NCBI GenBank assembly: GCA_963823665.1
Contig: CAWGMQ010000010.1
Location: 1,120,001 to 1,184,000, forward strand
DNA from: an uncultured Planctomycetota bacterium
Lineage (GTDB): Bacteria > Planctomycetota > Planctomycetia > Isosphaerales > Isosphaeraceae
Direction of reading: 5' to 3'
Length of the DNA: 64,000 nt
Part shown: positions 1-64,000 of the stretch, one piece after another
Layout: each line of letters starts with the position of its first letter
Numbering within the stretch: position 1 is the stretch's first letter
The notes under the pieces: generated by a model
The model's database searches: none
What the model saw: only the letters and a program-made list of their open reading frames with translations
What the model was told of the DNA's origin: nothing
Made by a program: the position numbers and the translations under genes

Positions 1-2
1 TG

Positions 3-488
3 CCGGCTATCCTCCGAGGCGACGACCGCCCCGCGGACAACGCCGAGCGCCTGGCCCTGGCCTCGATTTTCTACGCCACGAAGCGTCACGCCGCCGCCGC
101 CCGGCGCTGGGCCGAGGCGTTCGAGGCCGACCCGAAGCTCGCCGACGATCTGCCGGCCGCCCGCCGCTACGCCGCCGCCTGCGCCGCGGCGCTGGCCGGT
201 TGCGGGCGGGGCAAGGATGACCCGCCGCCCGATGAGTCGGCCCGCGCCGAGCTCCGCGGCCGGGCCCTGGACTGGCTCCGGGCCGACCTGGCGCTGCACC
301 GCAAGCAGCTCGACACCGACGCCGCCGCGTGCCGCCGGGCCCTGGACCACTGGCGAATGGACCCCGACCTGGCCGGCGTCCGCGACGTCGCCGCCCTGGC
401 GGCCCTGCCGGAGGCCGAGCGCGACGAGTGGCGGGCCCTCTGGGTCGAGGTGAACCGCCTGCTGAAGGGAGCGGGAAAGGCCCCCTGA
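3..488 (+). CDS. 3' end of a TPR-containing Ser/Thr kinase-type protein (partial, starts before window)
   Basis: Manual translation from nt 3: PAILRGDDRPADNAERLAL...RYAAACAAALAG...RALDWLRADL...DPDLAGVRD...EWRALW*, a typical planctomycete kinase-TPR C-terminus; TGA at 486-488. Confidence 0.8.
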   Translation, partial: PAILRGDDRPADNAERLALASIFYATKRHAAAARRWAEAFEADPKLADDLPAARRYAAACAAALAGCGRGKDDPPPDESARAELRGRALDWLRADLALHRKQLDTDAAACRRALDHWRMDPDLAGVRDVAALAALPEAERDEWRALWVEVNRLLKGAGKAP

Positions 489-532
489 GCGTTCCGGGCG
501 CAATTCCTCCGCGGCCGGGCCCGCGCCGGAAT

Positions 533-558
533 GCACTCGCTGACGCTTCGGGCTCGTA
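533..558. repeat. REP-like palindromic element
   Basis: cactcgctgacgcttcgggctcgt, an extragenic imperfect hairpin downstream of a stop codon. Confidence 0.4.
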
Positions 559-710
559 GGATCCGATCTTCGCGTTGCCAGTGGTTCGGGGGCAATTTTT
601 GCCCGCCGGTCGCGCTAGCGACCGCCCCTGGTTGACGGAGCACACGCCTGTGGTCCCCGGAGAGGAAGGACACGCATCGCATTGGATGGCTCCGTCGACT
701 ACCGCCGCAC

Positions 711-808
711 GGATGCGTCGACCCTTGAGGAACCGGGTCCTGTAATTCGAGCCAGGGCGCGGCTCCAGGTGTTGATAGTGTGTTTCGGTACTGGGCGTCG
801 TGACGCGT
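711..808 (-). pseudogene. Degenerate 5' fragment of the DUF433-like gene at 1799-2092
   Basis: About 95 nt closely matching 2003-2098 (shared gtaattcgagccagggcgcggctccaggtgttgata); start ATG changed to ACG. Confidence 0.75.
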
Positions 809-822
809 CCTTTGTCTTCGGA

Positions 823-1512
823 CTATGTTGACGTGCTTTCTTGAATCTCGATCCTTCTGAGTAAATCATCGGTGTGATCTTCCAGAGGCAACGGAGGCTC
901 TCCGAGGGCGGTTCGTACTCGCGTGCGCGCGAGTTCGTGCGCCAGTTTCGGGAGCTTGCCTGCGACCGCGGTTGTGCGCAGACGATCGTCCATCGACTTC
1001 GCGAAGTCGAGTCGCACCCGCGCGGGATCGGCCGAGATGCCGAGGATCGTGCCGCACATTCGCCGGATTTGCTTCTCCCTTCTCGTCATCTGAAGTGGGA
1101 ACAGATAGGTGCCTAAACCGAGGGCCGTTCCGATCGCTAGACAGGCGCCGGTGCACATGACAATCAACCGCTTTTCGTCGTCGAACGGTTCGCCAGTCAA
1201 CCACGTTATGAACATCGTGAACGTGCCCATGAAGCCGCCGATGGCGATCGCGCCCAGGACACCGCGGGCATAGGCCATGACGACGGACAGCTTGTTAACG
1301 CGCGCGAGCGGAATTCCCTTGATGTTCGCCCAGTGGGCCCGGGCGATGAATGGAATGCCTTCCGAAGTCGACTCGCCGAGTCGGATCAGATAGAACGATT
1401 CGAGCGGAAGAACCGGGAACAGCGAAACCATGAAGAATTTGGTGACGATCGGCATCGAGCCAACTTTCTTGACACGACCATACGTATCTGAACCGATATG
1501 CACGTGATACAT
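823..1512 (-). CDS. Hypothetical membrane protein
   Basis: ORF with 2-3 hydrophobic segments; likely start MYHVHIG at 1512. Confidence 0.7.
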   Translation of the reverse strand: MYHVHIGSDTYGRVKKVGSMPIVTKFFMVSLFPVLPLESFYLIRLGESTSEGIPFIARAHWANIKGIPLARVNKLSVVMAYARGVLGAIAIGGFMGTFTMFITWLTGEPFDDEKRLIVMCTGACLAIGTALGLGTYLFPLQMTRREKQIRRMCGTILGISADPARVRLDFAKSMDDRLRTTAVAGKLPKLAHELARTRVRTALGEPPLPLEDHTDDLLRRIEIQESTST

Positions 1513-1589
1513 AAACCGGACTGTGTTCGATGGCGCGGCAGGAAGAGAGACGGGGCATGAGCCTTGACGCATGAGGCAACCGGCCATGG

Positions 1590-1615
1590 ATCACTGGCGA
1601 AGCCAGTGGCACCCA
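1590..1615. repeat. REP-like hairpin
   Basis: cactggcgaagccagtg inverted repeat in an intergenic position. Confidence 0.45.
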
Positions 1616-1798
1616 CCTCAGTCGGATGATTGTGCAATGGTATTTAGAAGTCGCTGGCGGACTACTCATCGCCACTCGTTCAGTGGGTGAATCCGGTCGA
1701 GTATCGGAATGCCGGAAGACTCCAGCTTGCTGATCGCGGTTGCGATTCCCCGATCGGTCAGGTTGTGACGCCGACGAGGTTTTCGTCGAGCAGGAATT

Positions 1799-2092
1799 TC
1801 ATTCCGGCGGTGGATCGAGGAGACCTCGGGCGCGGAGCCGGGAGGCCTCGCGGTCCCGCTCTTGCTCGATGAGCGGCCGGTTCTTTGCCACATAGTCGAG
1901 AGCCTCGATGACCGCCTCGAGGGGGACTTGATACTCCCGGGCGAGTTCTTCCGGCGTGAATGGATCAGGACCGCGGATGGCCTCGTCGACCACCACCGCT
2001 CGGATCCGTCGACCTTTGAGGAATAGGCTCCGGTAATTCGAGCCAGGGCGCGGCTCCAGGTGTTGATACTGTGTTTTTCTCTTGGGCGTCAT
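1799..2092 (-). CDS. DUF433-like HTH antitoxin-type protein
   Basis: 97 aa; LFLKGRRIRA...TPEELAREYQVPLEAVIEALDY pattern. Confidence 0.7.
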   Translation of the reverse strand: MTPKRKTQYQHLEPRPGSNYRSLFLKGRRIRAVVVDEAIRGPDPFTPEELAREYQVPLEAVIEALDYVAKNRPLIEQERDREASRLRARGLLDPPPE

Positions 2093-2101
2093 GACGCCTC
2101 T

Positions 2102-2708
2102 CTACTGTACAAGGTTCGTGCCGGCGTGCTGTTCTGATCTGAACCCGTTAGAGCTTTGCTGAATACGATCCCTCGATGCCTGGATCACCTCGATGATTAG
2201 TTCGGGGAAAATCTCGACGACGCGTTCCGGGCATTCGACCTTGGCGAATTGGTAGACCGAGCGCAGTACGCTGTACAACCTCCAACCTCGTTCAAGGAAG
2301 AAAGATTCCTCAACCTCGGAGCATGCTTCCATCACGCGTGCCATCTTGGAAATGTATTCGACGGAAGCGTAGTGACCGAGAGCCCGACAAAGGAGAATGG
2401 CACCCACCCCTCTACATTGGTTGCAAGTCACCCGGCCAGCGCCCCGACATTGCGGACACCGCGGACCCACGCGACCCTTTCCGCGTTCGTAATAAGTCCC
2501 TCCGCATGCGAAACAACCTTGAAGTTTCTCGAGGTTGTACCACCCGCTCCCTTCACAGCGCGCACATCTCGGGAGTAGAACTTCGATTGAAACCGCTCCC
2601 AATACATTCGGCGCAGCGAACCTGTCCATGTTCACAAAGCGGACACTCGATCGTGTCATCGGTTTTGAGCACGCAGACATCAACGGGGAGTTCCATCGGG
2701 TCACCCAT
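2102..2708 (-). CDS. DnaJ-type cysteine-rich zinc-finger protein without J domain (frameshift near 2570)
   Basis: CPLCEHG and CAECIGSG in ORF 2553-2810 continue as CARCEGSG, CFACGG, CPQCRGAG, CNQCRGVG in ORF 2102-2728. Confidence 0.65.
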
Positions 2709-3038
2709 GTAGTGCCGTCGCTCGCCATATTGTGCCGTGGCGGTGAGATGCGAGCGCGACGGCTCTATTAGCCTCTTTTGGATTCTGAACGATCCGATCC
2801 GGGACTGCAAGGTCGTGGTTCGGAGCCTCGTGATCCCACCGGGGACTGTTAAAGGTGTCTGACACCTTTGTTCCAGCCGTTCGCGCCTCAGGGCCGGGCT
2901 TTCCCGCTTTGCTCAGGTAAGCAACGTTGCTCCGCGAACGGCTACGAGCTTAGAATCAAAGGCAGTCGCAAAAGGGGGCGACATGGCGATTGAGTCGCTT
3001 TCGTTCCAGAGACTTTGATCAGCTCGAGAGAATGACCA

Positions 3039-3299
3039 ATGGCCACGGCGACCGGCAGGATCTTCAAGCAAGCTGATCGTCAGGGCGGCGACGCCTGCGT
3101 TAAGGGCACGCGCATCCCGGTTTGGGTTCTGGACAACTGTCGCCGTCTGGGTATGCCCGATGCCCAAATCCTGTCGACCTACCCATCGCTCTCGCCTCCC
3201 GACCTGGAAGCCGCCTGGGATTACGTCGCAGCCAACCGGGAAGAGATCGAGCAGGCCATCCGCGAAAACGAAGAGGGCGACGACGGCCGCGTGGAGTAA
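3039..3299 (+). CDS. DUF433 family antitoxin
   Basis: GGDACVKGTRIPVWVL...ILSTYPSLSPPDLEAAWDY; near-identical to 27034-27294. Confidence 0.9.
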   Translation: MATATGRIFKQADRQGGDACVKGTRIPVWVLDNCRRLGMPDAQILSTYPSLSPPDLEAAWDYVAANREEIEQAIRENEEGDDGRVE

Positions 3300-3305
3300 C
3301 GGCGG

Positions 3306-3335
3306 ATGCTGCTCTACGCGGACGAGGACTTCGCT
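3306..3335 (+). pseudogene. Truncated DUF5615 PIN-like toxin (first 10 codons only)
   Basis: atgctgctctacgcggacgaggacttcgct identical to 27301-27330, then similarity stops. Confidence 0.8.
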
Positions 3336-3406
3336 TCATCTGGGTGATGAGACTACCTACTCCAGGGAAACCTGGGCCGATAGAATGGGAAGAAAGGAGC
3401 TCACCC

Positions 3407-3730
3407 GTGTACGCCCGGATCATCGACGAGAGTAATCCACGCTACCGCGGGCCCCTGCCCAAGCCACGCGGACTCCTTCCGGTGCCGCCGGAGATCGCCG
3501 AGGAGATCGCCCGGGAACAAGCGTCAGAGCAGCCATACTACACTGATAATTACGCGAAATTGACACGCGACGACTGGACGCTGAGGTACTACTACGAAGG
3601 AGAAACCGTCGCGAGCCGAAGCACGCCGGAGGGGATCGAGGTGCTGGCCGTCGGTCCGGAGGAGGTCCGCCGGTTCTACCAGGAGACGCCGCCCGAGAAT
3701 CGGCAAGGCGTGATGATTCAGCACCCGTGA
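3407..3730 (+). CDS. Small hypothetical protein, partner of the downstream aspartic protease (copy 1)
   Basis: GTG start after AAGGAG; 107 aa; paralog at 5275-5598; C-terminal YYYEGETVA...IEVLAVG.EEV loosely resembles DUF5678-type proteins. Confidence 0.8.
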   Translation: MYARIIDESNPRYRGPLPKPRGLLPVPPEIAEEIAREQASEQPYYTDNYAKLTRDDWTLRYYYEGETVASRSTPEGIEVLAVGPEEVRRFYQETPPENRQGVMIQHP

Positions 3731-3742
3731 GGTGTCGCTCCG

Positions 3743-4189
3743 ATGAGTCGTCTCGAAGTCCCTCTGCAACAGCGGACGCTCCGCGCTACGGGCGATACGG
3801 TAATCTGGGCTGATCTCGTTCTGACCTTGAAGACCAACCGCGGTGCTTGGGAGGAGGTTCCGTTCCGAGTGGATTCCGGAACGGAAATGACCACCATGCC
3901 AGCATTCGATGCCAAGTCGCTGGACTTGCCGATCCCGAAGAAGCCAGTGTCGAACCTACTTCTTTACGGCCAAGAGGTCCGTTCCGGCCTGCTCCGGGCG
4001 CGGGTTGTCGGTATGGACCTGACCGAGTTCGTATTCCCCTGCTACTTCATTGGCGACCCGGATGTTCTCCCGCCGACGCAAGCGCGGAATCTCATGGGAC
4101 TGACCGGTGTGATCAACCAGATCTGCCTCACCTTCGATGGCAGGTCGACCGTGCGCTCGCCGCGCGGCGTCTTGGTGGTGGAGAAGTGA
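3743..4189 (+). CDS. Retropepsin-like (clan AA) aspartic protease
   Basis: 148 aa; FRVDSGTEMTTM catalytic D-S-G motif and C-terminal NLMGL hydrophobic-Gly motif. Confidence 0.8.
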   Translation: MSRLEVPLQQRTLRATGDTVIWADLVLTLKTNRGAWEEVPFRVDSGTEMTTMPAFDAKSLDLPIPKKPVSNLLLYGQEVRSGLLRARVVGMDLTEFVFPCYFIGDPDVLPPTQARNLMGLTGVINQICLTFDGRSTVRSPRGVLVVEK

Positions 4190-4217
4190 TCGCAGCCGGC
4201 TGGCCGGCTCGACCAAA

Positions 4218-4282
4218 TACCGAACGTGGGACCTGAACCCACACCCCTTGCCGGGGCCGGATTTTGAGTCCGGAGCGTCTGC
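4218..4282 (-). mobile_element. tRNA-Leu(CAA) 3' fragment (att-site remnant 1)
   Basis: Reverse complement reads GCAGACGCTCCGGACTCAAAATCCGG...GTGTGGGTTCAGGTCCCACGTTCGGTA; anticodon, variable and T arms present, 5' acceptor strand absent. Confidence 0.8.
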
Positions 4283-4610
4283 GATATGCGTGGTATTGGG
4301 AGACACGGTGCAGTGATACTTAAGGCCCTTGTTTTCAGGGCAGCTACGATGCCGCACTGAGCGACGCACATTGCAGCGGCATTGGGCTGATATTGCCAGT
4401 TCTGTTACCAATTTGTCGCCAAATCGGCCAACCTGGCCGATCTGTGAACAACCGGTTGAGGTGGCGGTTCGGCGGTTCCGCGTCAACGGCCGCTGGATTC
4501 CCGCCGCGTGATCACCGACCGGAAGCCTTCCGCGAGCTGGCTAATGCCGGGATCGTAGACCAGCTCCATTACTTACTGGCGGGAGTTCGGTATGGTGTCC
4601 CCTGAACAAA

Positions 4611-4891
4611 GGCGCCTACGTCGCGTCAAGGCGCACGTCGCTCGGGGTCGAGGTCTTGGCCGTTGGTTGGGATGAGGTCAGCGAGTTTATCAAGCATCAC
4701 CCTCCCGAGACTCGGCACGACGTACGGATTGGGACGGTGTAGATGCCGCGACTTGAGATCTCAATTCCGGGCCGGTGCGGCCTCGGAGCCTGCTCGGCGT
4801 CACGGGGGTCATCAATAAGATCCGCCTCACGTTCGACGGCACACCAACGCCGGTCGCCCAGAAAGGGGTTCTCGTGGTCGAGAAGAAGTAG
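4611..4891 (+). pseudogene. Decayed copy 2 of the small protein + aspartic protease pair
   Basis: GAYVASRRTSLGVEVLAVGWDEVS...* ends 4742; MPRLEI starts 4743 and jumps by internal deletion to RSLLGVTGVINKIRLTFDG...GVLVVEKK* (4891). Confidence 0.8.
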
Positions 4892-4900
4892 CCGGCGCAG

Positions 4901-4967
4901 TACCGAAGGGGTCACTTGAACCCGCATCCTCTCTGCGGAGACCGGATTTTGAGTCCGGAGCGTCTGC
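4901..4967 (-). mobile_element. tRNA-Leu(CAA) 3' fragment (att-site remnant 2)
   Basis: taccgaagg...accggattttgagtccggagcgtctgc followed by the same gatatgcgtggtattggg as remnant 1. Confidence 0.8.
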
Positions 4968-5274
4968 GATATGCGTGGTATTGGGCTGGTGTTGATTTGG
5001 CGTGGATTCCAGGGATTTCTTAGGGGTTTACGACAACCCCTGGTGTTCTTCGCATTGTAGCCGTGGGTTCTGGGGACACCTTGACGATCTCGGGGGCTGG
5101 GCTAAACCGCTTCGCGGTAGGGAAATGTCATGGTTGCCGATCAGGCAGTCATTCCCAAGCTTTCCGTTCGAGGAGAAACGCGTGGACCTGCGCCCCAACC
5201 GTGATGACCGTCGTCGAAAACTCCCTATTGCAGGGAAACTTCGTCCGATACAATCAGAAGGAAGGAGCCTGGCC

Positions 5275-5598
5275 ATGTACGCCCGGATCATCGACGAGAG
5301 TAATCCCCGCTACCGGGGGCCGTTGCCCAAGCCACGCGGGCTGCTACCGGTGCCGCCGGAGATCGCCGAGGAGATCGCCCGTGATCAGGCAGCACATCAG
5401 CCGAACTATACAGACGATTACGCGAAACTGACGCGCGACGACTGGACGCTGAGGTACTACTACGAAGGCGAGATGGTCGCCAGCCGGAGCACACCGGCGG
5501 GAGTCGAGGTTTTGGCGGTCGGATGGGAGGAAGTCAGCCGGTTCTTTGAGCAGACACCAGATGCAGAGCAGCAGGGTGTTATGATCCGGCATCCCTGA
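5275..5598 (+). CDS. Small hypothetical protein, protease partner (copy 3)
   Basis: ATG after AAGGAG; MYARIIDESNPRYRGPLPKPRGLLPVPPEIAEEIAR identical to copy 1. Confidence 0.8.
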   Translation: MYARIIDESNPRYRGPLPKPRGLLPVPPEIAEEIARDQAAHQPNYTDDYAKLTRDDWTLRYYYEGEMVASRSTPAGVEVLAVGWEEVSRFFEQTPDAEQQGVMIRHP

Positions 5599-5610
5599 GG
5601 CGACGGTTCC

Positions 5611-5673
5611 ATGAGGCGTCTCGAGATCCCTCTCCAACAGCGGATGTTCCGGGCATACGACCGTGGCGAATAA
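5611..5673 (+). pseudogene. Truncated aspartic protease (copy 3, N-terminus only)
   Basis: MRRLEIPLQQRMFRA versus MSRLEVPLQQRTLRA, then a stop. Confidence 0.75.
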
Positions 5674-5697
5674 CAGGTTCTGTCGGCCCCAGCTTCA

Positions 5698-8600
5698 CTA
5701 CACCCGAACCGCCGCAATCATGCGTGCGAGCCGCGCCAGCTCGCGTCTGGGCCCCGGGTCGTTGGGCAGCAGGCGGACTGCTTGCTCACACGCGGCCCTC
5801 GCCTCCGTCAGCCGGTCGCCGTCGGTAAGGGCGTAGCTCAGGTTGAAAAAAGTCGGGCCGTAATTCGGCCGGTGCCGTAGCGACTGGCGATACGCCACCA
5901 CAGCTTCCTCGTGGCGGCCGTTCCTCATGAGGACCACGCCCAGACTGTGGTACGCCGTGGCGTCGATGGGGTCACGTGCTAACAACGCCCGAAGCGCCTG
6001 TTCGCCTTCCTCGTCCGTTCCGTGATGGAAGAAGAAATCGCCGCTCTCTCGTACCGTCCCGAAGTCGCCGGGATTTTCCGCAAGCGCGGTTTCCAGCGCG
6101 GCGCGCGCCGCGGCGAACTGCTGCTTGGCCCACTCCACACGACTCTTCAGCAAGTGCCCCTCAACGCGAACGTGTGGGTCCGTCAGAAGCTCGTCCGCCA
6201 CTTGGTCTGCATCCGCCAGGCGCTCTAGCTGGATCAGGGTCTCGCCCAGCTCGCGCCAGGCCAGGCGATAACGCGGCACCTCGCGAACGACCGCGCGCCA
6301 CTGACGCTCGGCCCCGGGCAGGTCACCCATCGTCTTGAGCAGCAGGGCGAGATTCCGGCGGGCCAGGTAGCCCTTCATGCCCAAATTGATGCTCGAAAAC
6401 TGGAATGCGCCGCTCCCCCCATCATCGAGCAGAGCCAAGTACGCATCGCGGGCCTCGGCCAGCCGGCCCAGCTCTTGTAATGCACCGGCCTCGCGGAACC
6501 GAAGCTCCACATCGTGCGGCTGAAACTTCAGGCCCTGCCGGCAGGCCGCGAGGGCTTCCTCGGGCCGCTTTTGCTGCATCTCGGCTAACGCCAAAAACGC
6601 AAAGGCCTTCTTCACGTGGGAATCACGGGGGTCGGACGCGCGAATGCTCCGGCGCAGGCAGTCGGCCGCATCGGAGGGACGATTCAGATGAAGCAGCGTC
6701 ATCCCGATGTTGAACAACGTAAACGTGTGCTCGGGCCGCTCGGCCAGCTCCAGTGAGAGCAGCCGCATGTCGCGCTCCAGTTTCTTCGCCTGCCCGGCGG
6801 GACTTCGATCGGAGCCGGAATGAACGACGTGCAGGTTGGTCGGGACAACGCGGGCGTTCATCCTGTTGATCGCGGTCAGAATTTGCTCGTGCATCCGCCC
6901 GTCAAACCGCAATTCCGGCAAGTTGCGAAACAGCTTGACGTGGTCAACCGCTTCCAAGCCTATCCCAGCCTGCTCCTCCTCCAGGGAACCCAGGCAATGC
7001 ACCTGCATGACATACCCAACGATGTTCGGATCATTCTGATGCTCGACAAGATGTCTCAGCCCGTGGCCGCATTCGGCCGGAATGGTGTCGTCCGAATCCA
7101 TCCAGAACAGCCAATCGCCCGTCGCGTGGCGCAGTGACTCATTACGCGCAGCCGAGAAATCATCGCACCACGGAAAGTGAAAGAGCTTGGCGCCGAACGA
7201 CTCAACAATCCGCGGCGTTTCATCAACTGAGCCGGTATCAACGACGATCATCTCATCAACCCACGGCCGGATGCTCTCGAGGCATGGACCAATCGTCCGT
7301 GCGTTATCTCGCACGATCATGCAGAGCGAAAGCTTGGGCGTTTTGAGGTCGAGCCGCAGCCGCAGCCCGCCCTCGGGCGCCATGTCGACTGCGAACGGCC
7401 CCGGCCCGACCCGCGGCGAGCGTGTGACCCAGTTCATCGGCGACGGATGAAGGCGCTCGCCGTTGCGGCCATGGCCGTTGGCCGACCACTTTGCCAAGAA
7501 TCGTGCGTGGTTCTCGCGCATGAGCGAGCCGGCGTCGACGCCGCTGCCCAGGAATGTGCGACTTCCAAAGTGATGCACGAAACTGTCGCCGGCGATCACC
7601 GCCCGAAACCCCGCCGCAATCGCCCGCAAGCAGTAATCATCATCCTCAAAGCACCCGATCCCGAACTGCTCATCGAGCAACCCGATCGCGTCGATCAATT
7701 CGCGCTTGATCAACAAGCAGAACCCCACCAGCCGGCTCACCTCGACCATCACGCCGTTTTGGACCTTGCCGAAATCCCACGCAAAGCCATCCAGCTCAGC
7801 GATATTGTCGTACGACACCTCAATCTGCTGGGGCCCACTCACAAAGTTCGATCGCGGCCCAACCAGCCCGACGCTATCATCACCGCCGCGAAGCGCCCGA
7901 AGCATGCGCCCCAGCCACCCTGTCGTGACCACCACGTCGTTATTGAGCAGCAGCACTTGCTTGCCGGCCGCAACGCCTATCCCCTGATTGGCCGCTACCG
8001 GGAAGCCGCGGTTCGACTCATTCTCGATCAACCGCACGTCGCCCATCGCCCGCAGGTATTCGACGCTTCCATCGGTCGAGCCGTTGTCGACGACGATGAT
8101 CTCGTATGGCTCATCGGTCAGCAGCCGGATGCTGTCCAGGCACTGTCGGGTAAAGGTGATCTCGTTAAAAGTGACGATCACGATCGAGGTCAGGCCGTAT
8201 TCGGGCGCCGGCAACGGCTGTGCGCGGACGAGGAACTGATACGTGTAAAACTCATCGACGTCGCTCTGAGAGAGTCCACCAATGGAAAGCCCGCCGAGCT
8301 GGACTGTCCCATTCGCGCCATTTCGTTGCGAGAGGTCGTCACCCGGTCCACGCACCGACCACATGCCGTCGATGGCAAAGCCTGCACGATGAAACAGCTT
8401 CTCGATTTCGCGGCGAGTGAAGAATCGCAGATGGGTGCGATCGAGCAGCCCGGCTGATTCGTAGGTCCAGTTGCCTTGCAGCAGCGAGCGAACAACGCTG
8501 TGATGCCGCACGTTGGGAATGCTCGCGACGATGCAACCGTCAGGCGCGAGCCAGTCACGTATCTGTTTGAGCACCCGCGCCGGCTCGCGCAGGTGCTCGA

Positions 8601-9864
8601 GAACGTCGGCGCAGACGATCGCATCGAACGATCCGGGCGGGATCTCGAGATCAAGCTCCTCGATATCGCCGGCCCACACGTGGTCAAGCCGCTCGCGCGC
8701 GCCAGCGGCGGCCTGGGCATCGAGCTCGATGCCCGAGACAATTGCGTTCTGCCGCTGCTTGATCGCCTCGCCGAGCCGGCCCGCGCCGCAGCCGATGTCG
8801 AGCACGCGGCGGGCGGTCTGTGGCACAAGCGCGACGACCTCGGGGCGGGGATACCCGAAATAGAACGGGTCAGGCGTGCCCATTCTAGATCCTGGATTTT
8901 GGATTTTGGATTGGGTGTTGTCGGGATCGGATTCACCGGGGCCGTTCCAGAGCGCGAGCGCTTTGGGTGCGCGCTCGCCAACCCCGTTCGAGTCCACCGC
9001 GAGTGGCTGGACCATCGTGCGCGAGAGCGTCTCCTCCGCCCGCCGAAGAATCGCCTCCATCCGATGCGCATACGTGTGCTTGGCGATCGCCTCGTCCCGC
9101 CCCGCGGCCGCAATCCGTTCGCGCAACGCCTCGCGCTCGATATAGAACGCAAGCTTATCGAGCAGGTCATCACCGTCGCGGTAGGTCGCGAGGTGCACGC
9201 CATCGCGAAACAGCTCGGCCAGGCCGTTGTCGCTCAGATCGTTGGTCATGAGCAGCGACCCGCAGGCAACGGCCTCGAACACGCGCATATTCACGTCATT
9301 GCGGATGCTGCGATTGAACGCGATGCGGGCAGCCGAGTAGGTGCGTGCCATGTCGTCGAAATAGCATTGGCCGATGAACGAATTCCGGTAGCGTCGCTGA
9401 ATGATTCCCAGCAATTCGGCTCGTGTCCCCGGAAAAACATTCCCAACGAACGCGACGTCGTACTGCTTGGCCAAATCATCGTGCTTGCGATGAACACCCG
9501 GATCACAAGCCAGCGGCAGCCATGAAGCGGATCGAACTCCGATGCCGCGGAGCAAATCGACGCCGTCGCGCTGCGCAGCAAACACCAGGTCGAACCGCGG
9601 CGCCTTCTCGCGGCAGCGGTCAAAATCAAGGTGTGTATCGATCGCCCAGAAAGCGCTGGGCCGGCAATCCGCGGGTAAATGATAGCGCAGTCCGTCATCG
9701 ATATTCAGGTAGAGATCGAAGCCGGTGCGAGGCATGCGCTCGAGCTCGTGAGGCTGAAAATGCTGAACCTCGACGAAGCGCTCGAGAGCGCGGTGACAAT
9801 AAACGCCGGCAGTTTCCGGCCGCAGGGTGGTATCAAAGACAATGGCGACGCGTCGAATGTCCAT
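5698..9864 (-). CDS. Multidomain glycosyltransferase (CgeB-like GT + SAM methyltransferase + two GT2 domains + TPR)
   Basis: 1388 aa; NMRVFEAVACG, VLDIGCGAG, VVDNGSTDGS/LLNND, LCMIVRD...VDTGSVD...FSAARN, TPR tail. Confidence 0.9.
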   Translation of the reverse strand: MDIRRVAIVFDTTLRPETAGVYCHRALERFVEVQHFQPHELERMPRTGFDLYLNIDDGLRYHLPADCRPSAFWAIDTHLDFDRCREKAPRFDLVFAAQRDGVDLLRGIGVRSASWLPLACDPGVHRKHDDLAKQYDVAFVGNVFPGTRAELLGIIQRRYRNSFIGQCYFDDMARTYSAARIAFNRSIRNDVNMRVFEAVACGSLLMTNDLSDNGLAELFRDGVHLATYRDGDDLLDKLAFYIEREALRERIAAAGRDEAIAKHTYAHRMEAILRRAEETLSRTMVQPLAVDSNGVGERAPKALALWNGPGESDPDNTQSKIQNPGSRMGTPDPFYFGYPRPEVVALVPQTARRVLDIGCGAGRLGEAIKQRQNAIVSGIELDAQAAAGARERLDHVWAGDIEELDLEIPPGSFDAIVCADVLEHLREPARVLKQIRDWLAPDGCIVASIPNVRHHSVVRSLLQGNWTYESAGLLDRTHLRFFTRREIEKLFHRAGFAIDGMWSVRGPGDDLSQRNGANGTVQLGGLSIGGLSQSDVDEFYTYQFLVRAQPLPAPEYGLTSIVIVTFNEITFTRQCLDSIRLLTDEPYEIIVVDNGSTDGSVEYLRAMGDVRLIENESNRGFPVAANQGIGVAAGKQVLLLNNDVVVTTGWLGRMLRALRGGDDSVGLVGPRSNFVSGPQQIEVSYDNIAELDGFAWDFGKVQNGVMVEVSRLVGFCLLIKRELIDAIGLLDEQFGIGCFEDDDYCLRAIAAGFRAVIAGDSFVHHFGSRTFLGSGVDAGSLMRENHARFLAKWSANGHGRNGERLHPSPMNWVTRSPRVGPGPFAVDMAPEGGLRLRLDLKTPKLSLCMIVRDNARTIGPCLESIRPWVDEMIVVDTGSVDETPRIVESFGAKLFHFPWCDDFSAARNESLRHATGDWLFWMDSDDTIPAECGHGLRHLVEHQNDPNIVGYVMQVHCLGSLEEEQAGIGLEAVDHVKLFRNLPELRFDGRMHEQILTAINRMNARVVPTNLHVVHSGSDRSPAGQAKKLERDMRLLSLELAERPEHTFTLFNIGMTLLHLNRPSDAADCLRRSIRASDPRDSHVKKAFAFLALAEMQQKRPEEALAACRQGLKFQPHDVELRFREAGALQELGRLAEARDAYLALLDDGGSGAFQFSSINLGMKGYLARRNLALLLKTMGDLPGAERQWRAVVREVPRYRLAWRELGETLIQLERLADADQVADELLTDPHVRVEGHLLKSRVEWAKQQFAAARAALETALAENPGDFGTVRESGDFFFHHGTDEEGEQALRALLARDPIDATAYHSLGVVLMRNGRHEEAVVAYRQSLRHRPNYGPTFFNLSYALTDGDRLTEARAACEQAVRLLPNDPGPRRELARLARMIAAVRV

Positions 9865-10019
9865 GGTCGTTGTCCGGGTGTTTGGGCCACAAATCGGAGC
9901 TGTTTCGTATCAGAACAAACGAATCCACAAATACGGTCAGCCACCGATGAAGCGCGTATCAGAGCGCGAGCAATCGGACAGCAGAAGGCGCCTCTGACGA
10001 AAAGAGAACCCAATGCACT

Positions 10020-10200
10020 TAGCCACGGATGAGACACTGATGAAACACGGATGGGAACGAGAGGCGGCGGGAGGAGCAGTCGGATTTTGAACCACAGAGG
10101 ACACTGAGTTCACTGAGGTAAAGCAGGGCGGAACCGCATTAACCAAGATGATGGGGACCCGCACCCTCATCTTCGTTTCCTTCGTGGCCTCATGTTCAAA
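10020..10200. repeat. Cluster of short imperfect tandem repeats of the type seen around GxxExxY genes
   Basis: ccacggatgagacactgatgaaacacggat, ccacagaggacactgagttcactgag, cttcgtttccttcgtgg. Confidence 0.55.
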
Positions 10201-10467
10201 GACCTATTGAATCACCGGTTAACGCGAAGGGGCCATGTTGTCTAAACTGGGCACTTTGCCCGCCCAATTCATTGATTTTGAACAGAAGGTCGCAGAGGCA
10301 ACTAAGAGCGGACCGGAGCCGAAAACGGAGGTTGAACAACAGGGGCCACGGTGTCTGATCCGCAGTCGATTCCAACTCTCCGCCTGGCCAGTGCGAGGGT
10401 CGCGCCGAGCCATGCAGGCAACCGCCTCACCAAAAAATCAGTGTTTCCCAGAATCGCGAAACTCGAT

Positions 10468-12474
10468 TTACCGCTGTTGCACGCGCCGTGGCAGCAGTGG
10501 CCGCCAGTATCGCTTGATGACATCCGGCCACATGAAGTCCTCTTCAAATCGCCTCCGCCCCGCGAGGCCCATCTGACTGCGAAGATGAGGCTCATCCAGC
10601 AATCGCCCGATCTTCTCAGCCAGATCAAACGCATTCCCCGGCTCAAACAGCAACCCGGTTAATCCATCGCTCACCGTATACGGCAACCCGCCGATCCGAC
10701 TGGCGATCACGGGCTTGCCCGCCGCCATCGCCTCAACCGAAGTAATGCTCAGCGCATCCTGAGCGATCGTGGGCACCAAACAAATATCCGCGTCTCGATA
10801 ATGCCCAGGCAATTCATCCTGCGAGCACCAGCCAACAGAACGAGTAAACTCATCGATCGGCCCCGGCGGGTCGAACGTGACCACCAATTCAAAGTCACTT
10901 CGCGTCTCGCGCAAAATCCGGCAAGCCTCGTGCGCGACGTGAAACCCCTTGATGACCTCTCCGGCGACGGCCGCCATGAACAATGTCACGAGCGGGGGCG
11001 CCTCGAGGCCGGCGTCAGGCCTCCCAGGGTTCACACCCTGGGCTTTATGATGTCGCCCCGGTTGGGGCTCGGTGGATTGAAGGAGTTCAGCGCTGTCGAT
11101 CGTTAACCCGGGATTCACATCCGGCGCTGTATGATTTCGCCCCAGTTGGGGCTCGGAAGACTCGCGGTTCGACTCGCCGGCGACATCGCTCCCCACAACA
11201 GAAGGGGTGTGCTCGCCGGCCCGAAGCTTGGGATCTTCCCCGTCGGCGGGCCAGGGAAATCTCGCCGGATCGATGCCCCACGGGACGATGCAAACGCGGC
11301 GGGCGAATGGCTCGACCAGTGCGGCTGTGATCGGATTGAGCACGAGCACGGCCTCGGCCTCGAATAACATCTGCCGCATGAGGCCGTCATATTCCGCCGT
11401 GCCAACCCCAGCCAGCGCCCGCTCAACCTGATGAAGCGCCCCCGAATGCTGCCCCCGTTCGGCGAGGCACTGGTGGCAAACCTGCGGAGTCGCGAGCTGA
11501 TTCCTGGGGCACTGCTCAGCCTTCACCGGCCCGATGCCGAGCAGTCTCAGGTTGTTGAGCGGGCACAAGCACTCCTGCGCCTGCATGAGCAAAATCGCGG
11601 GATACCCGCGCATGGCGTCGGCCAGGTGAGGCTTCATATTCCAGGTATCAGAAATCACAACATAATCCGGCCCGAACGCATCCACCGCCACGCGGAACCG
11701 CTCCCGAATCGAGGCAACGTTCCACTCAGTTTCGGCGAAAGCAAGTGCCTCGCTGGCGACCAGGTCGTCGCGGGTGACTCGCCCGATTCCCCACGGCTCG
11801 TACTGGGCGTAGAAATGCCGCACCGCAAACCCATCCCGCCCGAGGAAGTCAACCAGGCCGGCCGTATGCATATTCCCGCCACCAGTCGACGGCCAGTTAA
11901 ACAGCAAGCTGAGCACAGCCACGCGCACCGGCCCCGGCTCGCGCGCCCCGGGATCTCCCCGCCATCCTCCCCATTCCGATTTCGAACTTCGAATTTCCGT
12001 TTTGATTTTCGACGTTCGAATTTCCGTTCGCAGCCGACCAGATCATTTCCGCGCGAACGAGCCCAAAATTCAGCCAGGCCGGCAGACACGCCTGATCACC
12101 TTCAACCACCCCGCGCCACTGCTCGCAAGCCTCCTCAAACTTCCCCTCCAACGCGTCAAGAACCGCGAGATCATTCTGAACGAGCGCCCGAAGCCGAGGG
12201 TTCGTGCTTCTCGAAAACTCGCGCGCAGCCGCAGATACGCTGCCCGAGCGTCCTCATACCGCCCCTCTCGCGCCAGCTCGCAAGCCCTCCAGTACCCCGC
12301 CGGCAGCCCGTTCCGAGCGGCCACTCTGCCTCCATCGTCCCCATTCGAATTTCGAGTTTTGGATTTCGAGTTTCCTGCTAATCCTTGTCGGATTTCGGAT
12401 TTCAAATCTCGGGTTTCCCCCCGCGGTTCCTTCGCCTTCTCACCCCTCCCAGATGCCTTCCCGCGCTTAGCCAT
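10468..12474 (-). CDS. TPR + GT4-family glycosyltransferase (N-terminal part frameshifted)
   Basis: GT4 motif ITSVEAMAAGKPVIASRIGG in 10468-11928; TPR-like pieces in ORFs 12070-12474 and 11897-12151 join upstream via indels. Confidence 0.8.
11023..11154. repeat. Two REP-like double-hairpin units inside the GT4 coding sequence
   Basis: cccagggttcacaccctggg...gccccggttggggc (11023-11070) and a degenerate copy (11107-11154), 84 nt apart. Confidence 0.7.
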
Positions 12475-12703
12475 CGCCGCCCCCGACCAATTTTGGATTT
12501 TGAGTTGCTGAGCTCAAGCTATGTTTCTGTCCCACTCCGCCGCGCCTTCGAGAACCCGTTCGGCATCGCCCGGGTCAGTGACAATCCTGGCCCAGCTCGT
12601 TCCGCTCAAACCCGCCCCCTTCCTTCCCCCGAATTCTTCCGTGAAAATCCGTGCCTTCCGTGGTTAAAAATCTTGATTCTTGTCTTTTCTTAGTTCGGTC
12701 ATC

Positions 12704-12889
12704 TCAACTGCGCCCCATCGGCGTATTCTGCTGGCTACGCACGGGAACGCCCAGCAACTCGAGCTCGCGCACCAGGCACCGCTCGTAATTGCTCTCCAAC
12801 AAGACCGGCCCCATGATCCGGTGCACTTCGATGACGGCTCCGATGACTTCACCAGAGAGGTTGTCTGCTTTGGGAAAAAACGGGTGCAT
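12704..12889 (-). pseudogene. Truncated GxxExxY protein
   Basis: VIGAVIEVHRIMGPVLLESNYERCLVRELEL then early end; flanked by aacagaaggaaacaaag-type repeats. Confidence 0.8.
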
Positions 12890-13278
12890 AACGCCGGCTC
12901 CATTCTGGAACAGGAGGAAACGAAGGAAACAAAGGAATCTCGGGTCGCGAAGTCGTCGGAGAGCAGGCTTTTCATTCCAAGAGTCCTTGCCATCTCGGAT
13001 CTCGGACCGACCTCTGCTGCCCCCCTTCGTTAACTTTGTTTCCTTCTGTTCAAGGCTGGTTTGCACCGGGGAGGATCAGCCTCGAACGCCCGTCCGCAAG
13101 CTCGGGACAAGTCTCCGGCCCCTCGTCGTTCCCTTATCTCCGTTAAATGCTATCCGTGGTTAACCAGCAGTTCACACCTGCATTGTCCCAACGCCCTCGT
13201 GTCTTCCCTGGTCCTGTCATCCCATCTGCGTCCCATCGGCGTCATCTGCGGACAAATCTCCGGTTCCTCATCGCTCTC

Positions 13279-13701
13279 TCATTCCTGCCCAACCGCTGAT
13301 CCGCCATCTTCCATTCGCTCAAGTCGGTTCCTTCTGCGGACCGGGCCAGTGGGCCAGCGCATCCTTGAGCGCCCAATCGCCAGCGCCGGGCAATGCAGCT
13401 TGTCCGGCGGCATGCCATCCAGGGCTTCGATCAGATTTTCAATCGTCAGCTCCCGGCAGTGTGCGATCGATTTCCCGCGAATCATCTCCGTCAGCATTGA
13501 GCCACTCGCAATCGTCGGCCCGCACCCGACTGTGTGATACTTCGCCGCCGCGATTCGCTCGTCTTCAATCCTCAAGTAAAGGATCATGAACGCTCCCCGG
13601 CCTGGCGCGCCAGCATGGCCGGTCAGGTCAGGGTTTTCGATCGACCCGCCGTTTCGAGGGGCCATCACGTGTTCAGTGAGCGCTTCGGAGTACTTCCCCA
13701 T
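13279..13701 (-). CDS. iscU: Fe-S cluster scaffold IscU/NifU-N family protein (probable indel near C-terminus)
   Basis: YSEALTEHVMAPRNGG, GCGPTIASGS, LDGMPPDKLHC; first conserved Cys appears replaced. Confidence 0.8.
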   Translation of the reverse strand: MGKYSEALTEHVMAPRNGGSIENPDLTGHAGAPGRGAFMILYLRIEDERIAAAKYHTVGCGPTIASGSMLTEMIRGKSIAHCRELTIENLIEALDGMPPDKLHCPALAIGRSRMRWPTGPVRRRNRLERMEDGGSAVGQE

Positions 13702-13737
13702 GATCGAAACTCACGCACCGCGAATCGTAGACCCAAG

Positions 13738-14203
13738 CCTCGTCAAAGTATGTTGAAACGACGTCTGACCGCCTGAGCGGCCATTGCGCGCTCATTTCCA
13801 ACACGCTGGTAAGGCTCGGTGTCCTCAGTGTGGTTCCAACTTCCCGCCCACAACGCGGCGTCCCCTTCGCTCCACGGGGTCCGGAAGGCCGTTCCCCCGC
13901 TTCAGTACTACTATGAGGCGCTGCGACTTCCTGACAGTCGTTTCACCGCGCTTCGTTTCCTTCGCTTGGTGATACATCGGAGCGTCTGCGATTCGTCCCC
14001 GTTCGGCCTCAGACGCACGGCCGGCGGATCCCTCAGGAGTTTGTTGTACCGGTTGCTCCTGGGCCGGTAGTCTTCGAAAAACTGTCAGGATCTCGCTTCC
14101 GGCTGCTGGCCCGGCTCTGCCGGGCGGGATTGGGTACCCGCAGGGTTCCACTAAAAGGTTTCACATTTGAGATGATCCTCCTTTTCCGAGCTTCTTGGCG
14201 CAA
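13738..14203 (-). mobile_element. ORF-less, 3'-truncated group II intron remnant
   Basis: 5' end TTGCGCCAAGAAGCTCGGAAAAGGAGG...GTGAAACC...GGAACCCTGCGGGTACCCAATCCCGCCCGGC; internal AAGTCGCAGCGCCTCATAGTAGTACTGAAGCGGGGGAAC...GACCCCGTGGAGCGAAGGGG typical of DI-DIII; no RT ORF, no recognisable DV/DVI. Confidence 0.75.
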
Positions 14204-14228
14204 CGTCTGCTTTTCTCGCTTTCGAACC

Positions 14229-14657
14229 TCACTGGGTTCGCGCTGGATCGGCCGTGGACGGTGGTTGTCTGCTTTCCTTGCTTTCTTGCATGCCGCGCGC
14301 CTGGCTTCCCGCTCCATCGAGTCCAGACAATGGGCGTCTTACTTCCCCCGCGATCCCGGCGCTCGGACGTGGTGACGTAACGACGGACGGGGTCCAGATA
14401 ACATACAGTGCCAAGAAGGCCACGAATATTGCGGCGAGTTGTGGCCGGGACAGCAGCCCGCAGATGCGGTGCATTAGGGCGGTGCTCGCCAACGCCCCGC
14501 AGCCCCAAATGGTCAACACAATTCCCACGCCCAGAAACCACGGAGGCTTCGCAAGCCGGTGCAAGTTGAAGTTCAGGGCCACCACGAGGCCCTGAATCGC
14601 CGCGATCACGATCAAAAACCCGAAGGCTCGGAAAAAACTGGCCCACTTGGTACGCAT
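14229..14657 (-). CDS. Small membrane protein downstream of Rhs (candidate immunity)
   Basis: Three hydrophobic segments from MRTKWASFF; position downstream of the Rhs tip. Confidence 0.5.
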   Translation of the reverse strand: MRTKWASFFRAFGFLIVIAAIQGLVVALNFNLHRLAKPPWFLGVGIVLTIWGCGALASTALMHRICGLLSRPQLAAIFVAFLALYVIWTPSVVTSPRPSAGIAGEVRRPLSGLDGAGSQARGMQESKESRQPPSTADPARTQ

Positions 14658-14973
14658 GATAGTGTTCTCGTGTGTTTCGCCGCGGCAAAGCTCCAGCACC
14701 GCGACTTCCGCGAGGTAAAGCCGGGAGATGACTTGGCTCGGTCGCTCCGATGTTTTGCCCGAAGTATGAACAGGAAGCGCTGGAATCCCAAAGCGGGGCT
14801 GAGTCCCCTGCGCATCTGGCGCCCCGGCGCGGGTCGGCCGCAGCAACTTGGAAGCTTCACCCGGCGGGTCCGTGCGGCGGAGACTTGCCAATTCGGTAAA
14901 CTAGGTCTCGCAACGCGCCGCTTGAGTTGCGAGTGAAATGCGCGATCCGCGCCGCTGTTAATCGCCATAGTGT

Positions 14974-17900
14974 TCACTGCCGCACTATTGGTGGTGGAAT
15001 GTAAGGAAAACTGATGTTCAGGCCTCCGCCATCCGTGCGCCATCCGCTCAGCTCTGTGCTTCTTTCAGCCTCTAGCGCCGCGATGCAAGTGGCTTGGTTC
15101 GCACAGAAACCGTTAGAAGCCAGCGCATCGCAAATCGAATAACGGTAGTTTTGCAAGAACAGACGTGTCCAGAGGTAAGCCGGTGCCTCTGTCTCCGGGC
15201 GTGTGTGTTCAAAGAACGGCCATCCTGCCCACTGGGTCTGGTGGAAGCATTCGTGCACGAACGTTGTTAGCAAGTGCAAGAACGACGCGCAGCTTGAGCA
15301 GTTGATAGTCGTGTTGCCTATCATTGTTATGTTGAAGCAGCCATTGTAGACTTCCGTGTCGCCCCCGGTTCCAGTCCCGCACCAGGTGTTTCGATAACAC
15401 CCCCCCCCAACCAGGGTGCCAACCCGCGATGTCCATGACCTGAAGGAAATTTCGGGTCGCCATCAGGCAGGCCGTCTCATAGCCGGTGCAAGGCCTGCCT
15501 CCTTTCAAGTTGTAGAACGCTTTCCGGCGGCAGTAACACCCGGTGCCCAAGGCCGCGCCCGCGGCTGAGGTGATGGCGATCCAGATCAGGTAGCCGACGG
15601 GGACGGCGAAAAGCCCGGAAGGGTCCGCGTGCGATGTCACAGCGCCACGCACATAGCGGTACAGGTTCGGGTCTCTGGTTGATGGTCCGATGGGATCTCG
15701 TGTAGGAAATATGCCGAGAGTTGGGTTGTAGTAGCGAGCGCGCAGGTAGATGGATGGCATATCCGGCTGAGCGTAGTAGCCGAGAGCTCCCACAAATCGG
15801 AATGGATTAGTCGTCACGCCATTGCTGGCGATCGTATTCCCCCATGAATCGAAAACGTAGCTATCCGTGACCGTGCTCGAAGCGTTCAATAACTGTCTTG
15901 TCGAACCAAGTGCGTCGAGCAGGTAGAAGGACGCGCTCGAGTCGCGAAACTGCGAAATGAGCTTACCGTACTTGTTCGGTTCCAAGGTGTACACGGCCTG
16001 GATGTCGCCATTCGCAGATGTCTCGATTATGACGTTTTGGTCGTCCCAGACGTGGTTTGTGGTGCCAGTCGAATCCTGTTTCTGCACTCTCTGCCCGTCG
16101 CCGTTGTACGTGAATGTGTTCGCTGTCCCGGTCGGCAACGCAACCCCAATGAGCCGGTTTTCCCCATCCCAGGTATTCGTGGTTGATTGTGATCCGGGTG
16201 CCAACGCCGTCAGCAAATTACCGGAGCCGTCGAACGCGTACGTCGTTACGCCCGCGTTGGTCTGGCTTATCGTTAACTCGTTGGCAGCGTTGTAGGAGTA
16301 AGTTTCCGGCGAACCGTTATTCACCAGCAACGTGCGATTACATACATTATCATCACCATATGTAATGTTATAAGTGTTCGTCCCACTACGTTGTTCGTTG
16401 GTCAATTGGTACGTCGGATCGTAGCTCCAGGTCACGACGGAGCCATCTGCCTCGATGACCCGAGTGCGATTGTTAACCGTGTTGTAGGTGTAAGCGAAGC
16501 TGGAGAGGGTGGTACCGCCGGGGCTCAGATTTGCGAGGATGAGTTGGCGGTCGGCGGTGTCATACAAGTTTGACACAACGACACCATTGGCGAGCGCCTG
16601 GCGCGTGACACGGCTCCCCGCATCGTAGGACCAACTCGTCACCTGCGCCTCTGGATTCGTCAGGGTACTGATTCGGCCCACTGCATCATAGCCGTAAGTG
16701 AACGTTCCGGTTGGATGTTTCATCGTGGCGCGTTGGCCGACGGCGTCGTAGGTGTAGGTTAGCGCGATGCCCGCCGGGTTGACGACTGAACTGACGCGCC
16801 CCACTTGGTCGTAGCTCGTTGTGAAGGATCCCGTCCAGTCGCTCAAAAGTGTGCGCCTACTATTCGCATCATAGGAGAATGTGGCGCGTGTCGTGTCCTG
16901 AAATTGCTGGCCTGTGAGCCGGCTCGCTGCGTCATACGTGTAGCTCGTGAGCAGGCCGCGGCCGTCGATACGAAGGACTCGCCTGCTCGCAGCATCATAT
17001 TGATAAGTGACTTTGTTGCCGAGCGCGTCCGTGGTGCCTGTCTGCCTGCCAGATGCGTCCCATACAAAGCTTGAGCGATTTCCGCTGGCGTCGATGATGG
17101 CGATCCGTTGGCCAACCGGGTCATAAACTTGGGTCGTGGCGAATGTGCTGGCGTTAACGCTGGCCAACGTTCTGCCATCCGGATCGTAGATCGTCGTGCT
17201 GACATTGCCCAATGCGTCGGTCATCGACACCTGCTGGCTAGCGGCGTCGTATGCAAACGAATTCCGGTTTCCGACTGGGTCGACGTTCGCGATCAATCTG
17301 TTGCCAGCGTCGAACACGCTGGTGATCGAGTTGCCGAGAGGATTGATCCTGGCCACGGGTCTGCTTGCGGCATCAAACACGGTCGTGGATCTGTTGCCCA
17401 GAGCGTCAATGGAGGCGACCGGCCTGTTAGCCGCGTCGAACACCGTCGAGGACACAAAACCCAGAGCGTTCGTCGTGCTTACTGGCCGGCTGGCCGCATC
17501 GAATCCAGCTGTCGTCCGGTTGCCGAGCGCGTCTACGTTCGCGACCACCCGGCTCGCGCTGTCGTAGACGGTCGAGCTCCGGTTACCAAGCGGGTCGATC
17601 TGAGCGACCGCGCGGCTCGCGCCGTCATAGACCGTCGTAAATGTGTTCCCAAGTGGATCGATTCTTGCCGCCGGCCGGCTTGCAACATCGTAAGCAGTGG
17701 TCGAGCGATTCCCCAAAGCGTCCACGGATGCGACGGCGCGGCTTGCGGAATCAAACACCGTGGTGCTGGCGTTACCCAACGGATCAATGGACGCCACGGG
17801 CCTGTTAGCGGCATCGAACACCGTCGTCGACACGAAGCCCAGCGCGTTTGTGCTGGTGATCGGCCTGCTCACGGCGTCAAAGCCCGTTGTGGTCCGATCG

Positions 17901-20900
17901 CCCAGCGGGTCAATCGTCGCGATCGGTCGCGAGCCACTGTCAAATACTATTGTTGATACGCTCCCAAGTGGATCTGTTCGGCTGGTGACTCGGCTGGCCT
18001 GGTCGTAGCCGATGCTGTTCCGATTTCCAAGCGGGTCGACGGTCGCGAGGGGTCGATTTGCGGCATCAAAGACGTTTGTACTGGTGAAGCCGAGCGGATT
18101 GGTCGAGCTCACAAGCCGGTTGGCCGCGTCGTAACCGAGCGAAGAACGGTTCCCGAGGGCATCGACTGACGCCACCACACGATTCCCAAAGTCAAATACG
18201 GTCGTGGATATGTTCCCAAGAGGATCGGTCATGCTCACCGGACGACTCCCGGCATCATAACTAATCGACGTGGTATTCCCCAGTGGATCAACGATGGCCA
18301 CCACTCGCCCAGCCTGGTCATAGACGCTCGAATTCACGTTCCCCAAAGGATCGGTGAAACTGACCGGCCGATTGGCCGCGTCATATCCGAAGGTCGATCG
18401 GTTCCCCAGCGGATCAACGCTGGCGCTCGGCCTTCCCCCGCCGTCGTAGACCATGCTCCAGACGGCCCCGATCGGGTTGGTCATCGAGACCCGATTCCCG
18501 GAATTATCGTACCCATATGATGTTGTGTTCCCAAGTGGATCAATCGAAGCGACCGGGCGCTGCAAAGAGTCATAATTCGCGGTCCAGACGTTACCCAGTG
18601 GGTTCATCATCGCCATGGGCAAATTCGCGGCGTTGTACGAGTAGCTCGCCCGATTTCCGAGCGGATCAACGCTGGCGATTCGCCGGTACTGGCTGTCAAA
18701 GACCCCGGTCGTCCGATTCCCAAGGGGATCAACCCGGGCCGTCAAATTGTTGGCCGCATCCCAGACAAACGAACTCGTGTTCCCAAGCGCGTCAATCCGC
18801 GCAATGAGCTTGCTGGTCGCGTCGTAAACCATCGTGCCGATGGCACCGAGCGGATTGGTCGAGCGGATCAAATTGCCTAGCACATCGTAGCCGTAGCTCG
18901 TCGTGTTCCCAAGCGGGTCCGTCTGGGCGATCAGCCGCCCGCTCAGGTCATAGGCCATCGACCAGATCGCACCCAGCGGGTTCGTCACCGAGATCAGACG
19001 GCTGTTCGCGTCATATTGATATGTGGTATTATTTCCAAGTGGATCGATGTAGTTCGTGAGCCGGTTGACCTGATCACTCAAATACGTCGCGACCGCCCCC
19101 AGCGGGTTCTGCACGGTCTGCACGATCCCGTTGGCGTTGAAGGTGTAGCTGACCGCATTGCCGAGCGAATTGATCAGTGCAATCTGCTGGCCGAGCGAAT
19201 TATAAACGAGGGTAACCAGTTGCCCGAGCGCGTTCTGGACGGATACGAGTTGACCAATGCTGTTGTACGAATACGACGTCGCGTTGCCCTGTGCATCGAT
19301 CGCCGCGCTCCGCAGCCCCGACGAATTCCACGCGAGCGTCGTGGTGGACCCGAGCTGATCGGTCAGCGCCGACACCTGGCCACTGCTGTTGTAGGCGTAG
19401 GTGAAAGTGCCGCCCAGCGGCTGCGTGATCGACGAGAGATACTCAATCTTGTTGGTCGCATTGGTCACATAGCCAAAGCTCGTGACGTTCCCCAAGCCGT
19501 CGCCGATGCTCAGGAGGTGACCGGTACCGTCCCAGGAGTAGCTCGTGACGTTCCCCACCGCGTCGGTGGCGCCGACCAGGTTGCCGTTCGCATCAAAGCC
19601 GAGTGTCGTCACATTCCCTGAAGAATTCGTGACGTTCGTGAATGTTGTTCCTGGTGTGCGAGGACGGAACGCTCCGCCCGGCACGGCCTGATTGAGCAAC
19701 GTGGTCACCGCGCCCAGCGGCGAAGTCACCACAAGCTGCGAGCTACCATACGCAAAGCTCGTCCTGTCCCCGAGCGGATTGATCCAGGCCGTCATGCGGT
19801 GGCTCGAATCGTAAACCATGCTCGTGACGCACAGCTCAGGACTGAGCACTTGCACCAGGTCGCCGGAGCCGTTGACCGTGATCGTCGTCGCCCTGCCAAA
19901 CGGGTCGAGAATGCTGGTGATCTTGCCCGAAGTCGCATCGTACGCAAACGTTGTGCGGCGAGTAATTGGGTCCGTGACAAAGCTGACGCGCCCGCTACCG
20001 TCGTACGTGACAGTCCACCGCGCGCCTGCCGGGTTCTGAATGTATTGTAACGACAGACCACCGCCCGACGCCGAGCCGTATTGAAACACAGTCCCGTCGG
20101 GTTGCGTCTCGGTTGCAGTGCTCGCGTTCATCGGTGTTTGCAGCGAGTTCATCGTGCTGGACGTCGGGCCATTAAAGCCCCCAAGCTGGGCTCGTTGGTA
20201 CGAAAACGGCTGGCCGGCGCCAGTGACCACGGTCAGCGTACGGGACCCGACCTGAACCTGTCGCTTGAACGTGTGCACCCAACCGGTGCCGATTTCATTG
20301 ACGATGGCGGCGTTCTCGTTGCTATACGACGACACCGGCGCGATGTAGAAAAGGTCGCCGGCGGGCGGGGAAATCTGCATGGCCATGCTGGGATTGGCCG
20401 GATTGATCACGCACTGGCCGCCCAGCGAATTGCAGCCGCCGGCCGCGAAGGTGAGCGGTGGAAGGGCACCGCTGCGGGCGATCGGAGGCATGAGCGCCGC
20501 ACGCTGGAGCGCAGCAGCGCCGCCGCCGAGGGGAGTCGGCACGGGCGGTGGCGTGGGCGATTTGTAGGTAGGAGCGCCGCCAAAGATCGGCAGGCCGCCG
20601 ATACCACCGCCGGGTGCACCTGACTGAGCACCGCCGCCAGCACCGGGATTCGGACAACTGCCGCCTTGCGATCCGCAAGGCCCAGTGCTTCCCGAGCCGC
20701 CGGGGCCGGTTATGGGGCTCGGCCCGGGGCCTGGTCCGCCCGGTCCAGTGATCGGGCCGATGGGTCCGTCCTGGGGCGTAGGAATAATGCCGGCCAGGCC
20801 TCCGCCCGCGCCTCCGCTGCCCTTGAGCGTCCAGCGCGGCCCGGTACCGCCGCCACCACCGCCGCCCAACCCGCCACCGCCTCCGATGCCGCCGCCACCG

Positions 20901-21337
20901 CAGCCGCAACCCGCGCCACCGCCTTGCGACAGCGGCCCAGGAATCGGCGCTGGGCCAATCGGACCGTTCAGCGGCATGATCGTAAGCGAACCGCCGGGCC
21001 GGGCCGAAAACGAGCCGCCACCACCCGGCCCTCCGCCCTTCAATACCGGGCCCGGGCTCGGTGTGAGGCCCGTGCGCCCGCCACCACCACCCATCGTGCC
21101 CCCGCCGCCTGTCGTCCCTCCACCAGGCGTCGTGCCGCCCGTCCCCGTCGTACCGCCCCCTCCGGTCGCCCCGCCGCCGGCGGTGCAACCCGAGCCCTGG
21201 TTAGACCCGCACGACGAATTCAGCGAACACTGCCCTTGCAATGTCAGCGGCGAACTGCCGTTGCCGCCAGCCTCGCCGGTATTGCCCAGCGCGGGCGGTG
21301 TCGGCTTGGTGTTATCGGGCGTGAATACGTTGGCCAT
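14974..21337 (-). CDS. Rhs/YD-repeat protein with Gly/Pro-rich N-terminus and probable HExxH metallopeptidase tip (frameshift at C9 tract 15400-15408)
   Basis: Many YD repeats; core YLRARYYNP...RDPIG...NLYRYV...DPSG; removing one C joins to ORF 14974-15324 containing HECFH. Confidence 0.88.
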
Positions 21338-21384
21338 GGTTCAACCTCCTCGCTCTCCATCAGAGGCCCGCTGTTCTACATTTG

Positions 21385-21819
21385 TCAGTGATCGGTCGCA
21401 AAAAAATCGCTCTGCATGATTTCCCGGAGGAGCTCCTCCGCCCTTTCCATCCCTACGAACCGGGCGGCCTCGACTTTGAAGGCGTTTGGCGTGATTGACC
21501 GGGGCCGGCTCGGCCGCATCGGCGGCCTCGTCCCCCACATGCCCGTGGTCCCGGCAATGCCCGTCTTGCCGTCTCGCGTATCGGTGAACGTGATCTGTCC
21601 ACTTTTGCTCCGGTTGACGCGAAAGCGAACAGACTCGCACCCCGGACGGAAAATCTCGACGACGTTCGACCACACCGTGATTTCCTTGACGGGCCTGAAG
21701 ACCGCGAACGCGCTGTACACAAAACCGGGCCGGCCAGGGACAGGAACTCCACGCTCAATCGCCTCCGCGAGTGCCTTCTCTGCCTCGGCTCTCTAAGCCC
21801 GAGGAGGTTTCGCTTCCAT
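21385..21819 (-). CDS. Hypothetical protein upstream of Rhs (probable indel near the 5' end)
   Basis: ORF 21385-21720 extends upstream in frame (AEAEKALAEAIERG); ATG at 21819 reached through a frameshift. Confidence 0.55.
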
Positions 21820-22511
21820 GGTCCACGCCACCAACTTCCGGCGGACTTGCCAACAGGGCATCGGTTCTAACCGATCGGTAGCCATCGAACCCCATCCTGT
21901 ATTAATATATATAGCACCATTTTTGCGCGGAATCTTGGTCCGCCGCGAGTGCGTTCGTTCCGCAGCTTACTGAAATGACACAGCGAAACGCATTCGCCCA
22001 AGCTGCCGCGCGAGCAACCCGGCGATCACCGCATTTCGCTCAAAACGCCACGACCAGAACCAGAAAAGGCCCCCGCGGCAAACCCTGGCTTCCATGCGAA
22101 GCCAGCCGCATTCCCGGCGCGGGTCCACGCGCCACGGCATCCCAACACATCCACATTCATATTGCTATTCTAGGCTTCTTATTTACGCATCGTACCTCCG
22201 GAAAAGACGATGTCAAGGGAGCCCTCAGGGTTCTGAGAATTTTTATTTTTTAGAGTGTTCGATGCATCTGCCACGTAGCGATTTTGGGGCCCAGGCCCGG
22301 CTTCCGGATAAATGGGTTGCCTGGCGAATATGTAACGCACTTTCAACGGCAGCCAGGAAGTGAGCCACTTTCGCAGCCAGAATTGAACCACTTGAATGGT
22401 TGCCGCGTGAAGCACAGACAAGGTGCTTCGGGATGTGACGGCCGTCGTTCGATGAAGCGTGGATCAAATCAAGTCGACTGGCTGATCCCTAGCTCCGGCG
22501 TCGACGCTATT

Positions 22512-23327
22512 TCACTTCTTCGGTCGCTTGACGGCCGATGCTTGTTCGCCCCGATGCGCCCGATACGACTTGCCGTTGATCTTCATGATGATCGCTCCGT
22601 CGACAACTCGGTCCAAGAACGCCATTGCCAACGGTGGATCGCCCCAGTAGTCGCCCCATGCGTCGAAGTCGATGTTCGTCACCAATGCCGTCGACCGCCC
22701 ACTGCGGACGTTGATCAGCTTGTACAACAGGCTGGCCGCTTGGGGCGATTCGATCCGTTCCAGTCGGTCGAAGCCGACCTCGTCGAGAATCAACAGATCG
22801 AATTTGGCATAGTATCGCAAGTGGCTCGGCAACGTCTGGTCCGCCAGCGCTGCTGTCAGTTTTTGCAAAATTGAGCTGCTGGTCTCGTACCGCACCCGGT
22901 AACCCAGCACACAGGCACACTGGCCAATCGCTTGGATCAGATGACTTTTGCCGACGCCGCTTTGACCCACCCAAACCAGACTTTGATGCCGGCCGATGAA
23001 CTCCCCTTCGGCTAATGCCTCGATCCGCACTCGATCGATAACCGCCGCATTGAACTGCCAATCGAAGTCAGCCAGCGTTTTGTTTTCAGCGAAGCTGGCT
23101 TCGCGGATACGGTGGGCAATCCTGCGATCACGACGCCCGTTGGCTTGCTCGCTGATCAGCAACCGTAGGAATTCCAGGTGGGATAGCCCGTCGCTCTCGG
23201 CACGGCCTACAACCGCGTCGAGTTGCTCGGACCGCAGGGGAATGCCCAGCACCTCGAAGTCCTCAAGGATCTTCTGGCGCAGTTCCGTCCCCGCCGGCTT
23301 CGCCTTGGGCGCTGGTCGGGTCTTCAT
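22512..23327 (-). CDS. istB: IS21 AAA+ ATPase IstB
   Basis: Walker A GQSGVGKS, Walker B LLILDEVG, C-terminal LDRVV...GKSYR. Confidence 0.95.
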   Translation of the reverse strand: MKTRPAPKAKPAGTELRQKILEDFEVLGIPLRSEQLDAVVGRAESDGLSHLEFLRLLISEQANGRRDRRIAHRIREASFAENKTLADFDWQFNAAVIDRVRIEALAEGEFIGRHQSLVWVGQSGVGKSHLIQAIGQCACVLGYRVRYETSSSILQKLTAALADQTLPSHLRYYAKFDLLILDEVGFDRLERIESPQAASLLYKLINVRSGRSTALVTNIDFDAWGDYWGDPPLAMAFLDRVVDGAIIMKINGKSYRAHRGEQASAVKRPKK

Positions 23328-24825
23328 CCTCGTGCTCCTCCGGCTCGCAAAGGTATTGGTAGCCTGACGTCGGGCGCGGGGACACCTTATCCTCGCCCAG
23401 CCAAGGAGGCAGCGGACGCTCTTCGTCGGCCAGCACCTCCAAGATAGTCTTCGGTCGAGCTTGGACCGACAGGATACGTGCCGCCGCCGCATGAGAATAA
23501 GCACCATATCGGACCGCTCGCTCCAACGCGGCGATCACGTCTGTTCGGGTGTAGGTTCCCAATAGTGCCAGCACTCGCTGCGCCTGGTCCTTACCGTATC
23601 GCTGAACTCTCAGCAGCCCTTCCAGGAACCGACGGCCCACTTCGCCCAGCTCGCCAAAGCGTTCCTCCAGTTGCGCCTGTCGCCGGTGTGTGCTTTCGTT
23701 AGGCCGGTGCTCCTTGTGCACGCTCCGTTGCCCTCTGGCCGTGCGCGGCAACAGCGCGTGCCGGGTGATCTCCTCGACCTGAGGACCGTAAACGATCACC
23801 TCGGTCTCGGTCACCCGCACCGGCAACACGCAGCCGATGTACCGCCAAGGCACTGAGTAGCCGTTCTGGCAGTAAGTGACCAAGCCTTCGACGTCGACTG
23901 TGCGATAGATAACCGGGGCGACCACATAAGCTTGGTTTGGTAACGGGATCAGGTGGGGAAGTTCCTCCTGATGCAGCTGCAAGGGCGTCTTGCCGGCGGC
24001 GCGGAGCTCGCGGACATCCGCGACCTGCGCCAGCCACCAATCGGTGGTCTCATTCAGATGACTGAGCGATTCGAAGCTGCGGCCGTTGAACAAGCTGGTT
24101 TCAACGTAATAAAACGGGCGTTCCACCTTTCCCTTGGTTTGAGGCCGCCGCACGCGGCAGGCCACTGGCCGGAATCCGTAGTGGGTGGCGAAGGCCAGGA
24201 ACCGCGGGTTGTAGATCGGCACGTCATCCTCGTGACCACTGACCACAACTTTCATATTGTCATACAAGCAGGTAGCGGCCACGCCTCCCAGATGCATAAA
24301 GGCCCGCACGTGCTCACGCAGGGTGGTCACCATGTCCTGGGCCTCGACGAAGCGCAGATACTGCCGCCGTGAATAGCCCAGGATGTAGCTGAACAAATTG
24401 ACGCGGCGCCGGCCTTCACAAGTGAAGTCCAGATCGTAGACGGCGTAATCCATCTGAGCCTGGACACCCGGCCCAGTCTCAAAGCGGATGACCGGCTGTG
24501 GTCCCGAGCCCGGACGGAGCTCGCGTAGCCGCTGGCGGACCGTGCTATAGCTGCCCGGGAAGCCCTGCTGGCGCAGCTCTTCCAAGAGCCGTACGCCGGT
24601 CAAATCGGGATATCGGCCCAGGAGCTCGAGGATGACCGGCTCGTAGGGATCGAGCTGGCTGGGTCGTCTGCGCGAGGTCGACGCCTTGCCGGCCCGCTGG
24701 GCATCAATCCCGACAAGCACCCGGCTCACCGTGTTCCGTGCCAGTCCCAACTCGCGGGCGATCTGTCGCATTGATGCACCGCCGCGCCAGCGGCTGACAA
24801 TCTCATTGCGCTTTTGCTCGGTCAT
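23263..24825 (-). CDS. istA: IS21 DDE transposase IstA
   Basis: N-terminal HTH; RFETGPGVQAQMDY, LYDNMK, RPQTKGKVER. Confidence 0.95.
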   Translation of the reverse strand: MTEQKRNEIVSRWRGGASMRQIARELGLARNTVSRVLVGIDAQRAGKASTSRRRPSQLDPYEPVILELLGRYPDLTGVRLLEELRQQGFPGSYSTVRQRLRELRPGSGPQPVIRFETGPGVQAQMDYAVYDLDFTCEGRRRVNLFSYILGYSRRQYLRFVEAQDMVTTLREHVRAFMHLGGVAATCLYDNMKVVVSGHEDDVPIYNPRFLAFATHYGFRPVACRVRRPQTKGKVERPFYYVETSLFNGRSFESLSHLNETTDWWLAQVADVRELRAAGKTPLQLHQEELPHLIPLPNQAYVVAPVIYRTVDVEGLVTYCQNGYSVPWRYIGCVLPVRVTETEVIVYGPQVEEITRHALLPRTARGQRSVHKEHRPNESTHRRQAQLEERFGELGEVGRRFLEGLLRVQRYGKDQAQRVLALLGTYTRTDVIAALERAVRYGAYSHAAAARILSVQARPKTILEVLADEERPLPPWLGEDKVSPRPTSGYQYLCEPEEHEDEDPTSAQGEAGGDGTAPEDP

Positions 24826-25735
24826 GATTGTTCAACTCTCCGATGAGGTCCTGAGCCAAAGAGGCCACGCTGGAGGCATCACGCGCCAACTTGGAGAATG
24901 CTGACGTCAGCACCAAGTGATCGCAGGGGGTCAAGCCGGCGCGGCCCTGACTGCGCAGCCAGGTCTCGATGCGACCCAGGTCCTCAAGGACGTAGGTGAG
25001 ACGTCGCGCCACGCGGTTGCCCGAACTGCTTAGCCTTGGGTCCCAGGCCCAGCCAGTCTCCTCCCGTGCTTGCCGCAAGGCCTGGCGCGGCTGGGCCAAG
25101 ATGTACTCTTCCTGAGTCTGACCGGGCGCCGCTTGGAGCAGATTCACGACGCCATCGAGCTCGGCAGCCGTCAGCTTGTCGCGGCGGAGCGTTGCAAGAA
25201 GCTCAGGTTGGTTGCCGGCCGGCAACCGCACCAGCGAGCGAGCGGCCGTGACCGACAACAGCCCCAATCGCAGGTCGTTCTTGGCCGCGTCGGCCAGCTT
25301 CTCGACCAGGGCCAGCCGACGGCAGACCCAGCTCTTGTGGTGGGAGAGCAGCTCGGCGACCTCCTCCTGCGTCAGACCGTCCTCGCGCACCAAGGCGTGC
25401 ACGATCCAAGCTTCCTCCCACTCTTGAGTCCGCCTGCCGGTTTGATTGAGGCCCAGGATCGTCGCCTTGGCCAGGCGCTCATTAACTTCCACGACCCGCG
25501 TGCTGACGGTCAGGAAACCGAGTGTCTGCGCGGCTGCCAGACGCTTGAAGCCGTCGAGAACCTCGTATCTTTCCTCTCGCAGGCAGACGACTACGGGAGT
25601 TTGCTGTCCATAGCGACTCAGGGATGCCGCCATGGCGGCCTCGGCGTCGGGATCGGGAAGGCGATAGCGCCGATACCGCTGACCCAGTTGATCCACCGCC
25701 ATGAAGCGGATGTCCGTCGTGTACGAGTCTGTCAT
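24803..25735 (-). CDS. ParB/Spo0J-like protein inside IS21
   Basis: SLSRYGQQTPVVV...VLDGFKRLAAA (ParB GxxRxxA box) and HTH LTQEEVAELLSHHKSWVCRRLAL; overlaps the istA start. Confidence 0.85.
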   Translation of the reverse strand: MTDSYTTDIRFMAVDQLGQRYRRYRLPDPDAEAAMAASLSRYGQQTPVVVCLREERYEVLDGFKRLAAAQTLGFLTVSTRVVEVNERLAKATILGLNQTGRRTQEWEEAWIVHALVREDGLTQEEVAELLSHHKSWVCRRLALVEKLADAAKNDLRLGLLSVTAARSLVRLPAGNQPELLATLRRDKLTAAELDGVVNLLQAAPGQTQEEYILAQPRQALRQAREETGWAWDPRLSSSGNRVARRLTYVLEDLGRIETWLRSQGRAGLTPCDHLVLTSAFSKLARDASSVASLAQDLIGELNNHDRAKAQ

Positions 25736-25840
25736 GAGAAACCTGGTCACAAAGGCCCAATCCGAGTAAGGAAACGGGAGACCGGAGGGCCCGGCCCTCC
25801 CGCTTCCTCCTCGGTTCTTGGGCAAGAACAAACATAAGTA

Positions 25841-26557
25841 TTAGGGGGTAACGTCCTCTATACGTGACGACATGAGAAGGGGATGTTGAGGCGGTCCGCG
25901 GCGATGCATATAACGGGGAAGAACCCCGCGCCGGCGTCGTTGCCGGAGTCGAAGTTCGCGTTGTCGAACTCGTCGTAACGCTTGGTGGCACGAGTAGGAA
26001 CAGAATTTCTGATCGGGAGAACGCCCCGAGGGAAGGAATAACATGTAGCAGCCAGGTCTGTGGCAAGGCAGACCGCAAGATTGTTCGGGTATTTTGGCTG
26101 GGCGCTGGCCCTCGGCGGGTGTTGAGGCGAGCGGAGGCGGCTCGGATGCGGTGGATGTCTGCGACTCGACGACTGGGGAAGTCAGCTCGACGTCGCAGGC
26201 TGGCGGCGCCGGTTCAGCAAGAAATGATCGTTGCTGGAGACGGATTCGATAGCGTCGGGCCTGCTCTCGCCGGATTGCCTTCCCATGGGTAGTAGCCTTG
26301 AAGCGCTGGCAGGAAAGCCAGCGGCGCCAGCGGCAGGCGGATTCCTGACAGGCCGGGCTGCAATATCGCGCCTGAGGCCGGCACGGCAAGAACCAGACTT
26401 CACAGCCTTTGAGCAGGCAACGGTGGCAGTTGGGGTGCCAACGCCGAGATCGGGGTGATTGACCCGACGGTGATGCGCGCGGAAACTGAGAATGGCCCAC
26501 GGGAGGGATTGCTCCCGAGCGGTCAGGCGGCGGGAAGGTGGAACTTCCCGCCGCCAC
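25841..26557 (-). CDS. Cys-rich double zinc-finger protein inside IS21
   Basis: Two repeats C-x4-C...F.P...(Y/F)CSxxC (CLLKGC...YCSPAC; CHRPGC...FCSYSC), each followed by an Arg-rich helix. Confidence 0.65.
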   Translation of the reverse strand: MAAGSSTFPPPDRSGAIPPVGHSQFPRASPSGQSPRSRRWHPNCHRCLLKGCEVWFLPCRPQARYCSPACQESACRWRRWLSCQRFKATTHGKAIRREQARRYRIRLQQRSFLAEPAPPACDVELTSPVVESQTSTASEPPPLASTPAEGQRPAKIPEQSCGLPCHRPGCYMLFLPSGRSPDQKFCSYSCHQALRRVRQRELRLRQRRRRGVLPRYMHRRGPPQHPLLMSSRIEDVTP

Positions 26558-26912
26558 TTTGCGCCGTGGATTGAAAGAGCCGTCATCGGCGACTGAGCGG
26601 CAATTACACTCCAGCCTACCTGCATTGAATCACACGTGCCAGAAACTTGGTAAAGACGCTGAGAGAGAGCCAAACCCACCATCGACCGATCGCGGAATGG
26701 CTCAGGTGGCTCTGCGATAATGGCTCAGCGTTTCGTTGCTGCTGACAACGCACCGTACGACTCGCGCCCTACCTGCTGCCGCACGCGCCACGCTCCCAAG
26801 GTCTATTTGTTGGCGCTTCGTTGAGCTCTTTCTCCGGTTCAGCACAGCCCGTATGCGACCTGCACGCCCAGAAGAACTTCAGGTTATCGGTTTTGAGCTC
26901 ACTCTTCGCGGG

Positions 26913-27330
26913 CAAGCAACATTGCTCCTTGAACGGCTACGAGCTTACAATCAAAGGTAGTCGCAAAACGGGGCGGCATGGCGATTGTGACGCTTTCGTT
27001 CCAGAGACTTTGATCGGCTCGGGAGGATAACCAATGGCCACGGTGACCGGTAGGATCTTCAAACTAGCTGATCGTCAGGGCGGCGACGCCTGCGTTCATG
27101 GCACGCGCATTCCGGTTTGGGTTCTGGAGAACTGTCGCCGTCTGGGTATGCCCCATGCCCAAATACTGTCGACGTACCCATCGCTCTCGCCTCCCGACCT
27201 GGAAGCCGCCTGGGATTACGTCGCAGCCAACCGGGAAGAGATCGAGCAGGCCATCCGCGAAAACGAAGAGGGCGACGACGGCCGCGTGGAGTAACGGCGG
27301 ATGCTGCTCTACGCGGACGAGGACTTCGCT
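26913..27330 (+). repeat. About 420-bp direct repeat of 2919-3335 (promoter region + DUF433 + toxin start)
   Basis: High nucleotide identity by eye across the upstream region and gene. Confidence 0.9.
27034..27294 (+). CDS. DUF433 family antitoxin
   Basis: GGDACVHGTRIPVWVL motif; directly upstream of a PIN-like gene. Confidence 0.9.
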   Translation: MATVTGRIFKLADRQGGDACVHGTRIPVWVLENCRRLGMPHAQILSTYPSLSPPDLEAAWDYVAANREEIEQAIRENEEGDDGRVE

Positions 27331-27639
27331 TTTCCCGCGGTCGAGGAACTTCGAGTACGGGGTCACGACGTGCTAACGGCTCAGGAAGACGGTCAAACGG
27401 CGATGCCGGATGCTGTCATTCTGGCCCGCGCCTTTGCGCTTGGTCGTGTCGTTTTGACTCACAATCGACGCCACTACGTACGCCTGCATCATCGAGGGGC
27501 GGCGTACGTCGGTATTCTGGCAGCATCGCAGGATTCCGATCATCTGGCCCTGGCCAGTCGGATCGGTCGTTCTGCGGACACCATACGCAACTGCCCCAGG
27601 AGTTCTGGTGTTCTGCATACCATCATTGACCCAGCCTAA
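27301..27639 (+). CDS. DUF5615 PIN-like toxin (C-terminus possibly replaced)
   Basis: MLLYADEDF...GHDV...PDAVIL...RVVLTHNRRHY. Confidence 0.85.
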   Translation: MLLYADEDFAFPAVEELRVRGHDVLTAQEDGQTAMPDAVILARAFALGRVVLTHNRRHYVRLHHRGAAYVGILAASQDSDHLALASRIGRSADTIRNCPRSSGVLHTIIDPA

Positions 27640-27711
27640 CCGCGCAACCAAAGTTGCCCGGTTCGCGGTTGGGCATGTTTCGCCACGGCCGGAGTCTGCT
27701 AACATCGATTC

Positions 27712-28440
27712 ATGGCGAAAGCGAAGAAGAAACAGCCTTTACGGAAGGCGTCAGAGCCGCCCAGCGAAAGGCCAGTCGAGGCCGTATCCGTCACGTCGGC
27801 AGACAAGCCGCCTCCGGCCACCGGCGAGCTCAGCAAATCGTCGGCCGCTTCTGGCCAATTAGCAACCAGAATCGAGGGAAGCCCCAACGCGGACGAAAAG
27901 CATCGATTACTATACCAAGGTGCGAGCGGTCAGATGGCCGTGATGTCCGAGTTCCTCTTCCGGCTCATCAATGTGGCGGTCCCCGAGGTGGATGTCGGGG
28001 ATGACGTCTTCGTTGTCCGGGAGAAGGACGAAGCGGTTACCCGCGTTCAAGTCAAATACGCGGCGGCGGACGAACAGCAGAACGGCGAATATGTCGCACA
28101 ATTCTCGCTCCCATGGAAGCAGCTCGATCGGCCGGACGACACGCCGGCTCTGGTTTACGTGCTTGCCGTCCGATACACCCAAAAATGGACCGATTTCATC
28201 GTAGTCCGACGTTCGGTCCTGCGGCAGTTACAAGCAAAGTATGCTGTAGGGTCTATAGCCAAGAAAGACGGGGATGCGGTTGCTCTGGCGCTGCGACTCG
28301 TGTTCACGACGGAGAGCGTGAAGGGCAAAGGAAAGTTCTCGTTTCAGCCGCACCGAAACGCGTTTGATCCTTGGCCGCCACCTCAGCTATCTAACGAGGC
28401 CGAAGTATCAACGCTGGGAAAGGACGTTAGCGAGCGCTGA
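27712..28440 (+). CDS. Putative PD-(D/E)xK nuclease-fold protein
   Basis: GQMAVMSEF...DVGDDVFV...RVQVKY pattern. Confidence 0.6.
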   Translation: MAKAKKKQPLRKASEPPSERPVEAVSVTSADKPPPATGELSKSSAASGQLATRIEGSPNADEKHRLLYQGASGQMAVMSEFLFRLINVAVPEVDVGDDVFVVREKDEAVTRVQVKYAAADEQQNGEYVAQFSLPWKQLDRPDDTPALVYVLAVRYTQKWTDFIVVRRSVLRQLQAKYAVGSIAKKDGDAVALALRLVFTTESVKGKGKFSFQPHRNAFDPWPPPQLSNEAEVSTLGKDVSER

Positions 28441-28456
28441 GCGCGGACGCGTCTCC

Positions 28457-29002
28457 TCATGTCTTAAGCGGCTCGTCATGAAATACCCTCTTCCCGGCGG
28501 GGTCTACCACTCGGTAACCTCCCAGGCTTTCGATTTGCGGCTCGGACAGTCCAGTCAGAATCATCGCGACCTGGTCCAAAATCGGTCCGTGTGCCGTCTC
28601 GAGGTCGAATTGAGTGATCGTGGCAATGAAAAGATTCGGGGCGAGGTTGGCTCCAGGAAAGCTCTTGAGGATCAGATTTCGGCTCGTCGGGCTCAGACTG
28701 TAGTTACACCCGTCGCTGCGACAACTTACGAGGATCTCGATTGGGCCCAATGGTCCCGGTACGCCGCCATGTGGCAACGGATACACTTGCCACCTGTCAT
28801 TCTCGGTATCGCACCTGAGCTCGGCCGCAAACTTCTTGGCTGCTGATTCCTTATCCCAAGCGTAAAGCCACCTCTTTTTTGTCACCGGGTCCGCGACTCG
28901 TTGGGCGTTGGCAACATTGACGCCGTTTTTCTCCAAGAGGCGAATGTACGCTTCGAACTCGAAGTCACGAGCGCCACCCGGAAGACTGACGGTGAAAACC
29001 AT
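28457..29002 (-). CDS. Hypothetical protein
   Basis: 181-aa ORF with normal composition and GGAG upstream. Confidence 0.7.
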   Translation of the reverse strand: MVFTVSLPGGARDFEFEAYIRLLEKNGVNVANAQRVADPVTKKRWLYAWDKESAAKKFAAELRCDTENDRWQVYPLPHGGVPGPLGPIEILVSCRSDGCNYSLSPTSRNLILKSFPGANLAPNLFIATITQFDLETAHGPILDQVAMILTGLSEPQIESLGGYRVVDPAGKRVFHDEPLKT

Positions 29003-29507
29003 GACATCATTCTCCGGGCCTACAGGTCGTACGATTGGCGATGACTGCTGTTCCAGATATTATACAGCGAGTTGACTCGGCATTCAGCCTCGTCGCCGCG
29101 ATTGTGCGTTGAGCCGCGAACGTGTCCGAACGGAAGGTTCCGAGCTTCGGTGGACACCATAATGATCTGCACTCCGCCTGGCCCCGGGCCGCATCATGAC
29201 CATCACCCTTCTTGAGTCCTTCGCATTGCCAATTGGCGCGGGCGAGAGTGGACTCGGGTTCCCGGGCACACCATGCCGACCTCCAACTTCGCCTGGCTCC
29301 AGGCCGCGCCATGGCGATCATCCTAGACCGGCGGGACAGCCAATCGGCACCGCCGAGAGTCGGCCCGAAGAGGTCCCGATCGCCGGGCTGCGATTCGAGA
29401 AGTAGGGCCGCAGGGCGTGGTTCGCGAAGGTCGACGCGGGCGAGCCCTGCTGGCTTTCACGGACTGGCGAACAACGAATCCGGCCGTGATTCGCCTCGAG
29501 CAACGAA

Positions 29508-29576
29508 TACCGAAGGTGGGACTTGGACCCACACCCCCATTACAGGGACCGGATTTTGAGTCCGGCGCGTCTGCCA
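29508..29576 (-). mobile_element. tRNA-Leu(CAA) 3' fragment (att-site remnant 3)
   Basis: Revcomp TGGCAGACGCGCCGGACTCAAAATCCGG...GTGTGGGTCCAAGTCCCACCTTCGGTA; adjacent 29590-29680 homologous to 4980-5060. Confidence 0.8.
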
Positions 29577-29917
29577 TCCGTCTGACGTTGGGCTGATGTT
29601 GATTTGACGTTGATTTCAGTGATTTCGCAGGGGTTTACGATAACCCCCGCTGTGATTCGCATTGTAGTCGCATTGGGCTGGCATGGGCAACATGTGCAGA
29701 AGGATTGCAGAAAGGCTATCACTTTGTCGGGCGAATGAAAGTGAGGGTGGGTGCCCATGACCGCGGCAGAGGAGCGCTGCTGCGCCGACGTCGCACTTGG
29801 TTCATCAGCCGAGCGCCAAGGTCCTGGCCACGGTGCCGTCCCCCTGAGGGAAGGTCCGGACACTGGCCCCGCCTCTGGTGCTGTTGCGGACTGATCCATC
29901 TCTTCCCAGACACGCGG

Positions 29918-32900
29918 TCATTTCGTGTGGGGCTGCGCCGCACCGGCGGGGGTCGCGTCAAACTGGATCAAGGCCTTCGCTTCCTTGTAGGCCAGCCACA
30001 TGATCAGCTCGTCCGCGTCGGCACCGCCGGCCAGCGGTTTCTGCTCGTCGACGGGCAGCGGTTTCATCTTCGCGGCCGCTTCGGTCGCGAGCTTGCGGGC
30101 AAGCTCGGTCTTCCCCTGTCGAAACAGGCCCATCGCGCGGTAGAACGCGGAGGTGCTTGATACAGTGTTATTCTTACCTGGATCATTCATCGCCGCGGTC
30201 AAAGCGGCGTCGGCTTCCGCGAAGTGTCCGCTACGGTATTCTGCCATGCCGAGGGCCATCTCGAAATAAACCAGCCACTGGGAACCCTTTCCATGTTCCA
30301 CCGCGCGACGGGCGAGAACCAGCGCGGATTCGCACCGCTTGGGGTCGGCCTGGCGCAGGCTGCAACACTTCGCCGCCTTGTCGGCGAGCCCGAGATGTTC
30401 CGTCTCTTTCGCGAGCGAAAGAAGTTTCTCACAAGTGGAGGAAAGCTCCTTGTCCTGCCCAAACCACGCGTGGAGGGCAGCTACCTTCAAATAGTGGTTG
30501 GACAGGCCATCGCGGAGATCGAGGTCAGAGGGGTTGTCGTCGACCAGTTTCTGCCGGATCGTCAGGGCCTTGCGGAACTCGGCCTCCGCCTCCGCTGGCC
30601 TGCCCGTGCCCGACAGCAGGATGCCGAGGTTGAGGTGGCTGTCCGCCAGTTCGCTGCGGTAGTCGGCCAGCTTCTGCCAGAGTGCCAGCGCCTTGCGGTA
30701 CTCGGCCTCCGCCTCCACTGGCTTGCCGGTCTTCGACAGCAGGTCGGCGAGCGCGCGGTGACTCCACGCCAGGTCGCTGCGGTTCCGAGTGACGGCGGGG
30801 TCGTCGTCGGCCAGCTTCTGGTAGAGCGCCATCGCCTTGCGGTACTCGGCCTCCGCCTCCGCCAGCTTGCCCGTGTTCCACAGCAGGCCGCCGTGGTGGA
30901 AATGGGTCAGCGCCAGGGAAAAGCGGAAGCGGGACTCGGCGGGTTGGTCGTCGGCCAGCTTCTGGTAGAGCGCCAGCGCCGTGCGGTACTCGGCCGCCGC
31001 CTCCGCTGGCTTGCCCGTCCTCGACAGCAAGTAGCCGAGGAAGTAGTGGCTGTGCGCCAGGGAGAAGCGGAAGCCGGTGACGGCGGGGTTGTCGTCGGCC
31101 AACTTCTGGTGGAGCGCCAGTGCGTTGCGGAGCTCGGCCTCCGCCTTCGCCGGCTTGCCTGTCCTCGACAGCAAGAAGCCGAGGTCGTGGTGACTCGACG
31201 CCAGGCTGCTGCGGAAGCCGGTGACGGCGGGGTTGTCGTCGGCCAGCTTCTGCTGGATTTGCAGCGCCGTGCGGTATTCCGCCTCCGCCTCCGCCGGCTT
31301 GCCCCAGGCCGACCGGTAGGCGAGGCCGTTGTGGATGCCCGCCAGGCTGCTGTGGAAACTGGTGACGGCGGGGTTGTCGTCGGCCAGCTTCTGCCAGAGT
31401 GCCAGCGCCTTGCGGAACTCGGCCTCCGCCTCCGCCGGCTTGCCCGTGTTCGACAGCCGCCACCCGAGGTTTTCGTGGCTGACCGCCAGGCCGCTGCGGA
31501 ATTCGGTGACGGCGGGGTTGTCGTCGGCCAGCTTCCGCCAGAGTACCAGCGACTTGCGGTACTCGGCCTCCGCCTCCGCCTGCTTGCCCGTGTTCAACAG
31601 CCGCAACCCGAGGTCGTTGTGGGTCCACGCCAGGTCGCTGCGGAATTGGGTGACGGCGGGGTTGCCGTCGGCCAGCTTCTGGTAGAGCGCCAGCGCCCAG
31701 CGGTACTCGGCTTCCGCCTCCGTTGGCTTTCCCGTCTCCGCCAGCAGGCTGCCGATGCGATAGATGGTGTCCGCCAGGTCGTGGCGGGCGTCGCCCGAGG
31801 CTTCGGGAGCGGCGGCCAGCGCCTCCTGGTCGGCCCGCGCCAGCCGGTAGGCCGCCAGGGCGTCGGCGGACTTGCCCGTGGCCTTCAGGAGCCAACCCAT
31901 TTGCGACCGGCAGGCCGCCAACGCGGCCCGCGCCGACGGATCGGCACCCGCCGGGCCGGCCAGCAGCGACTCCGACCGCCGGTAGGATGCTAGCGCCTCG
32001 TCCGTCTTGCCGGTTGCTTCGAGCAGCCATGCGACCGCGGTCAAGCTGCGCCCGACGTCGACCTTGGCCACGACGCCGGCCCCCGGCTCGGCCGCCAGCG
32101 CCTCGCGAGCCGCCAGGACCGCACGATGCACCGCCAAGGCGTCCTCGTTGCGGCCGACCTTGCCCGTCAGCTCGGCCAGTTCGAAGTTGGACTGCGCCAG
32201 GGCCCGCCGCGAGGCGATGTCGGTATCCTTGCCGAGCAGGGCGCCGAGCTTGCCGTAGAAGTCCGAGGCCGATTTCAAGAGCCGGTCGCGCAGCTCCTTG
32301 AATTTCTCCTCCTTGAGCAGGAAGTCCTCACTCACGCCGGTGTGAAATGTCTTGATCGCGTCCATTGCCAGCTTGTACCGCGCCTCCACGGCCGCACGTG
32401 ATTTGGTGAGCTGGCCGTTGGCTTCATTCAGGGCCGTGTTCGCGTTCGTTTCTCTCGTCAGCGACGCGGCGAGCCTGGCGTTGGCCACCGTCTGCACAGC
32501 CGCCACCGCGGCCAAGCCGCCCAGCAGCGATAGCAGCACCAGGCTGGCGGCGAGCACCCCGTTGCCATGCCTGCGGACGAATTTCTTCGTTCGGTAGACC
32601 CGACTCGGCGGCGCGGCCAGTACCGGCTCGGACGAAAGGTGCCGAGTGATGTCGGCGGCGAAGCCGTTGGCTGTCTCGTACCGCCGGGTGCGATCCTTCT
32701 CCAATGCCTTCATCACGATCCAGTCGAGATCACCCGTCAGCGCCCGCTTCAAATGTGTGGGATCGATGCTGCGACCGGCCGCGATGTTGGGCAGCCCTTC
32801 CGCCGTGCTCACCTTCGTGCTCGGACGGGGCGGATCGACCTCCCGCACCATGCGCAGCATCTCCAGCAGCGCACCTCGCTTGAACTGCGATGGATCCAGC

Positions 32901-33941
32901 GGCGGCGAACCGGCGAGCAACTCGTAGAGGATCACGCCCAGTGCATAGACGTCGGTCCGTGTGTCGATGTCCATCGACGACGGGTCCGCTTGCTCGGGCG
33001 ACATATAGGTAGGTGTGCCGACGATCGCTCCGGTATCACTCAGACTTTGGTCGGTCAGGTCGAACTCCGTGGCCTTGGCCACGCCGAAATCGATGACCTT
33101 GGGCGTGGGACGGCCGTCGACCTCGGTGACCATCACGTTCGAAGGCTTGAGGTCGCGGTGGATGATTCCCTTTTGATGGGCATGCTGCACCGCCTGGCAA
33201 ACGGCCACGAACAGCTCGAGCCGAGCCCGAACCGGCAGCCGTTTGCGGTCGCAGTAATCCGTGATCGGCAGGCCGTTCACCAGTTCCATCACAAAGAACG
33301 GCTGGCCGGTTTCGGTGGTGCCTCCGTCGTAAACGCGGGCGATGTTCGGGTGATCCATCAGGGCCAGCGCCTGGCGTTCGGCGTCGAACCGGGCCAGAAC
33401 CGCGCCGAGTCCATGCCAAGCTTGATCAACTTGAGTGCGACCTGGCGTTTGACCGGTTCGGACTGTTCGGCCAGGTAAACCGTGCCCAGGCCCCCTTCGC
33501 CGAGGAGGTTTCGCAGCGTGTACCGCAACGCGATGACCTGACTCGGCACGAACCCGCCGGGACGATTCCTCCGCCCTGAGGCGACGGTTATAGAATTCTT
33601 GCGCCTGATCCATTCTCCGCGAAGGCGAGCGTTTCAGGGGCGGAAGTTGTTGCTGATTCTGGTGTTTCGGCCGCAATCGTTTCGGCTGCATTTGTGGCGA
33701 TCGATGGCGCATGGGGGCCGGTGACGGCAAGGGTCTTTAACCCGTCAGTGACCGGGCCCTTCGGGCCTTGTGCGAGAAAGCGGTCTGCCTGGTCGTGGGC
33801 CGCCAGTAGCTCCTCGACTCCCGCTTTGAGCGCCTGGTTGCCGCGACATGCGTCCTCGAGGTACGCCTCCCGCTCGGGGCCGCCTGGCCGCTCAAGGGCT
33901 TCACAGAATAAGCTCTTCAGGTCGGGGTCGGGCGAGGCCAT
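29918..33941 (-). CDS. Ser/Thr protein kinase with TPR repeats (frameshifts at 33400-33600)
   Basis: [34 protein letters not shown], many TPR-like [11 protein letters not shown] repeats. Confidence 0.9.
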
Positions 33942-34009
33942 GGGCGTCGACTCCTCGGGATCGGCTCGGAACGAGTCAGGATCGGGGGCCCGAAAGCGGC
34001 CTCTGATCG

Positions 34010-34597
34010 TCATGCTCCGTCTGGCTCCGCCGTGCGACATGAATTCTCCGAAAGTTGCCGAAAAAGCCAGGCGCGTGCGAACGCCCAGTCGCGATCGGCG
34101 GTCCGTCGAACCACCCCCAGCGCGGTCGCCGCTTCGTCCTGGGTCAGTCCCCCAAACATACGGAGCTTGACCAAGGAAGCGGCGCGGGGGTCTTCTCGCT
34201 CAAGCCGGGAGAGGGCGGCGTCGAGGTCTAGCAAATCGTCGGGCGAAGTGTCGAGCCGAGCCACGGCGTCGAGTTCAAGATCCTCGCGCCGTCGCGAAGG
34301 ACCGCCTCTTCGAAGCCGCTTGCGGTTGCGAGCATGGTCGACCAGCACGCGCCGCATGGCCTCAGACGCCGCGGCGAAGAAGTGACCTCGGTTGTTGAAC
34401 TGCTGATCTCCCACCAGCCGCAGATAGGCCTCGTGGACCAAAGCCGTTGCGCTCAGGGTATGGCCGCTAGCCTCGTTCGCCATGTGTGCGACCGCCAGCT
34501 TGCGCAGCTCGTCATATACCAGCGGAAGTAGCCCTGCGGCGGCTTGCGGGTTTCCAGCCTCAATGGCGCCGACGATGCGGGTGACCTCGTTGTTCAT
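34010..34597 (-). CDS. ECF sigma factor, TIGR02999-type
   Basis: LLPLVYDELRKLA, TALVHEAYLRL, RDWAFARAWL; directly upstream of the kinase. Confidence 0.92.
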   Translation of the reverse strand: MNNEVTRIVGAIEAGNPQAAAGLLPLVYDELRKLAVAHMANEASGHTLSATALVHEAYLRLVGDQQFNNRGHFFAAASEAMRRVLVDHARNRKRLRRGGPSRRREDLELDAVARLDTSPDDLLDLDAALSRLEREDPRAASLVKLRMFGGLTQDEAATALGVVRRTADRDWAFARAWLFRQLSENSCRTAEPDGA

Positions 34598-34803
34598 AAG
34601 GTCAAGAATACCGGCCGGGGCGATGATCGGCCAACACGTATCGAACGGGACGTTCCTTGAGAAGCGATCCCCAATCAAGGCGAGCCCCCCGTCGCGGCAC
34701 TCCGAACCAGGCGGAGAGCTTCGCGTCTATGCGGCCATCTTGCGTCAGGCCGCAGCAATCATGACGATCCAGGCATTCGGCAAGAGTTTGCCAGGGTTCC
34801 GGA

Positions 34804-35100
34804 GACACCATACTGATCGCGGTGCGTTGCGTACTGGCACGGTCATGGCCTTGCCGGCAACATGGTAGAGCTTCGATTCCGTACCCTCTACATGCTCGCG
34901 TCGTAAGAGCCCCAGTGCACGGCGCGAGGCCGGGCGGTCGTTTACCCGAGCGTTGCGACATTATCCGCCTCGTTCTCGCCCTAGATTGGACACCGGGGAC
35001 GAGATACGACTAGCAAGGCGTCTGTCGAGTTGGAGATCCGGAGAGCGTGGTAATCAACCAGGCGCTCGTGCTAACGAAATAGCAACAGAATTCAAGCGGG
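34804..35100. repeat. Non-coding element A ending in palindromic site gagagcgtgg-taatcaa-ccaggcgctc (35041-35067)
   Basis: Colinear with 45670-45970. Confidence 0.75.
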
Positions 35101-35275
35101 ATCTCTACTCCGGCCGAGCTTCGATCCAAGAGGGCTATGTCAAGGTCTTCGAGGATGCCACGCCGTCGATGAAATCCCGCGTGGCGCGCATGGAGTTAGA
35201 CTGGTTGTCTAGATTGCCATAAATGGACCTGTCCCCGTTTCTTATCGATCAGTCCCCAGTTGCTCCGCGCCGCGA

Positions 35276-38200
35276 TCATTGCGGCCGGGCGTCCCAGACC
35301 TTCACCGTGCCATCCGCACCGGCCGAGACGAGGCGTTGGCCATCGCGGCTAAACGCCAGACACACGACAAGACTGGTGTGCCCCTTGAGCGTGAGGGTTT
35401 CCTGTCCGGTCACAACGTCCCATAGCTTCACCGTCCCATCCGCGCTGGCGGAGGCGAGACGCTGGCCATCGGGGCTAAACGCCACGCTCGGCAGCACCGC
35501 GTTGGCCACGCTGAAGTTCCCCTTGAACACGCTGCTGGTCCCCTTGAGTGCGAGGGCTTCTTGTCCCGTCGCGCAGTCCCACACCCTCACCGTCCCATCG
35601 AGGCCGGCTGACGCGAGGCGCTGGCCATCGGGGCTGAAATCCACAGCAGTCGCGATCTCCAATTCGAGCGTTCGGATTTCGTTTCCTGTAGTGGCCTCCC
35701 ACACCCTCACCGCCCCATCCTCCAGACCGGCAGACGCGAGGCGCTGGCCGTCGCGGCTGAACGCCACATCGATGACGCGGCCGCTGTGCCCGTTGAGGGT
35801 TTGGGTTTCCTGTCCGGTGGCGGCATCCCACACCTTGACCGTCCCATCTCCATAGGCAGAGGCGAGGCGCTGGCCATCGGTGCTGAACGCCACGCTGGTG
35901 GCGGCCGCGGGACGCTGTGTGCGGGTGGTATGCCCATTGAGTGTGACTCTTTCCTGCCCGGTGGCAGCGTTCCACAGCTTTACCGTCCCGTCCCGATAGG
36001 CGGAGGCGAGTTGCTGGCCGTCGGGACTGAACGCCACGCTGTCGACCGTGCCGCCGTGCTCCTTGAGCGTGAGTTTCCCGTTGGTGTCCACATAATAGCC
36101 CTCGAGCTCCTTGTAGACCGAGCCGTGTCCCTTGAGCGTGAGTGTCTCCCGACCCGTCACCCAGTCCCACACCCTCACCGTCCCATCTCGACCGGCGGAC
36201 GCGACGCGCTGGCCATCAGGACTCAGCGCCACGCTGTTGACCTCGCTGATCTGCCACTGGGGGGCGAGGGTTTCCTGGCGGGTTTGTGCGTCCCACAGCT
36301 TCAGTTCGGCCGGCGTGTTGACTCCGCCACCTGCGGACGCGAGCCGCCGGCCGTCGGGGCTGTACGCCACACAAGCGACAGAGTCAGTATGCCCCTTGAA
36401 GGTTTGGATTTCCTGCCCTGTGACCGCGTCCCACGCCTTCACCGTCTGGTCCCAGCCGCAGGACGCGAGCCGCTGGCCGTCGGGGCTGAACGCCACACAG
36501 TTGACGATGGCACTGTGCCCCTTGAAAGTTTGGATTTCCTGCCCTGTGACCGCGTCCCACACCTTCACCGTCTGGTCCCAGCCGCAGGACGCGAGCCGCT
36601 GGCCGTCGGGGCTGAACGCCACACAGGTGACGATGCCACTGGGCCCCTTGAAGGTTTGGATTTCCCGCCCTGTGGCCGCGTCCCACACCCTCACCGTCTG
36701 GTCCCAGCCGGCGGTCGCGAGCCGCCGGCCGTCGGGGCTGTACGCCACACAGGTGACGATGCCACTGGGCCCCTTGAAGGTTTGGATTTCCTGCCCAGTT
36801 CGTGTGTCCCACAGCTTCACCCCGTCCTGAGCGGCGGATGCAAGGCGCTGGCCATCGGGACTGTACGCCAAGCTCGACACCTTCCGGGTATGCCCCGTGA
36901 GAGTCCAGATCTCCCGTCCGGTCTCGGCACCCCACACTTTCACTTCGCCGCCTGGTTTGTGGGGGTTAGACGCATCACCGGCGGCGGCGATTCGCTGTCC
37001 GTCGGGGCTGAACGCCACACACGTCAGATGGCCACTGTGTCCCTCGAAAGTTTGGATTTCCTGGCCCGTGGCCGCGTCCCACACCTTCAGGAGCCCGCCG
37101 GCGGACGCGAGCCGCCGGCCGTCGGGGCTGTATGCCAAGCTCGATATCCGCGTGTAACCCAGCCTTAAGGTGAGGTGATCCTCGGACATTTTTCGTTGCC
37201 AGTAGAACCACTCGAAGCCTCGGCGATCGATGCCGCCCTGGTTGGCCGGGAGCTGATCGACGAGTCCTTGGTGCAAGAGTGTGCCGTTATAGTCCTCCCA
37301 GCAACGCTGCACGAGATTCATCTGGACGTCATAGAGACGTCGCTGGGCAAGCTCGGTCTGCCGCACGGCCGTACGCCACTGCCAGAGTACGCCCCCGAGC
37401 CCCAGCGCCGTCACCATGGCGACCAGTGCCAAGAGTGCGGCAATTGCCGGCTTTCGCCGTGTCCACTTGACCGCGCGCTCGAGCCGCGTCACCGGCCGCG
37501 CCACGATCGGCTCGCCCGACAGGTACCGTCGCAGGTCTTCCCCCAGCGCCGCCGCCCTTGCATAGCGCTTGCCCGGGTCCTTCTCCAGGCACTTCAGGCA
37601 GATGGTCTCCAGGTCGCGCGGAAGCGCCGCATTGAGCCGCCGCGGCGAGACCGGCTCGTCGCTGAGGACCTGGAGCACGGTGTCCATCGGGGTGGCCGCC
37701 TGGAACGGTGGCCGGCCGGTCGTCAGGGCATAGAGCGTCGCTCCCAAAGAATACACATCGGCCGCCGGCCCAACCTCGCCCCGCTTGCCGCCTGCTTGCT
37801 CCGGCGGCATGTAGCTCGGCGTCCCCATGATCTGGCCAGAGCCGGTCAGGCCGCTGTCTCCCTGAATCTTCTTGGCCAGCCCGAAGTCGGTGACGCGCGG
37901 GTTATTGTTGGAATCGAGGAGGATATTGGCCGGCTTCAAGTCGCGGTGAATGACGCCGTGCTGGTGAGCATACTCGATGGCCTCGCTCACGCGGCGAATC
38001 AGTTCGGCGGCCTGCCGGGCCGGGAGCGGGCCCTCAGTCAAACGCTGGGAGAGGCTCTGCCCTTCGACGAAACCCATCGAGAAGTAATGCTGGCCTTCGT
38101 GCTGCCCAACCTCGAAGATCGGCACGATCCCCGGATGGTCCAGGTTGGCCGCCGCTTCGGCCTCGGTATGGAATCGCTTGACGTCGTTGTCGTCGGCAAG

Positions 38201-38713
38201 CTGGCCGGCCAGGATCATCTTGAGCGCGACGGTGCGATCGAGGCTCACCTGCCGCGCCTCGAACACCACGCCCATCCCGCCGCGCGCGATTTCGCGGATG
38301 ATCTCATAGTCGCCGAAATAGCGGACGTGGGAGGGTGCCCCGGCCTCGGATGGGGCCGGCGCGGATGATCCAAGGTCGACCGTGGCATCTCCTCGAGGCG
38401 GCAACGTCGCCTCATCGTGGACCGACGAAGACGCCTCGCCGGGCTCCGGCAGCGTTGGTAGGGAGCCCGGTGCAATTGTCGGGGCGTCGGCGATACCGGC
38501 TTGTCCTGCCGCTTGCCGCAGCTCGGACTCCAACGCTTCCAGCTCAGCCGCCAAGGCGACCCGGGCGTCCCCTGTGAGCGACCCGATATAATCGTCGAGG
38601 CGCGGCTGGCGCCCTTCTCGCCATGCAGCCTCGAAGCGCCGGCAGGCTTGATCAATACGGCGGACCAGGTCGATGTCCAGGCCGCCGAGGTTGTCGCTGG
38701 TTCGGTGACTCAT
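35276..38713 (-). CDS. Ser/Thr protein kinase with WD40 repeats
   Basis: IARGGMGVV, HRDLKPAN, DFGLAK; many VAFSPDG...VKVWD repeats. Confidence 0.95.
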   Translation of the reverse strand: MSHRTSDNLGGLDIDLVRRIDQACRRFEAAWREGRQPRLDDYIGSLTGDARVALAAELEALESELRQAAGQAGIADAPTIAPGSLPTLPEPGEASSSVHDEATLPPRGDATVDLGSSAPAPSEAGAPSHVRYFGDYEIIREIARGGMGVVFEARQVSLDRTVALKMILAGQLADDNDVKRFHTEAEAAANLDHPGIVPIFEVGQHEGQHYFSMGFVEGQSLSQRLTEGPLPARQAAELIRRVSEAIEYAHQHGVIHRDLKPANILLDSNNNPRVTDFGLAKKIQGDSGLTGSGQIMGTPSYMPPEQAGGKRGEVGPAADVYSLGATLYALTTGRPPFQAATPMDTVLQVLSDEPVSPRRLNAALPRDLETICLKCLEKDPGKRYARAAALGEDLRRYLSGEPIVARPVTRLERAVKWTRRKPAIAALLALVAMVTALGLGGVLWQWRTAVRQTELAQRRLYDVQMNLVQRCWEDYNGTLLHQGLVDQLPANQGGIDRRGFEWFYWQRKMSEDHLTLRLGYTRISSLAYSPDGRRLASAGGLLKVWDAATGQEIQTFEGHSGHLTCVAFSPDGQRIAAAGDASNPHKPGGEVKVWGAETGREIWTLTGHTRKVSSLAYSPDGQRLASAAQDGVKLWDTRTGQEIQTFKGPSGIVTCVAYSPDGRRLATAGWDQTVRVWDAATGREIQTFKGPSGIVTCVAFSPDGQRLASCGWDQTVKVWDAVTGQEIQTFKGHSAIVNCVAFSPDGQRLASCGWDQTVKAWDAVTGQEIQTFKGHTDSVACVAYSPDGRRLASAGGGVNTPAELKLWDAQTRQETLAPQWQISEVNSVALSPDGQRVASAGRDGTVRVWDWVTGRETLTLKGHGSVYKELEGYYVDTNGKLTLKEHGGTVDSVAFSPDGQQLASAYRDGTVKLWNAATGQERVTLNGHTTRTQRPAAATSVAFSTDGQRLASAYGDGTVKVWDAATGQETQTLNGHSGRVIDVAFSRDGQRLASAGLEDGAVRVWEATTGNEIRTLELEIATAVDFSPDGQRLASAGLDGTVRVWDCATGQEALALKGTSSVFKGNFSVANAVLPSVAFSPDGQRLASASADGTVKLWDVVTGQETLTLKGHTSLVVCLAFSRDGQRLVSAGADGTVKVWDARPQ

Positions 38714-39153
38714 GCAATTCAGTCCTGCGGACCGGGCTCCAGCGGATCAATAGAAACGTGAATTGGGCGTTCCCGCCGATCGACGAAGATTGACTTCAAC
38801 GAAGATGTCAATCCCGCGTCCAACTGTGACACGGGTGTCGCGATTTGGGAGTTCCCCCGTGCGCAGGCGGCGGCAGCCTCGTCGATTCTTACCTCGTGGA
38901 TCGATGACGAACCGGCCACGCGGCGCCCCTCAGGTTCGACGCTGCCCCCCGCGATCCCCCGGCGCACTGTAAGCGGCGCGGGACGGATCCAACCGTCGGG
39001 CCTGGCTCGCTGCCGACCAGCATCATACGGCGACATTCGGACCAACGCGACGGGTGAGGTCCAAAGTGCCTTCTGCTGGACCCGAAGCGCTCGACGTGCC
39101 GCGAACGACGGGAGTTTTAGTCGCAAGCGGCGCGACGACCCGGCGATCAGGGT

Positions 39154-39189
39154 AGCGCCTGGTAACGACCCAGGCGCTCTCGCAATTGA
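39154..39189. repeat. Palindromic site C agcgcctgg-taacgac-ccaggcgct(ctcgcaattga)
   Basis: Same inverted repeat and flanks as 45909-45947. Confidence 0.75.
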
Positions 39190-39218
39190 AAAACCCGCGG
39201 AATTAGAGCGGATTTCGC

Positions 39219-39390
39219 GCGGGGCATCCCTTCGGCGTCGCCCGACGCTCTCGATGCCGATGCCATTCTTGCCGGCCAAGCGGCGCTCGGCCGGCAGCCC
39301 GGGGATACCGTCACGATCGCAACAACAAACCTGGCGCACTTGAACCGATTCCCCGGAATCGACGCCCAGACTTGGGATCAGATCCGGTAG
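39219..39390 (+). pseudogene. 3' remnant of a PIN-domain protein
   Basis: RGIPSASPDALDADAILAGQA...DTVTIATTNLAHLNRFPGIDAQTWDQIR*. Confidence 0.65.
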
Positions 39391-39552
39391 GCATTCTGCA
39401 CGTTAACGAAACCGGGCCGTGCGTGCAGCTACACAAGAGCGACGCCTCGCTCGGAATCAAAATCCATTCCGAGCGGTTGGAGACGTTGCGGTTTCCGTCC
39501 GCCACTACGCCGCCGGCTCTGTCGATACTAGTCGCGTCCCCGTTTCCGTCCC

Positions 39553-39655
39553 TGCCGGCCAGCCAGGAGATACCGTCACGATCGCAACGACGAACCTGGC
39601 GCACTTGAACCGTTTTCCTGGAATCGACGCCCAGATCTGGGTTCAGATCCGGTAG
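39553..39655 (+). pseudogene. Second, shorter 3' remnant of the same PIN-domain family
   Basis: AGQPGDTVTIATTNLAHLNRFPGIDAQIWVQIR*; direct repeat of 39290-39390. Confidence 0.65.
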
Positions 39656-39737
39656 GGATCTTCAACCGCGCGGGCGCTGGGCCGGTTGGAGGGGCGAGGA
39701 AGGGGGACACGTCGCTCCTCACTTGCGCTTCACGGGA

Positions 39738-41075
39738 TCAAAGCGGTACGTCCCCGTTTTCCCGTTCGGGTTTATCCGCTCGGGAGAAGATGCTCGCCTT
39801 CTTTCCCGGCCGCACATCCAACGAGAGCAGCCCCGCGACACTCAGAACAAATGCGATCAGGTTGGGCAGCGCATAGAGCCCGATTAACATTACCATCGGC
39901 AGGTTGACGGCCGCGTGCAACGCCAGTAACCCTCCCACAATTCTCCTCGCCACAGGCCCGCAGAAAGTGCAGACCAGCGGTGCCATGGCGAGGAGTGAAT
40001 AGCCCAAATACGGATTGAAAATATAAGCTGCGATTAACGTGCCGACCTTTTCGTTGGCCAACATGAAGCGGAACGGCAGCACTCCGAGCCCCAGGGCGAC
40101 TGCCAGGCCCACCCAGCACAGAGATGGTCCCAGTCCTGATCGGGTGCCTGAAAAGGTCGAATCCGTGTTGCCGCCTTTGCTTTTGGTCCCCTCCAGACCG
40201 GCATTTTCAAGACCTGCCCGCGCTCTTCGGCTCGGGAAACCAGCCGAAACCAGCAAGCCCGCTGCGCTCACCCCTGGGCACAGCAAGAGCCAAAGGAAGG
40301 AAGGCAACGCCACGACCGGGTATAAGCCGAAAGCCACCAGCGCCAGTGCCATGATTCTTTGAGTCCAGGCGCGTGCAAACGTACAAACAAGCGGGGCCAT
40401 GGCCAACATTGCTAGCACGAGAAGATCCCGGAAGCGGCCTCATGCGCCGCCCCCGCTCATAAGGTAAATGCTTCCTCCCGAGATGTTCCACAGGATGAGC
40501 GACGCCAGGCCCGCCCAACAGAGGAGGATCGCACGCCGGGACCGCTCGTGGCTGGCCGGGAGTTCGACGGACCTTTTCCAGGGACTGGTTGTGCGGCCCG
40601 GCGAAAACCCCCCGATCAAGAGCCCCGCCGTGGTCGTGATTAACGCGAGAGCCCACAGCCAGAAACCCGCGAGCAGGCCGTGGAAGAAGCCGACCTCGGG
40701 AATGCACACTTGAAGGATGGACAACGTAGCCAAGGGCAACACCACGCCAACCGCCTTCTTGGCTGTCTTTCCGGCAAAAGTGCAGATGAATGGGGCCGCG
40801 ATCGTCAAGACGTGAGGGACCCAGCACGGAAAGGCGTAAAAGCTAAGGATCAGGCACACGCAGCCAAGATCGCCGGCAACCCACTCTCCCCTCCCTTGGA
40901 CACGTATGGCGGGAAGCAAGAGCGAGACAACGAAAAGCACCAACCCGCCCCAGCATAACCACAAGGGGAGCCTGTCTATCTTCGAACCGTTACGTGGTCC
41001 GAAATCGGGCGGTTCAGGCGCGAATCGTCGACATCGGACGGCGGGTTTTCCATCGTACACCTGTCGCTTCCACAT
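39738..41075 (-). CDS. Membrane protein of three repeated modules, interrupted by one in-frame TGA (40440-40442)
   Basis: ORFs 40440-41075 and 39738-40418 share a frame; motif LCWxGL...AP(L/F)(V/I)CTF occurs three times. Confidence 0.65.
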
Positions 41076-41682
41076 TTTCTTTTAGCAGAGACCAGTTGGA
41101 TCGAACCGCCGAGATCTCGGTTGCAGGCCGGTTTGGGTAGCGTCGGAGCTTGCCGGGGCTCCGGCTTGTAATCCGAGAGACGACTGCGAGGCTTCCTCCA
41201 GGTTGGATTGCGCCGCGCTTCGCGGGCTGGCCATCGAGCGGCCGGGCTTCCCACGCCTTCACCGTCCAATCAGCACTGATGGAGGCGAGCCAAGCTTAAA
41301 CTAATTATGTTCAATCGGATTGGTAGTGTGCCAACACCAGCCAAGAGCTTCTCCGTCAAGGTGCTGACTTCGGCTGTTCCCAAAGCAAAGATGCGCGAGC
41401 TCGTACCGCAAGAACACTGGGACGTGATCGCTGGTCAGTCCGTGAACGAAGGGATGGATTCAGGACGGATTCTGAGGAGGGCAGGCTGATTTGGAAGAGC
41501 GCCTGGTTATTAATTTTCAAGCAATGTGCATATAACGTTCAATATGTACTCGGTGTAAGTTTAAGTTCAGACTGAACATGTGGCCTGTCCCTTCGGCGGT
41601 CTTGGACCGAGTTCTGATTCGAGAGAGGAGGCTTAAAACGAATAAGATCGTTGCTGTAACTTCCTAGAGGATATGCTTTTAG

Positions 41683-41728
41683 TGGAGACGACCGGGATCG
41701 AACCGGCAACCTCCTGGTTGCAAACCAG
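41683..41728 (-). mobile_element. tRNA-Ala 3' half duplicate (att site, distal)
   Basis: 46 nt identical to 49261-49306. Confidence 0.92.
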
Positions 41729-42092
41729 TCGCTTTACGGCGACGAAAAACGATGTAAAGTGTTTCTGCAATTCGATTCGTAGTCTGCACTCATGACGCAG
41801 GCGTTTTCCGGGAATTATCGGGATTTTGCGGGAATTATCAGGATTTGCGCCAATTCTCTGCCACGGCAGAGCTGTATACGTTGATGGACGTTAACCGATA
41901 AACGACTGGCTCCGACGGCGAAGCGCGAAATCACAGCGCCAACAAGAGTGCATCACGCCTTTTGCACGAGGCCGGGTCAGCTCAGCCCCCCGCCTTGACA
42001 CGCGATCTGAACCGATTGTCCCATCCGGTGTCTTAAGTGAAAATAGGTGCCCGTTACCGGGCCACTTAGGACGCGACCGATAGGGCGTTGAA

Positions 42093-42845
42093 ATGGGGCG
42101 GAAAAAACGGAATCGCCTGGACCCACGACTGGAAGCGTGTGAGTGCGTTTATTGCGGATCGCGCGACCGGCTAACGTTCGACCACGTTCCACCGCAGAAC
42201 CTGTTTTCAAGTCCGCGTCCGGGCAACTTGATTAAGGTGCCTTGCTGCCACTCTTGCAACAAAGGCTTCTCGAAGGACGATGAGTATTTCCGGCTGATGG
42301 TCGTGTTGCGCCATGACATCGGATCACACCCCGAATTCAAAAACTTATGGCCAACAGTATATAGGTCGCTTCTTCGACGTCGTGAGCACGGATTCACGAA
42401 CGGCCTGCTTCAAAGCATGGCGCGGGTGGATGTTCAGTCTCCCGGGGGTTTGTTTCTCGGCCAGCTTCCTACATATAGCGTCGATCTGGTCCGGCTCGAT
42501 CGCACGGCGGCGCGTATTACCAAAGGCTTATTCTACCATGAGTTTGGCTCCCGCCTCCCCGATGATTACTGCGCTGTGTCGTACAACAAATCCGGTTTCG
42601 GCGGGAATGTGGCTGGAGTAGAACTGGTCAATTCGATGTGCGCAAAACTCTTTGTTTCACCTCCCAAGACGATCGGAGCGAACGTCTTTTCTTACTGGTT
42701 CCAGCGTACTAGCGACAATCCGAATGCAAGTGTATGGCTCATGCTTTTTTTCGGGCGCGTTCCATTCTTTTGCCTTACGATCGAGAAAACTCTCGCTGCA
42801 AAACGAACTTATACAGTTGTGCAGGCACCGCAAATTGAAGTGTGA
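42093..42845 (+). CDS. HNH endonuclease-like protein
   Basis: CVYCG...TFDHVPP...VPCCHSCNKG. Confidence 0.8.
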   Translation: MGRKKRNRLDPRLEACECVYCGSRDRLTFDHVPPQNLFSSPRPGNLIKVPCCHSCNKGFSKDDEYFRLMVVLRHDIGSHPEFKNLWPTVYRSLLRRREHGFTNGLLQSMARVDVQSPGGLFLGQLPTYSVDLVRLDRTAARITKGLFYHEFGSRLPDDYCAVSYNKSGFGGNVAGVELVNSMCAKLFVSPPKTIGANVFSYWFQRTSDNPNASVWLMLFFGRVPFFCLTIEKTLAAKRTYTVVQAPQIEV

Positions 42846-42887
42846 GAAGAAGGTTTCAAACGCCGACAGTGTCGGATGTCGGTGATA

Positions 42888-43050
42888 ACCACTTTGGGTA
42901 CCACTTTAGCAACCATACGGGTACCACCTGCGTCACACTGGTGGCACATTCTCGTTGCCCCAAACGCCCTCAGCATAAAGTGAAGGGCGTTTGGGCCAAC
43001 GAGAATGTTCTCGGAGAGGGTGTTATCCGGTGGTCTCCCAAAGTGGTACC
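42888..43050. repeat. Long palindrome with flanking ACCACTTT repeats
   Basis: 27/28-nt inverted arms 42946-42972 and 42981-43008 with 8-nt spacer; outer IR accactttggg (42888) / cccaaagtggt (43037). Confidence 0.8.
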
Positions 43051-43061
43051 GATCCTAGCTG

Positions 43062-43265
43062 CTACCCACAGTCGGATCGCTCACATCCTCGGCAGAACCA
43101 ATCGCGAGTGTATTGGTGGCTTCTAATAGCCTGAAAATGCAGATCGACAAACTGACCTCCGCCACCAGGATTGGTGGAGTACCGCCTGTAGGCAAACTTC
43201 GGCCAAACGTGGCTGTCTTCCAGTAGTTGTGGTTCTATGCAGAGATGACACAGGCCGTTGATCAT
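43062..43265 (-). pseudogene. N-terminal fragment of a Zn-binding HNH-like protein
   Basis: CHLC...LEDSHVWPK...FCRGCE, ending abruptly next to the palindrome. Confidence 0.6.
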
Positions 43266-43354
43266 GGTTTTATTCCTATTACGATGCCGCTTCTGTCTAG
43301 CGATCATTCGTCGCATCTCCTAAGGAAACTGCGTCCGGGCCGTATACTATATGA

Positions 43355-44038
43355 GTGCCGCGCGGCTCAAAGGGAGCGACTGTTTCGCTCGACCAACTGG
43401 ATACGGAGACATTTCCATTGGCCGCTTTATCTCCAGATGCCGAACGAGTCGATAAGTTCATTCAAACCCGTGACCGCCTTTCTCTCGGGCAGTTGATGAT
43501 TCTTATCGCGGGCGCCGCGGTAGGGCTTGGCTTGCTGCCGCTGGGATCGCTCAGCCACCTTCCGGTCTACGGCCGAACCGGCATCTCCTGGCAAGGTCTG
43601 GTCATCGCTCTTTATGGCACGGTCTCGGGCGCTACGATGGCGGCCTTCGTTCTTCTGATCGTCAACCACCTGATCGCACGCCGCAAATGGGGGCCAGGGG
43701 CAGTTTCCCTGTTCACGTCGGGAATTACCGCATGGACGTTTTTACCAATGGTGGCTGTTTCTTGGATCCGCGCTTCGGGGGCGTTCGAGCCATTCAGCCT
43801 CTTTCTCCGGATCAACCTCGCGCACGACCCGGGCTCATATGCCCTCGAAGCATTCTATTATTTCTGGCCCGTGGCATGCCTCGCGCTTTTCATTGGGTGC
43901 TGCCTGAGCGGACAAGCCCCCAGGTGGTGGGCCTTGCGCGGCTGGTGGCCCGAATGGTTGGGAATGTGGGTGCTCGCCTTCTGGGCCATCCCGGCCATTC
44001 CGATCATCATCGGTTTTTTCAGAACATACTTTCGGTAG
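43355..44038 (+). CDS. Hypothetical membrane protein
   Basis: About five hydrophobic helices; RLSLGQLMILIAG motif. Confidence 0.7.
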   Translation: MPRGSKGATVSLDQLDTETFPLAALSPDAERVDKFIQTRDRLSLGQLMILIAGAAVGLGLLPLGSLSHLPVYGRTGISWQGLVIALYGTVSGATMAAFVLLIVNHLIARRKWGPGAVSLFTSGITAWTFLPMVAVSWIRASGAFEPFSLFLRINLAHDPGSYALEAFYYFWPVACLALFIGCCLSGQAPRWWALRGWWPEWLGMWVLAFWAIPAIPIIIGFFRTYFR

Positions 44039-44063
44039 AAGACGGGAAACAAAACGCCGCAAA

Positions 44064-44552
44064 CTAGCGCACGGCAGAGTTCATTTCACCCATTTGATTC
44101 CTCGCAGCCTCATCGGGCTCGACTTGCCCGCGCCACCCCAGCCACCGCGTCGGCTTGCCCTCGCCCGAGGGCGATTCGCAGGGCGTTTTCACGACTCGTC
44201 GGAGATGGTCTAGCAGCGGTTCACATTCGAGCCGGACCTTTCGGGTGCTTTTACAGGAGTTGCACTCTGGGTAACCCTTGCAATAGCGGGGGCTCCGCGC
44301 GTCGGCCACCTCGATATCGGCCAGGTAGGCCTTCAGGAAAGGTAGCTCCTCGTGCATCGCTACACCGAAGTAATCCCGGCAATAGCAGACCTCGACCCAC
44401 CGAATCAACCCCGATTTGTCCACCCGGCCGGTGCAAATCACGGTCCCAAGGTCGCCGTACGGAAAGCCGTCGCCAAAGCTCCCGTCTTCGAGCGCCCGCA
44501 GCAGATCAACCTTCGCCTCCGGTCGGATTTTGGCTGCCCGTACGTATCGCAT
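44064..44552 (-). CDS. Hypothetical protein
   Basis: 162-aa ORF with WVEVCYC and CKGYPECNSC. Confidence 0.65.
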   Translation of the reverse strand: MRYVRAAKIRPEAKVDLLRALEDGSFGDGFPYGDLGTVICTGRVDKSGLIRWVEVCYCRDYFGVAMHEELPFLKAYLADIEVADARSPRYCKGYPECNSCKSTRKVRLECEPLLDHLRRVVKTPCESPSGEGKPTRWLGWRGQVEPDEAARNQMGEMNSAVR

Positions 44553-44692
44553 GATTCGACTCCGCTGCAAAGATCGCTCATTGTAGAATTATAGTAAGCC
44601 GGCGAGCCCAGGACCAGGAGACGAGTCGGTACGGTGGGATAGCCCACTGGCTATCCAGCGTGGGACGGGCGTAGTACGCACTGCTGCACGAA

Positions 44693-44995
44693 GTGCTCGG
44701 GGCGCTAAGCCGCAGAGGCTTCGCGCTGCCTCGTCGCGGCAAGGTGCACACCTTCGGGCGGCTTAAATTCGTTTATGCGGCCGATCCCGACCTCAAGCGA
44801 ATGGGACTTACCCTCGAAGCCCTGGGCCGGCTGCGCAACGCGGCAGAATATCAGCTCGGTACGTCGGGCCCGTTCGTGTCGCCGAGAATTGCCATTTCTG
44901 CCTTGACCGACGCCGGATCGGCCGTCGCGCTACTCGACGCAATCGAGGCTGATCCGGTGCGGCGTGCGGGAGCTGCGCGGACGATACCGCCCTGA
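44693..44995 (+). pseudogene. 3' part of a HEPN-like protein
   Basis: H...LGRLRNAAEYQL (R-x4-Y motif); no clear N-terminus. Confidence 0.45.
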
Positions 44996-45081
44996 GTCCC
45001 GCTTGGAGACTACTTCGGCCTCGAGCGGCGCGCAGGTCGCGACCCTTCTTTGCCATCTCCGTGCCAGTTATCCTTGACGTC

Positions 45082-45633
45082 ATGAATGAGATCACCCGAA
45101 TTCATGGCACCATCGACGACGGCAAGCCGCGGCGCAGCTTCTGCCGCTCGTGTACGACGAGCTACACAAGCTCGCGGCTGGTCACATCCGCATGAGTCAC
45201 CCGGCCAAACGTTGAACGCCACGGCCCTGTTTTGCGAGGCCTATCTGCGGCTCGTTGGTCGCGCCGGAGGTCGTGTATTCGCCAATCGGGGTCACTTTTT
45301 TGCCGCTGCCGCCGAGGGATGCGACGGGTGCTCGTCGACAACAGTCGCAACCGTGCCCGCTCAAAACGGGGCGGCGGGAAGAGCCAGATCGATCTCGACA
45401 AGCTCACCGAGCCTGCTTCGGCTACGGACGACGATCTCCTCGCGCTGGATGACGCGATCGACCGCCTGGCCAGTAAGTACCCCGAAGCCGCCGAGCTTGT
45501 GAAATTGCGGTTCTTTGCCGGGATGACCCTGGACGAGGCGGCCGAATCGATGCGGCTCTCGCTCCGGACCGCCAACCGTCAATGGGCATTCGCACGGCCC
45601 TGGTGGCCGGCTGCCGCCCTCTCCCGCGAGTGA
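45082..45633 (+). pseudogene. TIGR02999-type ECF sigma factor with several frameshifts and no downstream kinase
   Basis: MNEITRI, LLPLVYDELHKLA, EAYLRLV, VKLRFFAG, RQWAFAR spread over different frames. Confidence 0.8.
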
Positions 45634-45669
45634 TCCGAATCTCCCGACATTGCGCGGGGCGGCTCCCGG

Positions 45670-45970
45670 GACACCATAACGATCTAACCGATATCGCGTG
45701 GCGGCAAGGCTGTGGCCTTGCTGGCTACATCGTAAAGCTTCGACTCGCAACCTATGTATGCTCGCGTGATAAAAATCGCCACTCGAGGCGACCAGAGGGC
45801 CGATGGTTCATCGAAGAGTTGCGCTCTTCGCCTCCCTCGTACTCGCCCCACAATTCAGACCGGGGCCGACGTACGACAAGCACGCGCCTCTGACGAGTTC
45901 GAGATCCGGAGAGCGCCTGGTAATGAACCAGGCGCTCTCGCAAATGAAAAGGCCGCAGAATCAAGAGAGG
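45670..45970. repeat. Non-coding element B containing perfect palindrome gagagcgcctgg-taatgaa-ccaggcgctctc (45909-45939)
   Basis: Homologous to 34804-35100; 12-bp perfect inverted repeat with 7-nt spacer. Confidence 0.8.
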
Positions 45971-46062
45971 ATCCTACGGTTCTTCCATCGTATGTTCAAC
46001 CAAAGACGGTACTTCACGCGCGATTTCAAGTGACGTAAGTCTTGGTTCAACTTCATGTTAAG

Positions 46063-46107
46063 TGGAGACGACCGGGATCGAACCGGCAACCTCCTGGTTG
46101 CAAACCA
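46063..46107 (-). mobile_element. tRNA-Ala 3' half duplicate (att site, proximal)
   Basis: 45 nt identical to 49261-49305. Confidence 0.92.
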
Positions 46108-46250
46108 AGAATTCTTGAAAATAGCAAGTCGTTTGAGAATAATGGGTTAAGTGCGATTCTGCGGACGCTGCTGGTTTCCAAAGTTTCTAAAGATTTACGG
46201 GATTTTTCGAGGATTTGCTAGGGTTTTGGTGCACGTGCACTGAAACTCAA

Positions 46251-46694
46251 TCATCCCGACTTCCGCTTGGCCAAGCCTCGCTCGATCGACTGATACTTGA
46301 TGTAGTTCTCGACCACGCCGATCTTCTTCACATCGTGCCCCTTGGCAATCACCTTACCGTTGCGGACCCAGAAGTGGGGTGCTTTCCCTTTGTCCAACAT
46401 TCCCGCAAACTTCATCAGCGGGAATCGAACGACAAAATGGGATCGCATGAGCGAGGAGTCGACCCGCTGAGCTTCGAAAACCAATCCATGTTGATCCCAT
46501 ATCCTAAGTAACTTCCGGCGGCGGGTCGCCAGCATCAGTTTGGCAAGGCATTTCTCAAGCTCGAATCCGGCGCGCATCAATGGGCGGCTGCTTCCGAGGG
46601 CATACGTGTAAGGCGCAAGGTGGCATGGGTTATCTGCGAACACATGGTGAACGAGCTGGCCATTCTTCCTTTCCACCATGCCCATGGAATGCAA
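46251..46694 (-). CDS. Hypothetical protein (possibly partial)
   Basis: 147-aa ORF in the lower-GC island; start uncertain. Confidence 0.4.
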   Translation of the reverse strand: MHSMGMVERKNGQLVHHVFADNPCHLAPYTYALGSSRPLMRAGFELEKCLAKLMLATRRRKLLRIWDQHGLVFEAQRVDSSLMRSHFVVRFPLMKFAGMLDKGKAPHFWVRNGKVIAKGHDVKKIGVVENYIKYQSIERGLAKRKSG

Positions 46695-47196
46695 TCAGCT
46701 TGCTGATTTTCCGGCCGTTGGTGAATTCGAGATTGATGCGTAGCTTGCCCTTGAATCGCTGATTGGTCCAAACAGTGTGGCACATCCGGCAGAGCAGGTT
46801 GCATTTATCGAGTTCGTCGAATTGCTCAGTGGGAGACCACTCGGCGGATCATTTTCTCGTAGATTTTCGACTTTTGCACGGATCGATGTGATTGAATTCA
46901 AACGCACCCTTCGCCGTCAGGAATCGCCTCTCCATGGCTTTGATGCTGCGTTTGCAGATGGTGCAACGATTACCCATGTACTGAAGTCTGATTTGCCGGT
47001 CATCAACGTTCCGCCTGCCCATGACCCCGCATCTCCGTAGTCTCTGGATGTCAATTGAAAACGGTGGAAGTATTCTAACGTCCAGCTAGCTTGCTGGAAA
47101 CGGCAGTTGCAGAGGATTTGATGCGGGCCGGCTCGCATGCGCGCGTGAAAAATGTTACGATTGTTGATGGGTTTTGAAACGTTGATGGAGTGATGG

Positions 47197-47409
47197 ATGA
47201 TGGCTACGATTATGACTCCGTGTCCGACGTGCAACAAGCGAACTCCGCACCGTTCCGCTGGGGTGAATAGCAAGGTGAAAGATGCAGACGGACGCGTTTA
47301 CCAACAGATGGAATGCGCAGTCTGTAAGACCTCGACGAAGGTCTATTTTACCGAGGGCACAAACGAGTTCCAGGAAAACCTCGACGCTCCGGATGCCACA
47401 AAGGACTGA
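47197..47409 (+). CDS. Small zinc-ribbon protein
   Basis: CPTC...CAVC; GGAG upstream. Confidence 0.6.
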   Translation: MMATIMTPCPTCNKRTPHRSAGVNSKVKDADGRVYQQMECAVCKTSTKVYFTEGTNEFQENLDAPDATKD

Positions 47410-47508
47410 ACGACGTAAGCACAATCGCCGTGCTTGCAGCGATCGTCGGCACCCTGGCATCGGTCGTCAGCGTCGCTGCCTCCCCATTTGATCAACAAGG
47501 AGCTCGTT

Positions 47509-48045
47509 ATGCCCGAGTGGTTTGGTGGTGCCGCGCTTTCCCCGGACATGCTGATCCCACCACATGAACAGTGGCAACTACAATGGGATCGTGTACGCCG
47601 CTGGTACCAGCGCGTCGTTGCAATCAAGGAAAACAGCCAACGAATTGAACCAACGCAATATGATGTGGACACGACTATTGCTTTTCTGCAAAACTGCTAC
47701 CATCTGAGAGATTGGCTGACGGCCTGCCGCCCTGACCTGACGAAAAAGGTCGATGCGCTGTTCGCCGGGCACTTTGAGATGAAGGGATGCCGGGATGTCT
47801 GCAACGGCTTTAAGCATAAGCAACTGAACAAGCCATCGCTTGATCCTGCATTTAATCTCTACCGAGAATACGATCACTTCGAGGCTGAGGCGAATCCGTC
47901 GTCAAGCCCTGTTTTTCTCCGAATCGCATTCACGGACGGCCAGGACGTGCGAAAGTTCGACCTTTTCGAATTCGCGGATGCCTGCTACGGCATCTGGGCG
48001 AGCTTTATCGCTCAAGAGTTGCAGGGCGCGTTGCGGACGGCTTGA
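47509..48045 (+). CDS. Hypothetical protein, HEPN-like
   Basis: AAGGAG RBS; NCYHLRDW and RDVCNGFKH motifs. Confidence 0.6.
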   Translation: MPEWFGGAALSPDMLIPPHEQWQLQWDRVRRWYQRVVAIKENSQRIEPTQYDVDTTIAFLQNCYHLRDWLTACRPDLTKKVDALFAGHFEMKGCRDVCNGFKHKQLNKPSLDPAFNLYREYDHFEAEANPSSSPVFLRIAFTDGQDVRKFDLFEFADACYGIWASFIAQELQGALRTA

Positions 48046-48130
48046 ACAATTCGTAGCGACTGACAACCCGGCCCTCTGTCGCTCATATCCGACAGGCGGC
48101 ATCTTGTTGTGCCGTAATGTAAAATGATGC

Positions 48131-48156
48131 TTGACCATTATTGCATTCTGCAATAG
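48131..48156 (+). promoter_or_regulatory. Putative -35 box with adjacent palindromic operator
   Basis: TTGACC followed by tattgcattctgcaata; AGGAGG RBS at 48191. Confidence 0.45.
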
Positions 48157-48201
48157 CCTCCATCTGTACAGGCGATGATGCCTGGCTTATAGGAGGTTAC
48201 C

Positions 48202-48510
48202 ATGGACTTACTCACAAACGAGAAGCTTGAAGAATTGCTAGCGGTGTCGCCTGCCGAGCGTGTCACGCCAGAATATATGAAATCGCGTATCGCCGACACG
48301 ACGTTTACACGCATCGGCGAGACGATCACGTATTGCCGAATCGTGCTGGATAACGGCTTCGGCGTCAGCGGCGAAAGCGCCTGCGTGAACGCAGAGAACT
48401 ACAACCAGCAGATCGGCGAGAAGATCGCCTACGATAACGCCTTCCGCCAGCTCTGGCCACTGTTCGGCTTCTTGCTGGCCGAAAAGAACAAGCTCAAGGC
48501 GGCGGCATGA
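48202..48510 (+). CDS. Phage Gp49/66-family protein
   Basis: CRIVLDNGFGVSGESACVNAENYNQQIGEKIAYDNAFRQLWPLFGFLL. Confidence 0.85.
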   Translation: MDLLTNEKLEELLAVSPAERVTPEYMKSRIADTTFTRIGETITYCRIVLDNGFGVSGESACVNAENYNQQIGEKIAYDNAFRQLWPLFGFLLAEKNKLKAAA

Positions 48511-48824
48511 AGCCGATTGTACAAGAAGCTGCTCAAGATCTGGCGGAAGGCTTGGCCGATGCGGGCGAGATCATCGAGGGCGGCTTCGCAGGGTTCCGCA
48601 TGATGGTGATACCCAAAGGTGCCCCTGCGATCCAGGTGCATGAGATGCGACTGGCCTTCTTCGCGGGGGCGCAGCATCTTTTCGCAAGCATCATGGCCGT
48701 GATGGATTCAGATAGGGAGCCGACGCCGAGGGACTTGCATCGCATGACCATGGTTCACGAGGAGTTGGAAGCGTTCCGCAAGGACTTCGAGCTAAACCAC
48801 CTGCGCACAGATGGGAGTGCATGA
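48507..48824 (+). CDS. Phage-like hypothetical protein
   Basis: QVHEMRLAFFAGA motif; ATGA overlaps with both neighbours. Confidence 0.7.
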   Translation: MKPIVQEAAQDLAEGLADAGEIIEGGFAGFRMMVIPKGAPAIQVHEMRLAFFAGAQHLFASIMAVMDSDREPTPRDLHRMTMVHEELEAFRKDFELNHLRTDGSA

Positions 48825-49030
48825 CCCCCGCCCAACTCCGCGCCATCTGCGACTCGCTCGACGAGGAGCGCGGCACGGGCGGGCAGACGAAGCTCGCTCG
48901 ACTCCTCGGCTGGTATCACAGCACGGTCTGGCGGAAGCTGAACGGTAAATCGCCGATCACCCAGAGCGATGTGCTGGCGATCCGTAGCGCACTTTCCGAA
49001 GAATGCCAGGACGGATCAAGCTACGTATAA
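48821..49030 (+). CDS. Small Cro/XRE-like HTH protein
   Basis: GGQTKLARLLGWYHSTVWRKLNG. Confidence 0.75.
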   Translation: MTPAQLRAICDSLDEERGTGGQTKLARLLGWYHSTVWRKLNGKSPITQSDVLAIRSALSEECQDGSSYV

Positions 49031-49260
49031 TCACGCGAAGATGTAGTAATGCGCCATAAGCCCGAAGCTCTAGGTCCCTTACGCTGTCTCATAATCGCTG
49101 GTCGATCTATCACGCGAGAATTTTGGTGCAGCCGGAAGTGCTTATGGAGCAGCGATTTACCTGCGATCCAGAGCGAGTTTCAGTGCAGTTTTGGTGCAGT
49201 CTTTTAATTCATTCGTCGGTGGTTATCGACCCAAACAACCGCTGCTAAACGACTTACGAA

Positions 49261-49333
49261 TGGAGACGACCGGGATCGAACCGGCAACCTCCTGGTTGCA
49301 AACCAGGCGCTCTCCCAATTGAGCTACGTCCCC
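49261..49333 (-). tRNA. tRNA-Ala(TGC)
   Basis: GGGGACGTAGCTCAATTGGGAGAGCGCCTGGTTTGCAACCAGGAGGTTGCCGGTTCGATCCCGGTCGTCTCCA; full cloverleaf, CCA tail not encoded. Confidence 0.97.
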
Positions 49334-49618
49334 GATTGAGGCGCTTGATGATAGCAGAGTGCGGGGGAAGGGATCAATTTTGGATTTTGAAATTGGGTTG
49401 GGAATGCGCTTGCGGCGGGTGAGCGGAGACCTCCGGTCAGTGTGCGGGGCGGGGTCAGAGATCCGCGCCCAACGAAGTGGGAGTTCGGTGTGGGGACGAT
49501 GGGAGACATCGCCGTCCCAGGCGGGTGGGCTGGCGGAATTTCTTTCGGATTCCTTGGCGCACTTCCGGGGCCAATGGGGCATTGTGATTGAACACATACC
49601 CCGGAGGTCAATTCACTC

Positions 49619-52600
49619 ATGTCCGACGCTGAAGCCGAGTTGATGACAGTGTTTGCCGAAGCCCTGGAACGGACGGATAACGTTGACCGGGCCGCTTACC
49701 TGGACGTCGCTTGCGCCGGGAACTTGCCTCTGCGGGAGCGCGTTGAGGCGCTCCTTGGCGCCCACGAAGGGGCTGGGCGGTTCCTTGAGGGCGATACCGG
49801 CGGCTTGTCCGAGACGACCGTGCCCGTGAACGACGACGCGACTCAGGCGAGTTCCTCCGAATCCAATCTTGCCTCTGAGATTCCGACCAGAGGGGACGAT
49901 ACGGTCGGGACGGCTACGACTTGCGAATCTCGGGCCGACCTCGATCGTTCTGATCGATCGGTCGCCGGCCGGGTGATCGCGGGGCGCTACACGCTCATCG
50001 AAGTGCTCGGCGAGGGGGGCATGGGGACTGTCTATCGGGCGCGCCAGACCGAGCCGGTCAAGCGGGAGGTGGCGCTCAAGTTGATCAAGCTGGGGATGGA
50101 TTCGCGCGCGGTGCTGGCACGATTCAATGCCGAGCGGCAGGCGCTGGCGCTGATGGATCATCCCCACATTGCGCGCGTCTTTGATGGCGGAACGACCGCG
50201 GCCGGCCAGCCGTTTTTCGTGATGGAGCTGGTCAGCGGCGTGCCGGTCAATGAGTACTGCGACCAGAAGCGGCTGCCGGTCTCCTCGCGACTTGAGCTTT
50301 TTGTCTCGGTGTGCCAGGCGGTGCAGCACGCGCATCAGAAAGGGATCATCCATCGCGACCTCAAGCCGGGGAACGTGCTGGTCACCGAGGTCGACGGCCG
50401 GCCTACCCCCAAGGTCATCGACTTTGGCGTCGCCAAGGCCATCGAGTTCAAGCTGACCGAAGAGAGCCTGGCGGACACGGGAGCGATTGTTGGCACACCG
50501 GCTTATATGAGCCCGGAGCAGGCTGATCCGTCATCGATGGATATCGACACGCGGACCGATATCTACGCCCTGGGCGTGATCCTTTACGAGTTGCTGGCGG
50601 GTTCGCCGCCCCTAGACGCGAAGCAGTTCCGGCGCGGTGCCATCCTGGAGATGCTGCGAATGGTGCGCGAGGTCGATCCGCCGCGGCCGAGCACGAAGGT
50701 GAGCACGGCCGAGGCGCTTCCCAGCATCGCAGCCAGCCGCGGGATCGAGCCGGAGCAGCTCAAGCGGGTGCTGCGCGGGGACCTGGACTGGATCGTGATG
50801 AAAGCACTCGAGAAGGACCGCTCGCGTCGATACGAAACGGCCAACGGATTCGCTGCGGATGTGTTGCGGCACCTGGCGAATGAGCCGGTTCTCGCGGCAC
50901 CGCCGGGACGAATTTACCTGATGCGGAAATTCGCGCGGAAGTATCGCGGGCCGCTGGCCGCGGCAGGCCTGGTGCTACTGAGCCTGATTGCGGGGATCGT
51001 GGGAACTGCCTGGCAGGCGGTGCAGGCCAATCTGGCGCGGCGGGCTGAAAGTGAACGCGCCTCGAGTGAGGCGGCAGCGAAGCGAGACGCTTTGAAGGTG
51101 GGCGAACAACTTCGCGTCGCGCGTGACGAATTGCGGTACAGCCTGTATGCGGCCCGGTCGAAATTGATTCAGGGCGCTGGGATGAGCGCAACATCGCCCG
51201 CGTTCGGGAGCTTCTGAACGAGCAGGTGCCGAAAGACGGCGAGGGAGACCTGCGCGGGTTCGAGTGGCACTACTGGGATCGCCGGGCCCACAAAGAGCTT
51301 GGTGTATCTGCTCTGCCCAGATTCTTCGGGTTTGGCAAGTTCGCCGCGGACGGAGGCACGCTGCTCGGAGTGATCAAGCCGGATGATCAATCCAGCATGA
51401 TTCGCACAGAGATGGCGGGCATGTGGGAGTCGGGGACCGGGCGGCTCATGCAGGAGGTGGAGACCCACGACGCCCAGGAGAGAAAGCGGATCGGATTTTC
51501 CGGTCCCCTGGGCTTCACTCCGGATGGGGCCGCATTCCATCAGACGGCGAGGGAAGCCTCGGAAGCGGGGGCCGCGCCGCAGAACGTGACGTACTTCTGG
51601 GACGCGGCCACAGGACGGCAGCTTCACCGGATTACCAATCTAAGGCCAAACGCGTCGGAACCGGTGCTCGCCGGCGGCAAGCGGCTTTTGTGGGTGACCG
51701 CGAACTCGAAGGAGAAGGTGAAGCCGGTGCTGCATGCTCGCGACGTGGCCGCCGGTAAGGACATTTATCACGTGGACCTGCCGGCGGACGAGGTCGCGGC
51801 GCTCGACGTGAGCAAAGACGGGGCGACCCTGGCTCTGATGTTCGTCTTGAGCGAGCCGCGCAATCACTCCCTCCTCCGGATGTGGTCGGTTGCGGATGGC
51901 AAGCCGCTGGTATCGTGCGGCCCCATTGAGCCGTCCGAGTCGAGCGATGCCCAGCCGTGGGTTCGGCTCAGCCCCGACGGCCGGCGGGTTGCGGCGGGCT
52001 ATCGGGACATGCTGACCGCACAGCCGATGGCGATCTGGGATGCGGCGAGCGGCAAGGAGGTATTCAGGGGCCAAGCCAAGCTGCGGATCGAACCGGTATT
52101 CAACCCGGACGGCGGTTTGATGGCATTTGAGTCTGTGACATCAACGATCGAGGTGCTGGAGACGGCCACCGGCAAGCTCCGGCATACATTTCTGGGACAT
52201 TCGGGCGGACTCTGGGCTCTCGCATTCAACCGGGATGGAACGAGGCTCCATTCGTGCGGAGAGGATGGGACCATTCGAGTGTGGGACGTCAAGAGATCCG
52301 AGAGTCCCGATCCAATTGAGCTGTCCGGCGTCGTAAGGTTTCCAACGAACTTCGCGACCGGTGATTGGAGCCGATTCACGACCCACGCAGAACGTCGGGC
52401 AGGCGCGGCGAACACGACGACGACCATCGCGGTTTGGGACCGAGCGGGAACGCGGCTCGCGACACTGGAAGCCACGCTGGGGCACGAGGTGCATTCGGAC
52501 ATGGCGCACACGACCGCAATGGACCAATCGGGGCGGCGGGTCGCCTATGCCGCCGAGAAGGGGGTATTTGCCGACGGCCGCGATCGCCCGGAGGGGCAGC

Positions 52601-53346
52601 TCTTCGTGTGGGACGTGGCGAGGGCCAAGCCGCTGTTGTCGTGGGTGCGATGGGGCGGGTTTCATGGCTGCGCTCTCTCGCCCGATGGAATCCACGTCGC
52701 CTCGGTGTTCAATTCCGAGAGCCGCGATGAAGCAGCGCTCATCGTTTGGGACGTGGAAACGGACCGGGAGGTGCGGCGGTTCGATCGTCCTTCTTCCGCG
52801 GGCTACACGGACAGCAACATCGCCTTCAGCCCCGACGGAAGCCGAGTTGTGCTGTACGAGCATGGGCCGATACGGAAGGCAGACGTCTTGACGAGCTGGG
52901 ACGTGAGGATGGGGAAGGGGATCTGGGAACGCTCGTTTCCGCCACTCGGCCAGCAGGCCCCGTTGTTGGTTTATAGCCCGGACGGGCGGCGGATTGCCTG
53001 GTGGCACTCCGCGCTCATGGGCGCGCCTGGGGCGGTCGAAATCCTGGATGCCGAGACAGGCAAGCGAGTCGGCGCACTGCGCGAAGGACAGGTGATGAAC
53101 GTCAGGTTCAGTCCAGACGGCCGGCGGATCGCCACATCGCAACAGAACGGCGAAATCATCATCTGGGACGCGGAGTCTTTTCGAGCCCTCGTTGATCTGA
53201 AGCGGCCGGGGAGTGAAGGCCTCCATGTCTTGACGTTTACACCTGAGGGGACCGGCTATTTGCGCTTGCGAGGAACGGGAAGGCTATCGGGATCGTGGAG
53301 AGGGATGGGAGCCCACGAGGTGGTGGTGATCAGTGGTGAAGCATAG
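49619..53346 (+). CDS. Ser/Thr protein kinase with WD40 repeats (frameshift near 51180)
   Basis: Kinase motifs in 49619-51217; DLRGFEWHYW and WD40 repeats in 51226-53346. Confidence 0.9.
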
Positions 53347-53352
53347 GCGCCG

Positions 53353-54634
53353 TCACCGAGCCTTCTCCTCGTTCAACCAGATCTCGGCCTCCAGTCGGCG
53401 GAACTGCACGTCACGAAGGTCGACTTCAGTGCCTTGAGCAATCTCCTTCCGAGCTTTGGCAATCGCCTCTTCCTCCTTCAGGCTGTCGATGTATTTCTCG
53501 AGCGCCGCGACGATCTCGGCCTTCCCGGCTCCCGTCTTGCGAAGCGTTTCCAGCTTGCGGCGTCCCCAAATGGAGAAACGCGGGTCGGCGATACTGATTC
53601 TGGTATTTCGGGCGAAATCATGGATCATGACCAAGGCTTCGTCGATCAGGGCGAGCTGCTGCCTGGCAAGGGCCCGGTTGGCCGCCAGGTCCGGTAAAGC
53701 GGGGGCGCCGCGCCGCGCCGGCTATCGGGGGAGGAGCGGTCTTGGCCTGTTCTCGCGCTTCCTCGGGCGCGGGCTGCTGGCGTCCGTGGACGGCGAACCC
53801 GGCGGTTGCGAGGATCAGGGCCGCGGCGACGGCGACCAGCGGTTTCAGTCTTGCAAGCCACATCATCTGGATCACTCCTTGGGCAAGAACGGTGACCGCG
53901 ACGGGCACAGCGCCGGCGGCGGGAGAACTCGTCACGAATTGGGCGGTATGCTTGATGAGCGCCGCGGGCATCGCGGCCGAGGTTTCGCGGGCAGTCTCGG
54001 CCCAGAGCGCCGCGGCGGAGGGAGCGAGCCCGCGCCGCACCAGGCGGTCGCGCAGCCGCTGTCGCCCGCGGGACAGGCGGCTCTCGACGGTCCCGACCGG
54101 GCAGCCGAGGCGGCGCGCCGCCTCCTCGTGAGGTAGACCCTCCAGGTCGCAAAGTACGACTGCCGCACGTTGACTCTCGGAAAGGCGGCCGATCTCTTCA
54201 TCCAGGATCGCAAGCTGCTCGGAACGGCCCGGATCAGGGGCCGGGCCGGCCACCGCCTCGACCCCGCCGGTCTCGTGCGCCCTCCGGCGCAGGGAGTTGG
54301 CCCGCGCCCGTGCGGCGACGCGGCGGCTGACGCCGTAGAGCCACGGGCCCAGCGAGTCATCGACCCTGACCGCGCTTGCCTTGCGCACCAGCACCAGGAA
54401 CGTCGCCTGAAAGGCGTCGTCTGCGGCGTATCCGTCGGGCAGCAGCCGGCGGCAAACGCCCCAGACCATCGGCCCGTGGCGCTCGATGAGGATGGTGAAC
54501 GCATCCTCCGCCGAGGCTTCGTTCCGATTCACGAACCGGTCCAGAAGTTGCCTGTCGGTCAGCCCGCCGAGTATGCCATTGCTGAAAAGCGTCCCGATGT
54601 CACGGAGCACGCTCGAAGGATCTCCCCCGCTCAT
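53353..54634 (-). CDS. ECF sigma factor with long C-terminal extension (frameshift near 53700)
   Basis: TDRQLLDRF, RHGPMVWGVCRR, DDAFQATFLVL, GTVESRLSRGR. Confidence 0.88.
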
Positions 54635-54907
54635 GAGCCTGTCTCCCCTATACCGGCCTACCAATGTCAACATGCACCGACCCGGGAAATCCTTCCAACA
54701 TTCTTCCAGAAAAAAGCGGAAGCGTCTCGCTCATTTCGGGCGGGAGATCGCCAAGGAAGCGCCCGGGGGAAATGAAACGGCGACGCAGAAAGTTGTCTAA
54801 TGGCGACGCGCTTCAAGCAGCAACCCAGCGTTGGCTGGGCGGTTTCAACGCCTCGGCCGATCACGCTCAATTCGAGCTTTCATAGACGTACTTCGGCTTT
54901 TTCTTGT

Positions 54908-54938
54908 CGGCGGGCGGCACACGGAGTGTGCCTGCTAC
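54908..54938. repeat. REP-like hairpin
   Basis: ggcacacggagtgtgcc inverted repeat followed by tgctac. Confidence 0.5.
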
Positions 54939-55221
54939 ACAGTGCGCATTCGCTTCCGCTCCGCGGCTCTACTTAGCTCGGGCGCAGCGGGACGGCCGTT
55001 GCGGTACGACAGCGATGATCGGGGCACAGCTCAGCCTCCGAGGCACCGGCTGTTTCCGTTATGCGCCGGAGATGCGAGAATGAGGCGATCGAGGAAATAA
55101 TGCACCTCGGCCGATTCTTTTTTCAGCACAGAAGAATTCTGGAGCAATCTCGTTCTCCGGGCACATTATCTTTCGTGAGCGCAAGGGCGAGGGATGAGGG
55201 CGGGGCCATCGGGGTATTCGC

Positions 55222-56646
55222 ATGGTGAGGAGCGAGCACTCGGTTCTCCGGCATATTCAGACGATCTTCGAATCGGGCACTGTCGGAGACTTGACCGACC
55301 GGCAGCTTCTGGAACGGTTTGTCGGGCGCGACCGTGATATGGCCGAATTGTGCTTCGCCGCGCTCGTCGAGCGGCATGGCCCGATGGTCTTGCGGACGTG
55401 TCAGTCGATCTTGCAGAACCGGCACGATGCGGAGGATGCCTTTCAGGCCACGTTTCTTGTGCTCACCCGTAAGGCGCGATCGCTCTGGATCCGGGACTCG
55501 CTCGGCCCATGGCTTTTTCAGGTTGCAAGACGCGTCGCCGGCTCTGCCCGGACTGAGTCGCTTCGGAGGCTCAATCGCGAGCGAGAAGCGGCCCAGGAAA
55601 CGGCGGAATCGGCGACCGAGACAGCGACCTGGGATGACCAGGGGGCGGTCGTTTGCGAAGAGCTGGGTCGCCTGCCGGATCGATACCGCGCGGCGTTTGT
55701 GCTTTGCGATCTCGAGGGGCTGACGCAGGAACGGGCGGCCGAGCTTCTGGGATTGCCGGCGGGCACCGTACGGAGCCGTCTGGCGCGAGCGCGAGAGCGG
55801 CTACGCGACCGATTGACGCGCCGTGGATTGGCTCCCACGGCATCCGCAGGATTGCCGTGGCTCACCGGAAATGCGGTTGCGCCGGCGGTGCCGGCCGCAC
55901 TTGTCGCGAACACTACTCGCGCCGCCGCGCAGCTCATCACGCAGCAAGTGGCGATGGGCTCAATGGGTTCCATTGGTGCATTAACGGAAGGAGTGCTGAG
56001 CGTCATGTTCTGGAACAAAGTGAAGCTGGTGTCTGGTGTCGTTCTTGCGGCTGGCTTGGTGGGAGGAACGGCGCTGCTGGCGAGCTGGCCGGCGGGCGAA
56101 GAGGAGGGGCCTTTGGCGGTGCAACAGGCCGAGGAAAAGGAGAAGAAGATTGCTGACGGCGAACCTGGTCGGGCGGGATCCGGTGCGCGAGAAGGCAGCG
56201 CATCAGCGGGCTTGACCCGCATTGGTCTGGCCCGGCTGGACGTCGCGAAGAAGCTCCGGGACGAAGAGTATCGCCGGTTTGTGGGGGACGGGCATCGGAC
56301 TTTCATGGAGTTTCTCGCCTGGCACAATCGGTATTACGATGTGATGGGCGAAGTGCTGGTCACGAGCGACGCGGACCGATTGAAGTTTCTCGAACACCGG
56401 ATGGCGAAGTTCAAGCGGCTGGAGGACTTCATCCGCGAAATGTTAAAGGGCGAGAATAAATTCGGGGGGTCGGATCTCCTCGCTGTGGAGCTTGATCGCC
56501 TGGACGTCGAATATCAACTGATGAAGTTGAGGGCAGCGATGCGGGCTGGAGGAGCCGGGCCGGCCGGCAAAGAGTCGAGCGAGCTGATGAAGTTCTTGAA
56601 CGAGGATTTGTGGACGCCGGAAGGGGCGGCAGCGGCGAGGCCGTGA
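55222..56646 (+). CDS. ECF sigma factor with long C-terminal extension
   Basis: TDRQLLERF, RHGPMV, EDAFQATFLVL, GTVRSRLARAR; divergent from its paralog. Confidence 0.92.
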   Translation: MVRSEHSVLRHIQTIFESGTVGDLTDRQLLERFVGRDRDMAELCFAALVERHGPMVLRTCQSILQNRHDAEDAFQATFLVLTRKARSLWIRDSLGPWLFQVARRVAGSARTESLRRLNREREAAQETAESATETATWDDQGAVVCEELGRLPDRYRAAFVLCDLEGLTQERAAELLGLPAGTVRSRLARARERLRDRLTRRGLAPTASAGLPWLTGNAVAPAVPAALVANTTRAAAQLITQQVAMGSMGSIGALTEGVLSVMFWNKVKLVSGVVLAAGLVGGTALLASWPAGEEEGPLAVQQAEEKEKKIADGEPGRAGSGAREGSASAGLTRIGLARLDVAKKLRDEEYRRFVGDGHRTFMEFLAWHNRYYDVMGEVLVTSDADRLKFLEHRMAKFKRLEDFIREMLKGENKFGGSDLLAVELDRLDVEYQLMKLRAAMRAGGAGPAGKESSELMKFLNEDLWTPEGAAAARP

Positions 56647-56829
56647 GCTTTCGGCAGCTCGGTGTTCACGGAATGTTCCGACCCACGCATTGCTGCTGGC
56701 CTTCTGGCTCCGATGAGCCGGCGATGGTACACTGACCTGGTCAGATGCGACGAGTCTCTGACCGAGGTATTCCGGGTGATTGTCACGCGGGACATCGTAA
56801 GCTAGTGGCAACGCGGGGGAGGGGCGTTC

Positions 56830-57102
56830 ATGGCGTCGGCAGATACGATCCGTGCTGCATGGCAGGCTCAACCATTCCAGCCATTCGCGCTGCGGCTTGT
56901 TGATGGGACGCAGTATGAGGTTAACGGCCGGGAATGGCTTTCGCTTCCGCCGTCGCCACGGGCCAGTGAGGTTCTGTACTACGTCGCCGTACCGGGTGAG
57001 CCCGATCGGTTTCAACACCGATTTATCGACCTCAATCTGATAGCCGAGGTGATTCTCACGAGTCCGGCCAAGCCGGGACCTCCGGCGAACGGGCCCACGT
57101 GA
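56830..57102 (+). CDS. Small hypothetical protein
   Basis: GGAGG RBS; QPFQPFALRLVDGTQYEV motif. Confidence 0.75.
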   Translation: MASADTIRAAWQAQPFQPFALRLVDGTQYEVNGREWLSLPPSPRASEVLYYVAVPGEPDRFQHRFIDLNLIAEVILTSPAKPGPPANGPT

Positions 57103-57185
57103 GGCGATGCGTGCCGAGAAGGCGTTGCTCGCGGTGCCCCGGCGAGTCCGCACGAAACGCTTCCTCACAAACGCGCAATCACCGG

Positions 57186-59273
57186 TCACCGCGGCGGACT
57201 CAGCTTCAGGAACGGTGAGCCGCTTGAGTAGAGGAAGCCGTTTCCTGGGTAGTATGACGAGACGATGTGGTGAGCTACGGCTGAAAGTCGCATGTTCATG
57301 TGCGCGGTTCCGGATCTCAGTTTGAGCTTCCTGAAATGGTATGTCCCGAGGCTGAGGGTGACGGTACCTGTGGGAACGCCGGCCGCGGGATCTACCGGCG
57401 ATACAATCACCGTGAGGCCGACCCATGGCGTGCCGTCGGTGAGGAATCGCCTGGCGAAGACCTGGGTCGTGGTTGCCAGATTCGGCGCGACGATTTCGAC
57501 GAGCGGAGTTGAAGAACTTTTTGCGAGCACGAGTGTGCCGTCGTAGTTAGCCACGATCGGGTGCGGTCCGTTTGTTGTAAACGGCACCGTGAGCGTGGCC
57601 ACGCCCTGTCCATCGACGGGTACGGTTCCCAGGGCCTCGTTGGTGGACTGGTCGAGGAACGTCACCGTGCCGCTCGGGGCCGGCAAGCCCGGTCCCTGAG
57701 GCGTGACAATCGCCGTGAAGGTCACGGGAACCCCGGGCGAGACGGGATTGGCGGAGCTATAGAGTACTGTAGCCGTGGGCGCAGGTGCCGTGACGACGGT
57801 CTGCGTCAGCGTGGAGGACAGCCGTGCTTCGGTGTTCCGATCGCCGTTGTAGAGTGCGGCGATCGTGTAACTGCCTGGTGGCAGGTCCTTGACCGTCAGT
57901 GTGGCGCTGCCTGCCGGGTTCATTGGAACGGTGCCGAGTATCAGGCCTGGAAAGGCCGGCGACGATGACGTTGCAGGAACGATCACCTCGAATGTCACGG
58001 TGCCGGTCGGTATGGCCTGGCCGTTTGGTGCTGGGGTGAGATCTGCCTCGAGCGTGATGTCCTGGCCGACCGTGCTCATCGTTGCCGAAGAGCTGAACGT
58101 GATCGACGGCTGGGAGGATTCGGCGTAGTTCACGATGTCGGCGTCGGTCACAGGCGTCACTTCCTGTGCGCCTTCGAGGGTATTGATCGTGTTGACGATG
58201 GCCTGCGTGAAAAGTCCCTGCACGATCGTGCCGGGGTGGAAGCCATCGCCGATGAAGCCGTCGGTGTAGTCCTGGCCGGCGCCCTCCATGTTCACGGTCA
58301 CGCCATCGATGACGGGGTCGGCGATGAACTGGTCGATGATCGTGGTGGAGTTGATCAGGCCGACGGCCGGATTGCCCTGGTACGTCGTTGCGAGATTCAG
58401 GTCGAGTGCGTCGATCTTCTCACCGATGATCATCTGCAAGGCGGGCAAGGCGCTGCCGGCTTCGTCCTGGATCAGCGGAGCCACGGTGATGTTGGGGGTA
58501 GTGATCACCACGAACTTGATGTTTGGGTTTCCGGCTGCGGTGGCGGCAGTTTGAATCGTATTGATGGCAGAGGAGATTGCGTTTTCGATATTCGTGTTGG
58601 CGGTGTCGAAGACACTCGTGTCGAGCTTGTTGGTTTGGTCGGTGTAGGCCGCGAGGGCGGCGTTGTAGTCGTTGGCACCGATCAGGATGGTTACCACGTT
58701 GATCTGGCCGATCGGGATGTCGGGACTGATCTGGGTGACGAGCCCGGGCGTGGGGTCTACTCCTTGGGAGAACTCGGGGGGAATTCCGTTGTATTCCTCC
58801 TCGAAGGTGGTGGCTGTTCCGGAGACGTCGGGTCCCGAGGCGGTTGTGCCGTTCTCGGCCCAGTTCTCCTGGTAACCCTGGTTTCGGGTCATGCCACGCG
58901 ACGCGGTCGTGAAATTGCCGAAGGAGAGCTGCGAGGAGAGAGTGGCTCCGATCTGTTCGACGAAGTTGCGGGCGGTGTCGCGGCCGGTGAGGTAGATGTT
59001 CGGGGGGAGGGTGCTGGCTTCAGAGGCGAGAATGGCCGGGTAGGACGGAAGGGTCGGGGTGGCGGCGCCGTAGAACTGGTATTCGTCGGTGAGGCTGTCG
59101 CCAAGGGAGGCGATGATGAGGGGCGCGGAGGCGTCTGCGAGGAGGGTGCGGGGTTCCATGGGCTCGAGTGAGGGGCGGAGGCGGCGGCGAGCGGGTTGAA
59201 TTCGATCTCCGGTATTGAGTCGATGGGGTTCCGGTGCGGCTGCGTTGGGCCACGCTCTGAGCTTCTGAATCAT
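57186..59273 (-). CDS. Secreted SGNH/GDSL hydrolase with Ig-like repeats
   Basis: LEPMEPRTLL motif; GDSL, GAND, DGFHP; three PTGTVTF-type Ig-like repeats. Confidence 0.88.
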   Translation of the reverse strand: MIQKLRAWPNAAAPEPHRLNTGDRIQPARRRLRPSLEPMEPRTLLADASAPLIIASLGDSLTDEYQFYGAATPTLPSYPAILASEASTLPPNIYLTGRDTARNFVEQIGATLSSQLSFGNFTTASRGMTRNQGYQENWAENGTTASGPDVSGTATTFEEEYNGIPPEFSQGVDPTPGLVTQISPDIPIGQINVVTILIGANDYNAALAAYTDQTNKLDTSVFDTANTNIENAISSAINTIQTAATAAGNPNIKFVVITTPNITVAPLIQDEAGSALPALQMIIGEKIDALDLNLATTYQGNPAVGLINSTTIIDQFIADPVIDGVTVNMEGAGQDYTDGFIGDGFHPGTIVQGLFTQAIVNTINTLEGAQEVTPVTDADIVNYAESSQPSITFSSSATMSTVGQDITLEADLTPAPNGQAIPTGTVTFEVIVPATSSSPAFPGLILGTVPMNPAGSATLTVKDLPPGSYTIAALYNGDRNTEARLSSTLTQTVVTAPAPTATVLYSSANPVSPGVPVTFTAIVTPQGPGLPAPSGTVTFLDQSTNEALGTVPVDGQGVATLTVPFTTNGPHPIVANYDGTLVLAKSSSTPLVEIVAPNLATTTQVFARRFLTDGTPWVGLTVIVSPVDPAAGVPTGTVTLSLGTYHFRKLKLRSGTAHMNMRLSAVAHHIVSSYYPGNGFLYSSGSPFLKLSPPR

Positions 59274-59751
59274 GTCCGTGACCTCGATGGTATTCGGCGC
59301 GGGTTGTGGTCGGTGGGCCGAACACGTTGGGGCGGCAAAGCCGATGCTCGATTTTTGCAAGCATAGAACACGCCTTTTTGAGTGAGGGCAAATTTATACC
59401 CTTGCAATCGCAGTTTCGGAGTAATACGATCAGCCGGCTGAGTCGTAGCCGCGCATCATGGTCGTGCCATCCGGCAAAGTTCGGGTTCGAGCGTCGCGTC
59501 GAAGCACCCCGTCTCATCATCGATCGCTTCGCGACTCTTCTTGCTTCGGTTCGTCCCCCGTATGGAGGGCGGCCAGGACAATACTCGTGCCTTCATTTTC
59601 TGATCCCGATCTGCGGGCATCGTTCATTCCCGGTGAGCGCACATCTTCGAGTCGAACCCTGACGGGGGATTCTTTGTTTTCCCTCAAGAAATGCTGTCGA
59701 TCCAGGGTTCAAATCACAACATGCCGGTCGATTCATAGTGAGACGTAACGC

Positions 59752-62700
59752 ATGCGGAAATCGAGATGGAGCAGTACCAGCAACCATGGGCCCAAACGCG
59801 AACGGCCGGTTTCCCGGCTGGTTCTGGAGTTACTCGAGGAGCGTTGCCTGCTTGCGACGAATATCACGCAATATCACGTTGACTCCCAGTCGACCGGGGC
59901 CGACCTGACCGAAACGCAATTGACGCCCTCGAACGTCAATGCCGCCGATTTCGGCCAACTGTACCAACACCCCATTGGACGGCCAGGTCTATGCGGAGCC
60001 CCTGGTTCTGACCAACGTCACCATTGCGGACGGCCCGAACACCATTGGCACGCCCGGCACGTATGATTCGGTCGTTTTTGTCGCGACTGAAAACGACTCC
60101 CTCTACGCCATCAACGCCGCCAGCGGCGCGATCCTCTGGCAACGCACGTTCCTGGATACCACGAACTCCAACGACTCTCTTCCCGGTGCGACTTCCGTTT
60201 CCACGGTTTCAAGCAACGACGTCAGCTCAGACGATATCTACCCCGAAATCGGCATCACCGGCACGCCGGTAATCGACGCGTCCACGAACATCCTCTACGT
60301 CTCCGTTGCCACGAAGGAACTCGTCGGCACCACGACCCATTTCGTGCAGCGGCTGCACGCCATCAATGTTGGCGATGGCACCGACGCGGCCCCGTCTTTC
60401 CTCACGGGCGACACGACAAACGATAACACCAATAACACGCCGATCTACGTGAGCGGCACGGGCGACGGCAATGTCGGGGGCGTGGTTCAGTTCAACGCGT
60501 TGCACGAGGCCGATCGTCCAGCACTCAGCCTGGTCAACGGTATCGTCTATGAAGAATGGGCTTCGCACGGCGACGTCGGCCCTTACCATGGCTGGGTCGT
60601 CGCATGGAACGTCACCGATTTGTCGACGAAGGGGATGGTTCTTTCCGGGGTATTGTGCACGGACCCGAATGGTGGCGAAGGGGGCATCTGGGGCGGTGGA
60701 GGCGGACTCACCTTCGATCCCGACGAGAACCTTCAACGGGCAACCCGCTTTTTACTTTGAAACCGGCAACGGCGACCCCCGCGGCGGCAATCCGCCGCTC
60801 GATAGCAATGGTTTCCCCGCCGACGATGACTACTACGAATCCCTAGTCAAGGTCGAGGCCGATCCGACCACCACCGCGGCCAACCAGAATTCCAATGGCT
60901 GGGGCCTGAAGATCGTCGACTACTTCACGCCCTACAACGTGAATGCGCTCGACGACGCCGACGAGGATTTCGGCTCCGGCTCGCCCCTGGTGCTGCCCGA
61001 CTCGGCCGGCATCCCGGGCCATCCGCACCTTATCGTGGCCGCAGGCAAGCAAGGCACGATCTATCTGATCGACCGCGACGACATGGGGAAGTTCAACGCC
61101 AACGACGACAACGTGCTGAACTCGGTATCGAACCCGGTCACCGGCATAACCACCCCGCCCGTGCTGATCAATGGATCCCTGAGCACGCCGGCCTACTATC
61201 ACGGCACGCTTTACTGGGTGGCGGGCTACAACAGCAATGCCTGGTCGTACATTGTGGCCCCCAACCCGGCGCCGGACCCGCCCACCGTTCCCGTCGCTAC
61301 CCTCGAGCCAACCTCGGAAACAGCGAACAACAATTTCGGCTATCTTCCCGGATCGGTGATGATTTCGGCCGACGGGAGTGAGGACCCTGCGGGCGGCATT
61401 GCCTGGATTATGGACCTCAACAACGACGAACTCCATGCCTATAGCACCCTGTCTCTCAGCACCGAATTGTGGAACAGCGGGCCGGGCAGCATCGCAGGGG
61501 TCAAGTTCGCGGTGCCGACGGTGGCCAATGGCCAGGTATTCGTCGGGACGCAGAACAGCGTGCAAGTCTTCGGGATCACGGGACCGAGCACGCCGGCCCA
61601 GGCGCCCAACGCTCCGAGCAACTTGAGCGCACAGACGCTATCAGGCTCGGCCATCCAATTGAACTGGACCGACGGCACGGCCTCGCCGAACTTCGCCACC
61701 AGCTACGCCATTCAGGAATCCTTGAATGGCGTGAATTACGCCACGGTGGCCAACGCCGGCCAGGAGTCGACGAGCTACACGGTCACCGGCCTGAACCAGA
61801 ACACGACTTATCATTTCCAGATCGTGGGAAGTAATTCGGCTGGTTCATCCGGCCCTTCCAACTTCACGACGGCCACGACGACCAACCAGACGGGCCAGAC
61901 GCCGACTGCCCCCCAGGGCCTTGGCGCCACGCCTGCCAGCGGTTCGGAAGTCTATCTGACCTGGACCAACACGGCTACCAACGAGAACCGGCTTCACCCT
62001 GACGCGCACGACGAACGCCCTGTTCACGCAAAACGTCGTCACCGAGACGCTTGCCTCGGCACCTTACTACTACACGGACGGGGCCGCCGGCCTGAGCCCC
62101 GGCCAGACCTATTACTACAAGCTGCAAGCCAGCAACTCTTCCGGTTCTTCGAGCATCTCGAACACGGCGTCGGTGAACATTCCCAATGTGCCGCCAGCGC
62201 CCTCGGGCGCCATGGCCGTGCAAAGCGGCAACACGATCGTGCTGAGCTGGACCGACCACGCCGGACCGTTTGCTCTGGGCTACCAGATTTCCCGATCCGT
62301 TGATGGCGGGCCCTATGCCATCTATGCCGATCGGCCCGAGACCAGCGATTCCCCTCCCTCGACGCAAACATTCACGGATACCAATGTTCCCTTGGGCCAC
62401 ACTTACAGCTACGAAATCGTGGCGGAAAACGTTTCCGGTTTCAGCGCTCTCGCGTACGCCACGGTGAGTGTGCTCGGCACTGCCACCGTGTCGCTCGATC
62501 ACGCGGGCAAGCTGTTACTCACGGTTGCTCCGGGCGCTCCAGACCGGCTCAGCATCCGGCTCGCGAACGGCATCTACACGCTTGCGGACCCGGCGGTGAC
62601 CATTGCAGTGACCGGCGCGGGAGCGGGTTTCGTCACCACAGCCGGTACTTCCACGGTGACCATCCTGGCCACCCATGTGACGGCCATGACGCTGGACACC

Positions 62701-64000
62701 TCCGACGATAACATGGACACCATCCGCATCATTTCCGACGCCGTTCCCATCACCATCACTGCCGATTCCGGTGGCGGCAAGCCTGTCATCGACCTCGGCG
62801 ACCCGGCGAAGAATGAATTGATCAGCGGCACCATCACCAACGCGGGCAACGGCGCTCTGTCGATTTCAGGCTCGGGCACGACGATCATCACCGGCAATCT
62901 CATTTCTCAGGGGAGCGGGGGCGTCACCCTGGCTGGCAGTGGCACCATCAAGATTGCCGGCAGCATCAACCTGGGCCCGGCGGGCAACCTCATCGATTCC
63001 GGTTCCGGCCCGGCGACGATCAGCGGCACCATCATCGGCGAAGCCACCTCGGGGCTCGACCATGCCCAGGGACTCACCGGCAGGTATTTCAACCTGAACG
63101 CGGCCCAGAACCTGATCCAGCCCGCTGACGCGGGCAATTCTGCCTGGCTGGGAAATCAAACCCCGGTCGTGACCGCGCAACTCGCCGGGCCGATTGACTT
63201 CCCGGACATCGCGGACAATGGGTTCGCGGATAGCGTGGGCAACCCTGCCTACTACAATCTCGGCGCCGGCAACAATAACAACGTCGAGGCGCGCTGGTAT
63301 GGGCAGATTTTGATCCCTGGCACGGGCACCGCTCCGGTACCCATTAACTTCGCGACCACCAGCGACGACGGCAGCATGCTTTACATCGATGGCAATGCGG
63401 TGGTTAACAACAACAATTTTCAGGGGGCCACGCAGGCAACAGGCATGGCGAATCTGACCCCGGGCGTCCACAACATTGACGTCGAATACTACCAGGGGGG
63501 CGGCGGCGCCACCATGGACGCGCAGTGGGACCCCTCGGGCGGCACCAACTTTGTGGATATTCCCAATTCGGCCTTTTCCAGTATCGAGTCCGTTAACGGC
63601 GTGACAATGAATGGTACCGGCACGTTGACCCTCTCCCATTCCAACACTTACTCCGGGTCAACCACGATCAATTCCGGCACCCTGGTCGCGGCCGCGAATG
63701 GCGCCATGGGACCGGCCACTGCCGCAGGCATCTTCGTGAATGCGGGCGGCGCCCTGGCATTTACCGGCGGCGTTTACTATTCCATTGCGGAACCGATTAC
63801 CATCAGCGGCTCCGGTCCGGCCGGCGAAGGCGCCATCGAGAATCTGAGCGGCGCGAACACGCTTGCCATCCCGGTCACCGTGCCCGGCACGGCGGTGATT
63901 GGCTCGGTTGCCGGCAGCATGATGTTCGCCAGCAATATCACTTGCCAGGGTACGGGCGTTACCCTCACTGGCGCCGGCGCGATCCGCGTCGCCGGCAATA
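59752..64000 (+). CDS. Large surface protein: LEPRxLL motif, PQQ-like propeller, FN3 repeats, PA14 domain, autotransporter-type beta-strand repeats (frameshifts near 59965, 60733, 61985; runs off the window)
   Basis: LELLEERCLLA; LDGQVYAEPL...VATENDSLYA; APSNLSA...LNWTD; TSDDGSMLYIDG...EYYQGGG; GTGTLTLSHSNTYSGSTTINSGTL. Confidence 0.85.

Follow-up and report, generated by a model that had tools for sequence, protein, structure and literature searches.

Integrase-free islets at tRNA genes are usually regarded as decayed leftovers. In the sections of the literature used here, CIMEs are decayed elements that retain only attL and attR and accumulate in tandem at tRNA 3' ends (PMC5704250), and Dehalococcoides carries islands at ssrA without an integration module (PMC3146451). 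The cassettes studied here are like CIMEs, as outlined there, in being integrase-free, bounded by att duplicates, arranged in tandem behind the target gene and apparently dependent on the integrase of another element. They are unlike them in that the left end contains, at a fixed distance inside it, a conserved additional site of the core type, with the flanks shuffled across this site.

Lambda-type systems at tRNA anticodon loops use core-type and arm-type sites and an attP containing the tRNA's 3' half; the excerpts used here describe one core per attachment site and strongly deleterious overlap mismatches (PMC2951348, PMC10865867). The classical cassettes at our locus agree with this outline, with arm-type-like repeats around the core, and tyrosine integrases of about 400 amino acids sit behind the same tRNA-Ala in relatives. 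However, at the left end considered here the arm-type repeats are replaced by a second core, which is symmetric and has a different spacer. According to the part of the IntDOT work used here, this integrase of CTnDOT recombines 7-bp overlaps despite mismatches, given identity at the first cleavage, and also works on overlaps that are inverted (PMC2817482). As far as this description goes, it is a precedent for the chemistry that we infer here. CTnDOT, as described there, uses the ends and targets of the conjugative transposon itself, whereas here the spare site lies inside non-autonomous cassettes.

Integron attC cassettes and the pdif modules of Acinetobacter are arrays of promoter-poor cargo whose modules change places at short sites through a recombinase encoded elsewhere, the pdif/dif site being a 28-bp XerC/XerD site of the form 11-6-11. 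Our cassettes share with these arrays the promoter-poor cargo modules, the short sites and the recombinase encoded elsewhere, but they have neither an attC-type covarying fold nor a 28-bp XerC/XerD site. Their arms are symmetric and tRNA-derived around a 7-bp spacer, and the intact sites are tied to the tRNA att core.

We analysed a stretch of 64,000 nucleotides from a planctomycete genome (the window) and compared it with related genomes. Judged from the copies aligned, integrase-free cassettes stacked at tRNA-Ala(TGC) in soil planctomycetes have a conserved module at their left end, and the palindrome forms the outer end of this module. On balance we think it likely that it is a second, mismatch-tolerant crossover site, where a borrowed tRNA-site tyrosine integrase would swap cargo.

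The cassette array behind tRNA-Ala(TGC)

Table 1. Positions in the window of the tRNA gene, the cassettes and the palindromic sites.
Feature	Position	Strand
Intact tRNA-Ala(TGC), target of the array; anticodon loop 49296-49302	49261..49333	-
Cassette 1, integrase-free, classical type, no palindrome	46110..49260	-
att duplicate 1 (anticodon loop and tRNA 3' half)	46063..46109	-
Linker X, conserved, about 123 bp, between att duplicate and palindrome	45940..46062	-
Palindromic candidate second core site	45909..45939	.
Non-coding right flank, common to the 35041 site and the G062 integrase junction	45670..45908	-
ECF sigma factor gene, frameshifted; cargo of cassette 2	45086..45633	+
Short palindrome opening the right-end (P) arm of cassette 2; linkage control	41856..41871	.
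att duplicate 2	41683..41733	-
Half site	41495..41513	.
Orphan palindrome	39151..39181	.
Cargo gene for a Ser/Thr kinase-WD40 protein, behind the 39154 site	35276..38713	-
Orphan degenerate palindrome	35040..35069	.
Non-coding right flank homologous to 45670-45908	34804..35040	-
ECF sigma and Ser/Thr kinase-TPR cargo module	29918..34678	-

The preliminary description had named four sites, and all are found where it placed them, Table 1. The 45909 site is a 12-7-12 palindrome with perfect 12-bp arms, i.e. two inverted arms around a spacer of 6-8 bp as at a tyrosine-integrase core site, and its centre is 177 bp from the att loop. The arms equal the left core arm of tRNA-Ala, and the right side matches positions 49303-49322 of the tRNA gene at 18 of 20 positions; at the 39154 site the figure is 19 of 20. 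This second site (core 39154-39181) has 9-bp arms, retains about 40-55 bp of linker and is homologous to an intact module in genome G001; the gene fragment beside it, also described earlier, is a recurring gene piece with no Pfam match. The 35041 site (core 35041-35067) is degenerate, with a 2-bp deletion in one arm. Both are orphans that have lost their att duplicate, the nearest one being 2.5 kb and 6.7 kb away, respectively. The earlier statement that one full site and the half site lie near att duplicates holds, at 124 bp for the 45909 site and 171 bp for the half site. The half site is on a different linker, mapped at 211 bp from att duplicate 2, and its stretch is also present in G072 (92.6% identity over 2.1 kb). 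The site letters of that description were undefined but are consistent if A is the 35041 site, B the 45909 site and C the 39154 site.

With up to three mismatches, the pattern matches five times in the window against 0.09 expected, and none of 100 shuffles reaches five; two of the five are the tRNA itself and one att duplicate. The sites are not dispersed, contrary to the preliminary description. Outside the window the genome has just two exact sites, each on contig C6 and about 125 bp behind a tRNA-Ala att duplicate. The 16 Mb contain only four exact sites, all within a tRNA-Ala cassette context. This rules out an operator scattered over the genome. A transcription-factor operator or RNA hairpin of any kind is largely refuted, and we give it almost no weight: several palindromes precede ECF sigma or kinase genes, as it would expect, but the downstream genes and their orientation vary, and there is neither an Rfam match nor covariation. 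The flank of about 240 bp reported as common to two sites is indeed shared by the 45909 and 35041 sites (70% identity, six 1-bp gaps). It is not a decayed gene, since the mismatches are spread 26/25/19 over the three codon positions.

Each end of cassette 1 carries direct arm-type-like repeats (at 49183-49198 and at about 46224-46232), and cassette 2 measures 4380 bp from loop to loop. The ECF sigma and kinase-TPR module has copies 87-89% identical behind the C6 palindromes. The window cassette (46101-41721) and ten others (G000, G001, G068, G072, G073) are bounded on both sides by the tRNA gene or att duplicates, and none of these 11 palindrome-type cassettes from five genomes contains PF00589. 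Pfam scans of the window, of C6 and of part of the relatives' ORFs gave no serine recombinase. No integrase element adjoins the arrays examined, such as the ICE or IME that mobilises a CIME in cis; tRNA-Ala integrases are present in other genomes. A whole cassette of 4227 bp, whose ends are two att cores, is 99.8% identical in G001 and G068, which belong to two genera. By its sequence, then, the unit moving between genomes is att-to-att, with the palindrome inside.

These last observations also fit a different role, in which the integrase binds the palindrome to build or regulate its complex, as a substitute for the missing arm-type repeats, and does not cut there. The palindrome cassettes mostly have one class of right arm and are without the direct arm-type repeats of classical left ends, as this accessory role would have it, and the att-to-att unit agrees with it too. 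Given the linkage results below, we consider such a role rather unlikely.

Conservation of the module and a parallel site at tRNA-Val(TAC)

In all intact modules compared, the centre of the palindrome is 176-178 bp from the att core in the anticodon loop. Each of the intact sites goes with a tRNA att core, and their orientation is the same throughout. As proposed earlier, the sites copy the core of a tRNA-Ala integrase, but they belong to the left end of the cassette and are not a free-standing second class of recombination site. Within one family, 12 of 121 genomes carry the module, and all seven metagenome matches show the same architecture (five intact, two rearranged). Two of 265 genomes from other families of the same class match the pattern, neither at a tRNA, and viral contigs and plasmids gave no match. 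The 119 matches outside planctomycetes in the genome collection are mostly without a nearby piece of tRNA-Ala and look like chance matches in coding DNA.

Between copies (n = 24) the arms are 90% identical, the linker 56-70% and the right flank 48-58%. That the arms are far better conserved than their surroundings argues against an inert relic, left by a single old mis-oriented recombination and passed on together with the linker. Such a relic could account for the confinement to one family and for a left flank that resembles the tRNA D-arm beyond the arm (19/20 at the 39154 site). However, the linkage break described below and the existence of a separate tRNA-Val family on a much shorter linker make it very improbable.

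At tRNA-Val(TAC) this parallel palindrome family has its own fixed distance. The arm sequence follows the target, with the Val base at the inner arm end in seven of eight tRNA-Val sites. One Val site carries the Ala base and sits at another distance, and one Ala site carries the Val base; both speak against a crossover site. Several Val sites retain the left arm only. At +59 to +69 there are Val 'half sites' that coincide in position with arm-type-like repeats; they may be due to chance and are excluded from the counts.

In the spacer, bases 4-6 differ in all eight pairs whose linkers are at least 80% alike, i.e. partner sites do not have the identical overlap expected of core sites. This free variation would suit the accessory role. 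Bases 2, 3 and 7 are conserved (21, 23 and 23 of 27 sites) and equal the anticodon loop read backwards, a comparison that rests on per-base counts made slightly low by two mis-centred sites. The six Val spacers do not consistently resemble the Val loop, whichever way it is read, and this counts against a crossover site. The preliminary description held that spacer identity sorts the partners; it seems not to, because bases 4-6 vary between close relatives and the exchange falls inside the spacer. The claim that the sites do not recombine with the tRNA is doubtful, because of the reversed-loop bases and of two junctions, described below, that join half a palindrome to tRNA-type sequence.

Linkage across the palindrome

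Among 20 intact modules, the left and right flanks of the palindrome are unlinked (rho 0.07, p 0.29), while each side is internally linked (rho 0.46 and 0.52, p<=0.002, in Mantel tests, which overstate significance on related sequences). The result is stable in three subsets and in a jackknife. Thus, the left and right flanks of related copies break at the palindrome, as expected for a crossover site and in agreement with the cassette shuffling proposed earlier, although the moving unit is att-to-att. No such break is seen at the control palindrome, which lies at the opposite end of the cassette (rho 0.43-0.51, p<=0.002, n = 16).

Spacer base 1 (rho 0.42, p 0.003) and the left arm (rho 0.41, p 0.006) vary with the left side, and bases 4 and 5 with the right side (p 0.03 and 0.01), among 14 uncorrected comparisons with few informative bases and with the split between bases 3 and 4 picked after one pair had been seen. 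In subsets the left-tracking signal drops to p 0.06-0.09. Both mis-centred sites are omitted from the linkage and spacer-tracking tests. The C6 module of G000 and the metagenome locus L427 are 92-97% identical through spacer base 3, and bases 4-6 and the flanks beyond differ.

If the palindrome only bound integrase, the shuffling of flanks would come from homologous recombination within the conserved block, or from deletions stopping at the last essential element. The control speaks against this, and crossovers in the arms would keep the whole spacer on one side, whereas base 1 goes with the left and bases 4-5 with the right. Some observations count against a crossover site. The sequences of one Val pair part just beyond the right arm and not in the spacer, and in a G001 pair the homology stops about 20 bp past the palindrome centre; both would suit the accessory role. 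In a run with 41-bp segments, two right-flank segments are barely linked to each other (rho 0.04-0.08).

For a crossover site, which we still favour, the steps would be as follows. An integrase acting in trans would place two subunits on the two arms as at a core site, and strands would be exchanged between the palindromes of two cassettes. Sites with different spacers could recombine because the exchange would need just the few conserved spacer bases. In a tandem stack the excised circle would contain the cargo and right arm of one cassette joined to the att core and linker of the next, and with this complete attachment site it could re-enter the tRNA. The wider picture is more tentative, and we put it forward as one possibility: ordinary tRNA-site integrases might sustain an integron-like shuffling, in which cargo is excised palindrome to palindrome, the attachment site is rebuilt from neighbours and signalling genes (ECF sigma factors, kinases) are dealt into new ends, with the same design at two tRNAs.

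If the ends of integrase-free islets do contain a conserved second core site, whose spacer bears signs of crossover, the islets would be purpose-built cassettes. This would provide a route for loading and exchanging cargo, an open question for tRNA islands, and would account for some of the spread of kinase and ECF sigma modules among very large planctomycete genomes. Engineering could also profit from a symmetric site tolerant of mismatches in the spacer. Public contigs, which are not from this strain and come from runs that each cover at most a quarter of the stretch, gave no recombination joints at the sites; no RNA data set is among the runs listed. Ten public contigs align chiefly over the palindrome and the nearest linker.

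Unusual junctions, folding and candidate integrases

One junction is in G062, where a right half with its flank, of the site type found in the window, is joined to the 7-mer of the anticodon loop, a different, short-core arm and a decayed integrase gene, whose product is 59% identical to L218 over 208 residues. The junction is a single case and has 8, not 7, bases between the inner arm ends. The partner switches at the spacer, which argues against a purely accessory role and suggests that the palindrome could serve backwards as a target for integrase-bearing elements. Conceivably this is its main function, a harmless inverted landing site that gives the cassette an integrase in cis, with the spacer and flank changes as scars of entry and exit. 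The reversed-loop bases fit, and short-core integrases at tRNA loops are among those described in the part of PMC10865867 used here. But no further junction of this kind is among the matches listed for 121 genomes, no palindrome was found split by a complete element, the other end of the G062 element was not found, and we regard this explanation as improbable. The second junction, in G071, joins the tRNA 5' half to the spacer and right half of a palindrome. It could stem from a deletion between a pair of direct repeats of 13 bp.

Fold-back single strands serve as substrates in CTXphi and at integron attC sites. If the att core paired with the palindrome on transferred single-stranded DNA, a substrate of this type would form, and the minimum-energy fold of the G068 copy does pair the tRNA left arm with the right arm of the palindrome across the linker (z -5.0). 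For the window copy the fold consists of local hairpins instead, and several Val sites have the left arm only. Covariation is absent over the predicted fold (term -0.17 kcal/mol, two-sided change in 2 of 17 pairs) and within the palindrome (two-sided change in 1 of 12 pairs, with one pair mismatched in 11 of 18). We see no conserved attC-type single-strand hairpin with covarying pairs, and consider a fold-back substrate highly unlikely.

For the crossover site, the candidate enzyme, supplied in trans, is the family of tRNA-site integrases of about 400 amino acids, with L218, encoded behind tRNA-Ala on G047:C39, as an example. No close L218 homologue was found in G000, where the best match is 28% identical. 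Integrases of the L221 and L223 types are also behind tRNA-Ala in relatives, and no palindrome was seen beside them. A small recombinase in the G001 array was not considered the cognate enzyme; it reads as part of an integrase-plus-transposase pair, which we take to be of the IS91 type.

Palindromic sites and their module

The preliminary description placed four palindromic sites in this DNA, and all four are found at those places; the pattern matches five times in the window, compared with 0.09 matches expected by chance. The flank of approximately 240 bp shared by the sites at 45909 and 35041 was also recovered and is non-coding. The source genome as a whole contains four exact sites, two in the window and two on contig C6. 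Both C6 sites follow a tRNA-Ala att duplicate, i.e. a copy of the anticodon loop and tRNA 3' half, at a distance of about 125 bp, and precede an ECF sigma and kinase-TPR module with 87-89% identity to window 34775-30659. The main features are listed in the Table.

Table. Location of the tRNA genes, att duplicates and second sites.
Feature	Location
Window	G000:C10:1120001-1184000
tRNA-Ala(TGC), single copy in window	49333-49261
att duplicate 1 (anticodon loop and 3' half)	46063-46109
att duplicate 2 (anticodon loop and 3' half)	41683-41733
Near-complete tRNA-Ala copies	G068:C5 342765, 344179, 373238; G001:C5 4542884; G000:C5 1159022
tRNA-Val(TAC) second sites	G000:C4 around 1406667 (L407); also G072, G068, G064, G021

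All intact modules listed follow the same order, att core, tRNA 3' half, conserved linker of about 123 bp and palindrome, and the centres of loop and spacer are 176-178 bp apart. According to alignments, an intact tRNA serves as the att core in some of them and an att duplicate in the others. The window sites at 39154 and 35041 are modules that have lost the core. At one mismatch, 10 of the 121 family genomes match (the reversed control gives one match), two more family genomes have degenerate palindrome copies, and named records labelled Isosphaeraceae or Planctomycetota show the same architecture. The metagenome matches (7/7) all belong to this module: five are intact, one starts at the tRNA end and one has the att core and linker deleted. 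Among other families of the class, two out of 265 genomes matched, and neither site adjoins a tRNA.

Some variants were seen. Single half sites are located 176 bp from the tRNA end at window 41495-41513 and at locus L219. At L424, a long inverted-repeat insert connects a right arm directly to the left flank of a palindrome, with att core and linker deleted, and L414 (G044:C95) and L245 (G017:C284) have a different left end with two tandem right-half sites about 100 bp apart. Just left of the palindrome the linker contains a 7-bp imperfect inverted repeat (window 45945-45985), kept by mostly one-sided changes, which may be another protein site. A short, locally duplicated gene fragment (window 39222-39552), with no match in Pfam, is found again at the junctions of cassettes in G000 C6, G072 and G073. 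Further tRNA-Ala att duplicates are found far from the intact tRNA, at G000:C5 506862, 1119890 and 1135301.

Cassettes move from att core to att core

Transfer occurs from att to att. A stretch of 4227 bp that is bounded by two successive att cores and includes the palindrome is 99.8% identical between G001 and G068, related genomes of different genera. A second stretch is common to G068 and G073 (93.9% identity over 5.6 kb), and window 41886-39780 is 92.6% identical to G072. Palindrome-type cassettes mostly have one right-arm class as partner, opening with a short palindrome; the classical left ends, which have direct repeats, are combined with a different right-arm class.

The window has no tyrosine recombinase gene, and the closest of the 20 PF00589 matches in the source genome is 140 kb away. 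A Pfam scan of the 69 window ORFs found an IS21-type transposase pair and no site-specific recombinase, and no PF00589 match lies inside any of the 11 palindrome-type cassettes from five genomes. In other family genomes, three unrelated integrase types are located directly behind tRNA-Ala(TGC). The locus of one type, L218 (an integrase of about 400 residues, G047:C39), shares its arm motif with the classical cassette of the window; relatives of this integrase target many tRNAs, and its closest match in the source genome has only 28% identity.

Up to this point the array is a CIME-like stack (CIME, cis-mobilizable element), and integrase-free stacks of this kind at tRNAs are already known from two papers (PMC5704250, PMC3146451). 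For a second core-type site inside such integrase-free cassettes, no published description was found in a search covering few subscription journals.

The right arm before the att duplicate ending at 46109 (window 46110-46260; L261-L280) recurs family-wide. It is found there in front of 3'-half duplicates from several tRNAs, namely Ala, Lys, Val and Pro, and the arm-type motif drifts concordantly at the two ends of an element. Near-complete tRNA-Ala copies, together with their upstream region, occur within arrays or at their distal end, hence a whole tRNA gene appears to be part of some cassettes. The tRNA-Ala of the window lacks the upstream DUF1570 neighbour found in several relatives.

Linkage is broken at the palindrome

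Linkage was measured between neighbouring 30-bp segments of 20 intact modules. Neighbours are linked on the left side (rho 0.36, 0.36, 0.60) and on the right side (rho 0.52, 0.23; self-linkage of the right flank was weak in a coarser run), and unlinked across the palindrome (rho -0.03, n=20 throughout). The whole left against the whole right gives rho 0.07 (p 0.29), stable in jackknife and three subsets. As a control, the right-arm palindrome of 16 cassettes retains linkage, rho 0.43-0.51. In the spacer, base 1, like the left arm, tracks the left side, bases 4 and 5 track the right, and bases 2 and 3 are nearly invariant; these tests are few and without correction, some of them post hoc, and the left-tracking signal drops to p 0.06-0.09 in subsets.

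In the clearest pair, a C6 module of the source genome and metagenome locus L427, identity is 92-97% through spacer base 3, the two differ from base 4, and beyond the right arm it is 46-56%. On balance, we favour a mechanism in which an integrase would bind both palindrome arms and strands would be exchanged within the spacer with little homology needed; recombination between two palindromes in the same stack would then excise a circle in which the attachment site is rebuilt and the cargo re-paired. The usual rule for overlaps is strict identity (PMC10865867); IntDOT (PMC2817482) is a precedent for exchange with little spacer homology.

In one Val pair and one G001 pair, divergence begins immediately beyond the right arm, which is consistent with a terminal binding site. 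This fits an accessory site that is not cleaved, which we regard as unlikely, though with some weight; that the palindrome is a landing pad for helper elements seems to us quite improbable. Of the junctions that bear on spacer exchange, the one in G062:C47 connects the right arm, together with a copy of the window flank at 76% identity, to the anticodon-loop 7-mer read in the opposite direction; next come an arm that lacks the tRNA 3' half and a decayed integrase (59% identity to L218 over 208 residues). This junction is a single case, one base out of register. In G071, the tRNA 5' half is joined to the spacer and right half, which could be a short-repeat deletion. No recombination in progress was seen at the sites in public contigs, which are not reads of this strain.

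Conservation and a parallel at tRNA-Val

Identity between copies of 24 sites is 90% in the arms, 56-70% in the linker, 48-58% in the right flank and 46% in spacer bases 4-6. Judged by sequence, the palindrome appears to be under selection as an integrase-type site, and the absence of stem-type covariation between its arms fits two putative protein-binding half sites.

A second palindrome family is found at tRNA-Val(TAC), with seven sites, three of them near-identical, in four genomes including the source genome. Their right arm is 64 bp behind the tRNA end and its inner end carries the Val base; one more site has 54 bp and the Ala base. The Val spacers have no consistent similarity to the Val loop. 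An inverted copy of the tRNA's own arm, with at most one mismatch, follows in 23 of the 59 Ala contexts and in 7 of the 54 Val contexts (reversed control, one each); retrieval of many loci with the pattern itself inflates these counts. The exact inverted arm of the other tRNA occurs in none of these contexts. Spacer bases 2, 3 and 7, the best conserved (21, 23 and 23 of 27 sites), equal the anticodon loop read backwards, and the palindrome therefore resembles an inverted att core more closely than a direct core.
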